This document shows positions 1-64,000 of a DNA stretch of 64,000 nucleotides, in pieces. How positions within the stretch are numbered: position 1 is the first letter of the stretch; each line of letters opens with the position of its first letter. Under the pieces are notes generated by a model. The model saw only the letters and a list, made by a program, of their open reading frames with translations, had not been told where the DNA came from and made no database searches. The position numbers were made by a program, and so were the translations under genes. Origin of the DNA: an uncultured Latescibacterota bacterium (GTDB lineage Bacteria; Latescibacterota; UBA2968); NCBI GenBank assembly GCA_958295785.1, contig OY282377.1:3534896-3598895 (forward strand), given 5' to 3'.

Positions 1-2
1 TG

Positions 3-173
3 GCCTTGCGCGCTGGCTATATGGGCAATTACGATGGCGTGGGCTTTAGCGCGGGCGTGGGGTTAAAAGTGCCTTTCGGGGTACGCAATATGACGGCCGA
101 TTTTGCCTGGCAACAAAGCAAAAACGACCTGAACGCGCCGTTGCGCTTTACTGTTGGCTTTAAGCTTTGAGCT
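3..173 (+). CDS. 3' end (partial) of an outer-membrane beta-barrel protein; C-terminus ...FAWQQSKNDLNAPLRFTVGFKL
   Basis: In-frame translation to stop at 171-173 gives alternating hydrophobic beta-strand pattern with aromatic-rich C-terminus; gene start is outside the window. Confidence 0.35.
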
Positions 174-184
174 TTGGACAACCG

Positions 185-232
185 GAAAAAAAAGGGCGAC
201 CGGATAAAAGTCTGGTCGCCCTCTCTTGTATC
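185..232. terminator. Bidirectional intrinsic terminator between convergent genes (stem GGGCGACC / GGTCGCCC flanked by A-run and T-run)
   Basis: Perfect 8-bp stem with 12-nt loop, A8 upstream and T-rich tract downstream. Confidence 0.5.
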
Positions 233-277
233 TTTTCTCTATGAATTGTAACCCCTCCCCCGGCCCAAACGCCGCCA

Positions 278-2740
278 TTATTTTTCGTACCGGAACAAAA
301 TTTCCTTGGCTGAGACCTGCTCGCTGGTGAGATCTTCCACGGTGACGGTCAGGCGGTTGTATCCCGGTTTGACTTTGTCCAGGCTGAGTTCAAAATAGCC
401 AGTTGTGGCGGGGTCGTTGCCAACTTGGTCAAAGCCGACCTTCACTTGCGTTTCTTCCTCGCGTGCAAACAGCCCGGTCAGCACGCCGACACTGCTACGC
501 AAGAGGTTGAAGGGCCGCTTGGGGGTTTCGGAACTGATGGTATAGGTGATGCGATAACGGGTCTCGCCAAAGGTATTTGGCGTCAAGTTATAGACCTCGT
601 AATACACATAAGCATTTTGATCTTTTCGATACGCCCGAGTGGTCATGGGAATCACATAGATGTCTCCCTTTTTGAATTTTTCATCGCCGCCTCTGTCCGA
701 GATGTGATAGCCCAACTGGAGGTCGCTGAGGCGCAATTCCCGCCCAGTATACGATTCGACTTGGATGAGGTGACGGTAGATGCCCTTGCGCTCTGAGGCC
801 CGGTCGTTGAGTTGGACCGTGAGCAGATAGTCCCCAGGCGGCACATTGAGGGAAAGGACATTGGGGATGAAGGCGCCTTCAGGCCATTTTCTGTGCCCGA
901 TAGCCCGATAGCCGAGCAGGTCTTGCGTGCGGTAAACCCGAGTGTAGGACGTATCGGTTAAAACAATGGCGCAATCGGCCATGATGGCACTCGTATCGCC
1001 CGACGCAAAAGTGCCCATTTCCACGGGGTCAATGCCGTAATAGACTTCGACGGTTGTGTTTCCGTGTGGATCGCGAAAATCGGCAAAGTCGTAGGCGAAT
1101 CCCAACCCCGACATGGGGCCTCCGGGCCTGTAAAAATCGGGGATTTCCACAATGGCGCGGGCCGCCGCCGCATGCGAGGAAAAATAGGCAAATTGGGAAT
1201 ACCGATGCAGGCCAATTGAGCCATCCTGTTCGGGAAAGTCTGGGATGGGCGCGTAGTCGTAGATGCCGTTGCTGTGCTCGTCTGTAAAGGTGATCTCGAT
1301 GCCTTCGCCCACATTGGTATAAACCCATGATTCCCACGGGACAATGGTCATGTCGCCGGCTGTGGTGACGGGGCGAAAATGGTGGATGTTGTCCGGGCGC
1401 GTTTGGCGTTGGTGAAAATTTTCCAAAGCGTTTTGCTGCGCGCTGCCGGCTTCGCCTGCGTCTTCGACGGTTTCGTCGGCTTCATCCAAGATAATATCCC
1501 CGAGCAAGTTGCCACCTTCATCAACGCGCTGGACCGCGGATGGATCGAGCACGCCCATAAAGGACTGGTTGCTGCGTACCGGATAAACGGGGCCAATAAA
1601 GGTTTCATCGATGGATTCCGGCCCGTAAAGCGCGAGGGCAAGGCGTTCTTTGACCTGTTCTACGGCTGTGGTCATGGGCGCGGCTGCATACCTCGACCGC
1701 GCCCGGTGGTCTGGGTCTCCATACCGAATATAAATGTCTCCGCGCATATCCCAGGGCTTTTGGCTTTGTCCAAAGTGCTGAAGCGCGTACCACACCCGGC
1801 GGTAGTGTTCAAAGAGCCGCTCGTTGACCGGGGTCAACAAGTCGAGGTCGCGCCGCGTCCAGAATTGCTCGAGAAATGCCGCGCGCTCCGCTTCGGGCAA
1901 TTGGTTGTACGCCCGGATTTCCCCCTTGCTGGCCACTGTGCCGATGTCGCGGTAATGCGTGCGTTTCCCCTCGGGCAATCCGTCGATGTACTGCTCGAAA
2001 AGCGCGAGGGCGTGCTGGGTTTCGCCCTGGTCATAGTGTATTTGCGCGGCGATGTGGAGATAGGCGCGGTCGTCCAAGTGGGCTTTGAGATCGTTGAGCG
2101 TACTTTCGTCCAAGAGGTATTTCGGGGTTGCGCGGTCTCCCTGTGACCTGCGGCGGTGCTCGATGTAGGCTGTGCCAAATAAACGCGCGGTTTCTCGGTC
2201 GTGGGGCTGAAGTTGCAGGGCGCGACCATAAGCCTTGAGGGCCGCGGCGTAGTTTTCATTCAGCCGCTCGTAGCTTTTGCCCAACAGGATATGGGCCGGG
2301 GCATAATCGGGATCCAGGCGCGTGGCGCGGCGCGAAAGGGAAACGGCTTTGCGGGCATTGCGGACCGCGAAAAATCCCCCCGCGGCGCGTCGATAGTGGA
2401 TGCGCGCCATGCCGGATTGCGCCCGCGCAGAGGCCGCGTCAATGTCCATCGCGTCTCGATACGCCCGCATGGCGCGGTCCAATTGCCCGATGTCAAAATA
2501 CGCATCGCCCACGGCAATTGAGGTTTCAACCCCCTCTGCGTCCACCTCGAGGGCCTCCTTCAAATGCGCGATGGCTTTTTTGTTCTCTCTTGCCCGATGT
2601 TCGGCCTTGGCAAGCGCGATGAGGGAATCGCGCACCGCACTCTGATCCGCGGGCACGACGTGGAAAAAGCAAAGGATGAGACCTAGCGCAACGGTCAATG
2701 GTCGCGGGTTGAGCATGGCGAGCCTCCGGATGAAAGACAT
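278..2740 (-). CDS. Secreted TPR-repeat protein with C-terminal GWxTD domain
   Basis: N-terminal signal-like segment, multiple TPR-like A/Y/L repeats, motif KPWDMRGDIYIRYGDPD matching GWxTD-RG-iYi-yG-P core. Confidence 0.55.
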   Translation of the reverse strand: MSFIRRLAMLNPRPLTVALGLILCFFHVVPADQSAVRDSLIALAKAEHRARENKKAIAHLKEALEVDAEGVETSIAVGDAYFDIGQLDRAMRAYRDAMDIDAASARAQSGMARIHYRRAAGGFFAVRNARKAVSLSRRATRLDPDYAPAHILLGKSYERLNENYAAALKAYGRALQLQPHDRETARLFGTAYIEHRRRSQGDRATPKYLLDESTLNDLKAHLDDRAYLHIAAQIHYDQGETQHALALFEQYIDGLPEGKRTHYRDIGTVASKGEIRAYNQLPEAERAAFLEQFWTRRDLDLLTPVNERLFEHYRRVWYALQHFGQSQKPWDMRGDIYIRYGDPDHRARSRYAAAPMTTAVEQVKERLALALYGPESIDETFIGPVYPVRSNQSFMGVLDPSAVQRVDEGGNLLGDIILDEADETVEDAGEAGSAQQNALENFHQRQTRPDNIHHFRPVTTAGDMTIVPWESWVYTNVGEGIEITFTDEHSNGIYDYAPIPDFPEQDGSIGLHRYSQFAYFSSHAAAARAIVEIPDFYRPGGPMSGLGFAYDFADFRDPHGNTTVEVYYGIDPVEMGTFASGDTSAIMADCAIVLTDTSYTRVYRTQDLLGYRAIGHRKWPEGAFIPNVLSLNVPPGDYLLTVQLNDRASERKGIYRHLIQVESYTGRELRLSDLQLGYHISDRGGDEKFKKGDIYVIPMTTRAYRKDQNAYVYYEVYNLTPNTFGETRYRITYTISSETPKRPFNLLRSSVGVLTGLFAREEETQVKVGFDQVGNDPATTGYFELSLDKVKPGYNRLTVTVEDLTSEQVSAKEILFRYEK

Positions 2741-2913
2741 GTAAAGGCGCGGCCCCTGTGCTTATGTGCCAACGCATTCAGCGTCCCGGCCTTGGGCAGG
2801 CCCCTGTGTCTGCCTGAAGAGACGCAGAATCTATCTGCGGGAAAATATAGCCCATCGGATGGCCTCGCACAAGCCCCATACTGCAATAATTGAAACCCCT
2901 TGGAGAACGCGCG

Positions 2914-4857
2914 ATGAGCCTCGCTGTTGAAACCCCTGCTGCGATTTCGTTTGCCGAACGGGGTGTTACCGCCCGCGCTGTGTTATTGGGCCTCGTGCTG
3001 GTGTGTGTCGAAGTTGCGGTGATTGCGTTTTCCGAGCCGGTGGCGCGGTCGTCGTCTATGAACGTGAGCCACTTTCCCGTGGGGTTTTTCATGTGGTTTG
3101 TGGCTGTGGTGCTGTGTTTGAACCCGCTCTTGACGTGGATTTATCCGGGGTACAGGCTCTCGCGCGCTGAACTGTTGACGGTTGCCGCAATGGGATTGAT
3201 CGGCGCACATATTCCCGGCAGCGGTCTTTTGGGATTTTTCTTGGGCGTGCTCGCCGCGCCTTATTATTTTGCGTCGCCCGAAAATCAATGGGAAGCCCTG
3301 CTACATCCGACCATCCCATCGTGGCTGGCACCTTTGAATGCACGTGGCGCGATGCAGGGGTTTTTTGAAGGCACGGCCTCTGGCGCGATTCCCTGGTCTG
3401 CATGGATCGCGCCCCTGTTTTGGTGGATGTGTTTGATCGGCACGCTGACCTTTGTGCTATTGTGCATCGCGGTGATGCTCAGAAAGCAATGGGTGGAAAA
3501 CGAGCGGTTGATCTATCCCCTGATTTCGCCCGTGTCCGATCTCATCGCAGATGCCGATGGGGGGGGCCTGCGCCGCAACAAGTTGTTTTGGGTGGGGTTT
3601 ATTTTCGGGTTTGGACTGCTGGCATGGAATTTTGTGTGGTATTTCTGGGATGCCTGGCCGCGCATCAACTACTTTGGGCGCAAAGACTTGGTGTTTATCG
3701 ACGGGTTTCCCGCGATGACCAACCGCATCAATTTGTACATTATCGGGTTTGGTTATTTTGCCAATCTGGACGTGTTGTTCAGCCTCTGGTTTTTCTATCT
3801 TGTGTACTGGACGCAGAATGGGGTTTTCAACCGCATCGGGCTGGATTTGGGGCCGGGCACCGGCGCGGCGAGTGCCTGGGAAAATCTGGGCGCGCTGTTC
3901 GCGCTCGTGTGGTGGGCTTTGTGGACCGCGCGGCAGCACCTGCGCGATGTCGTGCGAAAAGCGATCAATCCAAAATACGAGGTAGATGATGCGGGAGAAA
4001 TGGTCTCTTACCGCACGGCCGTGTTCGGGGTGATTTTGGGATCGGGGTTTTGCCTCTTGTGGCTGTGTCTGGCCGGAATGGCGTGGTACATCGGCGTCCT
4101 GTTTTTGCTCGCGCTTTACGGGGTGTGTTTGGGGTTGGCAAAAGTGGTGTGCGAGAGCGGGTTACTCTATCTGGCTTGGGGGGTGAGTCCGCAGGTGCTG
4201 GCGACCAATCTTCTGGGATCGGCGTCTATGTCAGGCGGAACGGTGACAACGCTGGCATTTACAGAGGGCCTGTTTTTCCACGGCAAGGGCCTGTTTATGT
4301 CGTCTTTGGCCAATGGCGCGAAGATGGGCGATCTCGCGTCAACCGGTCAGCGGCGATTGGGCAAGAGCATGGGGCTGGCGCTGCTGGTGGGCATTCCCCT
4401 GTGCGTTTATTTGAGCCTGGGATGGGGCTACGAACAGGGCGCGTATAATTTTGGCGGGTTTCCATTTCGCTACGGGCGTGACAGCGTGTTTGCGCGAGCC
4501 GTGAACACGCTACAAAGCCCTCGGGACCCCGCATCCTCTCGCTTGATTTTTTTTCTTATAGGGATGGTGGGCATGACCTTGTTGACCGTATCGCGCTACC
4601 GCTTGCCGCGGTGGCCCTTGCACCCTATTGGGTTTGCAGTGGGCGGAAGTGGGCGCGCTGCGAAATCGACGTGGTCCATTTTTATCGCTTGGGCGTGTAA
4701 GTTTTTGATTGTGAAAACCGGGGGCGTAACCCTGTATCGGCAGTATCGCCCCTTGTTCACGGGGCTGCTCGCGGGATATTCGCTCGGGGTGGGCGCGTCA
4801 TTTGCCGTGGATGTCGTGTGGTTTATGGGGCGCGGGCACTGGATTCACTTGTATTGA
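2914..4857 (+). CDS. Large polytopic integral membrane protein of unknown function
   Basis: ATG at 2914 preceded by GGAGA RBS (the ORF-track start 2890 is a TTG); >12 hydrophobic segments rich in W/F/G. Confidence 0.5.
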   Translation: MSLAVETPAAISFAERGVTARAVLLGLVLVCVEVAVIAFSEPVARSSSMNVSHFPVGFFMWFVAVVLCLNPLLTWIYPGYRLSRAELLTVAAMGLIGAHIPGSGLLGFFLGVLAAPYYFASPENQWEALLHPTIPSWLAPLNARGAMQGFFEGTASGAIPWSAWIAPLFWWMCLIGTLTFVLLCIAVMLRKQWVENERLIYPLISPVSDLIADADGGGLRRNKLFWVGFIFGFGLLAWNFVWYFWDAWPRINYFGRKDLVFIDGFPAMTNRINLYIIGFGYFANLDVLFSLWFFYLVYWTQNGVFNRIGLDLGPGTGAASAWENLGALFALVWWALWTARQHLRDVVRKAINPKYEVDDAGEMVSYRTAVFGVILGSGFCLLWLCLAGMAWYIGVLFLLALYGVCLGLAKVVCESGLLYLAWGVSPQVLATNLLGSASMSGGTVTTLAFTEGLFFHGKGLFMSSLANGAKMGDLASTGQRRLGKSMGLALLVGIPLCVYLSLGWGYEQGAYNFGGFPFRYGRDSVFARAVNTLQSPRDPASSRLIFFLIGMVGMTLLTVSRYRLPRWPLHPIGFAVGGSGRAAKSTWSIFIAWACKFLIVKTGGVTLYRQYRPLFTGLLAGYSLGVGASFAVDVVWFMGRGHWIHLY

Positions 4858-4933
4858 GCGATCTCCTTTTGCGCTTTCTGTGCCTTTTGTAACTGTCACT
4901 GGATTCATTCAGATATGCTCGGAGGATGGAATT

Positions 4934-6418
4934 TTGAAAGGGTTTGGTTATTCGCTCGCGTTGTGGCTGGCGCTGGCCTCCAATGTCAAGGCCGTTGCAC
5001 CGGCGCCGATGGACTCGGTGCTGACAGACATTATCAAGGGCGATTATTATGGGGCTATGGCGCGGTGTGAAGACGCGATTGCTGTCGATTCAACGGCGGC
5101 AAAAGCGCACCGGTTTTTGGGGTGGCTGCAAATTGTGACGCGGCAGGGCGACCTCCACGAGGCCGGGGAAAATTTGCAACGGGCGATCCAATTGCAATTA
5201 AAAGATGCGGGCGCGCACAACGATTTGGGATTTGTCTATGCGTTTCAGCGCAATTACGGCCCGGCTATGGCGGCATTTGAACAGGCGATAGCGCGAGCAC
5301 CTAACGAGACGCTCTTTCATCGCAATTTGGGTTTTGCCGCCCACATGGCGGGTGCATATCCCGCTTCGGAATCGGCGTTTCGAGTTGTTTTGGCACGCGA
5401 CCCCACAGATGACTTGGCGGTTTATGGATATGGCCTAGCACTGGGCAAACAAGCGCGCTATGACGAGGCACTCAAAGCATTTCAAAGGGCCGTTCACATG
5501 TTTGCAGATCGCAAAGAAGCGCATGTAGAAATTGGAAAAATTCGGATGATGCAAGGCGATTATACATCTGCGGCGGCGGCGTATGAGCGGGCAAAAAAAA
5601 TCGACTTTGAAGATCCCAAAAACCACTACGCGCTGGCACAGACCTATCGGCAACTGGGCGATTCCCTGTCGGCGCGGCAAGCATGGGGGGCGTTTAAGTT
5701 TTTCGACAAACGCCACCGGCACGCGGTTCGAGACAAATACGTATTGCCCGTGCGCTTTGATACAACAGCCGATTTGCTGGATCGCGGAGAACGGTTCGCA
5801 CGCCTAGGGCAGCACGAAGACGCCATCGCGGTATATCGACAAGCAGCCGATTTGGTGGCCGACCCGGAATCGCCCCTGCGCTTTAGCCCAGAAGTGCCGG
5901 TGATCTATCTCGCGCTGGGGCAGTCCTATCGAGCACTAGGCGATGTGAAGCGGGCGCGAGGGGCTTATGACGCGGCCTTCGCGCTGGGCAAAGGGGGCAT
6001 TGTGTCCAGCGAGGCATTGCGTCATGCGGCAGATATGTTTTTGTGTACTGAAGGGATGTCGGGCGAAGAGGTGAAGGGATACGCGCGGATTGTGGCGATG
6101 GATCCAATCGCGTATGCCGCGTTCTATATTTGCGATCAAATAAGCCAGGCCCAGGCGAAAACAGGCCACTTGGAAAAGTGCATCGCAACTTATGCGCGCA
6201 AAGCAGAACGGGTCGGATATGCTGCGGGATTGCTGGTGCGCTTGGGCGTGGCACGCGCGGCAGCAGGCGATATAGACGCGGCAAAGGCGTTGTACGACCG
6301 CGTGATTGAAAACGCGCAAGACCCGCGTGCGTTATATCTCCAGTTGTCAATTCTCTATCGCCGGGCCGGGCGAAAAGCAGAGGCCGAGGCGATGTCAGCA
6401 AAGGCGCGATACAAATGA
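4934..6418 (+). CDS. TPR-repeat protein with signal peptide
   Basis: TPR-like repeats throughout; probable TTG start at 4934 after GGAGGA RBS, followed by signal-like LKGFGYSLALWLALASNVKA; start uncertain. Confidence 0.45.
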   Translation: MKGFGYSLALWLALASNVKAVAPAPMDSVLTDIIKGDYYGAMARCEDAIAVDSTAAKAHRFLGWLQIVTRQGDLHEAGENLQRAIQLQLKDAGAHNDLGFVYAFQRNYGPAMAAFEQAIARAPNETLFHRNLGFAAHMAGAYPASESAFRVVLARDPTDDLAVYGYGLALGKQARYDEALKAFQRAVHMFADRKEAHVEIGKIRMMQGDYTSAAAAYERAKKIDFEDPKNHYALAQTYRQLGDSLSARQAWGAFKFFDKRHRHAVRDKYVLPVRFDTTADLLDRGERFARLGQHEDAIAVYRQAADLVADPESPLRFSPEVPVIYLALGQSYRALGDVKRARGAYDAAFALGKGGIVSSEALRHAADMFLCTEGMSGEEVKGYARIVAMDPIAYAAFYICDQISQAQAKTGHLEKCIATYARKAERVGYAAGLLVRLGVARAAAGDIDAAKALYDRVIENAQDPRALYLQLSILYRRAGRKAEAEAMSAKARYK

Positions 6419-8010
6419 TGGCGGGCGTGCAAAAGGGCGTTGTCTGGATTTTTTTCAGTGTTTTTTTTGCTTCGGACGCGAGTTTCGCAGAACAATTTGT
6501 GGAGGTCACAGAAGCGGCTGGCATCGCGTTTGTACACCGAACGGGCGCGCGGGGCAATTGGCATTATTTGGAAACCATGGGCTCCGGGTGCGCCGTGTTT
6601 GATGCCGATGGGGACGGCGATCTCGATCTGTATTTTGTCAATGGCGACCACGCGCAGGCGGGCGGTGAGAACGCGCTGTACCGAAACGAAGGCGGGTTTC
6701 GCTTTGTAGCCGTTCCAGGGGCGCCGGGAAGAGGTTATGGCATGGGGGTTGCGGTTGGCGATTACGACAACGATGGCGATCTCGATCTCTACACGACGGG
6801 ATACGATGCCAATGTGCTGTATCAAAACGACGGTCAGGGGGGGTTTGTGGAAAAAAAGGCGGGCGTGACCGGGGGCGGATGGTCTTCTGGCGCGACCTTT
6901 TTTGATGCCGATGCCGATGGCGATCTCGATCTGTATGTGGCGCGCTATCTGACATATAATGTGACAACCGAACCGCGTTGCGACCGCGTGGGCATTCGCA
7001 CCTATTGCGATCCGGGCTATTTCAAGGGCGCGCCGGATTTGCTGTATCAAAATGACGGAAATGGCAGATTTACAGATGTGTCTTTCGAGATGGGCGTGGC
7101 GGATTCTTCGGGCAAAGGGCTTGGGGTGATCAGCTTGGATTACGACGGCGATGGGGATACCGATTTGTATGTCGCAAACGATACGACGCCAAATTTTTTG
7201 TACCGCAACGATGGCGGGCACTTTGAGGATGGGGGGTTGGAAGCGGGCGTGGCATTCAATGCCGAAGGCGAGACGCAGGCCGGGATGGGCGTCGATGTGG
7301 GGGATATAGACGAGGACGGACGACCCGATATTTTTGTGACGAATTTTTCCTACGAGACCCACGCGCTCTACCAAAACCGAGCAGGTGGCTTTTTCACAGA
7401 GGTGAGCGTTTCAACAGGCATTGCCGCGCCATCCCTGTTGCCCCTCGGATTTGGCTGTAATATGTTCGATTACGACAACGACGGCGACTTGGATCTGTTT
7501 GTGGCGAACGGGCATATTTTCCCAAATGTGAAGGCATTTTCCAAAGCTGAGTCCCATCCACAGGCCGATCAGATATTCCGCAACAATGGCGGACACTTTG
7601 AGACTGTAACCGCGGGCGTTGAAGTGCCAGGGGTGAGCCGCGGGTCGGCAGTTGGCGATCTAGATGGGGATGGCGACTTGGATTTGGTGGTTCTGCATTC
7701 GGGGCAACGGGCGCGGGTGTTTCGCAACGATGGCGGAAATGCGATGCACTGGATAGCCGTAAAGTTAGTAGGCACGCGCTCAAACAGGGACGGCATTGGC
7801 GCAGTCGTGAAAGTGACTGCCAAAGGAAAGACGCAGGTGCGCGAAGTTCGTAGCCAGTCGAGCTATTTGTCGGCGAGCGATTCGCGCCTGCATTTTGGAA
7901 TAGGCCCTGCCAATCGCGTGGCACAAATCGCAGTGCATTGGCCGGGCGGGCATGTGCAAGTGTTGAAAAACATCGCCGCGGATCGGGTTGTCGTCATCAA
8001 AGAAAAATGA
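6415..8010 (+). CDS. FG-GAP repeat / ASPIC-UnbV (CRTAC1-like) protein
   Basis: Repeated DxDGDGDLDLY calcium-binding FG-GAP motifs and C-terminal UnbV-like segment (HWPGG...). Confidence 0.65.
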   Translation: MMAGVQKGVVWIFFSVFFASDASFAEQFVEVTEAAGIAFVHRTGARGNWHYLETMGSGCAVFDADGDGDLDLYFVNGDHAQAGGENALYRNEGGFRFVAVPGAPGRGYGMGVAVGDYDNDGDLDLYTTGYDANVLYQNDGQGGFVEKKAGVTGGGWSSGATFFDADADGDLDLYVARYLTYNVTTEPRCDRVGIRTYCDPGYFKGAPDLLYQNDGNGRFTDVSFEMGVADSSGKGLGVISLDYDGDGDTDLYVANDTTPNFLYRNDGGHFEDGGLEAGVAFNAEGETQAGMGVDVGDIDEDGRPDIFVTNFSYETHALYQNRAGGFFTEVSVSTGIAAPSLLPLGFGCNMFDYDNDGDLDLFVANGHIFPNVKAFSKAESHPQADQIFRNNGGHFETVTAGVEVPGVSRGSAVGDLDGDGDLDLVVLHSGQRARVFRNDGGNAMHWIAVKLVGTRSNRDGIGAVVKVTAKGKTQVREVRSQSSYLSASDSRLHFGIGPANRVAQIAVHWPGGHVQVLKNIAADRVVVIKEK

Positions 8011-8051
8011 CCACACCATCCGCAGACTAAAACGATAACCGGGAGGCAGAC

Positions 8052-10040
8052 ATGGCAGAGCGGGAAAGGCTGTTGGCGGAAATCAACTTGGCGGGGTGTC
8101 CGCTGGGCACGGTGCTGGATAAGACAGAGCCGAATCAGCGCGTGGAGGCGCGATATTTCAAGGGTTGGTGGAACGCGCTGGTCGCGCCGCCCAATTGGAA
8201 TATGCCGAGCCACTATCGGGTGGTGAAAGACGGCGATGATGAGGTGTTGGAGCACACCACCAAATCGGATCGGTGCTTGGTGACCGGCGACCCCCTGTGG
8301 GGCGATTACGCGGTGGAAGCACGAATGCGACAGTTGAATGCGTATAGCCAGCCGAGCAGTGATGATCCCCATGCGATTGTCGCACGGTCAGGCATTATGG
8401 TGCGGTATCAGGACTTGAGGCGGTATTATTATTTTTGCATGGAGGGGTTTGATCGCTTTGTCCTCTATCGCAGGGAAGACGAGGCCTGGGCCATGCTAGC
8501 GGATGTGCCCAATGGAATTGATCGGGGGCAATATTACGCCTTAAAAGTGGTGTGTAAGGGCGAGCGGTTTGCGTGTTATGTCAATGGCGAGGTGGCATTT
8601 GTCGCGTATGACGACCGCTTTCCCACCGGCAAAGTGGGCATAAGGACGAACACGCGCAGTCGCATGGGCAATGTGCGCGTCACAGCGCGAGAATCTGCCC
8701 AGACCGCGTACGCAAATCGGTTGGACGCCCATCAAAAAGCCGTGGCAGAGGCGGCGGAAAAATATCCAAAACCCGTGCTTTGGAAGCGAATTGACATCGG
8801 CGAATTTTGGCCGTGCGAAGTGCGATGCGGCGATTTTAGAGGGGCGGGGCAAAAGGAGATCGTGCTGCAACAAGAGACCGACGAGGGCCCGCGCGTCGCG
8901 TGCCTAAATTTTGATGGGGAAGTGCAATACGACCAGCACTTTCCCGCCGCAAAGGGCTTGCAGCGATCCGTCATCCACGATCTGGACGGGGATGGCGTGG
9001 AGGATTTCATCGGCATCGCGGATCAGCGGCTAAAGTTGGTGAGCGGAAAATCCGGGCAGGTGACCGCAGAAACAGAACTGCCCAAGACCGGGCCGTATCT
9101 CGGGTATCGCAACGCGGGCATGGGCAATTATTTGCATTCGCTCAAGGTGCTCTGGCCGTGCAAAATACGGCAAACAGCCAAAGCGCAGGATTTGATTTTG
9201 CGAGATGGAGACAGCGCGGGCACAGGGTATTCGATCTGGGCGTTTGATGAAACGCTGACCTTGCGCTGGCGGCAAGACGCGCACAATGCGTGGTACGGCA
9301 TGTACATTTGGTTTTACGACATCGATGGCGACGGGCGAGACGAGATTTTGCCCGGTTACGATCTCTACGACGGAGACGGCAATCACCTCTGGACGATGGA
9401 AGGCGCGGAGTACATCGAGGATTCTGGCGGTGCAGGGCATATCGACCACGCCGCCTTTGGGGAATTGGACGGAGACGAGCGCAACGGGCCAGAGATCGGG
9501 ATTGCGGGAAGCGATCCGGGGTTTTTCTTGGTGGATGCGCGCGATGGGTCCGTGTTGCGCCACCACCGCTACGGGCATGTGCAGGGGATTTACGCGGGGA
9601 ATTTCCGTCCGGATTTGCCGGGCCTCGAGATGTGGATGGGCGACCGTTGGGGCACCTACGGGATTTTGAATCTGGTGAGCGGGCAGGGGGATCCCCTCTC
9701 GCGGATGGAGCCGGACAACCGCAGCCAAGGCGGCCCGGCCGTGAACTGGCGCGGCGATGGGGAAGAACTGCTGTTTATCAGCACGAGTGCCGAAGCCTTT
9801 GGGTTTTACGACGCGGCCTGCCGCAAGGTGATCACACCCGTGTGTGAGGGCTTGCCCTTTCATTGGGCGGCCGGGATTGTGGAAGACGTGATTGGCGATC
9901 CGCGCGACGAGATCGTGTATGTACGCGATGGCGCGATTTATATTGTTACGCAAGACGCGCCCTACACAGGCGATCAGATCTACGCGCCCACGCGGCGGAT
10001 GGATATTTCGATTCCGGGATGGCGGGACCACAATGCTTGA
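8052..10040 (+). CDS. DUF1080-like (concanavalin/LamG-fold) N-terminal domain fused to FG-GAP/VCBS beta-propeller
   Basis: N-terminal approx 220 aa with DUF1080-like pattern, then repeated DxDGDG motifs (DLDGDGVEDF, DIDGDGRDEIL, ELDGDERNGPEIG). Confidence 0.45.
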   Translation: MAERERLLAEINLAGCPLGTVLDKTEPNQRVEARYFKGWWNALVAPPNWNMPSHYRVVKDGDDEVLEHTTKSDRCLVTGDPLWGDYAVEARMRQLNAYSQPSSDDPHAIVARSGIMVRYQDLRRYYYFCMEGFDRFVLYRREDEAWAMLADVPNGIDRGQYYALKVVCKGERFACYVNGEVAFVAYDDRFPTGKVGIRTNTRSRMGNVRVTARESAQTAYANRLDAHQKAVAEAAEKYPKPVLWKRIDIGEFWPCEVRCGDFRGAGQKEIVLQQETDEGPRVACLNFDGEVQYDQHFPAAKGLQRSVIHDLDGDGVEDFIGIADQRLKLVSGKSGQVTAETELPKTGPYLGYRNAGMGNYLHSLKVLWPCKIRQTAKAQDLILRDGDSAGTGYSIWAFDETLTLRWRQDAHNAWYGMYIWFYDIDGDGRDEILPGYDLYDGDGNHLWTMEGAEYIEDSGGAGHIDHAAFGELDGDERNGPEIGIAGSDPGFFLVDARDGSVLRHHRYGHVQGIYAGNFRPDLPGLEMWMGDRWGTYGILNLVSGQGDPLSRMEPDNRSQGGPAVNWRGDGEELLFISTSAEAFGFYDAACRKVITPVCEGLPFHWAAGIVEDVIGDPRDEIVYVRDGAIYIVTQDAPYTGDQIYAPTRRMDISIPGWRDHNA

Positions 10041-13000
10041 TCTTTGCCGCACAATCGGATTTTTGATGGCGTTGAGTTTGGGCGCGTGTTCGCCGCGAGG
10101 CGACCATGTACCGGCGCACGATCTGTCCGCCGCGTATGTCTCTGCATTTTATACGGGTGTGTACGCGCTGGAAGTGGGGGCTTTTGATCGGGCAGACATC
10201 AGTTTGGGGCGGGCCATCGCGCTACGACCCGACGAGCCTGGCGCGTGGACAAATCGCGGAGTGTTGAACTTGCGGCGCGGGGATTATGACAGCGCGGCCA
10301 AAGACCTGAAAACAGCGCGTTCATCGATGCCCGAAAACGGAGATATCGCGCTGTTGCAAGGGCTGGTCGAGCGGGCGAGAGGGCAATCGGACGCCGCCAT
10401 CGCGTTTTTTCAAGCGGCAGCGCGACAAGGGGTTGTGAAGGCGCGATACGCGCTGATGAAAGAGATCGAGCGGCGGGGCGGGCCGCAAAGCGATCAAGCG
10501 GTTTGGGCGCAGTTGGACGCGCTGATCAAACAGGCGCCGCACAATCCCGCGCTGTGGGTCGAGCGGGCAAGGCAGGCGGGCAAGCGGGGCGATGCAGAGG
10601 CCCTGCGGGCATCTGTGGAAAAATTGCGCGCATGGGCAACGGATTGGGGCGAGGCAGCGCGGACGCATCTGACGTTGGACATGACGCCTGTGCAAGCCGT
10701 GTTTTTGCACAATGTGTTGTTGCGTACCCCCGCGTATCGGCAGGCGCTAAATGCCCTGATCGTCCCGGCTGAACGCTTGGGTGATCCCGTGTTTGAATTT
10801 TTGAAACACAACGCGCCCCAAGCCTCGCCATCGCCGCCCGATTTGGCGACCCATTTTGTCCCCAAACCCATCGCTGGGCTGACGGGCAACACCTATCAGG
10901 TGCTCGTGCCATTTTGGTCAAAAGATCGCGTTGCCGTGCTTGCAGCGCACGCCTCACAAGTGCATAGCCCCGGGGGGATGTCGCTCGATTTTCCCGGCCT
11001 GCCCGCGGCAAATGGGGTGCTGGCCGTCGATTGGAACAACGATTTTGCATTGGACTTGGCATTGGCCGGGGCCGAGGGCTTCCGCTTGTTTCAACGCAGC
11101 GCAGAGGGAGAGTTCGAGGCAGTGGCTGTTGGATTGGACAACGCGGCAACGGCCTATTCGGGCGTGTGGGGCAGCGATGTCGAGATGGATGGGGATGTCG
11201 ATCTCGTGTTGGGCCGTTCCAACGGCCCTCCACTGCTGTTGCGAAACAACGGGGATGGATCGTTCGCGGCGCGAGAGCCCTTTGGCAGTGTGGACGGGCT
11301 GACGGGCTTTGTATGGGCAGATTGGGACGCGGATGGAGACCCTGATGCGACCATGCTGGATCGGCATGGGCAGTTGATCCACGCGATCAATGAACGGGCC
11401 GGGGATTTTGCCCTCGGACGGCAACAAGCGGTGAACGGGATCGCGCTAACAGCGGGGGATCTGGATCGGGACGGGCACTTAGAGCGCGTGGTGTTAGACC
11501 GCGATGGCAACGTGATCGCCGTATCCCAAGACGAGACCCGCAATCTGATTCGCGGTTGTTCGCCCCTTGAAGGCGCCACCCTTCTCATCGCGGATTTGGA
11601 CAACAATGGCGCGCTGGATGTGATCTGCGGCAAACGCGCCTATCTGGCATCGGAAACCGGATTTCACGCGCTGGATCTAAAAGGTCGCGCAACCGCTGTG
11701 GCCGATCTAACCGGCGATGGGCGGCTCGATTTGCTGGCTGTTTCAGACGCGGGCGAGGCGTTGCAATTGCGGAACCGGGGCACGCTGGCCTATCACTGGC
11801 AGGCGATACGTCCCATGGGTGGCAAGGCCATAGGCGACGGGCGGATCAACGCGCTGGGCCTAGGCGCAGAAGTGGAACTCCGTTCTGGCGCGCTCTATCA
11901 GAAACAGGTGGTGACTTCCCCGGTGCTGCATTTTGGGTTGGGCACTTATACGGGCACAGACATGGTGCGAATTGTGTGGCCCAATGGCATGCCGCAAGTG
12001 GAATTTGATCTCAACGCGGATCGAGAAGTGCGCGCCGTACAGCGGTTGAAAGGGTCGTGCCCTTGGGTGTTTGCCCACAATGGATCAGAGATGGCGTTTG
12101 TAACGGATTTTCTGTGGCGGTCGCCGCTGGGCATGCGGATCAATGCCCAAGCTGTGGCGGGCACGGCGCAGACAGAAGATTGGGTAAAACTCACAGGCGA
12201 TCAGTTGGTCGCGCAAAACGGAGTTTACGATATCCGAATCACAGCGGAGCTATGGGAGACGCATTTTTTTGATTGGGTGTCGCTCATCGCAGTCGATCAT
12301 CCCCCGGGGACCGAGGTTTTTGTGGATGAGCGATTTGCGCGCTCTGCCTCGCCGCTCGATGTGTGCGCGACCACACAGCCGCGCGCTTTTGCAAGGGTGA
12401 CAGACGACCGAGGACGCGATATAAGCGATAAGGTGCGGGTTCGGGATGAACAATATGCAGCCCCCTTTGACCGGGGCAAGTACCAAGGGCTGACGCGAGA
12501 ACACTATGTGGAAGTGACAGTGGGAGACCACGCGCCCCAAAAAGGGCGTTTGTACCTTATCGCTCAGGGCTGGATCCGCCCGACTGACAGTTCGATCAAC
12601 ATGGCGATTGGGCAGGGCAATCATCCACCGCCTCGGGGCATCTCCTTGCATGTGTTCGATGGCACCTCCTGGCGAGTCGCGCACTCGGACTTGGGTTTTC
12701 CAGCCGGCAAGCGCAAGACCATGCGGATCGATCTAAGCGGGGTCTTTCCGCCGCATGGCCCTCGAAAATTCAGATTGCAGACCAATTTGGAGATCTATTG
12801 GGACCGTTTGGCCTGGGCCGTGCCCCTCGACGATTCCGCGATGACCGTTCGCGCCGTGCCCTTGCAAAGCGCGATGCTGCGCTACCGGGGGTTTTCGCAA
12901 GTAACAGCAGCAAATGCGCGTTCGCCCGAAGTGCCGCATTACCACGCGCTTGGCGGCACGTCGCAACTGTGGCGCGACCTCGTGGGGTATTATACGCGAT

Positions 13001-13338
13001 ATGGGGATATCGCGCCGCTGCTCTCGCAGGTTGATGACCGCTACGCGATTGTGAATGCGGGCGATGAAATCCTGTTGCGATTTGCGGCGTTGCCGGCCTC
13101 CAACGGGAAGCGGGATTTTGTTTTGCAAGGCGATGGATGGGTAAAAGATGGCGATTACAACACGGCTTTTTCCACAACGGTGTTGCCCCTGCCCGCGCAC
13201 GGTGTTTTGAATTACGACCAACCGCCCAAGTCGCTCGAAGATGATCCCGTTTTTCAAAAACATGCAAAAGACTGGCAGCGGTTTCACACGCGATATGTGA
13301 CGCCCGAATGGTTTGACCGGGCACTGAGGCGGCCGTGA
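10033..13338 (+). CDS. Lipoprotein with N-terminal TPR repeats plus FG-GAP and ASPIC/UnbV domains (CRTAC1-like)
   Basis: ATG 10033 overlaps upstream stop; lipobox-like LSLGAC; TPR region; FG-GAP DxDGD repeats; UnbV-like C-terminus. Confidence 0.6.
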   Translation: MLDLCRTIGFLMALSLGACSPRGDHVPAHDLSAAYVSAFYTGVYALEVGAFDRADISLGRAIALRPDEPGAWTNRGVLNLRRGDYDSAAKDLKTARSSMPENGDIALLQGLVERARGQSDAAIAFFQAAARQGVVKARYALMKEIERRGGPQSDQAVWAQLDALIKQAPHNPALWVERARQAGKRGDAEALRASVEKLRAWATDWGEAARTHLTLDMTPVQAVFLHNVLLRTPAYRQALNALIVPAERLGDPVFEFLKHNAPQASPSPPDLATHFVPKPIAGLTGNTYQVLVPFWSKDRVAVLAAHASQVHSPGGMSLDFPGLPAANGVLAVDWNNDFALDLALAGAEGFRLFQRSAEGEFEAVAVGLDNAATAYSGVWGSDVEMDGDVDLVLGRSNGPPLLLRNNGDGSFAAREPFGSVDGLTGFVWADWDADGDPDATMLDRHGQLIHAINERAGDFALGRQQAVNGIALTAGDLDRDGHLERVVLDRDGNVIAVSQDETRNLIRGCSPLEGATLLIADLDNNGALDVICGKRAYLASETGFHALDLKGRATAVADLTGDGRLDLLAVSDAGEALQLRNRGTLAYHWQAIRPMGGKAIGDGRINALGLGAEVELRSGALYQKQVVTSPVLHFGLGTYTGTDMVRIVWPNGMPQVEFDLNADREVRAVQRLKGSCPWVFAHNGSEMAFVTDFLWRSPLGMRINAQAVAGTAQTEDWVKLTGDQLVAQNGVYDIRITAELWETHFFDWVSLIAVDHPPGTEVFVDERFARSASPLDVCATTQPRAFARVTDDRGRDISDKVRVRDEQYAAPFDRGKYQGLTREHYVEVTVGDHAPQKGRLYLIAQGWIRPTDSSINMAIGQGNHPPPRGISLHVFDGTSWRVAHSDLGFPAGKRKTMRIDLSGVFPPHGPRKFRLQTNLEIYWDRLAWAVPLDDSAMTVRAVPLQSAMLRYRGFSQVTAANARSPEVPHYHALGGTSQLWRDLVGYYTRYGDIAPLLSQVDDRYAIVNAGDEILLRFAALPASNGKRDFVLQGDGWVKDGDYNTAFSTTVLPLPAHGVLNYDQPPKSLEDDPVFQKHAKDWQRFHTRYVTPEWFDRALRRP

Positions 13339-15086
13339 AACCCATGGTGCAAATTTTGGCGGTGCTGTTTTTGGGCGCTGCGCTGATCGCGTTGGGCTGG
13401 GGCGGTTGGCAACGCGAGAAAAAGGATGGGCCGCCGGTTGCCCGCTATGGATTTTACCTGGAGGAAGTCGGCCGGCAAGTCGGGATCGATTTTGTCCATG
13501 AGGCACCTGTTCTAGATGCGAAGTTGGATCATATCATGCCGCTGATCGCGTCTATGGGTGCGGGCGTGTCCGTGGTGGATTACGACCGAGACGGATGGCG
13601 AGACCTGTATGTGACAAACAGCCGGAAGGGGCGTCTAAATCGGCTATATCGCAATTTGGCGGGAAGGGGATTTGAAGATGTGGCCCCGGCACTGGGCATC
13701 GCAGATGTCAACCGAGAAGGCGTGAGCATGGGCGCGGTGTGGGGCGATAGCGACAACGATGGGTTTGAAGATTTGTTTTTGTACAAATGGGGCCGCCCCG
13801 AGTTGTTTCGCAATTTGGCGGGCAAGGCGTTTGAGCGCGTAACAAAAACAGCAGGTCTGCCGGACTGGATCAATGCCGGAAGCGCGATTTGGGTCGATTA
13901 CGACTGCGACGGATATCTCGACCTTTTTGTGGCGGGCTATTGGCCCGAATCCCTCAATCTGTGGGACTTGCAGACCACGCGGATAATGCCAGAAAGTTTT
14001 GAATACGCCAATAATGGGGGGCGAAAATATTTGTTGCGAAACCGCGGCGACGGGACATTTGAAGATGTGACGGCAAGGGTCGGAATTGCCAGCAGGCGGT
14101 GGACCCTAGCCGTGGGCGCAGCGGATTTGAACGGTTCGGGGTTTCCCGATTTGTTTTTGTCCAATGACTACGGGCGTTCAGAGTTGTACGTGAACGAGGG
14201 CGGCGAGCGGTTTGTCGACCGAGGAGAACAAGCCGGGGTGGGCCGCCAGCCAAAAAGTGGCATGAATGCCGCGTTTGGCGATGTGTTCAACCGGGGCGAT
14301 TTGGCAATTTACGAGACCAATATTTCTCAGGCAGGCGTTCTCATTCAGGGAAATAATCTGTGGGTGGCAACGGCGCACATGCCCCTGCGATTTGAAAATC
14401 TGGCCGGGGCGATGGGCGTGGCCCTGGGCGGGTGGAGTTTTGGCGCGCAGTTTGGGGATTTGAACAACGACGGGATGTTGGATCTTTTTGTCACCAATGG
14501 ATATGTTTCGGCAAACGGACGCGAAAGCTATTGGTACGATTTTTCCCAAGTCGCAGGCGGGCACAGCGCGATTATTTCAGATGCGAAAAATTGGCCGCCG
14601 ATACGGGGCAGAAGCCTAGCAGGCCATCAAACCCAGCGCGTTTGGATCAATGATGGCGCAGGACAATTCGCCGAAGTGGCCCGGTCCGTGGGCGTTCGGG
14701 AGCGATTCGACGGGCGCGCCGTGGCGCTGGTCGATCTGTGGAACAGGGGCGTGCTAGACGTGGTGGTGGGCAATCAGCGGGGGCGTCTTTTGGTGTATCG
14801 CAACACCGTGCGGCCCCAGGCGAACTGGATTGGATTCGATCTGATCGGGCAACAGAGCAATCGCAGTGCGATAGGCGCGCGGGTGCAGGTGTTTTGGCGC
14901 GATAAGATGCAGGTGCAAGAAGTGTTGGGCGGCAGCGGCTATGCCTCGCAAAATCAACGACCACGCCACTTTGGCCTAGGCGAGGGCGCGGGGGTTGACA
15001 GCATTGCAATACGCTGGCCGTCGGGAAGGGTGCATAAGCTCTACGCGCCCGATATTCGGCAGGTGCATCGAATTTTGGAGCCTTGA
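13335..15086 (+). CDS. FG-GAP repeat / ASPIC-UnbV (CRTAC1-like) protein
   Basis: N-terminal TM/signal, repeated DxDxDGxxDL motifs, UnbV-like C-terminus (IRWPSGRV). Confidence 0.65.
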   Translation: MKPMVQILAVLFLGAALIALGWGGWQREKKDGPPVARYGFYLEEVGRQVGIDFVHEAPVLDAKLDHIMPLIASMGAGVSVVDYDRDGWRDLYVTNSRKGRLNRLYRNLAGRGFEDVAPALGIADVNREGVSMGAVWGDSDNDGFEDLFLYKWGRPELFRNLAGKAFERVTKTAGLPDWINAGSAIWVDYDCDGYLDLFVAGYWPESLNLWDLQTTRIMPESFEYANNGGRKYLLRNRGDGTFEDVTARVGIASRRWTLAVGAADLNGSGFPDLFLSNDYGRSELYVNEGGERFVDRGEQAGVGRQPKSGMNAAFGDVFNRGDLAIYETNISQAGVLIQGNNLWVATAHMPLRFENLAGAMGVALGGWSFGAQFGDLNNDGMLDLFVTNGYVSANGRESYWYDFSQVAGGHSAIISDAKNWPPIRGRSLAGHQTQRVWINDGAGQFAEVARSVGVRERFDGRAVALVDLWNRGVLDVVVGNQRGRLLVYRNTVRPQANWIGFDLIGQQSNRSAIGARVQVFWRDKMQVQEVLGGSGYASQNQRPRHFGLGEGAGVDSIAIRWPSGRVHKLYAPDIRQVHRILEP

Positions 15087-15089
15087 AAA

Positions 15090-15941
15090 TTGGCGTGTGA
15101 TCATCCCATATTGCGGCGTGCGACCACGGTGTGGAAATCGGGATTGCAAAGCCGCTATTTGTCGCCGGCATTGATTACGTGCATCCTGATTGGGGCGCAG
15201 GTTTCTTTTGGCATTTTGGAAAGTCTGGCACAAACCCTGACCGCCATCTCGAGCAGTGTGCTGGCAGAACTCGTGCTCGGCCGGCTGACATGGGGCGCGT
15301 GGCCGGGGCTGGTCAGCGCGTACATCACCGGCATCAGCGTGGGCATTTTGATCCGCTCGCCCCTGTTCTGGCCTTATGTGCTGTGCAGTGCCTTGTCCAT
15401 TGTCTCTAAGTACGCGTTGCGCTGGCGCGGCAAACACCTGTGGAATCCATCCAATTTTGGGGTCAGCGCGATGCTATTTCTCGGCCCCGAAGCCGTGGCA
15501 GGCTTGAGCATCCAGTGGGGTAACACCTTGTGGACGATGGGCATAATATGGATTTTAGGCAGCGCCGCCTTGTGGCAGTTGCGGCGATTTCACATCTGCG
15601 CGGTCTATGTTCTTTCGTTTTTCGCCTTTGCCCTTATTCGCAGCCTGTGGACCGGCCAGGCATACATAACCAGCCTGGCACCGATTACGGGATCTATGTA
15701 TCAGTTGTTCATTTTTTTTATGATTACAGATCCCAAAACAACGGTCCCGACCTATAAGGGCCAATGCCTCACGGCTTTTCTCGTGGCTTTTGTCGAAATG
15801 ATTTTGCGGCTCAAAGAAGCGATCTACGCACCATTCTACGCGCTGTTTATCGTGGGGCCTGTGGCAAATGCGTTTGCGATATGGCGCGAAGCCAAAGGGT
15901 CTGCCTCAGCAGCCGTTCACGAGCACAGAGAAATGCAGTAG
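15090..15941 (+). CDS. Polytopic membrane protein of unknown function
   Basis: About 8 hydrophobic helices; motif FFMITDPKTT; family not recognised with confidence. Confidence 0.4.
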   Translation: MACDHPILRRATTVWKSGLQSRYLSPALITCILIGAQVSFGILESLAQTLTAISSSVLAELVLGRLTWGAWPGLVSAYITGISVGILIRSPLFWPYVLCSALSIVSKYALRWRGKHLWNPSNFGVSAMLFLGPEAVAGLSIQWGNTLWTMGIIWILGSAALWQLRRFHICAVYVLSFFAFALIRSLWTGQAYITSLAPITGSMYQLFIFFMITDPKTTVPTYKGQCLTAFLVAFVEMILRLKEAIYAPFYALFIVGPVANAFAIWREAKGSASAAVHEHREMQ

Positions 15942-16065
15942 GCCACACGCCTATATTCTCGCTTTTCATCTGCGTTCATTTTTAACAACAGCTTCTTAGA
16001 AACCCTAACATAAAGAAATCAAGCGTCTGAAACAGATGAGAGAACAGCCGATGGAGAGGAACGCC

Positions 16066-16377
16066 TCATGGATGTCCGCTCTGCGCTCGTAGCGCACTCA
16101 CTCGCAGTCTGCGGAACTGACGGAGCCAGGCCAGAGTCCGCTCAACGACCCACCGGTACACACCCAACCCGCTACCATGCTCTGCACCCCGTCGGGCTAT
16201 CACCGACGAGATGTGGCGTGCACGCAGGGCCTTCCGGTGTGCCCTCGAGTCATAGGCACGGTCTGCATACAGCCGTTGGGGTCTGCGACGCGGCCGACCG
16301 CGTTTGCCTCTGACCGCGGGCACAGCGTCCACCAAGGGCAACAATTGCGTCACATCATGCCGGTTCGCCCCAGTCAC
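16066..16377 (-). CDS. IS5-family transposase ORFB (DDE C-terminal part; probably joined to ORFA by frameshift)
   Basis: ADRAYDSRAHRKALRARHI...RWVVERTLAWLRQFRRLRV matches the C-terminal DDE_Tnp_1_2-like region. Confidence 0.55.
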   Translation of the reverse strand: MTGANRHDVTQLLPLVDAVPAVRGKRGRPRRRPQRLYADRAYDSRAHRKALRARHISSVIARRGAEHGSGLGVYRWVVERTLAWLRQFRRLRVSALRAQSGHP

Positions 16378-16423
16378 AATCGCGGCCAGAGGCAGCCCAT
16401 TGGCATCGGTGATCCCATGATGC

Positions 16424-16909
16424 TTACGCCCGGGCTTGCGGCGGTCTGTGGGATTGGGGCCGGGTTTTCCCCCCAGCGCCTACCGCACGCAGGGAGGCGC
16501 TGTCCACGCAGGCACGAGACCCGGCCAGGCCATCGGCCGCTCGCAGTTTGGACAACAGCAGATGATGAAGCCGCTCCCACACGCCGGCGTCATGCCATGC
16601 CTTCAGACGACGCCAGCAGGTCATCCCGGAACCACACCCCATCTCTTGGGGCAACTGCTCCCATGGGATGCCGCTCTTCAGGACGAATAGAATGCCGGTC
16701 AACGCCTTGCGGTCGTCAATGCGCTTACGTCCGGGAAAGCGGAACCGTCCAGGCTTGGGAACCGGCAAAAGGGGGGGCCCTTTTCCCAGAGTGCATCGCT
16801 CACGAGGGGGTTGGACATTTGTTCCTCCTCGCCCGGTTGCAGATGCCGGGCATGGACGTTGTAAGGGTTGGGCTGAGAAGAAAATCGGCCTCTCACAAAT
16901 CCATGTCAA
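16424..16909 (-). CDS. IS5-family transposase ORFA (N-terminal part; start likely internal to this ORF)
   Basis: Motifs PKPGRF...GRKRIDDRKALTGILFVLKSGIPWEQLP...CWRRLKAWHDAGVWERL typical of the IS427-group DUF4096 region. Confidence 0.55.
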   Translation of the reverse strand: MTWICERPIFFSAQPLQRPCPASATGRGGTNVQPPRERCTLGKGPPLLPVPKPGRFRFPGRKRIDDRKALTGILFVLKSGIPWEQLPQEMGCGSGMTCWRRLKAWHDAGVWERLHHLLLSKLRAADGLAGSRACVDSASLRAVGAGGKTRPQSHRPPQARA

Positions 16910-17026
16910 CGCTTTTTGTTAGGGCTTCTTAGAGTTTTTTTTGTGTAAAAAAGAAAAAATATCGTATATTGAAAATATCCATATTGAAAATATCCCTTAT
17001 TGAGCCTTTTGTGAAAGGATGACCAC

Positions 17027-18862
17027 ATGCCCAACGCGCTTCTCGTGTATCCAAAAAACCCGGTGACGTTTTGGAGTTTTGACGAAGCTCTGAAATTGGT
17101 CGGAAAAAAGTCGGCCTTCCCGCCTTTGGGGTTGTTGACCATTGCCGGTATGATGCCCGACCACTACGATTTGCGGGTTGTCGATGTCAATGTGTATCCC
17201 CTGACAGATGGCGATCTGAATTGGGCAGATATTGTGATTACATCGTCGATGATTATCCACTGGCATTCCCTCGAGGAAATTATCGCCCGGTGCAATGCTG
17301 CAGGCGTGCCCGTGCTCAATGGCGGCCCTTTGCCCACGCAGTATTGCGAAGAAATTGAAGGGCATGCGGCTTTTTATTTGGGCGAGGCGGAAAATGGCTT
17401 CATGGATGTGGTAGAGCGGTTGGTGAACGAGCCTTACAGTGGGGGGCGCGAATACATCGACCGGCGCGGCGAGTTCCAAAGCCTCGAGAAAACCCCGCTT
17501 CCGCGTTGGGAGCTGATCGATTTTGACGATTACACGGTGATGGTGATTCAGATTACGCGCGGCTGTCCGGAAAGCTGTACGTTTTGCAATATCCCATCGC
17601 TTTACGGCAAGATCACGCGCCTAAAAAACAGCAGTCGCGTGATTCGAGAACTCGACGCGCTTTACGACCGGGGCTGGCGCGGCGCGATCATGGCGGTCGA
17701 CGACAATTTCGTCGGCAACAGCGAAGAGATCAGGCAAACGCTGGAAGAAGAGGTGATCCCGTGGCAAAAGGAGCGCGGATATCCCTTCCAACTCAACACG
17801 CAAGCCAGCATTCGCGTCAGCGATGATCCCGCGCTGTTAGAAGCGATGCACCGCGCTGGATTCGACAAAATTTTTGCGGGGATTGAATCGCCCGTGCGAG
17901 AAAGCCTGAAGTTTATGGGCGCGCAAAAAAACTTGCAGGGCGAGACGCCTTTGTTGGACAAAGTAAAGGTGTTGCAATCTTATGGGATGGAAGTGCAGGC
18001 CGGGTTTATTATGGGACTGGATACGGACCCAGACAATATCGCCGACCGCATGATCGCATTTATCAGAGAAGCGGGCATCCCCGTGGCAATGGTCGGCATT
18101 TTGGGCGTGTTGCGCGACACGCCGGATTACAAGCGCTACAAGCGGTTGGGCCGCCTGATCGAAGGCGCGAAATACACGGGCGATTCCGGGATTTTCAGCC
18201 GGCAGTTGAGCTATGTGCCCCTCATCGATCCGGACGAACTGCTCGCTCGCCATCGCCGCGTCGTGGAAACCCTGAACAGCCCCGAGATATTTTTTGAACG
18301 CTGCCGCACGCACTACGCCCATCGCACGCGCAGACCCATCGCGTCTATGCCCATTGGTTGGACCGAAATTAAAGCGTGTTTCCGCTCTTTGTGGCAACAA
18401 GGCGTGGTCGGTACGTATCGGTGGGCGTTCTGGAAGTTTATGGCCTATATGCTCGTGCATCATCCCCGGTATTTGGGCGATGGCCTGCGCCTCGCCATTC
18501 AGGGCAATCACCTCATTCTCACCACGCGCGAAGCCCTGCAAGTCGATGAGGTGAAAACATTTTTGGATGAGGCCCTGGATCATCTGAAGCGATTTGGCGA
18601 AGGGTATCGAGAAAAACATGTCGGCGACTACGCGAGCCAATTGATGCACGCCTTGCACGGGCGTTTTGATCATTTCCAAGACGATTATCGCGCCTTACAG
18701 CACAATGCCGAGGTGCTGTTGAAAGCCGCCCATGAATACTGCGAATTGATCCGCGAAGAATTTCGCCACCAAATCGCAGAACCCCTCGAGTGTTTTCAGC
18801 AAGAAATCGAAGCCATCCTCGAAGCCTATACCAAGCAAAACGGTTTGCAACCCGCACGGTAG
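17027..18862 (+). CDS. B12-binding domain radical SAM protein with C-terminal DUF4070-like region
   Basis: CPESCTFC (CxxxCxxC) motif after N-terminal B12-binding-like Rossmann region; about 610 aa. Confidence 0.7.
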   Translation: MPNALLVYPKNPVTFWSFDEALKLVGKKSAFPPLGLLTIAGMMPDHYDLRVVDVNVYPLTDGDLNWADIVITSSMIIHWHSLEEIIARCNAAGVPVLNGGPLPTQYCEEIEGHAAFYLGEAENGFMDVVERLVNEPYSGGREYIDRRGEFQSLEKTPLPRWELIDFDDYTVMVIQITRGCPESCTFCNIPSLYGKITRLKNSSRVIRELDALYDRGWRGAIMAVDDNFVGNSEEIRQTLEEEVIPWQKERGYPFQLNTQASIRVSDDPALLEAMHRAGFDKIFAGIESPVRESLKFMGAQKNLQGETPLLDKVKVLQSYGMEVQAGFIMGLDTDPDNIADRMIAFIREAGIPVAMVGILGVLRDTPDYKRYKRLGRLIEGAKYTGDSGIFSRQLSYVPLIDPDELLARHRRVVETLNSPEIFFERCRTHYAHRTRRPIASMPIGWTEIKACFRSLWQQGVVGTYRWAFWKFMAYMLVHHPRYLGDGLRLAIQGNHLILTTREALQVDEVKTFLDEALDHLKRFGEGYREKHVGDYASQLMHALHGRFDHFQDDYRALQHNAEVLLKAAHEYCELIREEFRHQIAEPLECFQQEIEAILEAYTKQNGLQPAR

Positions 18863-19023
18863 TGCAAATTGACGACCAGGTGGTTAGCGATCAGCCCGCC
18901 CCAAACCATTATACACAATGTCGATGAACTTCTATCGCAGCCTGACCCTGATAGAATCGATCAGGGGTTATCAGCTCAATGTCACACCCCGTCCATAGAT
19001 TCGCCGATTCGCGGAAAAGAAAA

Positions 19024-19058
19024 AAGGCTACGAATAATCTCGTAGCCTTTTAATTTTT
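19024..19058. terminator. Bidirectional intrinsic terminator (AGGCTACGA...TCGTAGCCT) shared by tRNA-Asn and the radical SAM gene
   Basis: 9-bp perfect stem flanked by A-run and T-run. Confidence 0.45.
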
Positions 19059-19133
19059 GGCTCCGGCGGTAGGACTCGAACCTACGACTTAGTGGTTAAC
19101 AGCCACTCGCTCTGCCGACTGAGCTACGCCGGA
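19058..19133 (-). tRNA. tRNA-Asn (anticodon GTT)
   Basis: Cloverleaf folded by hand: acceptor UCCGGCG/CGCCGGA, anticodon loop CU-GUU-AA, T-loop GGTTCGAGTCC, encoded CCA. Confidence 0.85.
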
Positions 19134-19406
19134 ACATCCTATCCGATGGTGGTCAAATTTACGGGAAGTGAATACAGGTGTCAAGTGCAATTTTTACGTT
19201 GATCTCTCGGGGTATTGGCAACGCTGGATCGCGGGCATTCCCCTTGACAAATCCCATGTGAACATCTATGTTGTCGGCTCTTAGCCATCAGCTACAGTTC
19301 CCAATTTTTCGCTTTTCTTACAAAAAAAATGAACGTAACGCGAAAGCGGCACTATGCCTTTGGACGGCGAAATGCAACGGCAACCGCGCATTTGAGACCG
19401 CCGATC

Positions 19407-20132
19407 ATGCGGATTGCACACAGAGGGGCTTCAGGCGAGGGGCTCGCCCCTGAAAATACCTTGGCTGCCGTCAAAAAGGCACTTGATATTGGGGTAGATC
19501 TGGTCGAAGTAGATATCCACTTAACAGCCGATAGACAACCCGTCGTCATTCACGACCAAATGGTGGACCGCACGACCAACGGCACGGGTCTGGTCAGTAC
19601 AATGACCCTATCTCAGATCGTGGAACTGGATGCTGGAAGTTGGTTTGGGACCCAATTCAAGGGCGAGTCGATTCCAACCTTAGAGGAAGTAATCGCCATG
19701 TGCCGGTCCAGGGCACTGGTGCTGGTTGAAGCAAAAACCGTTGACGCTGCTGAGGCGGCGGCTGTGCGCGTGCGGGCCATGCGGGCTCAATCGCATGTGA
19801 TGATTCAATCCTTTCACGGTGCGGGTATCCGCGCGGTCAACAGATTGGACAAGCGCATTCCCACGGCATTTTTGATGACGGGAAGTGAGGCGACTTTGCG
19901 GCGGCGCACGGGGGGTGTCAAGCGCGTTTTAAAATTGGGTGCCAACGCTCTCGCGCTCAACCATCGGGCCGCACAGCCCGGCCTCGTGGCACAATTTCTG
20001 GCGCGGGCACTGGGGTTCTGGGTGTACACTGTCGATGAAGAACGAGATATGCGGGCGATGATTGAGATGGGGGTAGGCGGGATAATTACGAATTATCCGG
20101 ATCGCCTGAATCGGGTGCTCGAAGAAGGGTGA
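19407..20132 (+). CDS. Glycerophosphodiester phosphodiesterase (GDPD family)
   Basis: MRIAHRGASG...EVDIHLTADRQPVVIHDQ catalytic His/Glu/Asp pattern. Confidence 0.75.
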   Translation: MRIAHRGASGEGLAPENTLAAVKKALDIGVDLVEVDIHLTADRQPVVIHDQMVDRTTNGTGLVSTMTLSQIVELDAGSWFGTQFKGESIPTLEEVIAMCRSRALVLVEAKTVDAAEAAAVRVRAMRAQSHVMIQSFHGAGIRAVNRLDKRIPTAFLMTGSEATLRRRTGGVKRVLKLGANALALNHRAAQPGLVAQFLARALGFWVYTVDEERDMRAMIEMGVGGIITNYPDRLNRVLEEG

Positions 20133-20182
20133 AAATCCGTGCTGCATGGCGCGGCCAAACTGATTTGACAAATTGACAACTG

Positions 20183-20896
20183 ATGAACGAAAAATTGATA
20201 CAGCGGATTGTCGCCGAAGTGGTGCGGCGGTTGAGAGCACTAGAGGGAATCGCGGCTTGCGAACCGGTTGATCCGCCAGTGAATTTGGTGACGGAAGAAC
20301 GGGTCAAATCCGCACTCAACCGCGGCGGCGATGCGGTTTATGTGACGCCCAATGCCATTGTGACGCCATTGGCGCGCGATCTGATCAGGCAGCAAAAAGT
20401 GCGTCTGGTAGTGGCTACCGATGACGCGGTGATTCAATCGCAGAAATCGGATGGGGTGGCGATTGGGGCAGACCACACGGGTTTTGAGTCGAAGAAACAG
20501 ATCGCGCAAATGTTGCGAGATGCCGGGCGAGAGGTGATGGATTGTGGCGTGCATGGCCCGCAAGAGACCTCTTATGTCGATATAACAAAAAAGGTGGCGG
20601 ATGCGGTCACAGAGAACAATTTAATGACGGGCATTGTCGTTGATGGAAATGGCATGGCTGCTGCCATCGTTGCCAACAAAGCAAAGGGGATTCGCGCCGT
20701 GTCCTGCCACGATGTGACCTCGGCCAAATTTGCCCGCGCCCATGTGGATGCCAATGTGTTGTGTCTCGGCGTGGACATTGTGGGCCCCACAGTGGCAAAA
20801 GAGATCATCGCCACCTGGTTGAGCACGCCATTTGAAGGCGGGCAATACGCCGTGCGCGTTCGGGAAATTGACGCTGTGGCGCGTGAGAATCAGTAA
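20183..20896 (+). CDS. RpiB/LacAB-family sugar-phosphate isomerase with approx 90-aa N-terminal extension
   Basis: C-terminal approx 145 aa match the RpiB fold (IGADHTGF...DGNGMAAAIVANK...CHD). Confidence 0.55.
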   Translation: MNEKLIQRIVAEVVRRLRALEGIAACEPVDPPVNLVTEERVKSALNRGGDAVYVTPNAIVTPLARDLIRQQKVRLVVATDDAVIQSQKSDGVAIGADHTGFESKKQIAQMLRDAGREVMDCGVHGPQETSYVDITKKVADAVTENNLMTGIVVDGNGMAAAIVANKAKGIRAVSCHDVTSAKFARAHVDANVLCLGVDIVGPTVAKEIIATWLSTPFEGGQYAVRVREIDAVARENQ

Positions 20897-21104
20897 GAGA
20901 AGGCTATCGGCAACCAGCTTGAGCCTCGACCATCCCCCCTTGAAGACGACTTGTTTTGCTGGCTACTTCCCGCTGATACCGACCGCCAAACCGAAAAGTT
21001 GAAGGTTGACTCTATGTGGAGAAATCCGTATATTTTTTTTGTTTCTAATCGGGAGTTGTTTTCCACACTTTGGAGTCTGCGTGCAGGACGATGATCTGAC
21101 GGGC

Positions 21105-21539
21105 ATGAAACTCGCCCTTGAAGAAGCCCGAGCCGCAACACGCGAACGCGAAGTGCCCGTTGGTGCGGTTGTGATGTGCAATGGCGAGGTCATCGCACGA
21201 GATCACAATCGCGTTGTTCAACGAGATGATCCCACAGCGCATGCCGAAATGCTCGTTCTTCGGCAGGCCACGCAAAAAATGGGGGTTCGGTGGCTGAATG
21301 ACTGCGCGCTTTACACGACGCTCGAACCCTGTGCGATGTGTGCAGGTGCGATGGTGCTCGCCCGATTGTCCCGGTTGGTCTTTGGCGCGTGCGATCCCAA
21401 AACCGGGGCGTGTGGTTCCTTGAGAAATATTGTCGAAGACAAACGCCTGAATCGCCGCTTGGCCGTGCGACGAGGGGTTTTGGAAGAAGAATGCAGTCAG
21501 ATATTGCGGGCGTTTTTTCAAACTTTGCGAAAAAAATAA
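21105..21539 (+). CDS. tadA: tRNA-specific adenosine deaminase
   Basis: HAEMLVL and PCAMCAGA zinc-binding deaminase motifs; alternative GTG start at 21081. Confidence 0.8.
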   Translation: MKLALEEARAATREREVPVGAVVMCNGEVIARDHNRVVQRDDPTAHAEMLVLRQATQKMGVRWLNDCALYTTLEPCAMCAGAMVLARLSRLVFGACDPKTGACGSLRNIVEDKRLNRRLAVRRGVLEEECSQILRAFFQTLRKK

Positions 21540-21547
21540 AATATTGC

Positions 21548-21637
<90 letters not shown>

Positions 21638-21693
21638 AAAACAAGTGATCAGCACGCCCAAAAAATGGCGTGCGAAAAGTCGAAAACCATTGT

Positions 21694-21783
<90 letters not shown>

Positions 21784-21822
21784 AAAACAAACGATCACCG
21801 ACAGCTATTTTACGAGGTCGTT

Positions 21823-22197
21823 ATGCCGCATCCCATTCGCATCACAGTTGGCGATATTCAACTCGACGCGCAGTTGAACGATTCGGAAACAGCGCGCAAA
21901 ATTTACGAGCTTTTGCCACTCAATTGTTCGTTTAATACCTGGGGCGACGAGATTTATTTTGCGATTCCCCTTGAAATGGGGCCCGAAGACCCACGAGAAA
22001 CCGTGTCGCTAAACGAACTCGGGTATTGGCCTCCGGGTCATGCGTTCTGCATTTTTTACGGATTGACCCCGGCCAGTCGGGATGGCAGTGAAATTCGCCC
22101 GGCGAGTCCCGTCAATATCATCGGTCGGGTTCTGGACGATGCCACGGTGCTCAAGTCCGCATCGGGCGCGCATAACATTGCGGTCGAAGCCGTTTAG
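21823..22197 (+). CDS. Cyclophilin-like fold protein (DUF3830-like)
   Basis: IRITVGDIQLDAQLNDSETARKIYELLP...NTWGDEIYF...GYWPPGHAFCIFYG...IRPASPVNIIG pattern. Confidence 0.55.
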   Translation: MPHPIRITVGDIQLDAQLNDSETARKIYELLPLNCSFNTWGDEIYFAIPLEMGPEDPRETVSLNELGYWPPGHAFCIFYGLTPASRDGSEIRPASPVNIIGRVLDDATVLKSASGAHNIAVEAV

Positions 22198-22198
22198 G

Positions 22199-22275
<77 letters not shown>

Positions 22276-22356
22276 AAAAATAATTGTCAGGGGTCGGTGT
22301 CCTGTCCCATTGGCGTTGGACGGGGAACTGAGTTCTGATCGCAGTTTAGATTTTCA

Positions 22357-22629
22357 GGTCGTGCTAGACGGGGAGATAGCGGTGCCCTGTAGCCCGCAAT
22401 CCGCTATAGCGGGGTCGAATTCCACGTCTGAGAACCGGTATTTTGGATCGCGGTCAACGAGTAAGCAGTGTTGATCGTCAGGTCCTGCGCAACGTGCCTA
22501 TGCCGAATCCCGTCAGGACCGGAAGGTAGCAGCGGTAAGCAAATCGGCGCGTGTGCCGCAGGGGCACCTGGCAGGAGCCCGCGCTCGTTGAACGCCCTGG
22601 GATAGCGGTTCGAAGCGCGGTGCACGGCC
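22357..22629 (+). ncRNA. ffs: Signal recognition particle RNA, long (Bacillus-type, Alu-domain-containing) form
   Basis: GUCGUGCUAGACGGGGAGAUAGCGGUGCCCUGUAGCCCGCAAUCCGC and GUCAGGACCGGAAGGUAGCAGC and GUGUGCCGCAGGGG and GGUGCACGGCC blocks closely match B. subtilis scRNA from memory; T-run follows; upstream of dnaX as in Bacillus. Confidence 0.75.
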
Positions 22630-22665
22630 TTTTTTTGTTTTTTTCAAAGCCCTTTTGGAGTTTTT

Positions 22666-24396
22666 ATGTCTTACACGGTAATGGCGCGAAAGCGGAGGCC
22701 ACAGGCATTTGAAACCGTGGTCGCACAAAGCCATGTAACCACCACATTGCAAAACGCCATTCGGCTGGGGCGCGTGGCGCAGTCCTACTTGTTTTCCGGG
22801 CCGCGGGGAACGGGCAAGACCACCACGGCGCGCTTGCTCGCTATGGCACTCAATTGCGATCAGGGGCCGACCTCTGAACCGTGTGGACAGTGTGCTTCGT
22901 GCGTTGCCATTCGGCAGGGCAACAGCATGGATGTGCTAGAGATCGACGGGGCTTCAAACCGCGGGATCGACGAAATCAGACAATTGCGCGAAGAGGTGGG
23001 ATACGCGGCTTCGCAGGGCAAGCGCAGGGTTTATATCATCGACGAAGTTCACATGCTAACCACCGAGGCGTTTAATGCCCTGCTCAAAACGCTCGAAGAA
23101 CCGCCAGCGCACGTCGTGTTTGTGTTTGCGACGACCGAATCCCACAAGGTGCCCGAAACGATTTTGTCGCGCTGCCAGCGATACAATTTTCGGCGCATTC
23201 CGGCCGCGGCAATTGTGGAAGAACTCAAAATAGCCGTGGCCGAAGAGGGCGTAAAAGCCGAAGAATCCGCGCTGTTTTTGATCGCCCGAAAAGCCGATGG
23301 CGGCATGCGCGATGCGTTGAGCTTGCTCGATCAGGTCATTGCCTTTTCAGAGGCCGGCATTGCCGAAGATGCGGTGCAAAATTTACTGGGGCTGATTCCC
23401 CGAGATGTGTATTTCGATCTGACCCAAGCGATTGTGGAGCGGGATGGCAGCCGGGCACTGGGCGTTTTGGATAATCTGATGCGCGAAGGCAGCGACCTCA
23501 GCGAATTTGTGGCGGGTCTGATGGCGCATTTTCGGCATCTATTGGTCGCCCGTGCCGTGGGCAAATTGACAGATGAAAATTTGCCAGAAGCCGATAGCAA
23601 GCAATACACAGAGGTTGCAGCGCAATTTGAAGAGCCGGATCTCGTGCGTATGCTCAATGCCGTGGGCGAGTTGGAAACGCAGATCAGCCGCGTGACCGAG
23701 CCTCGATTCTGGCTCGAATTGACGGTTATGAAACTCGTGCAGATGACGGCGAGCGTGGATTTGCAGGTTTTGATCGGTCGCTTGGAGCAACTCGAGCGCG
23801 ACTTAAAACGCCGTGGAACAGTATCTGCACGCACGCCAGCCGCCATTCGGAACTCGCCCAGGCCCAAAACACCTTCTCAAAACACAACATCGCCCGGGCG
23901 AAACAGCAACATCAGACCAGCACCCCCTCAAAGGGCAACCGATTCCAAACCCCCTCTCGCAGCACAACCGCAGGGTAATGGTCGGGGCGCGTCAGAAACG
24001 CCGCGGATTGCAGAAAACGCACCGCCAATTGTATCCAATGGCAAGCCGCCAGACCCTTCGGTTGTAGAAGACAGGTGGGCGCAACTCGTGCAAGCGGTGA
24101 AAGACAAAAAAATTTCACTGGGCACATTTTTGGATGAAGGCCGCCTGCAATCCCTGGATGGAAAGCGTTTGGTGGTGGCTTTTGAAAAGGACCGCGAATT
24201 TCACGCCAATCAGGTGCGGCGCAACCGCGCATTGGTCGAAGAAGTGGCAGGGGGTGTTTTTGGAGGCACAGTCACCATTTCGTGCGAGGTCGTGTACGAT
24301 AACGACAACGCGCAAATCCCGGAGGAGAAAGGCCCGGAAAACGACGAGCGCGTGCAGATGGTGATGCAGGTGTTCGGCGGGGAAGTGATCGGGTAA
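22666..24396 (+). CDS. dnaX: DNA polymerase III subunit gamma/tau
   Basis: Walker A GPRGTGKTT, zinc module CGQCASC, DEVHML; low-complexity Pro/Ser-rich linker. Confidence 0.85.
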   Translation: MSYTVMARKRRPQAFETVVAQSHVTTTLQNAIRLGRVAQSYLFSGPRGTGKTTTARLLAMALNCDQGPTSEPCGQCASCVAIRQGNSMDVLEIDGASNRGIDEIRQLREEVGYAASQGKRRVYIIDEVHMLTTEAFNALLKTLEEPPAHVVFVFATTESHKVPETILSRCQRYNFRRIPAAAIVEELKIAVAEEGVKAEESALFLIARKADGGMRDALSLLDQVIAFSEAGIAEDAVQNLLGLIPRDVYFDLTQAIVERDGSRALGVLDNLMREGSDLSEFVAGLMAHFRHLLVARAVGKLTDENLPEADSKQYTEVAAQFEEPDLVRMLNAVGELETQISRVTEPRFWLELTVMKLVQMTASVDLQVLIGRLEQLERDLKRRGTVSARTPAAIRNSPRPKTPSQNTTSPGRNSNIRPAPPQRATDSKPPLAAQPQGNGRGASETPRIAENAPPIVSNGKPPDPSVVEDRWAQLVQAVKDKKISLGTFLDEGRLQSLDGKRLVVAFEKDREFHANQVRRNRALVEEVAGGVFGGTVTISCEVVYDNDNAQIPEEKGPENDERVQMVMQVFGGEVIG

Positions 24397-24450
24397 GACG
24401 CAATTAGCTATCGGCTTTTGGCTTTCAGCTGTCAGTCTAAGGAGAAAAAA

Positions 24451-24780
24451 ATGGCAAAAAGCATGGGTGCCATGATGAAGCAGGCTCAAAAATTACAGGC
24501 CAAACTGGCCAAGGTGCAAAAAGAACTGGGGGCAAAAGAGGTCGAGGCAACCTCGGGCGGGGGCATGGTGACGGTGCGGGCGAATGGGCATCAGGAGATT
24601 TTGTCCGTGAAAATCAATCCCGAAGTCGTCGATCCCGAAGATGTGGACATGCTGGAAGACCTCGTGCTGGCAGCGATTCAGCAGGCGCGGGAAAAATCAG
24701 CGGAAATGGCCGAAGCGGAAATGCAAAAAGCCACAGCGGGGCTGATTCCCCCGGGCATGAATATGCCGGGGTTCATGTAA
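24451..24780 (+). CDS. ybaB: Nucleoid-associated protein YbaB/EbfC
   Basis: MAKSMGAMMKQAQKLQ...GGGMVTVRANGHQEILSVKINPEVVDPEDVDMLEDLV; AAGGAG RBS; conserved dnaX-ybaB-recR context. Confidence 0.85.
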   Translation: MAKSMGAMMKQAQKLQAKLAKVQKELGAKEVEATSGGGMVTVRANGHQEILSVKINPEVVDPEDVDMLEDLVLAAIQQAREKSAEMAEAEMQKATAGLIPPGMNMPGFM

Positions 24781-24799
24781 AGGAGAAAGGAGTAACGTC

Positions 24800-25207
24800 A
24801 TGCCAGCGAGACTTTTGGCTGTATTCGTTTTGATGTCGTTCTCAGGCGTTGCTTTTGGTGCTTCATCTCCTTCTTCAACCAATCCAAGTGTTGAAGAAAG
24901 ATTGGCGACACTTGAAACGACCATGAAACTTCAATATGAAGCCTTGAGCAAGCAGATTGAGGCAAATCACCAGGCCACGCTTAAGTTGATTGAGGCGAAT
25001 CACCAGGCCACGCTTAAGTTGATCGAAGTTACGAATAATCGAATTGATACATTGAACAACTGGGTCATCGCTTTATTCGGAGCTATGGTGGCCTGTGTCG
25101 TGGCCGCTGTAACGTATGCGTTAGGGCTTTGGAAAACTCCCAAGAAAGATAAAACCGTGGCAACGGAAGCAAACGCGAACAGGTCAGAAGTAAGCCATAC
25201 CGCGTGA
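24800..25207 (+). CDS. Small protein: signal peptide, hendecad (11-aa) coiled-coil repeats x2, C-terminal TM helix (cassette copy 1, gene A)
   Basis: AGGAGAAAGGAG RBS; KQIEANHQATL repeated; TM WVIALFGAMVACVVAAVTYALGLW. Confidence 0.45.
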   Translation: MPARLLAVFVLMSFSGVAFGASSPSSTNPSVEERLATLETTMKLQYEALSKQIEANHQATLKLIEANHQATLKLIEVTNNRIDTLNNWVIALFGAMVACVVAAVTYALGLWKTPKKDKTVATEANANRSEVSHTA

Positions 25208-25272
25208 TTTGTTGATTGGCATTTATCCGCGCAGATATGAACGCGATCAACCTTTTCACCATAGAGGTAGCA

Positions 25273-25530
25273 ATGGCTGCGACAATTGAAGAATTGGACA
25301 AACGACAAGCGGTTTTAGAAGTTCAACAAAAAACTTTGGAAACCGAACAGCGAACCCCTGCACAAGGGCATACCGACCTTCGGGAACGCCAAACCCGGGT
25401 AGAGGAAACGGATAGGCGAATATTAGAGCAGTTGGCGTTTATCCGCGTTGAGATTGGAGAAGTTAGAACCAATATTAGGGAAGTTAAAACCTTTTTTACT
25501 TGGTTCGTCAGCCTCGTCGTGGCGATCTGA
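25273..25530 (+). CDS. Small coiled-coil protein with truncated C-terminal hydrophobic tail (cassette copy 1, gene B)
   Basis: Start at MAATIEEL after GAGGT RBS; a 30-bp deletion relative to copy 2 creates an early stop after SLVVAI. Confidence 0.4.
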   Translation: MAATIEELDKRQAVLEVQQKTLETEQRTPAQGHTDLRERQTRVEETDRRILEQLAFIRVEIGEVRTNIREVKTFFTWFVSLVVAI

Positions 25531-25688
25531 ACTGAGCATGACCGCGTCTAATTTTGACGCCTGAGAGTCATTTGTGCAGGCGCGAGAATACCGGGAAAAC
25601 GCGCTTACAATGGCCTGGCCTATAAAGGCCAGAACAAAGATGCGAGGATAGAAACGTAGGTGCCCGAAAATGCAAGAAGGAGTACGTC

Positions 25689-26117
25689 ATGCCAGCGAGA
25701 CTTTTGGCTGTATTCGTTTTGATGTCGTTTTCAGGGGGTGCTTTTGGTGCGTCACCAAATCCAAGTGTTGAAGAAAGATTGGCGACACTTGAAACGACCA
25801 TGAAACTTCAATATGAAGCCTTGAGCAAGCAGATTGAGGCGACCCACCAGTCCACACTCAAGCAGATTGAGACGATCCATCTGTCCACACTCAAACAGAT
25901 TGAGGCGAATCACCAGTCCACGCTTAAGTTGATCGAAGTTACGAATAATCGAATTGATACATTGAACAACTGGGTCATCGCTTTATTCGGAGCTATGGTA
26001 GCCTGTGTCGTGGCCGCTGTAACGTATGCGTTAGGGCTTTGGAGAACGCCCAAGAAAGATAAAACCGTGGCAACGGAAGCAAATGCGAACAGGTCAGAAG
26101 TAAGCCATACCGCGTGA
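25689..26117 (+). CDS. Small protein: signal peptide, hendecad repeats x3, C-terminal TM (cassette copy 2, gene A)
   Basis: Identical 5' end and RBS to copy 1; one extra 11-aa unit (KQIEATHQSTL KQIETIHLSTL KQIEANHQSTL). Confidence 0.45.
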   Translation: MPARLLAVFVLMSFSGGAFGASPNPSVEERLATLETTMKLQYEALSKQIEATHQSTLKQIETIHLSTLKQIEANHQSTLKLIEVTNNRIDTLNNWVIALFGAMVACVVAAVTYALGLWRTPKKDKTVATEANANRSEVSHTA

Positions 26118-26182
26118 TTTGTTGATTGGCATTTATCCGCGCAGATATGAACGCGATCAACCTTTTCACCATAGAGGTAGCA

Positions 26183-26455
26183 ATGGTTGCGACAATTGAA
26201 GAATTGGACAAACGACAAGCGGTTTTAGAAGTTCAACAAAAAACTTTGGAGACCGAACAGCGAACCCCTGCACAAGGGCATACCGACCTTCGGGAACGCC
26301 AAACCCGGGTAGAGGAAACGGATAGACGAATATTAGAGCAGTTGGCGTTTATCCGCGTTGAGATTGGCGCGGTCAAAACCTTTTTTACTTGGTTTGTCAG
26401 CCTCGTCGTGGCGATTGGCATTTTGATTGTCGGCCTGTTGAACTATCTGAACTGA
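26183..26455 (+). CDS. Small coiled-coil protein with full C-terminal TM helix (cassette copy 2, gene B)
   Basis: FFTWFVSLVVAIGILIVGLLNYLN tail; near-identical to 25273-25530 otherwise. Confidence 0.4.
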   Translation: MVATIEELDKRQAVLEVQQKTLETEQRTPAQGHTDLRERQTRVEETDRRILEQLAFIRVEIGAVKTFFTWFVSLVVAIGILIVGLLNYLN

Positions 26456-26494
26456 GCATGACCGCTTTGTATTCTTCAACGCTTGGAGTTTCAA

Positions 26495-27088
26495 ATGGCA
26501 TCAGAAGCCATTGAAAAATTGATTGTCGGTTTGAATCGGTTGCCCGGAATCGGCGCCAAATCAGCGCGGCGCATCGCGCTGGATATGCTGACATGGGATA
26601 CGGAAGCGGTGCGCTCACTCGCCGATTTGATGGTCGATGTCAAGACTCGAGTGCGCCGTTGCTCAATCTGTTTTAATCTGACCGAGGTCGAACCGTGTTC
26701 TGTGTGTAGCGACGTGCGGCGAGATCGCTCCCGAGTGATGGTGATCGATTTTATCGGCGACTTGTTGGCATTTGAGCGCACGGGGCTTTATCGCGGGCTT
26801 TACCATGTGCTGGACGGGCGGATTTCGCCCTTGGACGGCGTTGGCCCAGAGGATTTAAATATTTCCCAACTGTTGCACCGCTTGCGCCAGGGGGAAATCC
26901 GCGAAGTGATTTTAGCCAATGGCCCAACAGTCGAAGGCGATGCCACCGCGCAATACCTGTCTCGGTGTTTGGCGCCTTATGAGGTGTCTGTCACGCAAAT
27001 TGCACGCGGGTTGCCCGTGGGCAGCGATCTCGCCCTGGCCGATCAAGTGACCTTGTCGCGCGCGCTGGAAGGACGTCGGGAGTACTAA
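26495..27088 (+). CDS. recR: Recombination protein RecR
   Basis: HhH LPGIGAKSARRIA, C4 zinc finger CSICFN...CSVCSD, Toprim region; GGAG RBS. Confidence 0.85.
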   Translation: MASEAIEKLIVGLNRLPGIGAKSARRIALDMLTWDTEAVRSLADLMVDVKTRVRRCSICFNLTEVEPCSVCSDVRRDRSRVMVIDFIGDLLAFERTGLYRGLYHVLDGRISPLDGVGPEDLNISQLLHRLRQGEIREVILANGPTVEGDATAQYLSRCLAPYEVSVTQIARGLPVGSDLALADQVTLSRALEGRREY

Positions 27089-27730
27089 ATGCCCCAGGTA
27101 AATACCATAGAGCCGAATCGCATGACAGTGCCCAAACCGCGTCCCGCAAACCGGTTGTGGACCGTGCCCAATGTGTTGACCGTGTCGCGCTTGGTGCTCA
27201 CACCCGTGTTTTGGCTGTTGATTTTTGCCGCCAACTGGTATTTCAAAATCCTCGCGCTGTTGGTCTTTACCGTGGCCTCGTTGACCGATTTCTACGACGG
27301 GCGCATTGCGCGGCGCGACGGCACAGTGACCAATTTCGGTCGCTTTATGGATCCCCTTGCCGATAAACTGCTGGTGTCTTCGGCCCTGATCGCATTTGTG
27401 CGCCTAGGCATGATCGAAGCCTGGCTCATCGGCGCGATGCTCTTGCGCGATGTCGTGATCACCGGGTTGCGAATTCTTGCGATTCGGCGCGGCAAGCCCG
27501 TGGTGACCTCGCAACTCGCCAAGTGGAAAACCATGCTGCAACTGGTGCTCGTGTTTGGCATTCTGGTCTTTATCAACGTGCGCGTGGTCGAGGCCAAATT
27601 GGCCGCCCAACCCATTGTGCTCGTGGGCGATATTTCCTATTGGGTTTTGAATGCACTGGTGGCACTTGTCACCCTTGTCGCCGTGGTTTCAGGCGTTCGG
27701 TATTTGATCGAAAACCGAAAGGCGTTTTGA
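27089..27730 (+). CDS. pgsA: CDP-diacylglycerol--glycerol-3-phosphate 3-phosphatidyltransferase
   Basis: CDP-alcohol phosphatidyltransferase motif DGRIARR...G...DPLADKLL; 4-5 TM helices. Confidence 0.8.
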   Translation: MPQVNTIEPNRMTVPKPRPANRLWTVPNVLTVSRLVLTPVFWLLIFAANWYFKILALLVFTVASLTDFYDGRIARRDGTVTNFGRFMDPLADKLLVSSALIAFVRLGMIEAWLIGAMLLRDVVITGLRILAIRRGKPVVTSQLAKWKTMLQLVLVFGILVFINVRVVEAKLAAQPIVLVGDISYWVLNALVALVTLVAVVSGVRYLIENRKAF

Positions 27731-27740
27731 CGGAATTTCC

Positions 27741-28205
27741 ATGACCGATTTTCGACCCTCCAAGCCGCCGTTTTTTGTCCGGTTGATCGCAACCGGCTTT
27801 TTTTCTGGCTATTCGGTTTTCGCCCCCGGCACAGCGGGTTCATGCGTGGCACTGGCGATTTATTGCTTGTTGCCGCCGCTGAGCGCGTGGGCGTGGTGTG
27901 GCCTGTTGTCTGGGCTTTTTTTTCTGGGCGTTTATGCGTCCCGAGCCGGTGAAAAAGCATGGGGTAAAGATCCCAAATACGTGGTGATCGACGAGTTTCT
28001 CGGTTTTTTTGTCACGGTGAGCCTGCTTCCACAATCGGTGCTCATGGGCATTGTGGGGTTTGTCGCGTTTCGCATTTTAGATATCATCAAGCCACCGCCA
28101 GCCCGACAGGCCGAGGCATTGCCCGGAGGGTGGGGCATCGTGGCAGACGACGTCATCGCGGGCATTTACGGGCATCTGATTTTGCGCGGGTTGCTGATGT
28201 TGTAA
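27741..28205 (+). CDS. pgpA: Phosphatidylglycerophosphatase A
   Basis: GFFSGYSVFAPGTAGS PgpA signature, about 154 aa membrane protein, follows pgsA. Confidence 0.7.
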   Translation: MTDFRPSKPPFFVRLIATGFFSGYSVFAPGTAGSCVALAIYCLLPPLSAWAWCGLLSGLFFLGVYASRAGEKAWGKDPKYVVIDEFLGFFVTVSLLPQSVLMGIVGFVAFRILDIIKPPPARQAEALPGGWGIVADDVIAGIYGHLILRGLLML

Positions 28206-28220
28206 ATGCCCAATTATTCC

Positions 28221-28248
28221 TTGACTTTACACAAATGTTCACTATATT
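28221..28248 (+). promoter_or_regulatory. Putative sigma70-type promoter of recA (TTGACT - 16 nt - TATATT)
   Basis: Near-consensus -35/-10 hexamers about 60 bp upstream of the recA start. Confidence 0.4.
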
Positions 28249-28312
28249 CTCTGCGGCAGACGACGAGATAGACAGTGCCGCGATCCCCAACCTTTTGTAA
28301 GGAGAGATGCAG

Positions 28313-29374
28313 ATGGCAAAACGAAAAACGAAGAACAAGCCGCAAATTGAAGGCAAGGAGCAAGCCATTGAAAATGCAATTGCCCAAATCGAAAAGCAAT
28401 TTGGGCAAGGCTCAATTATGCGCTTGGGCGGCGAGGAAGCCGAGCCCGTCACAAAAGAGGTTATCCCCACCGGGTCTTTGAGCCTCGATGTGGCCTTGGG
28501 CGCAGGTGGCGTTCCGTATGGTCGCGTGGTCGAGATATTTGGCCCCGAAGGGTCGGGCAAGACCACCTTGATTTTGCACATCATTGCCGAGGCGCAAAAG
28601 CGCGGTGGCGTGACCGCTTTTGTCGATGCCGAACACGCCTTGAATGTGGAATTGGCCGAACGCCTGGGCGTGGATCTTTCAAATTTGTTGATCGCCCAGC
28701 CCGATTCGGGCGAAGAAGCCCTTGAAATTACCGATACCCTCGTGCGAAGCGGCGCGTTTGAAGTGGTGGCTTTAGACTCTGTGGCCGCGCTGGTGCCGCG
28801 CGCCGAACTCGAAGGCGAAATGGGCGATTCCCACATGGGCCTCCACGCCCGCCTGATGTCGCAAGCCCTCCGCAAAATGACCGGGTCGATCAGTCGGTCT
28901 AAAACCTGTCTGATTTTCGCCAATCAGATTCGCATGAAGATCGGCGTGATGTTCGGCAACCCAGAAACGACCACGGGCGGTCGCGCCCTTCCCTTTTACG
29001 CATCGGTGCGCCTGGACATTCGGCGCATCGGCTCCATCAAAGACGGGCAAGAAGTCATCGGCAATCGCGTGCGGATTCGCGTGGTGAAAAACAAGATGGC
29101 GCCGCCCTTCAAAGATTGCGAAGTCGATCTGATGTTCGGCGAGGGCATTTCCAAAGAAGGCAGCCTGATCGATATGGCCGAATTGCACGGCATCGTCAAA
29201 AAAAGCGGTACGTGGTTCTCTTGTGGCGACGAGCGGCTCGGGCAGGGGCGCGAAAATGTCAAGCGGCACCTGAAAGAAAACGCGGCCCTGGCTGCAAAAA
29301 TTGAACACCAAGTGCGCGAGATTGTGGGCCTGCCCGTCGATCCGGCATTTCAACTCGAGTCCGAACCCGCTTAA
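28313..29374 (+). CDS. recA: Recombinase RecA
   Basis: Walker [11 protein letters not shown]1/L2 loops, canonical RecA; second ATG chosen for RBS spacing (the ORF-track start is 28307). Confidence 0.9.
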
Positions 29375-29406
29375 GAGCTGTCTGAAAACCGCATTTTAGG
29401 CTTTGA

Positions 29407-29456
29407 CAACAGAGTGGGTTTGCCTATTTTAATACCCGCTCTGTTGTTCTTTTTTG
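29407..29456 (+). terminator. Intrinsic terminator after recA
   Basis: 12-bp stem CAACAGAGTGGG/CCCGCTCTGTTG then TTCTTTTTTG. Confidence 0.5.
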
Positions 29457-29469
29457 TAAAGGAGTTGGC

Positions 29470-29979
29470 GTGAAACTGTTTGAGGTTGACGAGGCGGTTG
29501 AAAAGGCCAAGGCGTATGCTATGCGCCTGCTCGGCTATCGGGCATATACCCAAAAGGAGATTGGCGACAAACTCGCCAACCGCGGCTATGCACAACGTGC
29601 GATTGAACAAACCCTATCCACCCTCGAGCGGCTCAATTTAATCGACGATGCGCTGTTTGCGCGTCAATTTGTCGCACAGCGGTTGCGGTCGCGCCCTGCG
29701 GGCCGAAAGGGGCTTGCATTTGACCTTGTGCGGCGCGGCGTCCCATCCGAAGTGATCGAGCGCGTTTTGGACGAGGCTCTCTCAGATGTCGATGTCGAAA
29801 ATATGGCACTCGATCTGATGATGCACCGGGCAAATCGCTACCGGGGCTTGTCGCGCGAGCGCGCACTGGGGCGGATGTACGGGTTTTTGGGGCGCAGGGG
29901 ATTCGAGGCGTCGGTCGCGCGAGAGGTGGCCCAAAAAGTGTGGACGACTATCGAGAATGAAAAGGTTGAGCAAAGATGA
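29470..29979 (+). CDS. recX: RecA regulator RecX (GTG start)
   Basis: RecX-like helical repeats (LLGYRAYTQKEI..., RLNLIDD...); recA-recX-alaS synteny. Confidence 0.75.
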   Translation: MKLFEVDEAVEKAKAYAMRLLGYRAYTQKEIGDKLANRGYAQRAIEQTLSTLERLNLIDDALFARQFVAQRLRSRPAGRKGLAFDLVRRGVPSEVIERVLDEALSDVDVENMALDLMMHRANRYRGLSRERALGRMYGFLGRRGFEASVAREVAQKVWTTIENEKVEQR

Positions 29980-32591
29980 AAACCGCTACACAAATACGCG
30001 AAGAGTTTCAGGCGTTTTTTGAATCCAAAGGCCATGTGCGAGTTCCAAGCGCGCCTCTCGTCCCGCAAGACGACCCCACCTTGTTGTTCACCAATGCGGG
30101 GATGAATCAGTTTAAGGATGTGTTTTTGGGCACCGGGCGTCGGCCTTATGCGCGTGCGGTGGATACTCAGAAGTGTTTGCGCGTTTCGGGCAAGCACAAC
30201 GATCTGGAAGAAGTGGGGTTCAGCCCCAACCACCACACGTTTTTCGAGATGTTGGGCAACTGGTCTTTTGGCGACTATTTCAAAAAAGAAGCCATTGCAT
30301 GGGCCTGGGAGTTGCTCACCGAAGTGTGGCAATTGCCAAAAGATCGCCTGTGGGCAACGGTGTTTGGCGGCGACGAGGCCGATGGCCTCGAGGCCGATTC
30401 AGAGGCCGAGAGCCTTTGGTCGCAGGTGACGGATTTGCCCGCCTATCGCGTGCTGCGCTTGGGGAAAAACGACAATTTTTGGGAAATGGGCAATACGGGC
30501 CCTTGTGGCCCGTGTTCCGAAATCCACCTCTATCTCGGCGACGACCCAACACTTCAGAAGGCCGTGCCCAATTTAGACACAGAGGATTATGTCGAACTCT
30601 GGAATCTGGTCTTTATTCAGTACAATCGCAGTGCCGATGGCAGCCTAGAGCCTCTGCCCGATCAACACGTAGATACGGGCCTGGGCTTCGAGCGGATCTG
30701 CGCGATTTTGCAAAACGCGGAAACCACTTACGATACGGATGTGTTTTTGCCCATCCTCGCGGGGATCAGCGATATGACCCGCAAGCCCTATCGCGGCGAC
30801 CATATCGTGCCCATGCGCGTGATCGCCGATCACATCCGCACCCTCACCTTTGCTATCGCAGATGGCGCGCTGCCGTCCAATGAAGGCAGGGGCTATGTTT
30901 TGCGGCGAATTTTGCGCCGCGCCGCGCGGTTTGGGCGCGCATTGGACAGGCGCGAGCCATTCATTTTTCAATTGGTCGAGATCGTGGCCCGAGAAATGGG
31001 CGCGGCATTCCCCGAAGTGGCAAAAAAGCGCGATCACATCGCACGGGTGATTCGGTCCGAAGAAGAGAGCTTTGGCAAAACACTGGATCGCGGCCTGGAA
31101 ATTTTTGAAACCATGCGCGCAAAAGGGCGTATTTCCGGCGCAGACGCCTTTCGCCTATACGATACTTATGGTTTTCCCATCGATTTAACCCGGTTGATGG
31201 CAGCCGAAAAAGGCATTGAGGTCGATGAGGCGGGCTTTGAAGCGCGCATGGCCGCACAGCAGACGCGGTCTCGCAAAGCGGGCAAGCATGTGTTTGCATC
31301 GCAAGAAGCGCGACAACCCCTGCCGCAAAACCATTCGGAATTTGTCGGATACGAAACCCTGACGGCCCATTCCCGCGTCGTGGCCTATCAACCCGTGCGC
31401 GATGGGTTGCTGGACCTCTATTTGGACATCACGCCCTTTTACGCCGAATCGGGCGGGCAGGTCGGCGACAGGGGCACGCTCACAGGCGATGGCACGCGCT
31501 TTGACGTGGCGACCACCTTCAAGGATGGCGAGGCCATTGTCCATCGCGGTCGCCTGTGCGATGGGCCAGCCGAAGCCCTCATGGGCCTGCGCGTGATGGC
31601 ATCCGTCGATGCCGAAACCCGCTTGAACACGGCGCGCAACCACACGGCCACGCATCTGATGCACCGCGCCCTGCGGCAGGTCTTGGGCGATCACGTCCAC
31701 CAAGCCGGTTCCCTGGTCGCTCCGGATAGGTCGCGCTTCGATTTTACGCATTTTGAAGGCGTGGAACCCGCCCAATTAGACGATATTGTGGGGATTGTCA
31801 ATGACGCGATCCGTAGCGATTGGGCCGTGGATATTTCCCTTGTCCCCTTGGCCCGCGCTGCGGAAATGGGCGCGATGATGTTGTTTGACGAAAAATACGG
31901 CGATGTGGTTCGCATGGTGCAAGTGGCAGACTTCAGCTTGGAGTTGTGCGGGGGCACGCATGTGCAAAGCACCGGACAAATCGGACTGTTTCAACTCGCG
32001 CACGAGACGGGCATTGCAGCGGGCGTGCGGCGCGTGGAAGCGGTCACAGGGCCGGGCGCGGAGGCCATGGTGCGCGATCAAAGAAAAATTTTGACCGATC
32101 TCACGTCCCAACTGAGCGCGCAAACTTCTGAATTGCCCAACAAGGTCGCGCACTTGCTGGCGCGCACTCGCGCACTCGAGCGCGAGGTGCAATCCATGCG
32201 CCGCGAGCACGCGGGTTTGGAGATGGACGCGCTGGTGGGCCGCGCCATCAATGTGGATGGGGTGCGCGTGGTCGCCGCCGAAGTCTCGCCGCCCGATATG
32301 GACGGGTTTCGCACCCTGGGCGACGGGTTGCGCGGCGCGCTGGGCACTGGCGGGGTCGGCGTGATTGGCGCGAACCTCAATGGCAAAGCGTCTCTCCTCG
32401 CGGTGGTGACAGACGATCTGATCGGTCGAGGCGTGCAGGCCGGCGATGTGGTCAAAGCCATCGCAAAGACCGTGGGCGGGGGCGGGGGCGGGCGGCCCCA
32501 TCTGGCGCAGGCCGGCGGCAAATTCCCCGAAAAGATCGGCGAGGCTTTGGCGCGAGTCCCCGCCATCATTCGGGCACAGGTGGGAGGGTAG
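29976..32591 (+). CDS. alaS: Alanine--tRNA ligase
   Basis: Class II motifs incl. FFEMLGNWSFGDYFK, editing-domain HxxxH/CxxxH, C-terminal DHHA1 GGGGG. Confidence 0.9.
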   Translation: MKTATQIREEFQAFFESKGHVRVPSAPLVPQDDPTLLFTNAGMNQFKDVFLGTGRRPYARAVDTQKCLRVSGKHNDLEEVGFSPNHHTFFEMLGNWSFGDYFKKEAIAWAWELLTEVWQLPKDRLWATVFGGDEADGLEADSEAESLWSQVTDLPAYRVLRLGKNDNFWEMGNTGPCGPCSEIHLYLGDDPTLQKAVPNLDTEDYVELWNLVFIQYNRSADGSLEPLPDQHVDTGLGFERICAILQNAETTYDTDVFLPILAGISDMTRKPYRGDHIVPMRVIADHIRTLTFAIADGALPSNEGRGYVLRRILRRAARFGRALDRREPFIFQLVEIVAREMGAAFPEVAKKRDHIARVIRSEEESFGKTLDRGLEIFETMRAKGRISGADAFRLYDTYGFPIDLTRLMAAEKGIEVDEAGFEARMAAQQTRSRKAGKHVFASQEARQPLPQNHSEFVGYETLTAHSRVVAYQPVRDGLLDLYLDITPFYAESGGQVGDRGTLTGDGTRFDVATTFKDGEAIVHRGRLCDGPAEALMGLRVMASVDAETRLNTARNHTATHLMHRALRQVLGDHVHQAGSLVAPDRSRFDFTHFEGVEPAQLDDIVGIVNDAIRSDWAVDISLVPLARAAEMGAMMLFDEKYGDVVRMVQVADFSLELCGGTHVQSTGQIGLFQLAHETGIAAGVRRVEAVTGPGAEAMVRDQRKILTDLTSQLSAQTSELPNKVAHLLARTRALEREVQSMRREHAGLEMDALVGRAINVDGVRVVAAEVSPPDMDGFRTLGDGLRGALGTGGVGVIGANLNGKASLLAVVTDDLIGRGVQAGDVVKAIAKTVGGGGGGRPHLAQAGGKFPEKIGEALARVPAIIRAQVGG

Positions 32592-32596
32592 CCTCC

Positions 32597-33346
32597 ATGA
32601 CGGTATTTGAACAATTGGTGGCTGTTCGAAACCGCCGAGGCGCGGGTTTTTTGCCCTATCTGGATCCCGACCGGCTCGACAAGAAGGATTTGGCGCACAC
32701 GGCTGCGGTTTGCGAAGCACAGGGCGCAGACGCCATTTTGATCGGCGGGAGTTTTTTGTTTTCCGCCAATTTCGACCGCATGGTACGCGAAGTCGCCCGA
32801 GCCGTTGAGGTGCCGGTGATTATTTTTCCCGGCGATACCAACCAGATATCGCCAGCGGCAGATGCGATTTTGTTTTTGTCCCTCATCAGCGGGCGCAATG
32901 CCGATTTGCTCATCGGGCAACACGTCAAGGCCGCGCCCATGTTGAAAGCGTGTGGCATAGAACCCATAGCCACCGGCTACGCGCTCATAGACACGGGACA
33001 GCAGACCACGACCGAATACGTGAGCAATACCCGGCCTTTGCCCCGCGACAAACCCGAGATCGCTATGGCGCACGCCTTGGCAGCCGAGTATTTGGGCATG
33101 CAATGCGCCTATTTGGATGCCGGCAGCGGGCCGGAGTTGATGGTGCCCGAAGATATGGTGTGCGCTGTGTGCGACTATGTCGACATTCCAGTCATTGTCG
33201 GCGGCGGCATCCGCGACCCCAAAGCCGCTGCAAAACGGGTCGCACTCGGCGCGTCTTTTGTGGTGGTTGGCAGTGCGTTTGAAGAAACGGGTTGGGACGC
33301 CGCGCTGATTGGCGCGTTTGCCGCTGCCATTCACCATCTCGACTGA
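32597..33346 (+). CDS. GGGP synthase / heptaprenylglyceryl-phosphate synthase family (PcrB-like) prenyltransferase
   Basis: TIM-barrel PcrB/GGGPS pattern: ...YLDPD...ILIGGS...IFPG...AYLDAGSG...VIVGGGIR...VVVGSA. Confidence 0.65.
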   Translation: MTVFEQLVAVRNRRGAGFLPYLDPDRLDKKDLAHTAAVCEAQGADAILIGGSFLFSANFDRMVREVARAVEVPVIIFPGDTNQISPAADAILFLSLISGRNADLLIGQHVKAAPMLKACGIEPIATGYALIDTGQQTTTEYVSNTRPLPRDKPEIAMAHALAAEYLGMQCAYLDAGSGPELMVPEDMVCAVCDYVDIPVIVGGGIRDPKAAAKRVALGASFVVVGSAFEETGWDAALIGAFAAAIHHLD

Positions 33347-33422
33347 GTTCATTTTTTGTTTTTTACGATAGGGTATAGTCTTACCGTCTTTGCCGACGGT
33401 TTTTTTATGCGAGTGTATTGTT

Positions 33423-34313
33423 ATGGCTATTTCATCTGGTGCAGTTTTGTGTTACGGTTTTTTGGGTATAGATCAAATTGTTCAAGTGCCGTGGTTTCCC
33501 GAGCGCAATGGGCACACGCGCGTGCTGCGAGACGAGGAATTTGTCGGCGGCGAAGCGACCAATACAGCGGTGACTTTGGGCGGATTGGGCGTTGACGTGC
33601 GGTTGATGGGCTGCGCGATTGGCGAGGATCGCAGGGGGGCGTTTTTCCTGCGCGCCATGCGTCAATTTAACTTGGATGTTCGCAAGTTGGATATAGACCC
33701 GAGCGTTCGCACGGGGCACACCGTTATCCTGTCAGATGTCAACGGCGGGCGAACGATTTGCGGGCATTTTCTCGACGTGCGAAGCCGCCCCTTGACCGAA
33801 GCAGATCTCGAAGGCGTCGCCCTGTTGTCGGTCGATCCCTTTTTGGGCGAAAATGCGATCCGCGCAGCTAAAATCGCACGGGCCTGCGATGTGACGGTGT
33901 TTGCCATTGAATTGACACCCGATCACCAACTCGCAAAATTCTGCGATGTGGTGATCAATTCGGCCGGGTTTATGCGCCGGCACAGGATGGGCCCGCCCGC
34001 AGATGTGGCGGTTGGGCTGTTGAAAGCCGGCGTGGAAACCGTGGTGATTACCAAGGGAAAACTGGGAAGTCAGGTTTTTCAGGAAAATGGCAACAGTTTT
34101 GACCAACGCGCATACCAAGTCTCTGCACGCGAGACCACCGGCGCGGGCGATGCGTTTCGCGCCGGCCTCATCTACGGGTATTTGCAGGGATGGACCCTGA
34201 CGCGCAGCGTGCAATTTGCCAGCGGCAGCGCGGCCATAACGTGTACAAGGGCCGGCGGTGCAGGCCATATTCACGGGGAAGAACAGGTCTTGAAACTGAT
34301 CGCCGAAGAGTGA
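33423..34313 (+). CDS. PfkB-family carbohydrate/nucleoside kinase
   Basis: Ribokinase-fold motifs incl. C-terminal TTGAGDAFRAGLIYG. Confidence 0.65.
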   Translation: MAISSGAVLCYGFLGIDQIVQVPWFPERNGHTRVLRDEEFVGGEATNTAVTLGGLGVDVRLMGCAIGEDRRGAFFLRAMRQFNLDVRKLDIDPSVRTGHTVILSDVNGGRTICGHFLDVRSRPLTEADLEGVALLSVDPFLGENAIRAAKIARACDVTVFAIELTPDHQLAKFCDVVINSAGFMRRHRMGPPADVAVGLLKAGVETVVITKGKLGSQVFQENGNSFDQRAYQVSARETTGAGDAFRAGLIYGYLQGWTLTRSVQFASGSAAITCTRAGGAGHIHGEEQVLKLIAEE

Positions 34314-34409
34314 GGCATTTAAGAACTGACGTTACGCAACGTCGCGTCGTTGCAACAGCGGTGTACAACTGCGATTCCTACGTAGGTCTTAAGCAAAGGT
34401 GACGTATTT

Positions 34410-34670
34410 ATGCAGGAACAACGGGCAATCGTCAAAAACGAACTGGGCATCCACGCCCGACCTGCGGCTTTGCTCGTGCAGGCGGCGGCCAAGTTCACTT
34501 CTGAAATCACATTGAAAAAAGATGGCCTCGCGATCAATGGCAAGAGCATTATGGGCGTGATGATGTTGGCCGCAGAAGCGGGTTCTGTGATCACCGTGCA
34601 GGCCGAGGGCGACGATGCACGCGAGGCACTAGATCACATCGTCAAAATGATCGAGTCGAAATTCGACTGA
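34410..34670 (+). CDS. ptsH: Phosphocarrier protein HPr
   Basis: GIHARPAA active-site His15 motif and Ser46 region KSIMGVMML. Confidence 0.85.
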
Positions 34671-34798
34671 ACATGAGAAGCCATCTTAAAACGAAGACCC
34701 TTCCCCGCGATGGGGATGTGAGGCGATATGCCGACATCAATTGCGAATTGGGGAGCATGGGGCATTCCTCATTTCCCAAAATTTATGGCGACTGACTT

Positions 34799-36592
34799 AT
34801 GAAGCACTTTAAAGGCATACAGGCTTCTCCCGGCATTGCGATTGGACCGGTGTATCTCTACGATCCCGAAGAGTTTCTCGTGGATCAACGCCGGGTACAT
34901 CCCCGGGATATTCCCGCAGAAGAATCCAGATTGCGAGACGCGATAGCGGCCGTGGCCGAGGATTTTGCGGCCACGCGGGCGCATGTCGAAGATGTGCTCG
35001 GCAAAGAACACGCGCAGATTTTCGATGCCCACCTGCTCATTTTGCAAGACGCCGCACTCCTCGATCCCACCATTGCGCGCATTCGCGACGAGGCGCGCAA
35101 TGCCGAATACGCCTTCTGGACGACCTTCCGGCATTTGCGCCGCCAATTTGAAGCGATCCAAGACGATTATTTGCGCGAACGCGGCACAGATCTGTTGGGC
35201 ATTGAAAAGCGGGTTTTGGCAAAATTGTGCAACTGGGAAAAGGCAGGATTAGACCGATTGCCCCACGAGGCGATAGTGGTCGCGCGCGATTTGATGCCCG
35301 ACGATATGGCACACATGCAACCCGACCGGGTTTTGGGGCTGATCACAGAGGTGGGAGGCCCCACGTCGCACGCGATCATTTTGGCGCGCGGCTTGGAAAT
35401 CCCCGCGGTTGTCAGCGTCGTCCATGCGTTGTCTGAAGCGCGCATGGGAGATATGGCAATCGTCGATGGACAGCGCGGACATTTTATTCTCCATCCCGAT
35501 AGAGAAACACTTGCACACTATCGCCGCCTGTCAAAAAAGCTCAGGGCGCGAAAGGCGGGATTGGTCGATTCTCGGGATTTGCCGGCCGAGACCACAGATG
35601 GGGTTCGCGTCGCGTTGCAGGCCAATGTGGAATTGCCCAACGAGGTGCATTCCGCCATGGCCTACGGCGCCGAGGGCGTGGGGTTGTACCGCACGGAATA
35701 CCTCTATCTCGCGCAAAATACCTTGCCCGATGAGGCGTCCCAAGTCGCCGCCTATTCGCAAATGGCCGAGCGCATCGCGCCGCAACCGCTCGTGATTCGC
35801 ACCCTGGATTTGGGGGGCGATAAAATGTCGCATGTGCTCAACACACAGCCGGAAATGAATCCCTTTTTGGGCCTGCGATCCATCCGCCTGACAATGGAGC
35901 ACCGCGATCTGTTCAAAACGCAGTTGCGGGCCATCCTAAAGGCGAGTGCCGTCGGCAATGTGAAAGTGATGTTCCCTCTGATTTCGGGGGTCGGTGAATT
36001 GCGCGAGGCCCTGTTGGTGCTCGCCGAGGTGCGCGAAGAATTGACGCGGGAAGGCGTGCCTTTTGACGACCGCTGTCCCGTCGGGGTCATGATCGAAGTC
36101 CCTGCCGCCGCGCTGGTGGCCGATCAATTGGCGCGCGAAGTCAATTTTTTCAGCATTGGCACCAATGACCTGATTCAATACACGCTCGCGGTTGATCGCG
36201 GCAACGATCTCGTGGCCTATTTGTTCGAGCCGTTTCACCCTGCGGTCTTGCGCTTGATCAAGCGCGTGATAGACGCGGCGCACGCGCAACAAATACCCGT
36301 GACCGTGTGCGGCGAGATGGCGGGCAATCCGCATTCCGGCCTGTTGCTGATGGGCATGGGCGTGGATAAACTCTCCATGACGCCCTCGGCCCTGCCAGAG
36401 GTCAAACGCGCCATCCGCGCCGTGTCCTTTGACCAACTCCAATCTCTCGCCGAAGACGTGCTCAACATGCATGTAATCGCAGAAATTCGCGCGCGCATAA
36501 CCCACGCATTTTCCGAGGAAGATGACGCGGGAGAAGCCAGAGGTCAAGAGTCAGTTCGCCCATCCACGCACAAGAACGCAGCGCAGGCGTAA
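34799..36592 (+). CDS. ptsI: Phosphoenolpyruvate--protein phosphotransferase (PTS enzyme I)
   Basis: PEP-utilising motifs GGPTSHAIILARGLEIPAVV and C-terminal GEMAG/GTNDL. Confidence 0.85.
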   Translation: MKHFKGIQASPGIAIGPVYLYDPEEFLVDQRRVHPRDIPAEESRLRDAIAAVAEDFAATRAHVEDVLGKEHAQIFDAHLLILQDAALLDPTIARIRDEARNAEYAFWTTFRHLRRQFEAIQDDYLRERGTDLLGIEKRVLAKLCNWEKAGLDRLPHEAIVVARDLMPDDMAHMQPDRVLGLITEVGGPTSHAIILARGLEIPAVVSVVHALSEARMGDMAIVDGQRGHFILHPDRETLAHYRRLSKKLRARKAGLVDSRDLPAETTDGVRVALQANVELPNEVHSAMAYGAEGVGLYRTEYLYLAQNTLPDEASQVAAYSQMAERIAPQPLVIRTLDLGGDKMSHVLNTQPEMNPFLGLRSIRLTMEHRDLFKTQLRAILKASAVGNVKVMFPLISGVGELREALLVLAEVREELTREGVPFDDRCPVGVMIEVPAAALVADQLAREVNFFSIGTNDLIQYTLAVDRGNDLVAYLFEPFHPAVLRLIKRVIDAAHAQQIPVTVCGEMAGNPHSGLLLMGMGVDKLSMTPSALPEVKRAIRAVSFDQLQSLAEDVLNMHVIAEIRARITHAFSEEDDAGEARGQESVRPSTHKNAAQA

Positions 36593-36705
36593 CCTACAAC
36601 ATATCGAAGATGGTACTGTGCCCGCCCAAAGATCGACTCTGTATCGATGAACTGCTAGCGCGGTTGTACCCTGTTTCGCAATTTTTTTGACAGGAGTAAC
36701 TTTTT

Positions 36706-37860
36706 ATGAACCGTTTGTTTACGTCTGAATCGGTTTCCGAAGGGCATCCGGACAAGGTGGCCGATCAAATTTCAGATGCCGTGCTCGATGCCATGTTGTC
36801 GCAAGACCCCAAATCCAGGGTGGCCTGCGAAACGCTGGTGACGACCGGGCTCGTGGTGGTCGCGGGCGAAGTGACCAGCGACGCGGTCGTGGATTTTGAA
36901 TCGCTGGTGCGCGGCGTGGTCAAAGACATTGGATATACGGATGCGAGCTATGGATTTGATTACAAAAGCTGTGAGGTGATGGTGCGATTAGGCCAGCAAT
37001 CGCCCGATATTTCCCAAGGCGTGACAGCGGGCGAGGGGTTGCACACCGAGCAAGGGGCGGGCGATCAGGGGATGATGTTTGGCTATGCGTGCAGGGAAAC
37101 GCCGGAATTGATGCCGCTGCCCATTACCCTGTCGCACAATCTGGTGAGCGAACTCGCGCAAATCCGCAAAGACAAAGGGCTTTCGTATTTGCGCCCCGAT
37201 GGCAAAGCACAAGTGACCGTGGCATACGACGGAGACGAACCGCGCCGCGTCCACACCGTGGTGGTCTCAACGCAACACGATGAAAACATATCCCACGATC
37301 AGATTGTGCGCGACATCAAAAACAAAGTGATCCGCGAGGTGGTGCCCTCGCATCTCTTGGATGGGGAGACAATTTATCACGTCAACCCAACCGGCAAATT
37401 TGTGGTGGGCGGGCCACACGGCGATTGCGGGTTGACCGGGCGAAAAATTATCGTGGATACGTACGGGGGCATGGGGCGTCACGGCGGGGGCGCGTTTTCG
37501 GGCAAAGACCCGAGCAAAGTGGATCGCAGCGCGCATTACGCCGCGCGTTGGGTCGCCAAAAACATCGTGGCGGCGGGCCTCGCGTCTCGATGCGAAGTGC
37601 AACTCGCCTACGCTATCGGCGTGGCAAAACCCGTTTCGGTTGCCATCGACACGTTTGGCACGGGCAAACAGACGGAATCAAAAATCGCAACGCTGATCGA
37701 GGAACATTTCGACCTGACGCCATCTGGCATCATTGAGACCCTTCAATTGACCAAGCCCATCTATCGCGCCACAGCCGCGTATGGTCACTTCGGGCGCGGC
37801 GAATTTACCTGGGAACAAACCGATAGAGCCAACGCCTTAAAACGGGCCGCTGGCCTGTAG
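36706..37860 (+). CDS. metK: S-adenosylmethionine synthetase
   Basis: GHPDK, GAGDQG and GGGAFSGKD signatures. Confidence 0.9.
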
Positions 37861-37867
37861 AAACGCA

Positions 37868-37903
37868 AAAGAGCGGGCGCGAATGCCCGCTCTTTTTTTT
37901 TAA
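37868..37903. terminator. Intrinsic terminator after metK (AGAGCGGGC...GCCCGCTCT + T9), between convergent genes
   Basis: 9-bp GC-rich stem and long T-run. Confidence 0.55.
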
Positions 37904-37913
37904 CATCTCTTGC

Positions 37914-38801
37914 TTAGAACTGGTACCTCAGGCTGAGGCCCGCGCCCCAAAACCGGGTGTCGTCCGTCCTGACTTGGTATAAAATCTGCCCGCCTCGGCC
38001 GACGGAAGACTCGTGGCTGCGGAGCTGATTCCATTCTCTCCTTTCGCTCTTGAATTTTCTGAAATCCGCCATGCGAAATCTGAAATCCAGCGCGACCCGG
38101 TCGCTGAACAGATAGTTTGCGCCGGCGAGTATCTGATAGCCGATCAAGCGATCTGCCAAGCGCGCCTCGCCGATGGTGGTCGAACCTGCAACTTTCGCTT
38201 TCAGCATCGGATCTTCAAACGTCGCGATCTTGTCGGGATCGTCATTTCGCTTCCAATGCGTAAAGTAGTAAAACGACGTATTGCCCAATCCCGCGCCAGC
38301 CCCCACGTATGGCGTAAAGGGCGATTTCAAAGAGAAGTTGTAGTACACATTGGCAAAAAAGTTGTGCGACGCCATATTGTCGATGCCGCCGACCGCCAAC
38401 TCGATTTCCTGATCCTGCTTGCCGAGAGTCACTGCGTCGAGAATGGTGATATCGGCACGCTCGTTATAGATCGTGACGCGATAGAAATACTCCCCTTCAA
38501 CCCTGACCGCTCCTCGGCGATATCCAAAGGCAATACCCGACTGCATGCCGGTGCCTCCGCCCAATGCCTGACTCCACTCTCCCGGCCCCGGGGGGTTATT
38601 GCACTCATCTGTCACTTCCAACCCATCGGGATTGATGATCCGGTCACACTTGGTGCTCCAGTCGTTATCGTCGCCATCCATGTCAAATGCCGGGGATACA
38701 ACGAGCCCCAAGCCCATCTGAATGTACACGCCATCCCGTGCAATGGCTTGCCCAGACAAACTCAGCGCAGCCACCATCCACAACAAAACGCGCGAACACA
38801 T
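37914..38801 (-). CDS. Outer-membrane beta-barrel (porin/OmpA-like) protein with signal peptide
   Basis: Start MCSRVLLWMVAALSLSGQAIA (signal peptide); amphipathic beta-strand pattern; C-terminal ...LSLRYQF. Confidence 0.5.
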   Translation of the reverse strand: MCSRVLLWMVAALSLSGQAIARDGVYIQMGLGLVVSPAFDMDGDDNDWSTKCDRIINPDGLEVTDECNNPPGPGEWSQALGGGTGMQSGIAFGYRRGAVRVEGEYFYRVTIYNERADITILDAVTLGKQDQEIELAVGGIDNMASHNFFANVYYNFSLKSPFTPYVGAGAGLGNTSFYYFTHWKRNDDPDKIATFEDPMLKAKVAGSTTIGEARLADRLIGYQILAGANYLFSDRVALDFRFRMADFRKFKSERREWNQLRSHESSVGRGGQILYQVRTDDTRFWGAGLSLRYQF

Positions 38802-38995
38802 CGCCCTCTCCTTTGAAAAATAAAAATCGCCAACGCTTCCATCCCGCCCAATTTTCCCTTCGAATCCCAAAAAAATAGTATAAAACAAAAAAGGCAACTG
38901 TATACAGCTATCGGCCCCTACCCATTCGCCCCAAAGCGATGTAGGAACTTGCCGCTCGTTTGCCGACCCCTGATCCTTCGGCTTGCACAATCCTC

Positions 38996-40357
38996 TCATT
39001 TTTCGAGCGCGTAATAGTTGATTTTCTTGTGTAAGTTGGTGCGTTCAATGCCCAAGGCGTTGGCCGCGTGCGTGACGTTCCAGTCGTGCTGATTGAGTGC
39101 TTCGGCAATATGGTGTCGCTCGACGGCTTCGCGCACCTGACGGAGCGATTTCCCCGGGCCCAGGCCGGGGATGGCGTCGGCCGGTCTCGGCGCGTTCACA
39201 CCCTCTAAAGCGGGCAAATCTTCGGCGTAAATCGCAGCGCCCGAAACCATGATCGAGAGGCGTTCAACCAGGTTTTTCAATTCGCGGATATTGCCGGGCC
39301 AGTCGTAGCGCAAGAGCACATCCCGCGCATCTGACGCCAGTGTTTTGGGCAAAAATCCGTTTTCTTCCGCATAGGCGACAAAAAAATATTCGGCCAGATC
39401 CGGGATGTCTTCGCGGCGCTCTCGCAGGGCCGGCGCGGTCAAGGGCACCACATTGAGGCGAAAGTAGAGGTCTTCTCGAAATTTGCCCTGCGCGACTTCG
39501 GCGTGCAAATTTTTGTTGGTCGCGGCGATGACGCGCACATCCACGCGAAAGGTCTTCGCGCCGCCCACCCGTTCAAACTCTCCCTGCTCGAGCGCGCGCA
39601 ACACCTTGGCCTGCACCGACAGGCTCATATCGCCAATTTCATCGAGAAATAGCGTTCCCCCATCGGCTTGCAAAAACTTGCCATCGCGCGTTTTCACCGC
39701 GCCGGTAAACGCGCCGCGATCACTGCCGAACAATTCGCTTTCGATGAGTTCTTCGGGAATGGCGGCGCAGTTCACTTTGATAAATGGCGCGTTCGCCCTG
39801 CGGCTCATTTTGTGAACAGCGCGCGCGATGAGTTCCTTGCCTGTGCCGCTTTCGCCCAAGATGAGCACGCGCCCATTGGTCGGCGCGACGCGCGCAATTT
39901 GATTGCGAATATCCGTCAGCGCATCGCTCGTCCCCACCATTTCATAGCGGCTTTCAATTTGTTGCTTGAGGTCGCGGTTTTCCGCGGCGAGTTCTTGCGT
40001 TTGCAGGGCGCGAGAAACCGCCAAGAGCACTTTGTCGCGCGACAAGGGCTTTTCCAAAAAATCATAAGCCCCCAATTTGATGGCGCGAACCGCGTTTTGC
40101 ACATTGCCGTGCCCCGAAATCACGACAACGGCCAAGTCCGGGCGCACCTCGAGGAGTTTGGGCAACAGGTCGAGGCCATTGATTTCGGGCATCACGATAT
40201 CGAGCAAGACCAAGTGGATGGGTTCTTTGTGCAACACGCCGAGGCCGGCTTGCCCCGAAGCGCGGGCAAAAACCCGATAGCCTTCGCCCGATAAGATCAT
40301 GTCCAAAGTTCGGCGGATGTTTCTTTCGTCGTCGATGATGAGAATATTTTGGCTCAT
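38996..40357 (-). CDS. Sigma-54-dependent two-component response regulator (NtrC family)
   Basis: REC domain (DDERNIR...LLDIVMP), AAA+ GESGTGKE, GAFTGA, C-terminal Fis-type HTH. Confidence 0.8.
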   Translation of the reverse strand: MSQNILIIDDERNIRRTLDMILSGEGYRVFARASGQAGLGVLHKEPIHLVLLDIVMPEINGLDLLPKLLEVRPDLAVVVISGHGNVQNAVRAIKLGAYDFLEKPLSRDKVLLAVSRALQTQELAAENRDLKQQIESRYEMVGTSDALTDIRNQIARVAPTNGRVLILGESGTGKELIARAVHKMSRRANAPFIKVNCAAIPEELIESELFGSDRGAFTGAVKTRDGKFLQADGGTLFLDEIGDMSLSVQAKVLRALEQGEFERVGGAKTFRVDVRVIAATNKNLHAEVAQGKFREDLYFRLNVVPLTAPALRERREDIPDLAEYFFVAYAEENGFLPKTLASDARDVLLRYDWPGNIRELKNLVERLSIMVSGAAIYAEDLPALEGVNAPRPADAIPGLGPGKSLRQVREAVERHHIAEALNQHDWNVTHAANALGIERTNLHKKINYYALEK

Positions 40358-41796
40358 CGCTGTTCCTCCTGTTTTGCGCGTTCCGGAATGGGGAATTGAA
40401 TGTCGAATCGCGCCCCGCCCGTGGGCGCGTCTGTCACCGAGATGTGCCCGCCGTGGTCTTCGATAATGCTCCGCACCACCGCAAGGCCCAAGCCCATCCC
40501 GCTTTCCTTTGTGGAAACGTAGGGTTGGAAAATGCGCGCGCGATCTTCTATGGGCACGCCCGGCCCGCTGTCGATGACCGAGAGGACCGCCGTCTCCCCA
40601 TCCCTGTGCGTGCGAATGGTGATCTGCCCGTTTTTGCCCGAGGCGTCAATGCCGTTTTCGATGAGGTTGATCAACACGCGGCGCATCTGCTCTTCGTCGA
40701 GTTCGAGCAGGGGCTGGTTGTCCGCCAAGTCGAGGTGAATGCGCGCATCCGGGTACAGGCGAACAACGCGGCGCAAGCTCTCGTTGAGATCGCTCGGCGA
40801 AAGCGACAGAGATGGCATGCGCGCAAAGTTGGCAAATTCCTGTACGAGTGAACGGAGAGTTGTGACTTCTTCTGTGACGATTTCCGTGCAGTCGGTGACA
40901 AAGCGTTGATACTCCGGATCGTCGCCCGCGTACTTGTCGCGCATTTGTTGCACCGCGAGTTGAATGGGCGTCAAGGGATTTTTGATTTCGTGCGCCAACC
41001 GCCGCGCGATTTCGCGCCACGCTGCGATTTGCTCGGCTTCGAGGCGTTTGCGCCTGTTTTCCACGAGGTCTTGTGCCATCTGGTTAAACGATTCGATCAA
41101 CACCCCGACCTCGTCATCCCTGTCGTTGGGAATGCGGTATTGCAAGTTGTCGCGCGCCATTTCCCGCGTGCCTTTCAGCAAGGCGTGAAGCGGTTGCGTG
41201 ATTCCAAAGCCAATGCGAATGCCGATCACGCATGCCAGAACGACTACGCCGGCCGCGGCGACGAGAAAGGCGAGCAAAAAGGCCGTTCGCAAATCGCTTG
41301 CCGCCATTTCGATGTGCTTGTAAGTACGCACGGCATTTCCAACCGCGATGAGTGCATCGAGCGAATGCAGCGCGATCAATGCCCGCTGCGAGTCGGGAAG
41401 CACGAGGGCGAGTTGGAGTTGATCGGTCGCCACTTTGGAGACCACCGGGCCGTGCGCGAGATCCATTTCGACCTGTTCCACGGGCGCGATCCGCAGGGTC
41501 AGATCCTCCAACCCGGCAGTTGCAAACGCGGCGCGTATGGCTTCGCGGTCGCGGTGAGGCGGCGCGGACAAGAGATGCCCAATCTCCTGAAGTTGTCGCT
41601 TTTTCGAGTCGTAATTCTCTTTTGCCAACGCGAGCGCGCTGGTCATCGCGCTGCCCATCTCGACATTGACGCTGGTCTGAAGCTGAAGACTCAGTGCCAA
41701 GAAGTGGCGGGCGAGCAGGGTGAGCGCGAGCGTCGTGCCCAAGGCCAGTCCAATCAGCGCGACGATAATGCGCCACCGCAAGGGGAGAGCTTTCAT
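40354..41796 (-). CDS. Sensor histidine kinase (HAMP-HisKA-HATPase)
   Basis: Two TM helices, H-box LAHEIKNPLTPI, N/G boxes (ENGIDASG, GMGLGLAVV); overlaps regulator by 4 bp. Confidence 0.8.
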   Translation of the reverse strand: MKALPLRWRIIVALIGLALGTTLALTLLARHFLALSLQLQTSVNVEMGSAMTSALALAKENYDSKKRQLQEIGHLLSAPPHRDREAIRAAFATAGLEDLTLRIAPVEQVEMDLAHGPVVSKVATDQLQLALVLPDSQRALIALHSLDALIAVGNAVRTYKHIEMAASDLRTAFLLAFLVAAAGVVVLACVIGIRIGFGITQPLHALLKGTREMARDNLQYRIPNDRDDEVGVLIESFNQMAQDLVENRRKRLEAEQIAAWREIARRLAHEIKNPLTPIQLAVQQMRDKYAGDDPEYQRFVTDCTEIVTEEVTTLRSLVQEFANFARMPSLSLSPSDLNESLRRVVRLYPDARIHLDLADNQPLLELDEEQMRRVLINLIENGIDASGKNGQITIRTHRDGETAVLSVIDSGPGVPIEDRARIFQPYVSTKESGMGLGLAVVRSIIEDHGGHISVTDAPTGGARFDIQFPIPERAKQEEQR

Positions 41797-41912
41797 GGTG
41801 TGTCTCCATAAGTAAGACGCGAGACGTGAGATGGAAGTTTATCCACAAAAGGCGAGTGTGTGTAGGGGCAATGCCCCCGTGCTCGCCCAAAGATACAAGA
41901 GGGTCATCTGTT

Positions 41913-42524
41913 TTATTTCTCGAGAAGATGCGGAAGCGCGCTGGGGCGAAATTTGATCACGTCAACCCATTCGGACGACGGGGGGCTGTCCAGCGAATAA
42001 AAAAATTCGAGATAACTGCCCTTTTCCAAAATCTTGAGCCACCGCCGCGTGCGCTCTTGCTGTTCGGGCGAAATGGGGTTCACGTCTATCCGCATTTGCA
42101 GGGTGAGGGGTACGTTGGGCAGGGGCAACCCGGCTAGATCGAGCCCCTGAAGTCGGGAACACCCGCGTCGAATGTCTTCAAAACGCGGCGTTATCAACGT
42201 GTCTGCCTGCGCGGCTTGTCGGATGAGGCGGTATTCCCCTTCCCATATATCGTGTTCCAAGCGCGTGGTCAGGCCGCGCTGTCCCACCTGATCCCCGCGC
42301 CCGGTCCGCAGGCGAAATTGCACGACAATCGACGTTGTCATGCCCGATTCAATCGCGTCTATCGCCCGTTTGGAAAACAGGGACGCGATAGTCGCATCCA
42401 CGCGAAGCGTATCGGATTGTACATAAATGTAAAGACTGTCTTTCGAGATGTGCTGTGCAAACACGGGCCGAAAGGGTGCGAACATGCATGCAACGAGCAT
42501 CGGGATATGGATGAACCGAGCCAT
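41913..42524 (-). CDS. Secreted/periplasmic protein of unknown function (possibly DUF4390-like kinase partner)
   Basis: Start MARFIHIPMLVACMFA signal peptide; immediately upstream of the histidine kinase. Confidence 0.35.
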   Translation of the reverse strand: MARFIHIPMLVACMFAPFRPVFAQHISKDSLYIYVQSDTLRVDATIASLFSKRAIDAIESGMTTSIVVQFRLRTGRGDQVGQRGLTTRLEHDIWEGEYRLIRQAAQADTLITPRFEDIRRGCSRLQGLDLAGLPLPNVPLTLQMRIDVNPISPEQQERTRRWLKILEKGSYLEFFYSLDSPPSSEWVDVIKFRPSALPHLLEK

Positions 42525-42531
42525 CTTTGCC

Positions 42532-43800
42532 TCACAGACCGAACTTGATGCCGCCAAAGCGATGCGATTTGACGATCAGTGTGCCCGTGTTGATCCCAAA
42601 GCTGATGTCGATGCGGTTGAACAGCAACAAGCCCACGCCAATCGCAGTGCCAGCGTCTCGCCGACTGTTGTCGTTCACAAAGCGACAGACACCGCCGCTT
42701 TCGGCAAAGGCATATATCCGCCCCAGGGGTTTGATAGCCACGGCATAGAGGGCTTCGGCTACAAAAAACAGGGTGCCTCCTTCAGGGCCAATAACGCGGC
42801 GTTCAATCCCCCTGAGTTGGTTATCGCCATCGAGGTAAAAGCGTTCGTAAAAGGGCGGATGCCCCCAGATGCCCCCTGCTTTGATCCCCAGCGAGAGGAT
42901 GTGCCCGGCAAAAAGGTGCTGGTGTCGATAGAGTTCTGTGCGGAATTTGGCGTAATTGGCAACCGATCCCAGCACTTTGGACGACAGGGTGAGGCGGGCG
43001 TTAAAATCCGTGCCATGCCCCCATGGGCCGCCCGTGGATTGCTTGAACAGGTGCAACGCGAGTGTGGATAGTTTTTCCCGGCCTTCGGCCTCTGCAATTT
43101 CATTGGCGAAAACCTCGTCACCTGTGGCAATGGCGGGCCGTTGAAACGCGCCGATTTGGATGGCTTCAAAGGCGTATTTCAAGACGAAATGGTACGCGCG
43201 CAGAGGAGAAGGTTGACCAATTCCCAGAGCAAATCCGATGCGTTCGAGATCGTATCGCCCCCGGATATCGGGGTTTGAATGGCGAAAAATATCGCGATCC
43301 GCAGAAGATCCCCTGACCTGAATGTGAAATGCCTGATTGGTTTTGAGAAAGAGCGGATCGCCGTATCGAAACCCCCAGTATTTGAGGCGTTCGCGCCAAC
43401 CATAAGCCGCGCCGATCAATTTGCCCTCTCCGCGCAGATTGGCGTAATAAGCATCCGCGGCCAGGCCAAAGCCGTCGAGTTCGGAATATTCGAGACTTCC
43501 GCCCAGGGTGCCAAAGCGTTTTTCCCGCACGTACACGACGAGAATGGCCTTGCCTTTTTGCGTGCCGGGTTTGACATTGACAAAGACCGTGCGAAACAGC
43601 AACAACCGCTCGAGCACCACGCGGCAGCGATCCAGATCCCCTTCGCGCAGGGGATCCCCAATTTTGATGGGCAAGACCTGCCGAATGATTTCCGCGCGGG
43701 TTTTTTCATTGCCGCGCACTTCAATCTGTTCTATCTCGTGCCCAATTTGAGCCAAAGCAGGCGCGGCAATCAGGCAGAGGATGGCGAGGTATTTGAACAT
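42532..43800 (-). CDS. Omp85/BamA-family outer membrane protein (single POTRA + beta-barrel)
   Basis: Signal MFKYLAILCLIAAPALA, POTRA-like IEQIEVRGNEKTRAEIIRQVLPIKIGDPL, C-terminal barrel ending ...GGIKFGL. Confidence 0.6.
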   Translation of the reverse strand: MFKYLAILCLIAAPALAQIGHEIEQIEVRGNEKTRAEIIRQVLPIKIGDPLREGDLDRCRVVLERLLLFRTVFVNVKPGTQKGKAILVVYVREKRFGTLGGSLEYSELDGFGLAADAYYANLRGEGKLIGAAYGWRERLKYWGFRYGDPLFLKTNQAFHIQVRGSSADRDIFRHSNPDIRGRYDLERIGFALGIGQPSPLRAYHFVLKYAFEAIQIGAFQRPAIATGDEVFANEIAEAEGREKLSTLALHLFKQSTGGPWGHGTDFNARLTLSSKVLGSVANYAKFRTELYRHQHLFAGHILSLGIKAGGIWGHPPFYERFYLDGDNQLRGIERRVIGPEGGTLFFVAEALYAVAIKPLGRIYAFAESGGVCRFVNDNSRRDAGTAIGVGLLLFNRIDISFGINTGTLIVKSHRFGGIKFGL

Positions 43801-44075
43801 GACAGAGGCACTCGTGTGGATTTTGAATATCATTGGGCAAAAACCGTGCCCAATGGCCGCAACTGTTCTTGGGCAAAAAATAAAATTTGGAAAAACAAGA
43901 AGTTGTGCGTATATATAACGCCAAAGCCCGGGGCGCGTTCTGTGAAAGAATACGACATGTGTATCTTTTTTGCAACAGGATTGCAACATACAGCAACCGA
44001 ACTGGAGACGCGCCATGACCCCAGAGCAAAGTATTTCGCAAAAGAAAATCGCGTAAACGAAACGAGGAGGCCTAC

Positions 44076-45399
44076 TATGTCAAATTTGCAACTCGAATCC
44101 ATTGAATCCTGGGCGCCGCATCCAACCGCCGCACCATTGACAGAACGCAGCGAAGACGCGCTGGCAATTGCCGCGAATGGCACGCGCACCTGCATTGGCG
44201 GATGGCAGGTTGTGTATTCGGGCACTCGGGCCGGCAAAGTGTATGAGATTGTTGCCCATACACAGTTTCAAGACGTGGATCACGCGCGCGATGTGTTGCG
44301 TTGCGAGGCGTATTGGGGCCACATGCCCCGGGACAATGCGCGGCGAAACAACGTGCTGTCTTGGGATTATCTTCTGCCCGAATGGAACGGCAATACCGTG
44401 CAATTTTCGCGACGCCTCACCGCGCCCAAAGGCGCCGACCACCTGACCGTGCGCTATACGTTCCGATGGTCCATCAAAGGCGCGTCCGAATGGCAATTGC
44501 CCAATGTGACCGTACACGGGCAGGGCGAATCGTCCAAACCCGTAAAAATCTGCGTGGCAACGGGCCGGCGGGAAGATCGCAACCGGCGGTTTGCGTCCAT
44601 TCAAGACAATGTCGATCTGTACGCGTCTTTGTGCCGCTCGGCCTGTGAACGCGAAAAACCCGATCTCATTGTGTTGCCCGAGATCGCATTGCAATACGGG
44701 ATTCAAGGCAGCCCTTTGGATTTGGCCGTGCCCGTGCCGAGTGCGGATACAGCACCGTTTTCAGATCTTGCGCGAGACTATGGCATCCATGTGCTCTTGG
44801 GCGCGATTGAACGCGATGGCGATGCGGTGTACAACACAGCCGCGTTGTTCGCGCCCAATGGCGGCATAGCGGGCAAATACCGCAAGGTGCATCTGGCCGT
44901 GGGTGGAGAAATGGATTCCGGCATTTTGCCGGGCGATGATTTCCCGGTGTTCGATACGGCAATCGGCCGGATCGGGTGCAATATTTGTATGGATTCTTCG
45001 GCGGCCGAGTCCTCGCGGATGATCGGACTCAATGGCGCGGACTTTTTGCTGTTGCCCATTATGGGCGATCACCGCGCTTGGCATCCGGAAGATCATACGT
45101 GGGACGCCCAACGCTTTCGCGGCATCATGCAAACGCGCGCGCTGGACAATCAGTTGTGCATGGTGGTGGCCGTCAACCGCGCAGAGGGCAGTTGCATCAT
45201 CGACCGCACCGGGCATGTGCTGGCCTGGAACGATGGCAGTCAGCCCTTTGTCACCGCCGAAGTCGATCTCGCAGATGGCTTCCGCCCGCAAAATCGCGGA
45301 TGCTATCGCAGCATCAACTGGATGCAACGCCGCCCCCATGCGTACCGCGTTTCAGTCGATGAAACAAACGCGGGCGGCCTGCGCCTTGAAGCGTATTGA
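44076..45399 (+). CDS. Carbon-nitrogen hydrolase (nitrilase superfamily) with approx 150-aa N-terminal extension
   Basis: AGGAGG RBS before ATG 44076; catalytic E-K-C triad contexts LPEIAL, KYRKVHL, GCNICMD; the ORF-track 5' extension to 43279 is antisense to the Omp85 gene. Confidence 0.7.
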
Positions 45400-45441
45400 T
45401 GGGGAATGGAACAATCCTCGACATCGCCAAAGGAGATATGC

Positions 45442-45625
45442 CGTGAATGCGATTGACGACATCCGGGCAGAACAAGTCCAACGGCGGGAAAGACAAGCCC
45501 GAATTGAAGGCATCAATGAGCAGATTTTAGCGCGGCTGACGAGCATTGAAATTTGGCAGAGATTGGCTGGTTGTGCGGGAATCTGTCGTCGAATACAAGG
45601 CGGGGCAGGACTGCCGAAGGGGTAG
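45442..45625 (+). CDS. Small hypothetical protein (approx 61 aa, GTG start)
   Basis: AAGGAG RBS 8 nt upstream; followed by a clear intrinsic terminator; no recognisable family. Confidence 0.25.
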
Positions 45626-45654
45626 AGGTGAATAAGCACGTTGCGCCAAAACAA

Positions 45655-45690
45655 AAGCCTCCGAGACGATGTGTTCGGAGGCTTTTTTAG
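45655..45690 (+). terminator. Intrinsic terminator (AGCCTCCGA...CGGAGGCT + TTTTTT)
   Basis: 9-bp stem, T-run. Confidence 0.5.
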
Positions 45691-45775
45691 ATGTCGGCCT
45701 CAGCGTATCCATTGCAAGTTGGGGTGGCGCGGGGCATTCCTAATTCCCGATGGGATGCAGGAACTCGAAATCAAA

Positions 45776-46429
45776 TCAAATGGGTATAACACCCCTTTGT
45801 TTGAGCGTTTCGGGGGTATCAGCCGAGACAGAGATGGCGCCGAGTTCTCTGAGGTGGGCGTTGTCCGGCGAGTCCAAAGCGAATACCGGCTTGCCCTGGG
45901 CGAGCGCGGCCTTGCACAGCCCCTCGGTCTTGCTGCCCGGTTCGGCATGGGCGATGAAGATGTGGTCGGCCAACGCGGCGACGTAGGCATTGCGCCGGGC
46001 AGCTATAGCGACGGTTGGGCGCCGGATGGTGTCGGCGAAAAAGGACAGGATGAGCAAGCGGCCTTGGGTGAGTGCGGGTTTCCAACTTTTCGGGATTCGC
46101 AGGCGCTGGAATCCCCGCGCCGGACAAACGACAATGGACGCCGTGCCCCGCAACAGAATGTCCAGAAATTCTTTCTCCATCGCGGACTGAAAACCGCCGA
46201 TGATCGCCGCGTCTGCCTCTCGGAGTGCCTGCGCCAGATCATAGGTCTTGAGGATAATGTCGCCCGGACACCGCACAGAGCAAAAGAACCCAATCGGGGT
46301 TCTGTCCAGTGCGCCGAGATTGCCTCGTGCTGTGACGACAGGAGGGGTGCCGTTATCCTCACATTGGCGCAACACCGCCGGATAGTCCGCAGCGTCGGGG
46401 CTTAACAGCGTTTGCTTCTCATTATCCAT
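45776..46429 (-). CDS. DprA/Smf-like Rossmann-fold (SLOG) domain protein, short stand-alone version
   Basis: Matches DprA Rossmann core (...AIIGGF...EKEFL..., NAYVAALADHIFIAHAEPGSKTEGLCKAALAQGKPVFAL) but only 217 aa. Confidence 0.55.
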   Translation of the reverse strand: MDNEKQTLLSPDAADYPAVLRQCEDNGTPPVVTARGNLGALDRTPIGFFCSVRCPGDIILKTYDLAQALREADAAIIGGFQSAMEKEFLDILLRGTASIVVCPARGFQRLRIPKSWKPALTQGRLLILSFFADTIRRPTVAIAARRNAYVAALADHIFIAHAEPGSKTEGLCKAALAQGKPVFALDSPDNAHLRELGAISVSADTPETLKQRGVIPI

Positions 46430-46529
46430 AGCATCCGGCTCTCAGCCATTCTCATTGTCCATGGCCTCCAACAGGCGGGCAATTTCCCGTGGCGACGGCA
46501 ACTGCCCTTGGCGTTCTTTCTACTTTTGT

Positions 46530-46567
46530 AAAAACCCCGCGCTGGAATGACCAGACGGGGTTTTTGT
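46530..46567. terminator. Bidirectional hairpin AAAACCCCG...CGGGGTTTTT
   Basis: 5-bp G/C stem extended by complementary A/T runs on both sides. Confidence 0.4.
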
Positions 46568-46584
46568 CATGTACTCCAATTACC

Positions 46585-46864
46585 GCGAGATACAAATTAC
46601 GCCCTGCTTTCGCCGCGCTTAGGAGAAGGCCAGCGCGGGATTGCTCGATGGGCAGTAGCTTCCCATTTGCGCGATTTATTCCCCTTCGACAACCGGATGG
46701 CCGTCTTCACCGCGTTCTGGGATCCTCGGATCTTCGTCGGTGAGGATGGCTTCTGACTCAGTGGGAGGGTCTTGAGTCTCATGGTTTATCTCCTTGAATT
46801 GACCCAAGAGGGTCAGCCCTTCATTTAGCTTGGGATTAGGGCATCAAAAATTGCATCTAATTCC
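46585..46864. repeat. Direct repeat B copy 1: degenerate copy of the 3' end of the protease gene plus its downstream sequence
   Basis: Approx 95% identical by eye to 47345-47634; a 1-nt deletion (AATCCCAAGC vs AATCCCCAAGC) frameshifts the protease reading frame. Confidence 0.7.
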
Positions 46865-46875
46865 GGTAGCAGTTA

Positions 46876-47085
46876 CTACATGTTTGTGTGGTCCGTCGTC
46901 GTTATTGTCTGCGGTTCTTTTGTTGCCGCTCGGTAAGCGTCAAGTCCGCTGTCGGCCTTTTGCCAGTTTCGATAGACTTCCATGACTTCGTGCACGCCCG
47001 GACGCGCCAATGCCGCTTCCAACATGGCCTTCCGGTCTTGCTCCCGCTTGGAGTCTCGATGCTTGGTTGCGTGTGTATCGCTCAT
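46876..47085 (-). CDS. Small hypothetical protein (69 aa)
   Basis: Strong AGGAGGA RBS 5 nt upstream of the ATG; no recognisable family. Confidence 0.35.
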   Translation of the reverse strand: MSDTHATKHRDSKREQDRKAMLEAALARPGVHEVMEVYRNWQKADSGLDAYRAATKEPQTITTTDHTNM

Positions 47086-47100
47086 TTTATCCTCCTATGT

Positions 47101-47316
47101 TCACATTCGTTGTTTGAAGTGTACGCAAAAATAAAATTGGTAGGCGATCATGTCGCGCTTGTGGGCGATGTCTTTGAGCGCGTAAGGCTTGTCGGCGACC
47201 GTGACTTCAACATCCGCTCCGCCGGGGTTCTAGCTGAACTCGTCAGTGAACAGCGTCTGGAGATCAAAGGTCTCCAGATGCTGTTTGACTTTGTTTCTGT
47301 CGAGAGGCGTCGACAT
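47101..47316 (-). pseudogene. Remnant of the N-terminus (approx first 60 codons) of a third PglX-like methyltransferase copy, with an in-frame TAG
   Basis: Translation MSTPLDRNKVKQHLETFDLQTLFTDEFS*NPGGADVEVTVADKPYALKDIAHKRDMIAYQ parallels MNFNRNTVKRHLENFDLQTLFIEELGWDHGGADTEVTIAGKTYALEAIAHKRGMVAYQ; TGG to TAG at 47229-47231. Confidence 0.6.
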
Positions 47317-47344
47317 TTCAAGGGCCTCACAAGGATGGCGGCGG

Positions 47345-47634
47345 CAGAATACAAATTACGCCCTGCTTTCGCCGTGCTTAGGAGAAGGCCAGCGCGGGAT
47401 TGCTCGATGGGCAGTAGCTTCCCATTTGCGCGATTTATTCCCCTTCGACAACCGGATGGCCGTCTCCACCGCGTTCCGAGTTCCTCGGCTCCGCGTTGGT
47501 GGAGTCGATTTCTGACTCTGTGGAGAGGTCTTGAGTCTCATGGTTTACCTCCTTGAATTGACCCAAGAGGGTCAGCCCTTCATTTAGCTTGGGGATTAGG
47601 GCATTAAAAATTTCATCTAATTCCTGCGGTGATT
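47345..47634. repeat. Direct repeat B copy 2 (functional 3' end of the protease gene and downstream sequence)
   Basis: See copy 1. Confidence 0.7.
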
Positions 47635-48469
47635 TTTCAACTTTTAGACCGATCCTCTCGGCCTCATCCGAGTCAATCACAAATCCGTGCTCGGGATATT
47701 GTTCCACTAAACGACGTGCTATCTTTCTCGATTGTTCATCTGTGTGTTTTGATGATAGCAAACGGATCGCATACTCCTCAGCCACTTGCAAAACTCGTGC
47801 CATTTGTGTGTAATGCACTGCGTCAATATTCTCTATTAAGGGCCGTATAAAATTGGCTGTGTACTCAAGGACAGGCGGCAAAATGGTTTCTATCTTTTTT
47901 CCTGTTCGCCCTAACAACAGCAACATAGTTTGATAGAAAACATTGAGTGCAGCGGCATTTAATCGTTCGAGGGTGTGAACCTCGTCAAGTGCCGACATAA
48001 CATTCTCTCTATCGACATCTCTTATTTGGACATCAAGCGGTCCCAACTCGGCATCTACCCCCAAGTAAATTTGATGTGCGCCGAGGGCAAGAAGTGTGGC
48101 CGCGCTTTTGGCATATCGGGGAATGAGTGCTATGAAACCGGCTCGTCGATTGAAAAGCCGAGCAATCTGATAGGCCACTCGAGTATCCCCGCCCGATGAA
48201 TCTATCAGTAGCAACGCTGGTTGTTCTGAGGATATCTGGCTCTTTCTTTCCAAAAATTCATGTTGCAACCCATCAGAAATTGGTTCTTCGCCAAAGAGGA
48301 ATAGCCAAAGCGGTAGATTCTCAAACTGCAATTGAGAGGGCAGGACAGCGTTCAAAGATCTCACGCTCATCTCTTGCAACTGACATAGCAGACGAGCAAA
48401 CTCGTCATCCAGTTCGGCTTTTTCGCCACAATATATGTCAGCGGTGTATTTCCGTTGGTTTTGGGACAT
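47435..48469 (-). CDS. SDH-family / ClpP-fold serine protease
   Basis: ClpP-like active-site context LLLIDSSGGDTRVAYQIARLF (compare ClpP INSPGG), approx 344 aa. Confidence 0.55.
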   Translation of the reverse strand: MSQNQRKYTADIYCGEKAELDDEFARLLCQLQEMSVRSLNAVLPSQLQFENLPLWLFLFGEEPISDGLQHEFLERKSQISSEQPALLLIDSSGGDTRVAYQIARLFNRRAGFIALIPRYAKSAATLLALGAHQIYLGVDAELGPLDVQIRDVDRENVMSALDEVHTLERLNAAALNVFYQTMLLLLGRTGKKIETILPPVLEYTANFIRPLIENIDAVHYTQMARVLQVAEEYAIRLLSSKHTDEQSRKIARRLVEQYPEHGFVIDSDEAERIGLKVEKSPQELDEIFNALIPKLNEGLTLLGQFKEVNHETQDLSTESEIDSTNAEPRNSERGGDGHPVVEGE

Positions 48470-48572
48470 TCGTCTTCCTCCTTATCAGCACGTTTCTGAC
48501 AATTTAGCCGCCTAACCGAGATTTGTCAAGACAGGAACTTCTCATCATGCCTTGCTCGTGCATTGCTATTGC

Positions 48573-48806
48573 TCACCGCCCCATGCGATACTTGATGTCG
48601 TAGTTGATGATGAAGTCCAATTCCTCGTCCGTGAAGCCGTAGTGTTTGGCCAACACGCGGTCAATTTCGTCGATAATAGGCTTTGATTCCCTATGGTAGT
48701 ACTCATAATCCGTTTGCTTAGTTCCAACAAATTTTTTGTTTTCTTCCAAGTGCAGTTCAAGAGACCTGCCAAGCTTGATGAGTGACTTTCTATTAGTTTT
48801 AGACAT
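48573..48806 (-). pseudogene. Displaced C-terminal fragment (77 codons) of methyltransferase copy 1, separated from the gene body by the IS
   Basis: Begins exactly at the IS left end; tail ...IDEIDRVLAKHYGFTDEELDFIINYDIKY parallels the copy-2 C-terminus ...HEIDEWISTTFSIKPERVEEI. Confidence 0.6.
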
Positions 48807-49900
48807 TTAGGACTTACGCATGCTGAGTTAAAAAAGGGTGCAATTCCGTAAAATTTATCACTTTGAGGAGGTATCAATGCGCCACCCGACGCGTTTGGAT
48901 TACTGTCAGTATCTGCTTAGCAGTCCCCTCAACTATACCCTGACCCATTTCGCCGACCATAGCGAAGGGTTCAGTCATGATATGATCAACCGCTATCTCG
49001 CCGGTGCGCGTATCCCACCCCGCTTGGTGTGGGAACACGTCAAAGACCACATCGCGTTGACGCCCAAAGGCTATGTGATCTTTGATGACACGGTTTTAGA
49101 CAAGCGACACGCACGCAAGATCGCGTTAGTGCGCCGTCAATATAGCGGCAACGCCCAAGGCGTCATCAACGGCATCGGGGTGGTCACATGTGTCTATGTC
49201 AATCCGCAAGAGGATCGGTTCTGGCTGATTGACTATCGGATTTATGACCCGCAAGGCGATGGCAAAACCAAATTGGATCATCTCAAGGACATGCTCTCTG
49301 GGTTGGTCTATCAGAAGCGCCTTCCTTTTACCGGGGTCTTGATGGACAGTTGGTATGCGACCAAAACGGTCATGCTACACATAGAGCAGATGCAAAAAAC
49401 CTATTATTGTCCCCTCAAGACGAACCGGCGCGTGGACGATTCGGCAGGCACAATCCCCTACCAGCGCGTAGATAGCTTAACTTGGACTCAAGAGGAGCGC
49501 AAACAAGGCAAGTCCATTAAAATCAGAGGGTTCCCCAAAGACCACAAAGTGAAATTATTCCGGGTGGCGTCTTCTGCCAGACGCACGGCGTATGTCGTGA
49601 CCAACGACCATGCTCAAAACGATTCTTCAGTGGTACAACAGGTGTGTCACCAAAGATGGAAAATTGAGCAATTTCACCGCGAAGTCAAACAAGTGACCGG
49701 GCTTGAAAAGTGTCAATGCCGGTTGGCACGCATTGTACGAAATCATATTGGGTGTGCGATGTTAGTTTGGATAAGACTCGAGCAGGTGGCCTATCAAACA
49801 GGACAAACCATTTATCAAGTCAAATACCGAGGGCTGGCTGACTTCTTGAGACAACAACTCAAAGCACCTCATATTCCAATGGTGATTGCGTAAGTCCTAA
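48807..49900 (+). mobile_element. Insertion sequence (approx 1.09 kb) with 13-bp perfect terminal inverted repeats TTAGGACTTACGC / GCGTAAGTCCTAA, inserted into methyltransferase copy 1
   Basis: Inverted repeats at 48807-48819 and 49888-49900; flanking CAT/ATG triplet appears duplicated (48804-48806 and 49901-49903). Confidence 0.7.
48877..49893 (+). CDS. DDE transposase (IS4/IS5/IS701-superfamily-like)
   Basis: GAGGAGG RBS; candidate DDE residues in VIFDDTVLDK, VLMDSWYATK and RWKIEQFHREVKQ. Confidence 0.65.
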   Translation: MRHPTRLDYCQYLLSSPLNYTLTHFADHSEGFSHDMINRYLAGARIPPRLVWEHVKDHIALTPKGYVIFDDTVLDKRHARKIALVRRQYSGNAQGVINGIGVVTCVYVNPQEDRFWLIDYRIYDPQGDGKTKLDHLKDMLSGLVYQKRLPFTGVLMDSWYATKTVMLHIEQMQKTYYCPLKTNRRVDDSAGTIPYQRVDSLTWTQEERKQGKSIKIRGFPKDHKVKLFRVASSARRTAYVVTNDHAQNDSSVVQQVCHQRWKIEQFHREVKQVTGLEKCQCRLARIVRNHIGCAMLVWIRLEQVAYQTGQTIYQVKYRGLADFLRQQLKAPHIPMVIA

Positions 49901-52900
49901 CATTTTTCCCAAGTCAATACGAAAATCGCTCACGTCATCAACAGTCAAATGCCAGCAGTCTCCTTTAGTTTCCCAATGCCAAAAGAACAAGCTGGAATTA
50001 AACACACCTGACAACTCCTCTGGTTGAATTCCTTTTGCCGGATAATAAGTTTTAAACTCCCGTGACTTCTTGGAGGCAAGAAAACACTTTACCCACATCA
50101 TCAATCTAATGTTCAAATAGAATGGTTGAGAATCAGTTTTGCGATTAGAGTACAACGTATTCAGTGGGAGAATGTCCCTGTTGATTTTGCTGATAATGGA
50201 TTCTTCAAGTTCCGTTGCAAACTTACGAATAAATCCCTTTCGATAGTTTAGTCTGTTGTAATCCAGGTTGTTAAAAAGATGATTCCTTTCACTGTCGGGA
50301 GCTCTTCCATAAAAGTGAGTAAATCCTGTGGAATGGATGGCAGAATTTCCCTTAGTGCAAAGTATGATTGAAAGTTTCTGATGTACCCCAAAAAATAATG
50401 TAGATGGTCTGTCAGCATAATTACTGATATGCAACATAGGATAGGTTGCGGTTATGACATTTCGAGCTTGATTCATCCTCTTGGTTGACACCCAAGAGAT
50501 AGGAATTATCCACCCCGCATTTCTTTGACCGAGCGAGGTTCCCCGCTCAAGCACGAAGGCGTAAAGGCTGCCGCAGGATTCGGTTTCGTAGCCTTTGACG
50601 GTGTAGCCTTCTTTGGTTTTTTTGACTTTGCTGTATTCCACATACGGCGGATTCCCAATAATCACATCAAAGCCACCCTTGTGCATGATGCCGTAGAACT
50701 CGACGAACCAATGAAACGGCTGATGGCTGTCGCGCCATCGCTGATACGCTCGCCGGCTCTTGGGCTTGACGCCGTATTCACCGGCCAAATACTCGTCCAA
50801 CTCATCGCGCAGATTAGTGAGGCGTTTCCGCAATTTCAACTTCGCGCTGGCAAACGCACTGGCGTCCATCCCAGGTTTCGTCTGCATCTGGCGGAACTGG
50901 CGAAAGGCGCGGTCGGCTTTCTCGGCGCGTTCCTCGATCTGGGGAAGCGACAGTTGCTTGATCAGGTCGCTACTCAATGCTTCCTTCACTTGCGCGAGCG
51001 AAGTGAAGCCGACGAGCGTGTTCCCGGCGCGGACGTTGAAGTCGATGTCGGGCAACGGCTCGATCTGCTCGTAAGTATCCAACTGCGCGACGAGTTTGAG
51101 GAACAGCCGCAGCTTGCAGATTTCCACCGCCTCCTCCATGATATCCACGCCGTAGAGATTGCCGATGATGATCGACTTGAGAATGAAATAGCGTTCGCTG
51201 GCGTGCTCTTCAACCTGTTGCAACACTTGGCGAAAATCGCGCAGTTTCTCGGGGCGGTGCTTGCGGTTCAAGCGTTCCAAGTCGTCGAGGAAACCGCGCA
51301 TGGCCTCCAAGCAGGCGACGTAGAGCGGCTCCAAAATGTTGAGCGCGGCGAATAGGAATGCGCCCGAGCCGCAGGTGGGATCGAGGACGGAGACCGCGTT
51401 GATCGCCTTCCAAAAAGCGTGCACCAGTTCCGGCCCCTCGCTGCTCGCAATGACGTCTTGGGCAAACTTTTCGATGTCCAAATTGTACGTGATCAGATCG
51501 TTGATCGACGCGATTGCACCAGCGGCGAGTTTGGCGCGGATGTCCTCATAGCGTTGGCGGCGGGCAATGTGCTCGCGCCACGTCTCGGTCGGCAGAGCGT
51601 ATTCGGGCGGGGCCGCTTCGTTCCAGCCATCGCGCTTTGCTATGTCGTCCAGACCGGCGGCGATCTCCGGCGGCAGGGCGCGTTTTTCGGCAAGGTCCGC
51701 GTTGTTGTGCAGATCGTAGGTGATGCCGTGACGCACCGCCTCGTGAAAGTAGCGATCCGGGGCGTCCGACAGCAACCGCCATATCCAGCCATCGGGCGAG
51801 AAGGCGATGGCGCATGCCTTTCGCGCTCGGTCGAACAAGAACGGAATGATGCTGTTGCGGCTAATGTAGCCGGTAATGTCTTCCTTGGTGTAGTACGCCC
51901 CCATCTGTTTCTGGTTGATGTACTTCTCGAAAATGTAGCCGAGCACATCGGGGTTGATCTCGTTGTCGTTGCGGAGCGGCCGGTCGTCGAGATGCCATTG
52001 GTACGCGTCGAAGAACGCGAAAATCTGTTCAAAGGCTTCGTCGGGAATGTGAATTTCCGGGTTGTCCCGCTCCAAGTCATGCACCTCGAACAAGCCGCCG
52101 TTGAGATAGGGGACTTTGCCGATCAGGGCGACCAAGGCGGGGGCGCGGTCAGCTTCGGGCTGTCCCAAGCCCTCGTGAAACAGCCGCAACAGGAACAGCC
52201 GGTAAAAGCCGAGGAAGTTGCCCTCGCCCTGTTGCTGGCGCACCCGTTCCAAACGGTCGCGCAGATAGTTTGGGTTGTTGTCGAGAAAACCGCGCTTCTG
52301 GATGAAGTAAATGAACATCATGCGATTGAGCATCAGCGAGGCGTACCACTCGCGGTCAGTCAAATTTTCAATGCCCTCGATGAAGTCCAGAAACGCGCTG
52401 TGCTCTTTCTTGAACCGGTCATAGAATCGCTTGGCGACTTTCTCCACATCGAAAGCCGCCCGCACTCGGCTCGTCACATCGACAAGGGTGAGGGCTTCTT
52501 CCTCCTCCAGCGCGAAGGCGATTTGCTCTAACTTCTGGACCAGGGATTCGCCCGATTGCCCCCGATCATAGATATGCTGTCGAGACCGATCGGGGCGACC
52601 CGGTTCGCGCTTGACCCATTGCCAATACTGGGCATCGGCGCGTGCGTAGATGATGAGGTGTTCGCGGACGGTCTTGGCGACATTCCGCTCGATCTTCTGC
52701 CGAGTGGGGTAATCGGGCAAGGCCCTGTCCGAATCCGCCATGTATTGATAGGCAACCATACCGCGCTTGTGGGCGATGGCCTCGAGCGCGTAAGTCTTAC
52801 CGGCGATAGTAACCTCGGTATCCGCTCCGCCGTGGTCCCAGCCGAGTTCTTCAATGAAGAGCGTCTGAAGATCGAAGTTCTCCAGATGTCGTTTGACTGT

Positions 52901-52918
52901 GTTTCTGTTGAAATTCAT
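49859..52918 (-). CDS. PglX/DrmMI-like (Eco57I-superfamily) N6-adenine DNA methyltransferase, copy 1; TRD truncated by the IS, so likely inactivated
   Basis: Motif I VLDPTCGSGAFL, motif IV IIGNPPYV; last 13 aa (LGLTQSPLEYEVL) are encoded by the IS right end. Confidence 0.75.
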   Translation of the reverse strand: MNFNRNTVKRHLENFDLQTLFIEELGWDHGGADTEVTIAGKTYALEAIAHKRGMVAYQYMADSDRALPDYPTRQKIERNVAKTVREHLIIYARADAQYWQWVKREPGRPDRSRQHIYDRGQSGESLVQKLEQIAFALEEEEALTLVDVTSRVRAAFDVEKVAKRFYDRFKKEHSAFLDFIEGIENLTDREWYASLMLNRMMFIYFIQKRGFLDNNPNYLRDRLERVRQQQGEGNFLGFYRLFLLRLFHEGLGQPEADRAPALVALIGKVPYLNGGLFEVHDLERDNPEIHIPDEAFEQIFAFFDAYQWHLDDRPLRNDNEINPDVLGYIFEKYINQKQMGAYYTKEDITGYISRNSIIPFLFDRARKACAIAFSPDGWIWRLLSDAPDRYFHEAVRHGITYDLHNNADLAEKRALPPEIAAGLDDIAKRDGWNEAAPPEYALPTETWREHIARRQRYEDIRAKLAAGAIASINDLITYNLDIEKFAQDVIASSEGPELVHAFWKAINAVSVLDPTCGSGAFLFAALNILEPLYVACLEAMRGFLDDLERLNRKHRPEKLRDFRQVLQQVEEHASERYFILKSIIIGNLYGVDIMEEAVEICKLRLFLKLVAQLDTYEQIEPLPDIDFNVRAGNTLVGFTSLAQVKEALSSDLIKQLSLPQIEERAEKADRAFRQFRQMQTKPGMDASAFASAKLKLRKRLTNLRDELDEYLAGEYGVKPKSRRAYQRWRDSHQPFHWFVEFYGIMHKGGFDVIIGNPPYVEYSKVKKTKEGYTVKGYETESCGSLYAFVLERGTSLGQRNAGWIIPISWVSTKRMNQARNVITATYPMLHISNYADRPSTLFFGVHQKLSIILCTKGNSAIHSTGFTHFYGRAPDSERNHLFNNLDYNRLNYRKGFIRKFATELEESIISKINRDILPLNTLYSNRKTDSQPFYLNIRLMMWVKCFLASKKSREFKTYYPAKGIQPEELSGVFNSSLFFWHWETKGDCWHLTVDDVSDFRIDLGKMLGLTQSPLEYEVL

Positions 52919-52958
52919 GGTGAAACCTCTACTGCGAAACTACGAAAAACGCGAAAAG
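50650..52958. repeat. Approx 2.3-kb near-identical direct repeat (copy 1) covering the methyltransferase 5' leader through the NPPY motif
   Basis: Matches 55195-57503; identity degrades at the low-coordinate boundary. Confidence 0.8.
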
Positions 52959-53016
52959 GCGCAAAAAAAACAATGCCCATTCTTCAGTCCTTTCGCGCCT
53001 TTCACGTTTTTCGTAG
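52936..53016. repeat. Long imperfect hairpin (22-bp arms CTACGAAAAACGCGAAAAGGCGC / GCGCCTTTCACGTTTTTCGTAG) between the HNH gene and methyltransferase copy 1
   Basis: Arms are near-perfect reverse complements separated by approx 35 nt; same motif family recurs at 57481-57668 and 58058. Confidence 0.45.
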
Positions 53017-53040
53017 TCCCTTTTCGCCCCATGCGATTTC

Positions 53041-54009
53041 TCAGGCCAACTCGACTCCCCGCAACTCACTGCCGAGTGAAAGGTTATCCGGTGCAGGAAA
53101 CCACTCGTCATTGGCTGGCAGAAGTAGTTCACTTCTGAGTTGCTCTTCGTACCTACTCAGCCCATCGGCTCTGCCCATTTTTTTTAAGTGCTTAACTCTA
53201 GACGAGTTCAGATGGATTGAGTAGTCATCCCGAACATAGAGTAGTCCGGTATCGAAAGACCGATGATGCAAGGAGCAAAGAGCCAAGCCATTGCTGACTA
53301 CATCATGCCCTTGTAGATGGGCGTGTGGCACAATATGAGCGGCATCTACAAGGCCCAGTTGAATCCCGCACATTGCACACCTGTAGGAGTACGCTTCTAA
53401 CACCGCTTGCCTGAATCGTGGGTTTCGAGGATACGCAGTACTAGTTACCTGTATTCTCTGTCGCTTGACCGCGATTGGTCGCGCAAGGAATTGCTTATAG
53501 TCTCGGGCTATCCTTTGCAATGCCCGATCAGTATCTCGGTGAAGTGCTGCCTGGTTCTCCACATACAAACCAATGAGATCGGGGCGAAACATGATCACGA
53601 TTTGCCCATCGGTGTCGGTATGAGTTGATAATCCCTGTGCGGCAGCCTCCTGCATGCGCGATAACCGAGTATAGAGAGAAAATCGCTGGACTCTCGATTT
53701 CCGGTCCAAAAGTCTGTCTGGATCCCATGCGCTGAATGTATTTACGTCTGCGGAAAATCCGAGAACGAGAACCTTGTCCTCCCTTTGTCTATTCCTGAGT
53801 TTCTCAGGCAAGTCGCCTGGACATTGGATCCGATATTCATCCGGCGTACGGCTAGTAGAATGGATGTTGCCAATGAAAACAGTAACGAACTTGTCTTTGA
53901 AGAAAAAGCGGTACGGATTGTCTCTGCCATCAAAATAGACGAGGTCTGTGTGTTGTCGAAAAGCGTCGAACAATGCATGGAACAGATCCATCTTGTTTAG
54001 TATGACCAT
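53041..54009 (-). CDS. HNH endonuclease with approx 200-aa uncharacterised N-terminal domain
   Basis: C-terminal HNH motif CAMCGIQLGLVDAAHIVPHAHLQGHDVVSNGLALCSLHHRSFD. Confidence 0.7.
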   Translation of the reverse strand: MVILNKMDLFHALFDAFRQHTDLVYFDGRDNPYRFFFKDKFVTVFIGNIHSTSRTPDEYRIQCPGDLPEKLRNRQREDKVLVLGFSADVNTFSAWDPDRLLDRKSRVQRFSLYTRLSRMQEAAAQGLSTHTDTDGQIVIMFRPDLIGLYVENQAALHRDTDRALQRIARDYKQFLARPIAVKRQRIQVTSTAYPRNPRFRQAVLEAYSYRCAMCGIQLGLVDAAHIVPHAHLQGHDVVSNGLALCSLHHRSFDTGLLYVRDDYSIHLNSSRVKHLKKMGRADGLSRYEEQLRSELLLPANDEWFPAPDNLSLGSELRGVELA

Positions 54010-54037
54010 TTCAAATTATCCTCAATCGTTATGCCGA

Positions 54038-57000
54038 CTAAATTTCTTCAACGCGCTCAGGTTTAATCGAGAATGTCGTCGATATCCACTCGTCAATTTC
54101 GTGCAGACGACCATCGGCGGAAAAATCCATGGGACTCGGCGGCAGGAAACGCTCTCTTAGAGATGGGGGGATGTTCTTCTCTCCGGCTTCGTAGTTGATA
54201 CTACGTACCAAAGAAATAAAAAAAAATAATTCTTTCAAATCAGCCCAACCTGCACCCAGTCCCGAAAGAAATACAACATCGGCCTTTCTCGTCAGTGAAA
54301 GCAACTTTTGATAGTTGAAATTTCCAACGTACTTACCTGCGTTTTTCTTAAAGACAAGCGCGGAATATCTTTGTTGGTGTAGTAATTCTCCAATGGTAGC
54401 CAGCCTGCGTAAATGATCTTTTGGAAACGAAGCGATGGGCGCGAGGAGGTCCGTGAGTAACCAGTTTGTAACGTGGAATCCATCCCCTCGCGTTAGCCAA
54501 TACCAAAAGCAGGCGTCGCCTGCTGTACTCGCGAGCGCGGCAAATGCTATCTCATCAGAGGGCAGTGTCAGCCAGCCGCACTGAGCGGGATCGAGCACAC
54601 ATCCGTCATCTACGTGCAATACGGGTGGCTGTTCAAGATATGTAGAAATGAAATTCCGCGCTGTGGGCGAAAATCCCAATCTGACTGTTGCACCATCTGT
54701 AGCGCAGGGCGAGGTTGGCTTTGAGGGAGATGACTCGATGTGCAATGCCAACAGTTTTGCACAGTAGCGATTCGCCAAGCGGGGAATGCCGAAATTTTCG
54801 GCGGGGACGCCATTAGCTACCTTGTTATAGGTTATGTTGTTCAGCAGAAAAGTCCGAAACGCCGAGCGCCATCTAAAGAGACGAGTGGCGAACGAATCGC
54901 CATCCGATGGGGAACTAAGCCAGATTGTGCATCGCTGGCTTACGCCGGAAAAGAGGGTTGCGGGCCCATTGTCGAAAGAAGAAAACCAATGCGTCCCCCT
55001 GTTGGCGAGTTGCCCCCGGAGGTCAGAAAACTCAAAGCTGAAGGTCACAGAAAGGGGAACAATAACCCCGTAGCGTCCGCACTGATTGGTGATGCGGTGG
55101 GATTGCATGACCACGTATCCATAAATGTCCGGGAATTTCAGGGACTTGGGCGACTGCACAACGTATTCCAGTGACTTGCAGTTGATATACGGCGGGTTCC
55201 CGATCACCACATCAAAGCCGCCCTTGTGCATGATGCCGTAGAACTCGACGAACCAATGAAACGGCTGGTGGCTGTCGCGCCATCGCTGATACGCTCGCCG
55301 GCTCTTGGGCTTGACGCCGTATTCACCGGCCAAATACTCGTCCAATTCGTCGCGCAGATTGGTGAGGCGTTTCCGCAATTCCGACTTCGCGCTGGCAAAC
55401 GCACTGGCATCCATCCCAGGTTTCGTCTGCATGGCGTGGAACTGGCGAAAGGCGTGGTCGGCTTTCTCGGCGCGTTTCTCGATCTGGGGAAGCGACAGTT
55501 GCTTGATCAGGTCGCTACTCAATGCTTCCTTCACTTGCGCGAGCGACGTGAAGCCGACGAGCGTGTTCCCGGCGCGGACGTTGAAGTCGATGTCGGGCAA
55601 CGGCTCGATCTGCTCGTAAGTATCCAACTGCGCGACGAGTTTGAGGAACAGCCGTAGCTTGCAGATTTCCACCGCCTCCTCCATGATATCCACGCCATAG
55701 AGATTGCCGATGATGATCGACTTGAGAATGAAATAGCGTTCGCTGGCGTGCTCTTCAACCTGTTGCAACACTTGGCGGAAGTCGCACAGTTTCTCGGGAT
55801 GGTGCTTGCGGTTCGAGCGTTCCAAGTCGTCGAGGAAACCGCGCATGGCCTCCAAGCAGGCGACGTAGAGCGGCTCCAAAATGTTGAGCGCGGCGAATAG
55901 GAATGCGCCCGAGCCGCAGGTGGGATCGAGGACGGAGACCGCGTTGATCGCCTTCCAAAAAGCGCGAATCAGTTCCGGCCCCTCGCTGCTCGCAATGACG
56001 TCTTGGGCAAACTTTTCGATGTCCAAATTGTACGTGATCAGATCGTTGATCGACGCGATTGCACCAGCGGCGAGTTTGGCGCGGATGTCCTCATAGCGTT
56101 GGCGGCGGGCGATGTGCTCGCGCCACGTCTCGGTCGGCAGAGCGTATTCGGGCGGGGCCGCTTCGTTCCAGCCATCGCGCTTTGCTATGTCGTCCAGACC
56201 GGCGGCGATCTCCGGCGGCAGGGCGCGTTTTTCGACAAGGTCCGCGTTGTTGTGCAGATCGTAGGTGATGCCGTGACGCACCGCCTCGTGAAAGTAGCGA
56301 TCCGGGGCGTCCGACAGCAACCGCCATACCCAGCCATCGGGCGAGAAGGCGATGGCGCATGCCTTTCGCGCTCGGTCGAACAAGAACGGAATGATGCTGT
56401 TGCGGCTAATGTAGCCGGTGATGTCTTCCTTGGTGTAGTACGCCCCCATCTGTTTCTGGTTGATGTACTTCTCGAAAATGTAGCCGAGCACATCGGGGTT
56501 GATCTCGTTGTCGTTGCGGAGCGGCCGGTCGTCGAGATGCCATTGGTACGCGTCGAAGAACGCGAAAATCTGTTCAAAGGCTTCGTCGGGAATGTGAATT
56601 TCCGGGTGGTCCCGCTCCAAGTCATGCACCTCGAACAAGCCGCCATTGAGATAGGGGACTTTGCCGATCAGGGCGACCAAGGCGGGGGCGCGGTCGGCTT
56701 CGGGCTGTCCCAAGCCCTCGTGAAACAGCCGCAACAGGAACAGCCGGTAAAAGCCGAGGAAGTTGCCCTCGCCCTGTTGCTGGCGCACCCGTTCCAAACG
56801 GTCGCGCAGATAGTTTGGGTTGTTGTCGAGAAAACCGCGCTTCTGGATGAAGTAAATGAACATCATGCGATTGAGCATCAGCGAGGCGTACCACTCGCGG
56901 TCAGTCAAATTTTCAATGCCCTCGATGAAGTCCAGAAACGCGCTGTGCTCTTTCTTGAACCGATCATAGAATCGCTTGGTGACTTTCTCCACATCGAAAG

Positions 57001-57463
57001 CCGCCCGCACTCGGCTCGTCACATCGACAAGGGTGAGGTCTTCTTCCTCCTCCAGCGCGAAGGCGATTTGCTCTAACTTCTGGACCAGGGATTCGCCCGA
57101 TTGCCCCCGATCATAGATATGCTGTCGAGACCGATCGGGGCGACCCGGTTCGCGCTTGACCCATTGCCAATACTGGGCATCGGCGCGTGCGTAGATGATG
57201 AGGTGTTCGCGGACGGTCTTGGCGACATTCCGCTCGATCTTCTGCCGAGTGGGGTAATCGGGCAAGGCCCTGTCCGAATCCGCCATGTATTGATAGGCAA
57301 CCATACCGCGCTTGTGGGCGATGGCCTCGAGCGCGTAAGTCTTACCGGCGATAGTAACCTCGGTATCCGCTCCGCCGTGGTCCCAGCCGAGTTCTTCAAT
57401 GAAGAGCGTCTGAAGATCGAAGTTCTCCAGATGTCGTTTGACTGTGTTTCTGTTGAAATTCAT
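54038..57463 (-). CDS. PglX/DrmMI-like (Eco57I-superfamily) N6-adenine DNA methyltransferase, copy 2 (1141 aa, apparently intact)
   Basis: Motif I VLDPTCGSGAFL, motif IV VIGNPPYI; N-terminal approx 745 aa approx 97-98% identical (by eye) to copy 1; C-terminal approx 390 aa unrelated. Confidence 0.8.
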   Translation of the reverse strand: MNFNRNTVKRHLENFDLQTLFIEELGWDHGGADTEVTIAGKTYALEAIAHKRGMVAYQYMADSDRALPDYPTRQKIERNVAKTVREHLIIYARADAQYWQWVKREPGRPDRSRQHIYDRGQSGESLVQKLEQIAFALEEEEDLTLVDVTSRVRAAFDVEKVTKRFYDRFKKEHSAFLDFIEGIENLTDREWYASLMLNRMMFIYFIQKRGFLDNNPNYLRDRLERVRQQQGEGNFLGFYRLFLLRLFHEGLGQPEADRAPALVALIGKVPYLNGGLFEVHDLERDHPEIHIPDEAFEQIFAFFDAYQWHLDDRPLRNDNEINPDVLGYIFEKYINQKQMGAYYTKEDITGYISRNSIIPFLFDRARKACAIAFSPDGWVWRLLSDAPDRYFHEAVRHGITYDLHNNADLVEKRALPPEIAAGLDDIAKRDGWNEAAPPEYALPTETWREHIARRQRYEDIRAKLAAGAIASINDLITYNLDIEKFAQDVIASSEGPELIRAFWKAINAVSVLDPTCGSGAFLFAALNILEPLYVACLEAMRGFLDDLERSNRKHHPEKLCDFRQVLQQVEEHASERYFILKSIIIGNLYGVDIMEEAVEICKLRLFLKLVAQLDTYEQIEPLPDIDFNVRAGNTLVGFTSLAQVKEALSSDLIKQLSLPQIEKRAEKADHAFRQFHAMQTKPGMDASAFASAKSELRKRLTNLRDELDEYLAGEYGVKPKSRRAYQRWRDSHQPFHWFVEFYGIMHKGGFDVVIGNPPYINCKSLEYVVQSPKSLKFPDIYGYVVMQSHRITNQCGRYGVIVPLSVTFSFEFSDLRGQLANRGTHWFSSFDNGPATLFSGVSQRCTIWLSSPSDGDSFATRLFRWRSAFRTFLLNNITYNKVANGVPAENFGIPRLANRYCAKLLALHIESSPSKPTSPCATDGATVRLGFSPTARNFISTYLEQPPVLHVDDGCVLDPAQCGWLTLPSDEIAFAALASTAGDACFWYWLTRGDGFHVTNWLLTDLLAPIASFPKDHLRRLATIGELLHQQRYSALVFKKNAGKYVGNFNYQKLLSLTRKADVVFLSGLGAGWADLKELFFFISLVRSINYEAGEKNIPPSLRERFLPPSPMDFSADGRLHEIDEWISTTFSIKPERVEEI

Positions 57464-57503
57464 GGTGAAACCTCTACTGCGAAACTACGAAAAACGCGAA
57501 AAA
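55195..57503. repeat. Approx 2.3-kb near-identical direct repeat (copy 2)
   Basis: See 50650-52958. Confidence 0.8.
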
Positions 57504-57526
57504 GGCAAGGCCATAGCCCCGCTTTG

Positions 57527-57668
57527 ATTTTCGCGTCCTTTCGCGCTTTTCGTAGTGGAAAATACGATCATCTATAACTACGAAAGAGAAAAAAAAGACA
57601 AAGCCCACTCCTCGCCCCTTTCGCGTCCTTCCGCGCTTTTCGTAGTGGAAAATACGATCATCCTATAA
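57527..57668. repeat. Tandem approx 90-bp units containing palindromic motif TTTCGCGTCCTTTCGCGCTTTTCGTAGTGGAAAATACGATCATC in the methyltransferase-2 leader
   Basis: Units at 57527-57578 and 57620-57668 plus partial third copy at 58058-58085; CTACGAAA/TTTCGTAG inverted cores. Confidence 0.5.
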
Positions 57669-57686
57669 GACGCGAAAGGGATGTTT

Positions 57687-58052
57687 TACAATTCGTTGAC
57701 GAAACGTTCGTATTCTAATTTTGGGTGATAGCCGAAATTGACGAGCAGGCCGAGTTTCATACCTGTTGATTTCAGGTAATTGATGATTTGGCGCGATGTC
57801 GGTCTTGATTTCCACAATTATTGTGTCGAAACAGAGAAAATCAGGTAGGTAGAACTGCTTCAACGCCTGCCCTTTGTAACGAAGTTTCAATTTTGTCTTT
57901 TCCTTGTGCGGGATATCCGAAGAAGTGAATTCCATTGCGAGGCACTCTTGATAAACAGCTTCGAGAAAGCCGGATCCTTTTTCTTTGTACACTTCAAAGC
58001 AGGCACCGATAATCCGGTAACTTTCTTCCTGATAGACAATTTTTCCAGTCAT
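57687..58052 (-). pseudogene. GxxExxY-family (PD-(D/E)XK-like) protein gene with an internal frameshift or small deletion
   Basis: N-part MTGKIVYQEESYRIIGACFEVYKEKGSGFLEAVYQEC...IIVEIKTDIA in one frame; C-part QIINYLKSTGMKLGLLVNFGYHPKLEYERFVNEL in another; ATG overlaps helicase stop as ATGA. Confidence 0.6.
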
Positions 58053-61000
58053 AATTTTCGCGTCCTTTCGCGCTTTTCGTCGTTCATCAGACCCATAGAG
58101 CAGATAATGCGCGGCTCTTGGCGTTCGTCTTCTTCGTGCATGATGCAAAGCCGGTCGTCATCTCTGAGCGCGATAACCAATTGCGCGAGGGCCTCGTCGG
58201 AGATGCTGCTACGCAACTGGCGGTTCAGCGTATCCACCGCCGTTTGGCGCAGGGGATAGCGGTAAATGTCTTCAATTGTACGCCGCAGCGAATCGGTATC
58301 GAACAACGTGCCTTTGACGTTTTCCGCATAGCTCTTGAGCCTTTCATAAGCGCGAAACCGCGCACCGGATGGCCGGCCGAGATGACCGCCGACCTGCTTT
58401 TCCTCACGGGCGATATGTTCTGCGGCTTTGCGAACCAAATCGTGGTGGGTCTCGTGGCGCGGGAGGGCCGGCGTATCGGGCACGCATGCGGCGGCGTGCA
58501 AAATCTCGAATTGACTTTCGGTCACGCTATTGCCATCGCGATTCATCCACGCCAAGGCATCGTGCCCCTGCGCTGTACGCATATAAACCAGCGCGCCTTC
58601 GGGCCGCTGTGGCGTTTCCGGATATGCCATTGATGAATGCACCACGGATGGCATCGCTTCAATTTTCCGCTCGAGCGATGGATCGGCTGTTGTCGCGTTT
58701 TTCCAAATCTGATACGCATACGAGGCGAGATCGACATCCGTCTCGTCGTCGCTGTCGAGAATCCCCGCCTTTTCGTTGTAGAGGTCGAGCACGGCCCGTT
58801 GATCCTCATCCTCGAAAAACGCCTCGTCCGTTCCCATCACCTCGGCATTGTCGCGGAGGCGCGTCCGAACGCGGGCGCGAAGTCGGATCAAGCGTTCAAT
58901 GCCCTCGGCAGGCAAAAAGGAGCAGCACAAAATATCTCGCGCCTGTTGACCGATGCGGTCCACGCGCCCGGCCCGTTGAATCAAGCGGATAATCGCCCAC
59001 GGCAAATCGTAATTGACAACGATGGCGCAGTCTTGCAGGTTTTGCCCCTCACTGAGCACGTCGGTTGCGACCAGCACGCGCAACTCGCCTCTAGATGAGA
59101 CCCAAGCCGTCTTGTCGTTGCTCTTTGGACTGAACCGCCACGCGAGTTCCGTCGGGTTCGCCATGTCCCCAGTCGCGGCGGCTATCCCGGACACGCCGCG
59201 TGCTTTTAGCTCCATCTCCAAATAGCGCACCGTGTCGGCGAACTGCGTAAAGACCAGAATTTTGCGGTCGGGATGTTCGTCCATGAGCAGGACTTCCAAG
59301 GCGCGGAGTTTCGCGTCTTCAGCCGCCCGCCACGCGCCGAACTGCGCCAACAAATTGAGCAGCGTCTCGGTGTCGGCGACCAAGTTCCTGCGAAGGGCGT
59401 CGCCAAAATGATGCGAGGCCAACCACCGAAACCGCCTTGTGTAGGTGTTGGCAAAGCGTGCGTAGATCGCGGCAGCGCGGTTGCGAAAATCCCTTTCGGC
59501 TCTTAGCGGCGTCGGCTCTGCGGGGGCCTCATTCTCCTCGTCATCCGCATCAAAAAAATCCCCGATAGTCTGATCGGCGTCCTCGTCAAAAGACTGCGGA
59601 TCCAAGAGTCCCGCATCTGTCGTCCCTATCGGAAGCGGCAGGTCATTTTCAAGGGCATACAAAAAAATGAAGTTCCGCAGAACGTGCCGTTCAACCGACA
59701 GCAAGAAGGCGTGGCCGCTGCTCTCCAAGCGTTTGAACAAATTGGTTCGGCAAAAACCCATCAGCCGCTTGCCCGCGCGCGACAAATCGTCCAGCACCTT
59801 CTTTTCTCTCGGCGTGGGTGGCATAGGCGGCGACGCCCCGACGTAGTTGCCGAGTCCATAGCGCGGCAGTTCCAAGCTGTTTATGGCGTCGATCACGTCG
59901 TTTGCAAATAGCCGGGCGTACTGATCGTCAATGTCGAACGGAATCGTCTTTGGAACCCGAGTCGGAAAATACGACCGCGTGCCATCTTCAAAGGTCAGGT
60001 ACTTGCGACCACTGTGCGGATCCGTGTCGGCGTAGTGTGCACGAATAAAACTGCGCGTCCGGCGCACGAGATATAAGCGCATGAGCTCGCGCCAGTCGTC
60101 CGCGTACTCGGATTTTTCAAACGCGGATAGAGACCGCACAGACGCTTGGTGCCGGCGGATGAACTCGGTTTCGCCGATCTCCTGCAACATGCGCTCTGGG
60201 CGAATGCCCAAGTCCTCGTCTTCGGGCACAAACAAGCGGAGTTGGCTGGACAGATCGAGATACGTTTTGTTGTAGGGCGTCGCGGACAGCAGAATACACT
60301 TGCTGTCGTTTTCCCAGATGTATTCTCGGATGGCCCGGTAGCGTTTGCCCTCGCGGTTTCTCAGGTTGTGGCTTTCGTCGATGATCACCAACCGATACCG
60401 GCGCAGGTCGGGCAGTTCGTTGATGACGCGGCTCACCGATAGCACGCGGGCGCGCATGCGGTATTGATCGCGGTAATCCTCCCACATGGAAACGAGGTTT
60501 TTCGGACTTATGATCAGGGTTTCGAGGCCGTGATCGTCTTCGAACACACGCGCCAAGGCCGTCGCCATCAGGGTCTTGCCCAGCCCGACGACATCGCCGA
60601 TGATGACGCCGCCGCGTCGGTTGAGGTGATGCGCGGCGATTTTCACGGCAGCCGTTTGGAAATCGAGGAGTTTGTCGCCAAAATCTTTCGGGATGCGAAA
60701 TTCCGCCAAGCCGGCCCGCGCTTCTTGCGAGAGGTGGTACGCAATCTTGATGTAGATATGGTGCGGCGGGATCAGTTCTTCTCGCGCCCAACTCTCGTCG
60801 ATAATCTCGGCGAGCGCGTCAGAAATATCCACGCACCAGCGGTCATTCCAGCGGTCTTCAAACCACTGGGCGAGTTTTTCGCAGGCGTCTCGGTCGAGCA
60901 CGTCAATGTTGAGTTCGCCCTGTCGGGACAGCCCCGATAGCGTGAGATTGCTGCTTCCGAGATAGCCAACCGTCGGGTTGATCGGATCGGGACGGAATAA

Positions 61001-61462
61001 CAAGTAGAGCTTGGCGTGAAGCGGGTGTTTGAGAAAGAGCTTGACGACGACTTTCTCAGCCTTGATCTGCGCTGCCAACCGCCGCAGACCCGCCTCATCT
61101 TCATTGGTCGGCGCGCCCAAGATCAGTTGTTCCCGAAATTCTTCCGCGAGTCTTTTCTTTATGCGGTGTGCCGCCTGATTGTCGAGCGCGGAGCGATTGC
61201 CCGACAAGCTCGCGGACAGCCGAAACTCGTCGTGTGGCAAGCGTTGCATCCCAACGAGAAGCCGGCAACAATGTCCGACGCCTCCGCGCCACTTTTCCAC
61301 GTATTCATCAATTGACCGCCATCCTCGCAGGTTGAAATAGCCCACGCAAAAATCCGCCCGCTCTGCGATCTCCAGGGTCTCCGCCAACGCGGGATGGAGG
61401 TGTTGTTCAATATTGTCGAAAATTCGGGGCATACATGCTCCTACGGTTTGGAATTGGATCAT
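58049..61462 (-). CDS. Fusion protein: N-terminal PLD-family (single HKD) nuclease-like domain + SNF2-family helicase
   Basis: HKD motif HAKLYLLFRPD...GSSN; SNF2 motifs GLGKTL (I), IIDESHNLRN (II), helicase-C QRAGRVDRIGQ (VI); AGGAGA RBS. Confidence 0.8.
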   Translation of the reverse strand: MIQFQTVGACMPRIFDNIEQHLHPALAETLEIAERADFCVGYFNLRGWRSIDEYVEKWRGGVGHCCRLLVGMQRLPHDEFRLSASLSGNRSALDNQAAHRIKKRLAEEFREQLILGAPTNEDEAGLRRLAAQIKAEKVVVKLFLKHPLHAKLYLLFRPDPINPTVGYLGSSNLTLSGLSRQGELNIDVLDRDACEKLAQWFEDRWNDRWCVDISDALAEIIDESWAREELIPPHHIYIKIAYHLSQEARAGLAEFRIPKDFGDKLLDFQTAAVKIAAHHLNRRGGVIIGDVVGLGKTLMATALARVFEDDHGLETLIISPKNLVSMWEDYRDQYRMRARVLSVSRVINELPDLRRYRLVIIDESHNLRNREGKRYRAIREYIWENDSKCILLSATPYNKTYLDLSSQLRLFVPEDEDLGIRPERMLQEIGETEFIRRHQASVRSLSAFEKSEYADDWRELMRLYLVRRTRSFIRAHYADTDPHSGRKYLTFEDGTRSYFPTRVPKTIPFDIDDQYARLFANDVIDAINSLELPRYGLGNYVGASPPMPPTPREKKVLDDLSRAGKRLMGFCRTNLFKRLESSGHAFLLSVERHVLRNFIFLYALENDLPLPIGTTDAGLLDPQSFDEDADQTIGDFFDADDEENEAPAEPTPLRAERDFRNRAAAIYARFANTYTRRFRWLASHHFGDALRRNLVADTETLLNLLAQFGAWRAAEDAKLRALEVLLMDEHPDRKILVFTQFADTVRYLEMELKARGVSGIAAATGDMANPTELAWRFSPKSNDKTAWVSSRGELRVLVATDVLSEGQNLQDCAIVVNYDLPWAIIRLIQRAGRVDRIGQQARDILCCSFLPAEGIERLIRLRARVRTRLRDNAEVMGTDEAFFEDEDQRAVLDLYNEKAGILDSDDETDVDLASYAYQIWKNATTADPSLERKIEAMPSVVHSSMAYPETPQRPEGALVYMRTAQGHDALAWMNRDGNSVTESQFEILHAAACVPDTPALPRHETHHDLVRKAAEHIAREEKQVGGHLGRPSGARFRAYERLKSYAENVKGTLFDTDSLRRTIEDIYRYPLRQTAVDTLNRQLRSSISDEALAQLVIALRDDDRLCIMHEEDERQEPRIICSMGLMNDEKRERTRKL

Positions 61463-61505
61463 TTGGTTTGATCTCCTAAGATTACGCTGGCGATGTCAGC
61501 ACGGG

Positions 61506-61528
61506 TTGACGAAAGGGCATCGTCAACG
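61506..61528. promoter_or_regulatory. Perfect 8-bp inverted repeat GTTGACGA-N7-TCGTCAAC between a TATAAT-like -10 and the helicase RBS (candidate operator)
   Basis: Located in the 90-bp gap upstream of the helicase start; not followed by a T-run on the coding strand. Confidence 0.3.
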
Positions 61529-61553
61529 CATCGCATATTTTGAGAACTAAAAA

Positions 61554-63119
61554 TTATATGCCGAGCGCGCTTTGTTCGCACTCGGCGTATTTTTTTCTGA
61601 GCGCGTCGTACACTGCGGGATTGGAGGGCGAGACCGCAGAGGCGGATAGGGGGTTGGCGATGCCCGCGATGAGGTCTTCCCAAGGGGTGTCCTGCGAGGC
61701 GTTGAGGTGGGCGTGGGCTGCGCGCAAAGCCGCGCCGAGGGCCGCGCTGTTGGTGACTTCAAACGGGTACACCGGGCAGTTTTGCACATCGGCCATGATC
61801 TGGAGGATTTCGGGATTGACAGACGCGCCGCCGGTCGCGTAAATGGCCGAGGGCCGCACGCCCATCCATTCCGCGTGCAAGCGCATGGACATCATCTGTG
61901 CCTCGACAACCGCGCGGCAATTGCCAGCCGCGTCTCGTTCGTCGAGGTCAAAGCGGTGAACGCGAGGGACGAGCACATTCGGCACAATCTCAGGCTCGAA
62001 ATAGGGCAGCATGATTTTGCCATCATTGCCGGGAGGCGTGGATTGAAGGGCGCGAGAAAAATCGTCCCAGTCCAAGCCGTGCGCTTTGCGAACCGCGTCG
62101 CGGGCGAGCGAGCCATTTTTGAAACACAAGAGGGTCATATAGTCGCCCGTGGGCGAAACAAAAACGTGCCCCTCGCCGCGCGGATCGGTCTGGCAAAATT
62201 TCATCGTGCCAAAATAGGTGTCGCTGGTGCCGAGCGAAATGGCGACCATGCCCTCGCGGATGAGACCTAGGCCAATGACGCTGTTGGGATTGTCGCCCGA
62301 CCAAACAAGGGCCTGCGCCTGGGGATTGAAATCGTATTTATCGACAAAATACCGGCTGACCGGCCCGATCACTGCGCGGGATGCGGCAAGCGGGGGCAGG
62401 CGGTCAGACAGGCCGGGGGCGGTGGCGTCGAGCGCGCGGGGATGCCATGCGCGCCGCTGAATGTCCATCAAATTCATGCCCGCGCCATCGCCGTGATCGA
62501 TGGGGGCAACTGTGCCCGCGATCAAAGAAGCCATAAAGGAACTGACGAGCATGACATGTGCCGTGTGGGCATAAGCATCGGGTTGCGTTTTGTAAAATTT
62601 GCGAATCTGCGGCCCTGTAAAGCGTTCAAAAGTCGTCGAGCCGGTGGCCCTCGTGGTCGCCTGAAGCCCGCCCAAGGCAGCGCGAATTTCATCGCATTCA
62701 ACGCGCGTTGAGGAATCCATCCAGATCGGCGATGTGTTGCGAGAGAATACCCCATCGAGATTTTGAACGAGGGATTTTGCGGGATCGAGATTGGACAAGG
62801 CGCGCACAATGCCGGCGTTGAGATAGACAGAGCCGTGTTGCTGCCCCGAACCCGAGATGGCCCGAATATGGCCCAGGCTGACGCCTTCGGCTTTCAGAGT
62901 GTCAAACAGCGCGTCGAGGGCCTCGGCCCACATGAGGGGCGGCGCGTGAACAATTTTGGGATCGGGATTGTCTAAAACGCCATTTTGCGTGCCGTAGTGC
63001 GGCAGCGTTTCGTCGTAGTTTAAGGAAATATCGCACACCGCGTTGCGGGTGTCGAGATCGATAAGAACAGCACTCAAGCTCTGTGTGCTCGCGTCGAGTC
63101 CGAGATAGAGGGTGCTCAT
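61554..63119 (-). CDS. FGGY-family carbohydrate kinase (xylulokinase-like)
   Basis: N-terminal LGLDASTQSLSAVL and GQQHG motifs, approx 520 aa. Confidence 0.7.
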   Translation of the reverse strand: MSTLYLGLDASTQSLSAVLIDLDTRNAVCDISLNYDETLPHYGTQNGVLDNPDPKIVHAPPLMWAEALDALFDTLKAEGVSLGHIRAISGSGQQHGSVYLNAGIVRALSNLDPAKSLVQNLDGVFSRNTSPIWMDSSTRVECDEIRAALGGLQATTRATGSTTFERFTGPQIRKFYKTQPDAYAHTAHVMLVSSFMASLIAGTVAPIDHGDGAGMNLMDIQRRAWHPRALDATAPGLSDRLPPLAASRAVIGPVSRYFVDKYDFNPQAQALVWSGDNPNSVIGLGLIREGMVAISLGTSDTYFGTMKFCQTDPRGEGHVFVSPTGDYMTLLCFKNGSLARDAVRKAHGLDWDDFSRALQSTPPGNDGKIMLPYFEPEIVPNVLVPRVHRFDLDERDAAGNCRAVVEAQMMSMRLHAEWMGVRPSAIYATGGASVNPEILQIMADVQNCPVYPFEVTNSAALGAALRAAHAHLNASQDTPWEDLIAGIANPLSASAVSPSNPAVYDALRKKYAECEQSALGI

Positions 63120-63131
63120 GCGCGCTCCTTT

Positions 63132-63917
63132 TTACGCCCCGTAAATCACCGGGCATTTGGACAGGTCGTCAATATGTCGGGTCAGGCCCTGCCGCAAGTC
63201 GTTGACCGGGCGCGATTTTTCGCTCCGCATGTGAATGGCAAAGCTGCGGCGGGGGCCATTGGAACGGTTGGGGCCGCTACCGTGCAGGGTGAAGCAGTCG
63301 TGCAGGCTCAACGCGCCGTGCGGCAAGAGCATGGGCACTTCGCGCCACGTTTCGCGTTCGGGAATTGCGATGCCGCCGCGCAAGGTGTCGAGGTCCTGTT
63401 GTTGAAAGCCGAAGTCGATGTCCAAAAGCCCCCAGCGGTGCGACCCCGGCACAAAGCGCATCGGCCCGGCATCGGGGGTGATGTCGCTGAGGGCAATCCA
63501 CGCCGTGAAAAGTTCGCTGCCATCTTCCCACGCACGCCAATAGTAGCGGTCCTGATGCCAGCCGATGTTGGTGACGCGCTCGCCTTCGGGTTCGCCCACG
63601 GGTTTGTAGAGCAGTTGCACCCACCAGACCTGCACCATTTTCGCCCCCGTGACCTCGGCCGCGAGTTTGCCCAGCGCGGGATGCGCGACCAAGTCCATAA
63701 TGGCGCGGCTCGCCAGTTGGGGCATTTCAATTTTGCACAGGGTTTGGGGATCGTCGCCCGGGGTCCAGCGCGAGTTTTCCGGCGGGCATCCCGTATCGTA
63801 CTGTCCCGCGCGCACGGCGTCCATGCCCGCAACTGCGGCATCGACGACCTCGGCGGGCATAACCGGTTGCAAAACCGCGCAAAAACCGTCTTTTCGATAG
63901 CGTTCTGAAAGGGTCAT
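63132..63917 (-). CDS. PhyH-family Fe(II)/2-oxoglutarate-dependent dioxygenase
   Basis: WHQDRYYW (HxD) and distal His in PhyH-like context, approx 260 aa. Confidence 0.6.
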   Translation of the reverse strand: MTLSERYRKDGFCAVLQPVMPAEVVDAAVAGMDAVRAGQYDTGCPPENSRWTPGDDPQTLCKIEMPQLASRAIMDLVAHPALGKLAAEVTGAKMVQVWWVQLLYKPVGEPEGERVTNIGWHQDRYYWRAWEDGSELFTAWIALSDITPDAGPMRFVPGSHRWGLLDIDFGFQQQDLDTLRGGIAIPERETWREVPMLLPHGALSLHDCFTLHGSGPNRSNGPRRSFAIHMRSEKSRPVNDLRQGLTRHIDDLSKCPVIYGA

Positions 63918-64000
63918 CGCGTCCTTTCTGAAAATGTTTTAACGAAGGGCATAGCACGCTCAATGAACATGCCTTTTGCGCCAAATTCGACAAATCTGCG

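What the first reader, a model, noticed from the sequence alone, without database searches (positions are those of the whole stretch)
48573..52918. IS insertion splits methyltransferase copy 1; the junctions are reconstructible to the base
A 1094-bp IS with perfect 13-bp terminal inverted repeats (48807-48819, 49888-49900) sits in the 3' part of copy 1. The 1019-aa ORF ends with 13 residues (LGLTQSPLEYEVL) translated from the IS right end. The native C-terminal 77 codons continue in frame immediately left of the IS (48806..48573).

Joining ...GKM|SKTN... restores a roughly 1083-aa protein. Its tail (...EIDRVLAKHYGFTDEELDFI...) parallels the copy-2 tail. A CAT/ATG triplet is present at both junctions, so a 3-bp target duplication is possible. 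Copy 1 is therefore probably non-functional while copy 2 is intact.
Basis: seen in the sequence. Interest (0 to 1): 0.55.

Follow-up and report, generated by a model that had tools for sequence, protein, structure and literature searches.

The report
IS701-type insertion splitting a methyltransferase gene
A small mobile element (an IS701-family insertion sequence) has recently jumped into the specificity-determining end of one of two tandem DNA-methyltransferase genes of a restriction-like defence locus, almost certainly knocking that copy out; this is a clean but ordinary example of a well-known kind of event.

Summary
An insertion sequence lies at 48808-49899, and removing it with one target repeat (1097 bp) gives an uninterrupted 1082-aa ORF.

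Two details need correcting.
- Sixty-nine related IS copies, plus a 98%-identical copy in a sister genome, show 12-bp termini (TAGGACTTACGC) and a 5-bp target duplication.
- Here the duplication is ACATT (48803-48807 and 49900-49904).

The transposase passes the NCBIfam IS701 model (398 bits, cut-off 250).

The restored protein matches a REBASE-derived "Type IIG" profile end to end. It aligns without gaps across the junction with its eight closest homologs. Its last 37 residues are identical to the tails of some close homologs (e.g. P0003, P0007), and the motif is near-invariant in most of the family.

The gene is neither PglX nor DrmMI. It is the MTase-TRD partner of a PLD-nuclease/SNF2-helicase protein. 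Copies 1 and 2 share 2316 bp at 98.3% identity and diverge right after NPPY into different recognition domains.

A sister genome has the same tandem layout with an intact copy 1 that carries yet another TRD.

Loss of function of copy 1 is inferred, not shown. The case is ordinary: a new member of a known kind.

The parts
48808..49899 (+). Insertion sequence, 1092 bp, IS701 family. The strand given is that of the transposase, which is opposite to the interrupted gene.
   Evidence: Boundaries come from comparing 69 related copies and a 98.1%-identical copy in the sister genome (L090). There is only one copy in this window.
48808..48819 (+). Left terminal inverted repeat, TAGGACTTACGC (12 bp).
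   Evidence: The same terminus is found in elements from Latescibacterota, Poribacteria, Chloroflexota, cyanobacteria, Psychrobacter and Acinetobacter.
49888..49899 (+). Right terminal inverted repeat, GCGTAAGTCCTA (12 bp). It is a perfect complement of the left repeat.
48877..49893 (+). Transposase gene, 338 aa. It starts at an ATG preceded by GAGGAGG and carries a DDE domain.
   Evidence: NCBIfam NF049921 (IS701_2) scores 397.8 bits against a cut-off of 250. Pfam finds DDE_Tnp_1 and DDE_5. The exact 338-aa protein is on record, in a 90% cluster of 355 members.
48803..48807 (.). Target-site duplication, left copy (ACATT).
49900..49904 (.). Target-site duplication, right copy (ACATT).
49901..52918 (-). 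Methyltransferase copy 1, native 5' part (codons 1-1006). As it stands, the frame runs on into the IS for 13 codons and stops at 49859-49861.
   Evidence: Motif I (DPTCGSGAF, residue 513) and motif IV (NPPY, residue 756) are intact.
48573..48803 (-). Methyltransferase copy 1, detached 3' part. It holds native codons 1007-1082 (SKTN...KYRMGR) and the stop. The ATG at 48804-48806 that opens the 77-codon ORF is part of the duplicated ACATT.
50642..52957 (-). Copy-1 half of the 2316-bp duplicated segment. It spans 39 bp upstream of the start codon plus codons 1-759. It is 98.3% identical to 55187-57502.
54038..57463 (-). Methyltransferase copy 2, intact at 1141 aa. It has the same N-terminal 759 residues as copy 1 but a different C-terminal recognition domain.
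53041..54009 (-). MTaX1 + HNH endonuclease gene, lying between the two methyltransferase copies.
   Evidence: Pfam finds MTaX1 (2.7e-17) and HNH_2 (3.1e-11). All 7 contigs that carry its 90% cluster also carry the copy-2-type MTase.
58049..61462 (-). PLD(HKD)-nuclease + SNF2-helicase protein (1137 aa). It is the likely restriction/motor partner of the methyltransferases.
   Evidence: Pfam finds PLDc_2, SNF2-rel_dom and Helicase_C. PADLOC 'HKD+Snf2' scores 3.2e-48. The HAK..GSSN, GLGKT and DESH motifs are present. The same gene pair recurs in L001, L085 and L086.
47136..47303 (-). Decayed 5' remnant of a third methyltransferase copy. It is 79% identical to copies 1 and 2 and has an in-frame TAG.

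Best explanation
A 1092-bp IS701-family insertion sequence transposed into the 3' part of methyltransferase copy 1, within its target-recognition domain. It has 12-bp terminal inverted repeats (TAGGACTTACGC) and one DDE transposase gene, and its clade duplicates 5 bp of AT-rich target. Here it duplicated ACATT.

The insertion cuts the gene after codon 1006 of 1082. The gene now encodes 1006 native residues plus 13 IS-derived residues. The last 76 native codons are stranded downstream of the IS.

The stranded piece includes the most conserved C-terminal motif of the family, so the copy-1 product has most likely lost DNA recognition and therefore function (inferred).

The interrupted gene is the MTase-TRD component of a restriction-like module. 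Its likely partner is the adjacent PLD-nuclease/SNF2-helicase protein. This genome carries two such MTase genes in tandem, with near-identical N-terminal 759 residues and different TRDs.

If the TRD-bearing protein directs both modification and restriction, as in Type I, III and ISP systems, then losing copy 1 removes one specificity harmlessly. Copy 2 would keep the locus working (inferred).

The event looks recent. The duplication and inverted repeats are perfect, the transposase is full length, and the split gene has no other lesion.
For: Shown by sequence and tools:
- Inverted repeats, direct repeats and an in-frame 1082-aa restoration.
- IS701 assignment above the curated cut-off.
- A 5-bp duplication with 12-bp ends in 42 of 69 related copies, and in a 98.1%-identical copy in the sister genome with duplication AAGAT.
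- Duplications in relatives are 77% A+T, with A or T at positions 1 and 5. ACATT fits this.
- The insertion lies in the AT-rich TRD part of the gene, 58% AT against 42% in the N-terminal part.
- At least 3 transposase variants of the same 90% cluster lie on the 5.66-Mb source contig, so the IS is multi-copy there.
- The restored protein matches PDLC03628 end to end and more than 100 full-length homologs at 100% coverage.
- The alignment is gap-free across the junction, and the C-terminal 37 residues are identical to those of some homologs.
- The AF2 model gives about 63-97 block-mean pLDDT, mostly 84 or higher, to residues 1007-1079, which form helices 1008-1027 and 1047-1079. The lost piece is therefore structured.
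- Both copies keep motifs I and IV.
- The sister locus L001 has the same helicase - MTase - MTaX1-HNH - MTase order, with an uninterrupted 1087-aa second MTase and no IS.
- The helicase-MTase pairing recurs in L085 and L086.
Against: - No empty-site allele with this same TRD was found. The sister genome carries a different TRD at that position, and a metagenome scan for the restored junction gave only a chance hit.
- Loss of function is not demonstrated. The truncated ORF keeps all catalytic motifs and about 75% of the TRD.
- Copy 2 naturally lacks the conserved C-terminal motif, so that motif is not indispensable for every member of the family.
- The partnership with the PLD-SNF2 protein rests on gene neighbourhood only. 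One relative (L084) has the MTase without the helicase.
- Classic IS701 elements are 1400-1550 bp with 4-bp duplications (PMC2266710). This clade is atypical for the family.
Confidence: 0.9

Rival explanations
1. The element is: 1094 bp, 13-bp inverted repeats and a 3-bp (CAT) target duplication.
For: In this single copy the 13th bases are complementary and CAT flanks both ends.
Against: - Across copies within a single genome, the 13th position varies and always equals the outer base of a 5-bp flush repeat.
- The 12-bp-end model gives a 5-bp duplication in 42 of 69 copies.
- In the 13-bp model, the 3-bp repeat is always the core of that same 5-mer.
- The near-identical copy L090 has TAGGAC...GTCCTA flanked by AAGAT on both sides.
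Confidence: 0.04
2. The truncated copy-1 protein is still active, with the same or an altered specificity. On this reading the insertion remodels the system rather than inactivating one copy.
For: - Motifs I and IV and TRD residues 760-1006 are retained.
- Copy 2 works, presumably, without the conserved tail motif.
Against: - The 76 lost residues are predicted as confident helices.
- They include a motif that is invariant or nearly so across most homologs aligned, whatever their TRD.
- The distant TRD alignment with copy 2 extends past the junction, so the lost part belongs to the shared TRD fold.
Confidence: 0.1
3. Copy 1 was already a decaying pseudogene, and the IS landed in dead DNA.
For: The locus is littered with remnants: a third MTase 5' fragment with a stop codon, a duplicated protease 3' end and a frameshifted GxxExxY gene.
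Against: - Apart from the IS, the 3249-bp restored frame has no stop or frameshift.
- It keeps the catalytic motifs.
- Its conserved tail is intact.
Confidence: 0.05
4. The junctions are an assembly artefact, with an IS copy mis-placed by a long-read assembler.
For: The IS is multi-copy in the source genome, which is a typical cause of mis-joins.
Against: A perfect 5-bp duplication of the type characteristic of this IS clade flanks the element. Removing it restores an exact reading frame. A mis-join would not create that.
Confidence: 0.02

Closest known systems
IS701 family insertion sequences, specifically the short clade that includes ISPlag1 of Planktothrix and related Acinetobacter and Psychrobacter elements. 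From memory, this is the ISAba11 group (Rieck et al. 2012), a paper I could not read here.
   Same: - A single DDE transposase that passes NCBIfam IS701_2.
- 55.6% amino-acid identity to transposases annotated 'IS701-like element ISPlag1 family', and 50% to Acinetobacter plasmid copies.
- Identical termini, (Y)AGGACTTACGC.
- About 1.1 kb in length, with a 5-bp AT-rich duplication.
   Different: - The element is unnamed.
- Its closest relatives, at 77-87% amino-acid identity, are in uncultured Latescibacterota and Poribacteria MAGs.
- It departs from the classic IS701 description of 1400-1550 bp and a 4-bp duplication (PMC2266710).
Type IIG/IIL-like MTase-TRD proteins encoded next to a PLD + SNF-helicase gene. 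These are the 'homologous to Cj0031' loci of Milman et al., NAR 2023 (PMC9881135).
   Same: - A long gamma-type N6-adenine MTase with a C-terminal TRD.
- Eco57I and MmeI_Mtase Pfam domains.
- An adjacent PLD + SNF2 helicase gene.
- TRD variability at the locus.
   Different: - In those loci, TRDs are swapped by programmed inversion.
- Here two full genes lie in direct tandem, and TRD alleles differ between sister genomes.
- No invertase or inverted TRD cassette was seen.
- No member of this family has been characterised biochemically as far as I could find, and there is no PDB sequence hit.
Insertional inactivation of restriction-modification or defence genes by IS elements. ISAba11 inactivating lpxA/lpxC in Acinetobacter (PMC7326120, PMC8532902) is an example of the mechanism from a related IS.
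   Same: Simple insertion with a target duplication inside a coding sequence, giving a truncated product.
   Different: The target here is one of two paralogous specificity-bearing genes, so the expected phenotype is loss of one specificity rather than loss of the whole system.
Type ISP enzymes (LlaGI, LlaBIII) and BREX PglX/BrxX.
   Same: The MTase-TRD fold is related. Foldseek hits include BrxX 9ewz, PglX 8c45, LlaBIII 4xqk, MmeI 5hr4, BpuSI 3s1s and CamA 7lni (the model is poor, so this is only indicative). The predicted logic is shared: an ATP-dependent motor plus nuclease acting with an MTase-TRD.
   Different: - Type ISP is one polypeptide with an Mrr nuclease. Here the nuclease is of PLD type and the nuclease-helicase is a separate protein.
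- BREX needs PglZ, BrxC and BrxL, none of which is at this locus.
- NCBIfam BREX models score far below their cut-offs (55 against 500 bits).

Membership tests
IS701 family (insertion sequences) | A DDE transposase that matches the family model above its curated threshold. | tested here: met
   NF049921 transpos_IS701_2 scores 397.8 bits against a cut-off of 250, covering profile positions 2-317 of 318.
IS701 family (insertion sequences) | Terminal inverted repeats flanking a single transposase ORF. | tested here: met
   Perfect 12-bp inverted repeats at 48808-48819 and 49888-49899.
IS701 family (insertion sequences) | A target duplication of exactly 4 bp and a size of 1400-1550 bp, as in the classic description (De Palmenaer 2008, PMC2266710). 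| tested here: not met
   The duplication is 5 bp and the element is 1092 bp. The whole clade, including annotated 'IS701-like ISPlag1' elements, shares these values. It is therefore a distinct subgroup, not the classic type.
Type IIG restriction-modification enzyme (single-chain nuclease + MTase + TRD) | A gamma-class N6-adenine MTase with motif I and motif IV (NPPY), followed by a C-terminal TRD. | tested here: met
   DPTCGSGAF at residue 513 and NPPY at residue 756. Pfam Eco57I scores 4.6e-26. PADLOC REase_MTase_IIG PDLC03628 scores 1111 bits. Fold hits are to MTase-TRD enzymes.
Type IIG restriction-modification enzyme (single-chain nuclease + MTase + TRD) | An active N-terminal PD-(D/E)xK nuclease domain in the same polypeptide. 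| tested here: inconclusive
   Residues 1-120 are predicted with pLDDT of about 80-88 as a helix-helix-three-strand-helix-three-strand unit. I saw no D...(D/E)xK signature by eye, and no nuclease Pfam hit was found. This was not tested rigorously.
BREX PglX | Matches the PglX model above its cut-off and sits with pglZ, brxC and brxL. | tested here: not met
   The best BREX model scores 55 bits against a cut-off of 500. The neighbours are a PLD-SNF2 helicase, MTaX1-HNH, an SDH protease and an FGGY kinase.
DISARM DrmMI | Encoded together with drmA, drmB (DUF1998) and drmC or drmD. | tested here: not met
   DrmMI profiles match only the MTase core (85.8 bits, two matched stretches, the best at residues 506-710). 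No DUF1998 or DrmA is present at the locus. The helicase scores 119 bits against a cut-off of 610 for DrmD.
Type ISP restriction-modification enzyme | A single polypeptide with an Mrr-type nuclease, an SF2 motor, an MTase and a TRD. | tested here: not met
   The motor-nuclease (58049-61462) and the MTase-TRD are separate genes, and the nuclease is of PLD type.
PLD-SNF2 helicase + Cj0031-like MTase two-gene modules (Milman 2023, PMC9881135) | A long Type II-like MTase-TRD gene adjacent to a gene encoding PLD and SNF-helicase domains. | tested here: met
   This holds in the window and in L001, L085 and L086. Homology to Cj0031 itself was not tested.

The most novel reading that the evidence does not exclude
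The locus may be a multi-specificity, recombination-driven restriction-like system. One PLD-nuclease/SNF2 motor would serve two tandem MTase-TRD proteins, and formerly three.

The TRDs would be exchanged as cassettes by homologous recombination. The anchors would be the 2.3-kb conserved 5' part and the roughly 100-bp conserved 3' tail.

The evidence consistent with this:
- Different TRDs sit at the same position in sister genomes whose flanks are 99.3% identical.
- The conserved part shows a mosaic, gene-conversion-like site pattern.
- The TRD is compositionally foreign.

On this reading the IS hit is one snapshot of rapid specificity turnover, and possibly a tolerated way of silencing one specificity.
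Probability: 0.35. Interest if true: 0.5.

Novelty: new member of a known kind. Interest (0 to 1): 0.25.

Why it matters
The direct value is for annotation.
- The ORFs at 49859-52918 and 48573-48806 are two halves of one pseudogenised gene, not two separate genes.
- The 351-aa GTG-start ORF is a 338-aa transposase.
- The IS boundaries and its 5-bp duplication are now defined for a clade that is abundant in Latescibacterota and Poribacteria MAGs.

The wider interest lies in the host locus. It gives a natural pair of genomes, the window and L001, that differ in the TRD at one position of a tandem MTase array. It also gives a natural knock-out of one copy. With methylome data, TRDs could be assigned to recognition motifs for an uncharacterised PLD-SNF2/MTase defence family.

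Tried and rejected
1. Exact-protein look-ups of P0001, P0009 and the transposase for genomic context returned nothing. Context came instead from the homolog P0002 (L001).
2. A metagenome scan for a 22-nt restored-junction word, meant to find an empty site, gave one hit (L089). It has no flanking similarity and is a chance match.
3. A PDB sequence search with the restored protein gave no hit at E <= 0.01.
4. The AlphaFold model of the restored protein is poor overall: mean pLDDT 59.5, pTM 0.39, and residues 141-640 mostly below 50. I used it only for the N-terminal domain and the TRD/tail. The Foldseek hits are treated as indicative.
5. The 330-aa proteins that are the closest TRD relatives looked at first like free-standing 'silent TRD cassettes'. 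I rejected this. In L088 the upstream MTase frame continues and is broken by a frameshift at a G9 run, and P0123 is a truncated remnant beside a decayed CRISPR-Cas locus.
7. A promoter/terminator scan of 48400-50100 found nothing above the shuffled expectation that would suggest IS-driven expression of the stranded fragment.
8. The Rieck et al. 2012 ISAba11 paper is not held, so the ISAba11-group label rests on my memory.

Full report

Yes.
- On the + strand, 48807-48819 reads TTAGGACTTACGC and 49888-49900 is its exact reverse complement.
- Between them lies a single long ORF on the + strand, 48838/48877-49893.
- On the - strand, the 1019-aa ORF 49859-52918 ends ...DFRIDLGKM followed by LGLTQSPLEYEVL and a stop. 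Those 13 residues are read from the right end of the element.
- Immediately left of the element, 48806-48573 reads MSKTNRKSLIKLGRSLELHLEENKKFVGTKQTDYEYYHRESKPIIDEIDRVLAKHYGFTDEELDFIINYDIKYRMGR*.
- Deleting 1097 bp joins the two parts into one open frame of 1082 aa.

**2. Exact anatomy of the element**

The flanks read ...TAGACATT|TAGGAC...GTCCTA|ACATTTTT... From this one copy alone, the direct repeat could be CAT, ACAT or ACATT, and the inverted repeat 13 or 12 bp. All three readings remove the same 1097 bp.

To settle this I collected related elements. A scan of GTDB representative genomes with the transposase gave 80 loci.
- In 69 of them both ends could be located. The conserved terminus is (Y)AGGACTTACGC.
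- With 12-bp ends, 42 of the 69 copies have a flush direct repeat of exactly 5 bp. Four have 6 bp and two have 4 bp. The rest have lost their repeats.
It always equals the outer base of the 5-bp repeat.
- The duplications are 77% A+T, with A or T at position 1 in 40 of 43 copies and at position 5 in 39 of 43. That explains the apparent complementarity here (A....T).
- The sister genome of this window holds a copy that is 98.1% identical in DNA, flanked by AAGAT|TAGGAC...GTCCTA|AAGAT.

The element is therefore 48808-49899 (1092 bp), with perfect 12-bp inverted repeats and the duplication ACATT at 48803-48807 and 49900-49904.

**3. What the element is**

- The transposase most likely starts at the ATG at 48877, which follows GAGGAGG, giving 338 aa. 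This exact protein is on record.
- It matches NCBIfam NF049921, 'IS701 family transposase', at 397.8 bits against a cut-off of 250. It carries Pfam DDE domains.
- By tblastn it is 55.6% identical to Planktothrix genes annotated 'IS701-like element ISPlag1 family transposase', and 50% identical to Acinetobacter plasmid copies. Both have the same termini.
- The closest relatives, at 77-87% amino-acid identity, are multi-copy elements in Candidatus Latescibacterota and Poribacteria MAGs.
- Its 90% protein cluster has 355 members. At least three variants lie on the 5,660,449-bp source contig. The IS is therefore multi-copy and probably active in this lineage.
- The classic description of IS701 is 1400-1550 bp with a 4-bp duplication (PMC2266710). 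This clade is shorter and makes 5-bp duplications.
- From memory, that corresponds to the ISAba11 subgroup. I could not read the defining paper.

**4. What was hit**

- The restored 1082-aa protein matches PADLOC profile PDLC03628 ('Type IIG restriction enzyme-methyltransferase', REBASE-derived) over residues 1-1082 against profile positions 1-1096 of 1100, at 1111 bits.
- It has Pfam Eco57I and MmeI_Mtase domains.
- More than 100 database homologs of 1080-1150 aa cover 100% of it at 62-78% identity.
- The closest homologs of the C-terminal 328 residues (51-64% identity) align with no gap across the junction. For example, IDLGKM|SKTNRKSL aligns with VDLSQFSDTNRKAL.
- The final 37 residues, SKPIIDEIDRVLAKHYGFTDEELDFIINYDIKYRMGR, are identical to those of P0003 and P0007. 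They are near-invariant across most homologs aligned, including homologs whose recognition domains differ.

**5. The two copies**

- Copy 1 (restored) and copy 2 (54038-57463, 1141 aa) share 2316 bp at 98.3% identity, at 50642-52957 and 55187-57502. The shared stretch includes 39 bp upstream of the start codon.
- Identity ends abruptly a few codons after the NPPY motif. The remaining 320-380 residues are only 22% identical (E = 1e-6).
- These are two enzymes with the same body and different target-recognition domains (TRDs).
- Both copies keep motif I (DPTCGSGAF) and motif IV (NPPY).

**6. The system around it**

Read on the - strand, the locus order is:
1. PhyH
2. FGGY kinase
3. A 1137-aa protein with a PLD/HKD nuclease domain (HAK...GSSN) and an SNF2 ATPase (GLGKT, DESH)
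4. A small GxxExxY gene
5. MTase copy 2
6. An MTaX1 + HNH protein
7. MTase copy 1 with the IS
8. An SDH-type protease
9. Remnants
10. A DprA-like protein

Context from other genomes:
- The PLD-SNF2 gene sits directly upstream of homologous MTases in L001, L085 and L086.
- MTaX1 is described as a possible modified-DNA-discriminating domain of R-M systems (PMC10853773).
- BREX and DISARM models match only the MTase core, far below their cut-offs, and their partner genes are absent.
- No solved structure is detectable by sequence.
- A poor AF2 model (pLDDT 59.5) still places the MTase-TRD part nearest CamA, BrxX/PglX, MmeI, BpuSI, LlaBIII and DrdV.

I therefore read the gene as the modification-and-specificity subunit of an uncharacterised ATP-dependent restriction-like module. 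Its nuclease-motor is the PLD-SNF2 protein. This is an inference from domains and neighbourhood.

**7. Comparison with a sister genome**

L001 (ENA ERZ19489113, a 5.63-Mb contig) is 99.3% identical to the window in the flanking genes. It has the same helicase - MTase (1141 aa) - MTaX1-HNH - MTase order.
- Its second MTase is intact at 1087 aa, with no IS.
- Its TRD has no detectable DNA similarity to the window's. Identity resumes at 99% in the last ~70 bp of the gene and ~30 bp downstream of the stop (48644-48542).
- Other close relatives (P0003-P0005) carry a third TRD on a near-identical N-terminal body.
- Within the shared 2316 bp, the four copies (two per genome) are all 97.8-98.3% identical to each other. 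The site patterns are mosaic: paralogs alike at 10 sites, and the two cross-pairings alike at 9 and 6 sites.
- Single-copy flanks are 99.3% identical.
- This looks like gene conversion plus TRD cassette replacement.
- The window's TRD is also compositionally distinct, at 58% A+T against 42% in the shared part. That may be why an IS preferring AT-rich targets landed there.

**8. Consequence**

Shown:
- The current ORF lacks native residues 1007-1082.
- Those residues are predicted as confident helices (1008-1027 and 1047-1079; block-mean pLDDT 63-97, mostly 84 or higher).
- They include the family's most conserved C-terminal motif.

Inferred:
- The copy-1 product has lost DNA recognition.
- If recognition by the MTase-TRD protein also directs restriction, as in Type I, III and ISP systems, this loss is harmless to the cell and simply removes one specificity. 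Copy 2 is intact.
- The insertion is recent. The duplication and inverted repeats are perfect, the transposase is full length, and the gene has no other lesion.

Not excluded: residual activity of the truncated protein.

**9. Verdict**

This is a correct and carefully described observation of an ordinary event: an IS insertion pseudogenising a restriction-modification-type gene. There are small corrections to the IS boundaries and to the family named for the host gene.

The novelty is limited to an unnamed IS701-family element and a natural knock-out in an uncharacterised PLD-SNF2/MTase defence family with tandem, TRD-swapping methyltransferase genes. That second aspect is the more interesting lead.

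Noticed in passing
window 46590-47624: This stretch holds debris of a further cassette.
- 47136-47303 (-) is the first ~56 codons of a third MTase copy. It is 79% identical to copies 1 and 2 and has an in-frame TAG.
- That remnant is fused directly to 46869-47134, which matches the 69-aa-ORF region downstream of the MTase in L001 at 91.8%.
- 46590-46864 is a 91.7% duplicate of 47349-47624, the 3' end of the SDH-protease gene.
- The full protease gene here (47435-48469) has no DNA similarity to the one in L001.
   Followed up: partly
window 57527-58083: Relative to L001, about 420 bp are inserted between the helicase and MTase copy 2.
- The insert carries a GxxExxY-family gene (TIGR04256, 82 bits).
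- The gene appears frameshifted around 57790. The conserved ...INYLKSTGMKLGLLVNFG... end is in another frame.
- The insert is bounded by 25-50-bp direct repeats, ACGAAAAGCGCGAAAGGACGCGAAAA, at 58054-58083, 57619-57668 and 57527-57577.
- It changes the last residues of the helicase.
- It looks like a small mobile cassette.
   Followed up: partly
window 50642-52957 vs 55187-57502; L001 5417-7732 and 9962-12277: The four copies of the conserved MTase body, two genomes with two paralogs each, are all 97.8-98.3% identical to one another, and the shared differences are mosaic. Flanking single-copy DNA is 99.3% identical. This suggests ongoing gene conversion between the tandem copies.
   Followed up: partly
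window 48573-50641 (excluding the IS): The copy-1 TRD segment is 58% A+T. The shared N-terminal part is 42% and the window as a whole is 44%. The copy-2 TRD is 50%. The recognition domains look compositionally foreign, which is consistent with cassette acquisition.
   Followed up: no
window 45776-46429 and 47435-48469; L001, L084, L086: An SDH-type ClpP-like protease and a DprA-like protein recur downstream of this MTase family. The DprA-like protein matches PADLOC PsyrA at 1.7e-14. The pair recurs in three other genomes, including two where the locus sits in a different chromosomal neighbourhood. It may be part of the same island, or a separate defence pair.
   Followed up: no
L088 494-502; proteins P0121, P0122, P0124, P0126: The closest TRD relatives are recorded as 330-aa proteins that all start MIIGNPPY. 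In L088 this is because the MTase frame is broken at a G9 homopolymer just upstream of NPPY. This could be poly-G phase variation, as known for Cj0031-type enzymes, or a sequencing error. Only one locus was inspected.
   Followed up: partly
L090 1-138 and 1432-2523: The sister genome has a 98.1%-identical copy of the IS with duplication AAGAT. About 1.3 kb away is the right end of another copy, 94% identical. These are signs of IS clustering or expansion in this lineage.
   Followed up: no

Follow-up and report, generated by a model that had tools for sequence, protein, structure and literature searches.

Organization of the Locus

The window analyzed here is a 64,000-nucleotide stretch from an uncultured Latescibacterota bacterium (GCA_958295785.1, OY282377.1:3534896-3598895). 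It contains two tandem methylase genes, M1 and M2, with the following neighbors and predicted functions:

58049–61462, − strand: HKD(PLD)-nuclease + SNF2 helicase, 1137 aa
57529–58099, − strand: three copies of one 44-nt hairpin arm (57529–57572, 57619–57662, 58056–58099)
55187–57508, − strand: repeat copy 2, a 45 bp 5′ leader plus M2 codons 1–759, through NPPY
54038–57463, − strand: M2, intact, 1141 aa, Eco57I/PglX-like gamma-class N6-adenine methylase (full-length match to PADLOC PDLC03628)
54038–55186, − strand: rear module C2 of M2, 382 aa, motifs V–VIII plus target-recognition domain (TRD)
53041–54009, − strand: MTaX1 + HNH_2 nuclease gene, 322 aa, partner of C2-type methylases
52935–53018, − strand: long hairpin element between HNH and M1, upstream of M1
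50642–52964, − strand: repeat copy 1, a 46 bp 5′ leader plus M1 codons 1–759
49901–52918, − strand: 5′ part of M1, 1006 codons, to the IS insertion
48807–49900, + strand: IS701-family element, bounded by perfect 14-bp terminal inverted repeats and with a CAT target duplication
48573–48806, − strand: displaced 3′ end of M1, 76 codons (48803→48576) and stop (48573–48575)
47435–48469, − strand: cargo gene for an SDH-type ClpP-like serine protease, with repeat S1 (47349–47624) forming its 3′ end
47134–47304, − strand: M3 relic, third methylase, codons 3–59; 80% nucleotide and 63% amino acid identity, in-frame stop
46876–47085, − strand: 69-aa ORF downstream of the methylase, conserved in 5/5 strains
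46590–46864, − strand: repeat S2, a 3′-end relic of a second SDH-protease gene with 92% identity to 47349–47624
45776–46429, − strand: DprA-like (SLOG) protein, 217 aa, last operon gene, conserved

The locus is best explained as a chromosomal defence operon that resembles restriction-modification systems and belongs to a widespread, apparently unnamed family. Its genes run from an HKD-nuclease/SNF2 helicase through a PglX/Eco57I-like methylase of ~1100 aa and a variable cargo slot to a DprA-like protein. Across loci from 80 species, about 75 have the helicase upstream of the methylase and 58 have the DprA-like gene 3′ of the methylase, 9 bp to 7.4 kb away. By its predicted genes, the window follows the same order and has both flanking members. 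Nearly all of the 80 species encode a single methylase, and the tandem is essentially unique to the window's species. The slot between methylase and DprA-like gene gathers unrelated defence genes, including SMODS, Cap17-like, AbiJ, an OLD-family ATPase with a UvrD-like helicase (Gabija-like), PIN, and TIR. In the window, the slot holds the HNH partner of C2, followed by a second complete methylase gene whose module, C1, is now broken by the IS. The helicase-nuclease is presumably the restriction partner of the methylase.

Both methylases carry motif I (DPTCGSGAFL) at residues 513–522 and motif IV (NPPY) at 756–759, each invariant among 24 homologues, and match Pfam Eco57I (PF07669) above the gathering score (E = 4e-26 and 3e-22). 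With motif I preceding NPPY, they are predicted gamma-class N6-adenine DNA methyltransferases. The PADLOC profile PDLC03628 (REase_MTase_IIG) scores M1 at 1028 bits (profile positions 1–1013 of 1100) and M2 at 943 bits, so that both match a Type IIG/IIL profile, as a putative annotation label only. Among the 24 homologues, the N-domain shows no conserved D...(D/E)XK residues.

The sequence-only reading had ended M1 at 49901. This position is instead where the IS701-family element (transposase at 48838–49893, + strand; perfect 14-bp inverted repeat TTAGGACTTACGCA) interrupts the gene, and the annotated ORF includes 13 extra codons inside the IS, to 49859. With the IS removed, the frame resumes at 48803→48576, placing the last 76 codons there and ending in YGFTDEELDFIINYDIKYRMGR and a stop.

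Smaller remnants surround the two genes. The M3 relic comprises 57 N-terminal codons that abut the promoter region of the 69-aa ORF, and it recurs in L087, one of four related contigs from one metagenome (L001, L086, L087, and L088) used as comparison strains. The 5′ edge of the M1/M2 repeat falls in the 3′ arm of the hairpin at 52935–53018, and relatives of this hairpin lie 5′ of M2 and flank a GxxExxY insert. There, the 44-nt arms surround a decayed GxxExxY/PDDEXK_3 gene (57663–58148); the insert is missing in L001, L087, and L088.

A Shared Block Joined to Divergent Rear Modules

The sequence-only reading had described near-identical 5′ blocks in the two methylase genes, and alignment confirms a direct repeat (50642–52964 versus 55187–57508) of 2323 bp at 98.2% identity, with 41 mismatches and 1 gap. 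By its length and identity, such a repeat cannot have arisen by chance. The copies are 2.2 kb apart in the same orientation in adjacent genes, and each gene has its own leader and ribosome-binding site. Identity begins 45–46 bp 5′ of each ATG (52918 and 57463), close to the ~40 bp first estimated, and terminates at the final base of the NPPY codons in both genes, as had been read. Over the shared coding part (2277 bases, 759 codons) there are 40 nucleotide and 17 amino acid differences, against ~18 substitutions counted by eye. Coding bases 1–424 are identical, and 5 of the 40 differences lie in the last 35 bp of the block, in keeping with the gradual decay seen over the last ~50 bp. The GC content is 55–60% in the shared block versus 39% in C1, 45–54% in C2, and 48–50% in the HNH gene.

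Two parts of the earlier description need correction. The break was placed at the junction between catalytic domain and TRD, but it is at motif IV, inside the catalytic domain; the Pfam Eco57I domain extends as far as residue 834 (copy 1) or 808 (copy 2). Because this domain runs past NPPY, the swapped module comprises the rear catalytic domain together with the TRD. Nor are the C-terminal regions completely unrelated. Although unalignable at the DNA level, C1 and C2 share 22–24% protein identity (24% over 137 aa, E = 7e-7), and a full-length BLASTP alignment of M1 and M2 reaches about residue 990. By these similarities, the rear parts are remote homologues from one domain family.

Since the AlphaFold model of the whole methylase was poor (pLDDT 58.6), domain boundaries were taken from Pfam and conservation. 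The conservation profile falls after residue 775 and rises again in the tail. Family-wide, of 228 pairs whose blocks are at least 75% identical, 189 fall below 45% identity in their rear parts. We propose that residues 1–759 form a slow-evolving block, consisting of an N-domain that resembles a degenerate nuclease, then a helical region, and then motifs X to IV, and that the last 325–390 residues (motifs V–VIII plus TRD) act as a hypervariable specificity module. The rear modules probably set DNA specificity. A C1-like module is bounded 5′ by the NPPY region and 3′ by a conserved tail of ~25 codons.

C2 is paired with a downstream MTaX1-HNH gene in 11/11 loci, and its orthologues in other phyla, 75–83% identical, are always accompanied by HNH. 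The window's C2 protein matches that of L001 at 100% identity and that of L087 at 99.7%.

Alternative Modules in Sister Strains

L001 has flanks 99.3% identical to the window and the same tandem, with a slot-2 module (C3) that is 35% identical to C1; identity returns at window positions 48644–48542, the last ~25 codons. L086 has the tandem with slot-2 module C4, and contig 18875 provides a further tandem, P0243 plus P0028. The second gene of these near-identical strains thus occurs with three rear modules (C1, C3, and C4), all diverging from NPPY onward and mutually 35–37% identical, between flanks that are 98.5–99.3% identical. Across strains, the module boundaries are NPPY and the final ~25 codons. 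Differing modules at an orthologous position, with conserved sequence on both sides, point to recognition-module exchange.

Single-gene forms coexist with the tandem, which is present in at least three strains. L087 has one methylase gene, with the C2 module and HNH. In L088, the only methylase gene directly follows the helicase and is fused to C4, and C2 and HNH are absent; the C4 proteins of L086, L088, and P0028 share 100% identity. C1 and C3 occur in no single-gene strain sampled. The L088 block is nearest to the L001 slot-1 block (20 differences) and, between nt 2202 and 2244, takes on variants linked to C4. L088 and L086 also differ downstream (TIR versus SDH protease), so L088 is not a simple one-step derivative of L086. 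Numerous 1-bp indels in the slot-1 gene of L086 may reflect errors in the assembly. Divergence of the window from L001 is ~0.2% in the helicase, 0 per kb in C2, 1–2.5% in the blocks, and 3–8% in the MTaX1-HNH gene.

Recombination and Alternative Explanations

Seven block copies from five strains were examined for mosaicism. Nearly half of the informative site pairs (694/1485, 47%) fail the four-gamete test, and a PHI-like statistic of 0.384 compares with 0.468 ± 0.018 under permutation, none of 5000 permutations being as low (p < 2e-4). Among the four copies of the window and L001, three incompatible partitions are supported at 7, 6, and 9 sites, which are clustered. Singletons make up 60 of the 82 variable sites among these copies, so donors outside the sampled copies, or mutation, are also needed. 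On these site patterns, the front blocks are a recombinational mosaic. The earlier proposal of recombination or gene conversion therefore stands as to process and as to anchoring at the end of the shared block, with motif IV replacing the catalytic-domain/TRD junction as the anchor.

The locus combines the repeat, mosaic blocks, alternative modules at one position, and coexisting single and tandem forms. We consider it likely that general homologous recombination produced these, through cassette exchange and unequal crossing-over, with no programmed switch. Variants would arise through RecA-type recombination, in which rear modules and their linked cargo would be replaced using conserved flanks as anchors; the conserved M1 tail YGFTDEELDFIINYDIKYRMGR would serve as the 3′ anchor. 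Unequal crossing-over or deletion, acting between the blocks or between hairpin elements, could convert tandem forms to single-gene forms and back. The two blocks would be so similar because all blocks in the population are ~98% alike and short-tract gene conversion continues among them. Either insertion or deletion may have produced each of these arrangements. The sequence-only reading had also suggested a deletion between the direct repeats that fuses the two genes. L088 has the architecture such a deletion would give, a single gene fused to C4 without C2 and HNH, though the change could have run either way. In the window, the corresponding fusion would reach an IS-disrupted module.

That reading went on to propose a built-in specificity switch like hsdS or mod shuffling. 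On this view, the direct repeats would be kept because deletion of C2 and HNH with gene fusion is adaptive, recurrent, and akin to phase variation. Repeats of 2.3 kb that are 98% identical and 2.2 kb apart make a good RecA substrate, the fused form in the co-occurring L088 carries a module identical to one found in slot 2, and one metagenome holds both states. Deletion between direct repeats is, however, irreversible. As the reading itself had noted for site-specific recombinases, no recombinase or integrase was found among the locus genes of the window, L001, L086, L087, or L088, where IS transposases (IS701 in the window, IS1595 in L087) are the only mobile-element genes. A search of 47–60 kb for inverted repeats returned one weak pair (33 nt, 73%), unrelated to the genes. 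With no recombinase, inverted repeats, or silent partial or promoterless cassettes at the locus, a programmed switch is unsupported. Both genes are complete with their own leaders and ribosome-binding sites, the tandem is stably retained in at least three strains yet essentially limited to one species among the 80, and the window's downstream module is IS-disrupted. The L088 crossover also lies in the last ~75 bp of the block rather than at a random position within it. We regard a programmed switch as improbable. A somewhat better, though still minor, chance attaches to two separate defence modules in a cargo hotspot, with M2 and MTaX1-HNH as a self-contained pair and M1 partnering the helicase and DprA-like protein, or the reverse, and block identity as a passive by-product. 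The strict linkage of C2 to MTaX1-HNH and the slot's habit of collecting unrelated defence genes favor it. In C2+HNH species, though, the C2 methylase is the sole methylase beside the helicase, so C2 serves the core operon too; the proposal is compatible with recombinational exchange and shades the functional picture without being a genuine alternative.

Both remaining explanations are far less credible. The tandem might be an assembly artefact in which L087-like and L088-like haplotypes were concatenated, given that the genome and comparison contigs are metagenome assemblies of strain mixtures holding both single-gene alleles, and that the local L086 consensus shows signs of poor quality. Yet one and the same unique junction of HNH, hairpin, and second ATG recurs in at least three independently assembled contigs, and the slot-2 module differs among these three (C1 in the window, C3 in L001, C4 in L086); contig 18875 adds P0243 and P0028. 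C1 and C3 are absent from the single-gene strains sampled. Typical long reads also exceed the 4.5 kb repeat unit, and an artefact is accordingly very unlikely. We give almost no credence to a simple recent tandem duplication after which diversifying selection, with neither recombination nor horizontal input, drove rapid rear divergence. Adjacent copies in one orientation with identical first 424 bp would suit it. The knife-edge boundary between 98% identical blocks and 22–24% identical rear parts does not, nor does the GC step from 57% in the block to 39% in C1. The HNH-linked C2 orthologues in other phyla, the three alleles at one position between ~99% identical flanks, and the four-gamete and PHI results already contradict it.

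Comparison with Known Systems

The best PDB and profile neighbors of the methylase are BREX PglX/BrxX (8C45, 9EWZ) and DISARM class 1 DrmMI. The helicase gives partial matches to DrmD, BrxH, and DpdE, and the pairing of a methylase with an SNF2-type motor is shared with BREX and DISARM. All BREX and DISARM scores fall far below the NCBIfam cut-offs. BREX_1_MTaseX reaches 55 bits against a cut-off of 500, and the neighbors are the helicase, HNH, SDH protease, DprA-like, and housekeeping genes instead of BREX partners; PglZ, BrxC, BrxL, DrmA, and DrmB genes were not found at the locus. DISARM class 1 was likewise rejected, with DrmD at 119 bits against 610 and neither DrmA nor DrmB at the locus in the window or L001. 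The solved Type IIL/IIG enzymes (MmeI 5HR4, DrdV 7LO5, BpuSI 3S1S) have marginal sequence similarity to the methylase, which, unlike them, always accompanies an HKD-SNF2 helicase and, in most cases, a DprA-like gene. PsyrTA and ShosTA also include a DprA-like protein, and PADLOC gives weak matches to PsyrA (E = 1.7e-14) and ShosA, which are partial and below any curated threshold. The partner toxin of PsyrTA is a helicase; here, the predicted helicase is of SNF2 type with an HKD nuclease, and a putative methylase lies between it and the DprA-like gene.

Programmed inversions, including Type I hsdS inversion systems, have been catalogued (PMC9881135). Shufflons resemble this locus in having several alternative modules (for specificity, as predicted here) at one locus with shared repeats, so that methylation specificity would vary within the population. 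Their switching is reversible and relies on inverted repeats, silent partial cassettes, and, in most cases, a recombinase close by. The present locus has direct repeats, two complete genes, and one-way rearrangements, with no inverted cassettes and no adjacent site-specific recombinase, and was not classed as a phase-variable shufflon.

The closer parallel is with Helicobacter pylori, whose Type I, IIG, and III systems undergo allelic exchange and "domain movement" of target-recognition domains (Furuta et al., PMC3077401, PMC3983042), and with the DNA-recognition-domain alleles of Type III mod genes. In each, a conserved body flanks a variable recognition module, unrelated modules occupy the same position in close strains, and homologous recombination operates with no dedicated recombinase. 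Unlike in H. pylori, the exchanged unit here starts at motif IV and includes the rear catalytic domain, and it often moves with a downstream effector gene, as C2 does with MTaX1-HNH. Two full-length genes also stand in tandem with a common 2.3-kb block, and the host system is a helicase/methylase/DprA-like operon of uncultured bacteria. The locus would thus be a natural example of a known route to diversified restriction specificity through module exchange, duplication, and deletion.

Results

A self-comparison of the region yielded one long direct repeat, 50642-52964 against 55187-57508 (2323 bp, 98.2% identity, 41 mismatches, 1 gap), so the near-identical 5′ blocks noted in a sequence-only reading had been described accurately. 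The repeat forms the front part (the block) of two methylase genes, M2 in slot 1, next to the helicase, and M1 in slot 2. In a column-by-column alignment, identity begins 45-46 bp upstream of both ATGs (52918 and 57463), is 100% over the first 424 coding bases, and stops at the last base of the NPPY codons, beyond which the DNA of M1 and M2 is unalignable. Across the shared coding part (2277 bases), the genes show 40 nucleotide and 17 amino-acid differences. The GC content of the block is host-like (55-60%); it is 39% in the M1 rear module (C1), 45-54% in the M2 rear module (C2), and 48-50% in the partner nuclease gene (MTaX1-HNH). Antisense ORFs of 276-370 aa lie on the plus strand opposite both blocks (50525-52531 and 55226-57076), copied along with the repeat; they are most readily taken as side effects of GC-rich coding sequence rather than as genes.

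Elsewhere in the window, a pair of genes for small coiled-coil/membrane proteins (135/142 aa and 104/109 aa) is duplicated in tandem at 24787-26415 (704 bp, 90% identical), with dnaX and a 120-aa ORF (24418-24780) on one side and a 201-aa ORF (26483-27088; candidate recR, by eye) on the other. Two tRNA genes with long variable arms (21548-21634 and 21694-21780) are 85% identical; a third tRNA lies at 22200-22272 and a large SRP RNA at 22359-22627 (Rfam, 178 bits).

The C-terminal parts of M1 and M2 had been called unrelated. Protein comparison instead gave 24% identity over 137 residues (E=7e-7), with the full-length BLASTP alignment extending to about residue 990, and the two rear parts are remote homologs. 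The break, moreover, had been placed at the junction of catalytic domain and TRD. The Pfam Eco57I model runs past the end of the repeat, to residue 834 in M1 and 808 in M2, and in the conservation profile of the family, motifs stay moderately conserved to about residue 850, with the truly variable stretch after. The break thus falls inside the catalytic domain, at motif IV, and the exchanged unit is the rear part of the catalytic domain plus the TRD. A breakpoint at this position, not at a domain border, suggests that the most conserved motif, NPPY, is itself the crossover anchor.

Both proteins carry motif I (DPTCGSG) and motif IV (NPPY) and are predicted gamma-class N6-adenine methylases of the Eco57I/PglX type. 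PADLOC PDLC03628, labeled Type IIG, matches both over their full length; that label is probably misleading for this methylase. No NCBIfam equivalog reached cut-off for M1 or M2, and a PDB sequence search with M2 alone as query gave no match; by PDB profile search, the nearest solved structures were BREX PglX/BrxX, MmeI, and TaqI, all weak. The full-length AlphaFold model of M2 was unusable (pLDDT 58.6, pTM 0.37), and the N-domain model alone was used. Invariant positions in the N-domain are K51, E77, and E86. Exact-protein look-ups returned no match for the window's M2, HNH, and DprA-like proteins, nor for a further protein, P0001; relatives of the locus were reached via proteins P0029, P0005, P0002, P0025, P0242, and P0027. 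Exact-match scans of JGI metagenome contigs found neither a C1-specific 41-mer nor a 33-mer from the block.

Methylase locus of the window, from the helicase onward
58049-61462, minus strand: HKD(PLD)-nuclease/SNF2 helicase
57529-58148: insert with a decayed GxxExxY/PDDEXK_3 gene (profile positions 2-77 of 117 only), between helicase and M2
54038-57463, minus strand: M2
53041-54009, minus strand: MTaX1+HNH nuclease, between M2 and M1
From 52918, minus strand: M1
48807-49900: IS701-family element inside M1, with perfect 14-bp terminal inverted repeats and a CAT target duplication
48838-49893: IS701 transposase (NCBIfam IS701, 398 bits)
47435-48469, minus strand: SDH-type ClpP-like protease, downstream of M1
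47304-47134, minus strand: relic of a third methylase (M3), 57 codons, 80% nucleotide identity, in-frame stop
Same strand, between the M3 relic and the next item: 69-aa ORF
Same strand, between the 69-aa ORF and the next item: relic of a second protease gene
45776-46429, minus strand: DprA-like gene, the last of these neighbors

M1 had been read as ending at 49901 (52918..49901), which is where the IS701-family element interrupts it. With the element excised in silico, the frame runs on from 48803 to 48576, ending ...YGFTDEELDFIINYDIKYRMGR, and the second methylase gene of this genome should be annotated as IS-disrupted. A long hairpin (stem of about 30 bp, −52 kcal/mol, z −5.6) holds the 5′ edge of the repeat; the hairpin element lies after the helicase and after HNH, and three copies of its 44-nt arm bracket the GxxExxY insert. 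Given its presence in the window and sister contig L086 and its absence from contigs L001, L087, and L088, this insert has the look of a small insertion, either mobile or hitch-hiking. The M3 relic sits between two SDH-protease 3′ ends that are 92% identical (46590-47624) and recurs in L087 (14550-16900), beside IS1595. Relic and duplicated protease ends together show past expansion and contraction of the site and point to a former array of three methylase-plus-cargo units that later collapsed.

For the strain comparison, we used four contigs from one metagenome (ENA ERZ19489113) that carry the same chromosomal site with the same housekeeping genes on either side.

Sister-strain contigs
L001 (5.63 Mb): tandem, flanks 99.3% identical to the window, without the IS or the GxxExxY insert; second gene intact (1087 aa), with rear module C3, 35% identical to C1
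L086 (56.5 kb): tandem, with a third slot-2 module, C4
L087 (2.95 Mb): C2 gene and HNH only, then hairpin, 69-aa region, M3 relic, IS1595
L088 (1.80 Mb): single gene right after the helicase, with rear module C4, then TIR gene, 69-aa ORF, and DprA-like gene; without C2 and without HNH

L087 and L088 run collinear, at 99.0% identity, from a point far upstream as far as the NPPY codons, where they diverge. The C4 protein is 100% identical in L086 (slot 2), L088 (slot 1), and protein P0028. Between window and L001, identity returns at window 48644-48542, the last 25 codons plus 28 bp beyond. L087 and L088 each have a single methylase gene, and the window has one intact (M1 being IS-broken); the slot-1 gene of L086 contains many 1-bp indels, marking a pseudogene or an assembly error. 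That the tandem as such is an assembly artifact is unlikely, as its unique junction is shared by contigs that were assembled independently and carry three different slot-2 modules. The closest relatives of C1 are stand-alone proteins of about 330 aa (58-64% identical). We considered these as silent C-terminal cassettes and rejected the idea: of the two contexts inspected, one was a gene cut by the edge of its contig (L084) and the other a truncated remnant (L085) adjoining a decayed CRISPR-Cas locus.

The blocks themselves are mosaics. The four from window and L001 share 97.8-98.4% pairwise identity, and their variants support all three two-by-two partitions in clusters (by genome 7 sites, by slot 6, crosswise 9). 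Among seven blocks, leaving out the slot-1 block of L086 with its 1-bp indels, 694 of 1485 pairs of the 55 informative sites failed the four-gamete test, and a PHI-like statistic was 0.384 against 0.468 ± 0.018 when permuted (0 of 5000 permutations as low). Many differences are singletons in tight clusters, such as ten sites within 22 bp at nt 2040-2061, implying donors beyond the sampled copies. The near-identity is therefore not special to the M1/M2 pair, since all blocks of the population are about 98% alike, whatever their slot or module. The L088 block is nearest the slot-1 block of L001 (20 differences), and variants linked to C1/C4-type modules enter it only between nt 2202 and 2244. 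The same variants produce the gradual decay of identity reported before the break in M1, and strain and mosaic evidence support the earlier proposal of recombination anchored at the block end. Divergence between window and L001 is about 0.2% in the helicase, zero over 1 kb of C2, 1-2.5% in the blocks, and 3-8% in HNH. The 3′ half of MTaX1-HNH differs by 5-8% (window 53041-53530, L001 9390-9878) and is a separate recombination or diversification hotspot.

We then place the locus in its family, scanned with one genome per species (80 loci, many phyla, including Latescibacterota, Acidobacteriota, Binatia, Nitrospirota, and Dehalococcoidia). In about 75 of the 80 loci, the methylase comes straight after the helicase; a DprA-like gene lies downstream in 58, at 9 bp to 7.4 kb, which defines an operon core of helicase, methylase, and DprA-like gene. 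The product of the DprA-like gene bears a weak resemblance to the antitoxins PsyrA and ShosA. Essentially every species locus has one methylase gene, making the tandem peculiar to the window's species. Across the species loci, the methylase-DprA-like gap carries MTaX1-HNH, SMODS, Cap17-like, AbiJ, PIN, and TIR genes as well as an OLD-family ATPase with a UvrD-like helicase (Gabija-like); it is a defense-cargo hotspot embedded in the operon. Hotspots of a comparable sort have been described for Hma, BREX, and Type I systems.

Front block and rear part are uncoupled across the family: among protein pairs with blocks at least 75% identical, 189 of 228 have rear parts less than 45% identical. Past residue 775, conservation drops from 0.4-0.95 to 0.17-0.38, and it returns to 0.52-0.56 in the last 30 residues. 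All 11 loci with a C2-type rear module have MTaX1-HNH downstream of it, and no HNH is found apart from the C2 type, so C2 and HNH behave as one inherited unit. In the literature searched, MTaX1 is described solely as a putative modified-DNA-discriminating domain in restriction-modification neighborhoods (PMC10853773). A further scaffold (L083; ENA ERZ23495684 scaffold_3063, 1780-7541) has the system in decayed or orphan form: an M2-like methylase (89% identical) lacks the helicase there and has as neighbors a shortened MTaX1 gene (115 aa) and a 567-aa unknown protein. Methylase genes are interrupted or truncated in several species (L060 at 12350-15343; also L013, L027, L067, L029, L044). In L060, about 2 kb has been inserted into the rear module; others have early stops, and gene disruption seems common in the family.

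Discussion

Recognition-module swapping diversifies restriction-like systems, and a handful of cultured pathogens supply most of the evidence for it. In the long-read metagenome assemblies used here, an uncultured bacterium is represented by co-occurring strains with a single C2 gene, a single C4 gene, and tandems of C2 with C1, C3, or C4. Short tracts keep passing between the blocks of the population. We propose that rear modules, often with the adjoining cargo gene, are replaced through homologous recombination. The block would serve as the 5′ anchor, with crossovers often near NPPY, and in C1-like types the conserved tail or downstream flank may provide the 3′ anchor. Unequal crossing-over or deletion can convert tandem and single states into each other: a tandem would arise when an L087-like allele recombines with an L088-like one, hairpin to hairpin or block to block, and the reverse would resolve it. 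The direction of recombination events at the locus is our inference.

The fused architecture that the sequence-only reading predicted is found in a co-occurring strain, L088. Its further idea of a built-in specificity switch is not supported. Between direct repeats the event is one-way; no recombinase, inverted repeat, or silent cassette was found at the locus in the window or L001; and the tandem is kept in at least three strains, with the downstream module of the window IS-broken. A broader reading, which we regard as possible though rather unlikely, is that the widespread, uncharacterized helicase/methylase/DprA-like operon is a plug-in defense system, in which rear module and effector are swapped together as a cassette, motif IV and the tail or flank act as portable anchors, and the tandem is a normal turnover intermediate. 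The rear module would then set DNA specificity, and MTaX1-HNH, TIR, SDH protease, and others may be the effectors. If so, the tandem would keep the genome protected under the old specificity while gaining a new one.

The three-gene operon itself (HKD-SNF2 helicase, PglX-like methylase, DprA-like protein) is common, has an internal hotspot, and merits experiments; our literature search found no published name for it. Exchange of recognition modules by homologous recombination is established for Type I, IIG, and III genes of H. pylori (PMC3077401, PMC3983042), and the exchange seen here is of the same kind. It differs in that the breakpoint lies at motif IV, an effector gene moves along with the module, full-length tandem genes appear as an apparent intermediate, and the host is an uncharacterized helicase/methylase/DprA-like operon. 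The module-exchange behavior is expected in principle; of greater value are the population snapshot and the unnamed operon.

Follow-up and report, generated by a model that had tools for sequence, protein, structure and literature searches.

The gene on which this analysis centres lies in the 64,000-nucleotide stretch of DNA examined here (the window) and encodes a two-domain protein, an N-terminal Methylase-associated X1 (MTaX1) domain followed by an HNH nuclease domain. We read it, with about an even chance of being right, as an accessory restriction nuclease that is sensitive to methylation and matched to the methyltransferase of the gene directly upstream. MTaX1 would serve as the DNA-binding or discriminating module and the HNH domain as the blade, and the enzyme would cut DNA that does not carry the mark of the immediately upstream methyltransferase, following ordinary restriction-modification logic. 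The HNH gene would probably be co-transcribed from that cognate long methyltransferase copy, and its product would act as a second, accessory nuclease on a putatively self-sufficient pair of HKD-SNF2 helicase-nuclease and methyltransferase. The features of the locus are collected in Table 1.

Table 1. Features of the MTaX1-HNH locus (positions are those of the window)
Feature	Position	Strand	Details and evidence
MTaX1-HNH nuclease gene	53041..54009	minus	ORF of 322 aa; Pfam MTaX1 + HNH_2
N-terminal domain, aa 1-175	53485..54009	minus	PD-(D/E)xK-type fold (predicted); Pfam MTaX1 part aa 45-150 = 53560-53877
HNH_2 catalytic core, aa 211-259	53233..53379	minus	Pfam PF13391, TagI 6ghs alignment, residue conservation
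Spacer, 28 nt, upstream methyltransferase stop to HNH start	54010..54037	minus	GAGGA ribosome-binding site 54019-54023
HKD(PLD)-SNF2 helicase-nuclease, 1137 aa, cassette gene 1	58049..61462	minus	Pfam PLDc_2, SNF2-rel_dom, Helicase_C; PADLOC 'HKD+Snf2' 3e-48
Upstream 'long' gamma-class N6-adenine methyltransferase with TRD, 1141 aa	54038..57463	minus	Pfam Eco57I/MmeI_Mtase; PADLOC PDLC03628, E ~1e-284
Downstream 'short' methyltransferase paralog, other TRD, 1019 aa, truncated	49859..52918	minus	BLASTP vs long copy
Direct repeat copy A, 2,322 bp (46 nt leader + ~759 codons)	55187..57508		blastn
Direct repeat copy B	50642..52964		blastn
Remnant, third methyltransferase 5' end, 57 codons, 63% identical	47134..47304	minus	tblastn
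IS701-family insertion sequence	48807..49900	plus	transposase 48838..49893; NCBIfam transpos_IS701_2, E=4e-119
Displaced 3' end of short methyltransferase, last ~77 codons, ending ...FTDEELDFIINYDIKYRMGR	48566..48806	minus	frame restored across IS

The gene is genuine and not a chance open reading frame, because its homologs reach E=1e-207 and 401 proteins match at E<=1e-3, most of them about 329 aa long and with both domains present. The GAGGA ribosome-binding site, read from the sequence, stands 9 nt 5' of the ATG. A promoter and terminator scan around the gene gave nothing above background: promoter-like signals were not in excess, and no terminator was found close by on the minus strand. 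Pfam placed HNH_2 (PF13391) at aa 211-259, C-terminal to MTaX1, with 43.4 bits against a cut-off of 21 (E=3e-11). The HNH motif sketched in a preliminary description of the locus is present and intact (C211-x2-C214, H225, N240, C245-x2-H248-H249), with the trivial difference that the last Cys comes before the closing pair of His. H225, N240 and H249 are the catalytic residues and C211, C214, C245 and H248 the zinc ligands; the motif residues are 86-100% conserved among 69 relatives and align with those of TagI (6ghs), the nearest solved relative of the domain (E=1.7e-8). NF045808, an NCBIfam model of a phosphorothioate-dependent restriction family, gave a partial match over aa 146-269 alone (80 bits against a cut-off of 180), and the REBASE-derived Type II HNH model of PADLOC matched the HNH part only. 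The protein carries, in its C-terminal part, an intact zinc-bearing nuclease domain of the HNH (beta-beta-alpha-Me) class and the HNH_2/TagI type.

The N-terminal domain, which the preliminary description had left unassigned, proved to match PF20296 (MTaX1) at aa 45-150, with 63.8 bits against a cut-off of 25 and covering profile positions 6-111 of 111. Structure prediction, proposed earlier as a check, returned an AF2 model in which the N-domain has a pLDDT of ~84-94 and the HNH part is of low confidence. The modelled core has the alpha-beta-beta-beta-alpha-beta order of the PD-(D/E)xK superfamily, and its fold relatives are Hjc, RecU and I-Ssp6803I, at 6-10% sequence identity. In this model MTaX1, the N-terminal ~170 residues, folds like a PD-(D/E)xK nuclease of the Hjc/RecU kind.

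The catalytic triad of that superfamily, a strand-2 Asp and a strand-3 (Asp/Glu)-x-Lys, is not conserved in MTaX1. Positions 39-41, the canonical place of the Asp at the start of strand 2 when mapped by secondary-structure order, are variable, and strand 3 reads E58-x-R60-x-Q62, with V, I or N standing in the place of E58 in other, non-HNH MTaX1 architectures. Two sets, of 26 and of 69 sequences, served to measure conservation in the family. The invariant polar set of MTaX1 comprises P32, R60, Q62, G84 and S111, plus N48, W95, Y113 and R115, and R60, Q62 and S111 are invariant also across the non-HNH architectures, the domain being fused to effectors as different as HNH, GmrSD_N (P0167) and unannotated C-terminal regions. 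All family-invariant residues are present in the window protein (P32, N48, E58, R60, Q62, G84, S111, Y149, H157 and the HNH Cys/His/Asn). No acidic catalytic residue is conserved throughout MTaX1, and the domain is probably non-catalytic, with some room left for residual catalysis by the conservation of E58 (~99%) and D57 (~78%) in the HNH-fused subfamily. This fold assignment, PD-(D/E)xK-like and probably without catalysis, is added here, together with R60, Q62 and S111 as targets for mutation.

Members of the family occur in many phyla of bacteria and in at least one archaeal MAG. It is essentially absent from phage genomes, with no full-length match in a collection of 50,697 phage records, and a phage homing-endonuclease origin was rejected on that ground. 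RefSeq labels its members 'HNH endonuclease', and a literature search on MTaX1 yielded a single relevant passage, a one-sentence computational comment proposing modified-DNA discrimination; beyond MTaX1, a keyword literature search returned no experimental work on the helicase-methylase-HNH cassette. By its domains and residues the window protein is an ordinary member of this catalogued MTaX1-HNH_2 family, not a new kind. The family is large and widespread, recorded as a Pfam entry and a one-line computational comment, and new sequence-specific HNH nucleases might be drawn from it.

Relatives of at least 43% identity share a conserved cassette in which an HKD-SNF2 helicase gene is followed by a methyltransferase gene and then by the MTaX1-HNH gene. 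The methylase was found directly upstream of the HNH gene in 24/24 close loci, and the helicase upstream of the methylase in 21 of the 24 HNH-anchored loci and in nearly all methylase-anchored loci. At distant loci 57 of 97 abutting neighbours were C5 or N4/N6 methylases, spread over 39 of 49 loci. The methylase as a rule comes first, with the genes overlapping or closely spaced, and the synteny with methylases is stable across phyla. A single N4/N6 methylase accompanies the HNH gene in about 20 loci, and paired C5 methylases also occur. A small Thiothrix plasmid carries, beside a toxin-antitoxin pair, a two-gene unit of methylase and MTaX1-HNH genes that overlap by 20 nt, in which MTaX1-HNH is the sole nuclease. 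The preliminary description had asked whether homologs always adjoin PglX-like methyltransferases: the linkage to methylases holds, but not its restriction to PglX, the distant relatives being joined to C5 and N4/N6 enzymes. The combination it had named as counter-evidence, a known non-defence N-domain in homologs not linked to methylases, was not found.

In the window the gene lies between methyltransferase paralogs, as had been described. Over its whole length, the TRD included, the long methylase shares 78% identity with the cassette methylases of other genomes; it is the orthologous cassette copy and the likely cognate of the HNH nuclease. Residues 1-760 of the long and short methyltransferases are ~97% identical, and the two sequences part after NPPY (BLASTP). 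The direct repeats A and B, which a repeat search (find_repeats, D1/D2) returned as well, are 98.2% identical over 2,323 aligned positions (blastn). Their geometry bears out the earlier remark that recombination between them would remove both the HNH gene and the TRD of the upstream copy. On its upstream side the cassette is bounded by an FGGY kinase gene; the remnant of a third methyltransferase occurs also in sibling strain L082.

The short methyltransferase is interrupted near its 3' end by the IS701-family element, which has perfect 14-nt inverted repeats (48807-48820 and 49887-49900). The last 13 codons and the stop (49859-49861) of the present reading frame lie inside the element, whose right end is at 49900, and excision of the element in silico restores an ORF of 1082-1083 aa. 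Sibling strains carry IS copies at other positions, and the locus as a whole is rich in IS copies, frameshifted genes and gene remnants.

The arrangement of two methylases around the nuclease was present in sibling L081. It is a strain-level variant and not the family norm, since it is absent in L082 and only one methylase is present in 23/24 other HNH cassettes. A frameshift or an IS copy has broken the helicase gene in the siblings, where the HNH gene has stayed intact along with one methylase or more. Locus L002 retains just a fragment of the methylase, and its HNH gene has lost the start codon. These patterns count in favour of a restriction nuclease matched to its methylase. That the HNH gene persists with an intact methylase amid helicase decay, taken with the plasmid pair beside a toxin-antitoxin pair, also makes the addiction module of the preliminary description a plausible corollary.

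This decay raises the question of whether the gene is itself a decaying or neutral passenger, left intact by chance in a locus eroded by IS elements and recombination. Between siblings dN/dS was ~1.1 for the N-domain and 0.23 for the HNH domain, with very few substitutions underlying both values, and the HNH protein of L082 carries P32L at a family-invariant site. The N-domain value could reflect relaxed constraint and, with the substitution and the many IS copies, frameshifted genes and remnants, favours a passenger; the low HNH value argues the other way. We consider a passenger very unlikely, because the window copy is a full-length ORF with a good ribosome-binding site and all family-invariant residues, and because the HNH gene is intact in all three siblings, where larger neighbours are broken.

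The HNH gene is an optional third gene on a two-gene helicase-methylase system: sampling anchored on the methylase recovered a two-gene core, with the HNH gene following it in 1/80 loci. At 52-66% core identity the TRD type of the window's long methylase was found in 11/11 HNH-bearing and 2/49 HNH-less cassettes, a comparison made at matched core divergence that ignores kinship and draws its two samples from different databases. The association could stem from a single acquisition followed by co-inheritance. Locus L084, at 72% core identity, has another TRD and no HNH gene. Since all 24 HNH-bearing cassettes share one orthologous TRD, co-variation between TRD and HNH N-domain is uninformative. 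These data are new evidence on two points, that the nuclease is an optional extra and that it travels with one specificity module. Among the three options put forward earlier, a specificity-linked restriction component is the best supported, both by this TRD pattern and by the methylase linkage at close and distant loci.

If the nuclease is matched to its upstream methylase in this way, it would lock the cassette to one TRD because it carries its own DNA recognition, and new specificities would arrive as extra downstream methylase copies, as in the window and L081, not by TRD replacement. A stronger form of this proposal, which we hold tentatively and regard as rather unlikely, is a specificity lock in which an independent sequence-reading, methylation-sensitive nuclease is bolted onto a helicase-methylase system that otherwise swaps TRDs freely. 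Loss or replacement of the matched TRD would then be lethal, so that only extra downstream copies could bring new specificities; the window and L081 would capture that extra-copy state, and the direct repeats would offer one safe exit, deleting the nuclease and its TRD together. If true, such a lock would explain why some R-M-like systems resist TRD swapping and why adjacent methylase copies accumulate.

Two further observations run against a methylation-sensitive nuclease matched to its methylase: its nearest characterised HNH relatives (TagI and the partially matching NF045808) are modification-dependent, which is the opposite polarity, and the MTaX1 core is strongly conserved across three methylation chemistries, which is unusual for a sequence-reading domain. 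The first agrees with a Type IV nuclease of the McrA/TagI kind, in which MTaX1 would read a foreign modified base and the HNH domain would cut modified invader DNA, the adjoining methylase being unrelated to control or its self mark not being recognised by the enzyme. The closeness of the HNH domain to TagI, the NF045808 match, the fusion of MTaX1 to GmrSD_N, itself a Type IV enzyme domain, and the published comment on modified-DNA discrimination are consistent with it. On the other hand, the NF045808 score is far under the cut-off, and Pfam matched none of the Type IV modified-base readers (SRA/SAD, SBD, McrA N-domain) in the window protein. A cutter of methylated DNA would gain nothing from methylase linkage and would risk self-killing, yet the gene shares tight operons with methylases that differ in chemistry, three kinds in all, keeps to a single TRD type and supplies the only nuclease in two-gene methylase and HNH units. 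A Type IV enzyme is thus unlikely, and the McrA-like nuclease suggested earlier, for which TagI as nearest solved HNH relative was the sole support, is disfavoured by the obligate operonic linkage.

MTaX1 might instead dock the HNH domain onto the methyltransferase or its TRD, or onto the helicase complex, with the methylase recognising the target as in Type I, III and IIG systems. Such an adaptor would account for the co-inheritance of the HNH gene with one TRD type, for a core conserved whatever the likely target sequence, and for a methylase that is always adjacent and usually upstream; the cassette methylase, whose N-terminal region shows no recognisable nuclease motif on sequence inspection, would presumably need a nuclease partner. 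However, the partners span three architectures that are unrelated to one another (small C5, small N4/N6 and large TRD-bearing gamma-class), which makes a docking surface common to them unlikely. Hjc, RecU and I-Ssp6803I, to which MTaX1 is related in fold, are, moreover, DNA-binding enzymes, and an adaptor seems to us quite improbable. Many partners are C5 methylases, as would suit a Vsr-like methylase-associated repair nickase, but N6-adenine and N4/N6 methylases are partners too, where repair of 5mC deamination is irrelevant. A free-standing homing endonuclease is opposed by the phage survey and by a methylase synteny that is stable across phyla, unlike that of mobile homing genes. With no conserved catalytic acids in MTaX1, either reading is scarcely credible.

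Compared with known systems, genes 1-2 of the cassette have the architecture of the R-M-like systems that combine an HKD-endonuclease/SF2-helicase with an N6-methyltransferase (PbeA-type; Type-2 'BREX-related', PMC12839542), whose descriptions do not include an MTaX1-HNH third gene. The Type-2 BREX-related definition also includes a DUF499 AAA+ ATPase and a stand-alone DUF3780 gene (PMC12839542). The cassette has the HKD-endoDNase, Swi2/Snf2 helicase and N6-methyltransferase of these systems, but no DUF499 ATPase or stand-alone DUF3780 gene was matched by Pfam among the 8 ORFs scanned in the locus, and its assignment to them was rejected for this reason. DISARM, which is defined by DrmA and DrmB (the DUF1998 helicase pair) together with DrmD/DrmMI/DrmC, was likewise rejected: the locus has no DrmA or DrmB gene, and PADLOC gave only partial, domain-level matches to DrmD and DrmMI.

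Hjc/RecU resolvases and I-Ssp6803I resemble MTaX1 in fold and not in function, their Asp...(Asp/Glu)-x-Lys triad being unconserved in it. TagI (SRA-HNH) and the ScoMcrA-type Type IV enzymes share a homologous HNH_2 domain with the same Cys/His zinc site and an N-terminal reader before a C-terminal HNH; in the window protein, which scores under the NCBIfam cut-off, the reader is MTaX1, with its REase fold, instead of SRA/SBD, and the obligate methylase linkage of its family points to the opposite polarity of discrimination. Type II R-M pairs with an HNH endonuclease resemble the family in their methylase-first operon and nuclease of ~330 aa, in plasmid two-gene units beside toxin-antitoxin genes and in paired C5 methylases as for asymmetric sites. 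As in Type II systems, a methyltransferase is adjacent and MTaX1-HNH can be the sole nuclease, as on the Thiothrix plasmid; the PADLOC model covers only the HNH part. The closest likeness is to the other PF20296 + PF13391 proteins, which have the same architecture, length, invariant residues and methylase adjacency. At the protein level the window nuclease does not differ from them; the traits particular to this locus are the partner of the nuclease, a methylase of the large, TRD-bearing gamma class within an HKD-SNF2 cassette, and the duplication of that methylase downstream.

The open reading frame placed here by the preliminary description proved to be real and correctly located. It has a GAGGA ribosome-binding site 9 nt 5' of its ATG, which lies 28 nt from the stop codon of the upstream methylase. 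The HNH motif read at its C-terminus was found intact in the C-terminal third (C211-x2-C214, H225, N240, C245-x2-H248-H249), with a Pfam HNH_2 match of E=3e-11 and 86-100% conservation of the motif residues in 69 relatives. The N-terminal domain had been called unassigned, but Pfam assigns residues 45-150 to MTaX1 (PF20296, "Methylase-associated X1") with a score of 63.8 bits (threshold 25). Each defining feature of the MTaX1+HNH_2 family that was examined was present, and the protein is a member of this Pfam-defined family; MTaX1 is an already-catalogued methylase-associated domain of putative function.

Features in and around the cassette, in the window and in related loci (L numbers)
Locus	Feature	Position	Strand	Remarks
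Window	MTaX1-HNH gene	53041..54009	-	322 aa
Window	Long (upstream) methyltransferase	54038..57463		1141 aa
Window	Short (downstream) methyltransferase	49859..52918		1019 aa
Window	Direct repeat	50642-52964; 55187-57508		2,323 bp, 98.2% identity; takes in 46 nt before each ATG
Window	IS701-family element	48807-49900		In downstream methylase; transposase match E=4e-119
Window	Perfect 14-nt inverted repeats of IS	48807-48820; 49887-49900
L082	IS701-family element	5137-6227		Helicase 3' end
L081	IS701-family element	1-1056		Upstream of helicase
Window	Third-methylase 5' remnant	47134-47304	-	57 codons
L082	Third-methylase 5' remnant	11740-11910
L082	MTaX1-HNH allele	10001-10975
L081	TIR_2-domain gene	13415-13975
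Window	ClpP-like SDH-family serine protease gene	47435-48469	-
Window	GxxExxY/PDDEXK_3-family gene	57687-58051	-	Frameshifted
L007	GxxExxY/PDDEXK_3-family gene	5734-6120		Intact, 128 aa
Window	44-nt repeat	57529-57572; 57619-57662; 58056-58099
L010, L014, L018, L022	PIN-type toxin genes	6039-6512; 4555-5028; 5513-6350; 5998-6495
Window	18-nt inverted repeat	52939-52956 / 53000-53017		43-nt loop
Window	Same 18-mer	57484-57501

A search of a 5.8-billion-protein collection gave 401 matches at E<=1e-3; the best 120 of these are nearly all 320-340 aa long with both MTaX1 and HNH_2, and RefSeq annotates members as plain "HNH endonuclease". In the literature we found no experimental work on MTaX1, the sole relevant mention being one sentence in a comparative-genomics paper. 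GTDB species representatives supplied 80 HNH-anchored loci, which come from many bacterial phyla and, in one case, from an archaeal MAG; no full-length member occurred among 50,697 phage records. MAGs of Latescibacterota, Nitrospirales, Poribacteria and Entotheonella make up the closest genomic relatives (L001-L014), and for some of these lineages marine sponges are a commonly reported habitat.

The structure prediction suggested earlier for the N-terminal part was carried out with AlphaFold2 on a 26-sequence alignment and gave a confident model for residues 1-170 (pLDDT ~84-94 across residues 31-160), the HNH part being modelled poorly. The predicted order of secondary structure in the N-domain is that of the alpha-beta-beta-beta-alpha-beta core of restriction-endonuclease-like proteins. 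The catalytic signature of this fold is not kept: positions 39-41, at the start of strand 2 and in the place of the canonical Asp, are variable, and strand 3 reads E58-x-R60-x-Q62. When the N-domain by itself served as the query of an exhaustive search, MTaX1 also turned up outside the HNH architecture: fused to GmrSD_N, joined to C-terminal regions of various lengths that carry no annotation, and following HTH-rich N-termini. Across all architectures P32, R60, Q62, G84 and S111 are invariant and N48, W95, Y113 and R115 nearly so, while E58 is replaced by V, I or N. Since no acidic residue is universal and the fused effectors vary, MTaX1 seems to serve for binding or discrimination rather than as a second blade. 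In P0159, a giant protein of 3420 aa, residues 17-57 of the N-domain matched at 14 separate places, which may reflect either a repeat protein or an artefact of low complexity.

Genomic context was analyzed in a close set of 24 loci, 22 of them at least 43% identical to the HNH protein plus L060 and L065. These loci show a conserved, compact and co-directional order of HKD(PLD)-SNF2 helicase (~1130 aa), methyltransferase (~1150 aa) and MTaX1-HNH, with the methylase in 24/24 and the helicase in 21/24. Relatives at 30-40% identity lack the HKD-SNF2 helicase and the cassette methyltransferase; their abutting co-directional neighbours are C5 methylases in 36/97 cases and N4/N6 methylases in 21/97, and 39 of 49 distant loci have at least one methylase, typically a C5 pair or a single N4/N6 enzyme. 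A methylase and MTaX1-HNH, overlapping by 20 nt, make up the whole unit on a 15.9-kb Thiothrix plasmid, where they lie beside a RelE/CopG pair; a Roseivivax plasmid has the HNH gene behind a "restriction endonuclease + methyltransferase" pair. These results indicate that the family is methylase-linked across three methylation chemistries, and that MTaX1-HNH can be the sole or the second nuclease of its unit, depending on the locus. The question whether homologs always adjoin PglX-like methylases is thus answered in part: the linkage to methylases stands, whereas the distant partners are C5 or N4/N6 enzymes.

Whether the HNH gene is core cannot be read from loci that were chosen by its presence, and 80 metagenomic loci were therefore retrieved using aligned cassette-methylase sequences as the query. 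The helicase-methylase pair was near-universal in these loci where the contig permitted and MTaX1-HNH followed the methylase in one of the 80 (L083), indicating that the core system consists of helicase and methylase and that the HNH gene is accessory. In each of the 24 cassettes with an HNH gene, the target-recognition domain (TRD) is an orthologue of the one in the long methylase, at 40-82% identity and full coverage. When the comparison was limited to loci with a methylase core 52-66% identical to the window, this TRD was present in 11 of 11 HNH-bearing and 2 of 49 HNH-less cassettes (Fisher p ~2e-10, a statistic that ignores kinship, on samples drawn from different databases); the counts are uncorrected for phylogeny, so one acquisition followed by co-inheritance would yield the same table. 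L084, with 72% core identity, has a different TRD and lacks the HNH gene. The HNH-linked TRD (L001-L022, L060, L065) is kept across several phyla to about the same degree as the catalytic core, which is unusual for TRD-bearing methylases.

The gene is, as described, flanked by methyltransferase paralogs, ~97% identical to about residue 760 and diverging just past NPPY. Of the two, the long methylase is the cassette orthologue, ~78% identical end-to-end, TRD included, to those of Latescibacterota and Nitrospirales MAGs. The short one has a different TRD and is interrupted by the IS701-family element, in-silico removal of which gives an ORF of 1082-1083 aa with a typical C-terminal tail. The window, where helicase, upstream methylase and HNH gene are intact, was compared with L081 and L082, two near-identical loci that come from a single metagenome sample. 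L082, syntenic (PhyH-FGGY...DprA), has an intact HNH gene (90% identity), a frameshifted and IS-interrupted helicase, an intact upstream methylase and no downstream methylase. L081 has an intact HNH gene (97%), a multiply frameshifted helicase, an upstream methylase frameshifted at its 5' end and an intact downstream methylase with a third TRD. These differences indicate that the sandwich is particular to strains rather than a family feature, and that it occupies a variable slot on the downstream side of the HNH gene; the HNH gene and at least one intact methylase are retained in all three. All that is left of the methylase in L002 is a TRD fragment, and the HNH frame of this locus has lost its start codon.

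The IS occupies different positions in the three strains, and looks like a recently active element eroding a defence locus. The third-methylase remnant, 63% identical to the other two copies, looks like a scar left behind by a past exchange of cassettes downstream of HNH. The L082 HNH allele, with dS of 0.38 in the C-terminal third and 0.03 in the N-domain, looks mosaic and carries P32L at a family-invariant position. In L081 the TIR_2-domain gene comes right after the intact second methylase, where the window has the IS and the protease gene; the latter lies inside a 5.3-kb segment (52937 to 47624) missing from L082. The GxxExxY gene, between helicase and methylase, is flanked by the 44-nt repeat (TTTCGCGTCCTTTCGCGCTTTTCGTAGTGG...). 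In other genomes PIN-type toxin genes occupy this slot, accompanied in L018 by an AbrB-like partner; small selfish genes seem to use it as a landing site. The 18-nt inverted repeat (ACTACGAAAAACGCGAAA) between the HNH stop and the downstream-methylase start, whose 18-mer also occurs ahead of the upstream methylase, could be an operator or REP-like element.

Beyond domain composition, fold, conservation pattern, methylase linkage, accessory status, TRD association and IS disruption, which the analysis shows, we give an even chance to MTaX1-HNH being a methylation-sensitive restriction nuclease. The MTaX1 domain would bind DNA and discriminate, the HNH domain would cleave it, and the enzyme encoded upstream would be the protective cognate methylase. 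More speculatively, because the nuclease carries its own recognition, the cassette would be constrained to keep a matching TRD, and new specificities may therefore come as extra methylase copies rather than by TRD replacement. The geometric point made earlier is correct: if the 2.3-kb repeats recombined, the nuclease and its TRD would be lost together.

A Type IV polarity, with MTaX1-HNH cutting modified DNA, could be argued from the MTaX1-GmrSD_N fusion and from the HNH domain, whose nearest solved relative in sequence comparison is TagI (SRA-HNH, modification-dependent; E=1.7e-8); the NCBIfam phosphorothioate-dependent restriction family gave a partial, sub-threshold match (80 bits, cut-off 180). 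Judged from such similarity the HNH blade shows common ancestry with TagI-type enzymes, which by itself is silent on the polarity of discrimination, and the obligate methylase linkage makes this polarity unlikely. That the protein is an adaptor docking HNH onto the methylase is quite unlikely, as the partner methylases are of three unrelated architectures. Between siblings dN/dS is ~1.1 in the N-domain compared with 0.23 in the HNH domain and 0.25 in the methylase, as might be expected of a decaying passenger, but these values rest on few substitutions and we regard such decay as very improbable; a role in repair or homing is scarcely credible.

The putative reader with a restriction-endonuclease fold, the accessory status and the TRD association are observations at the level of the family, beyond the gene itself. 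Membership of the Type IV TagI/ScoMcrA group was considered and is not demonstrable, because the protein lacks both SRA and SBD domains and its score is under the family cut-off. The cassette differs from DISARM in the absence of DrmA and DrmB. It resembles the Type-2 "BREX-related" systems in its helicase-methylase pair, although these are defined by a DUF499 ATPase and a DUF3780 gene, both absent here, and it is similar to the ATP-dependent R-M-like systems with an HKD-SF2 helicase effector.
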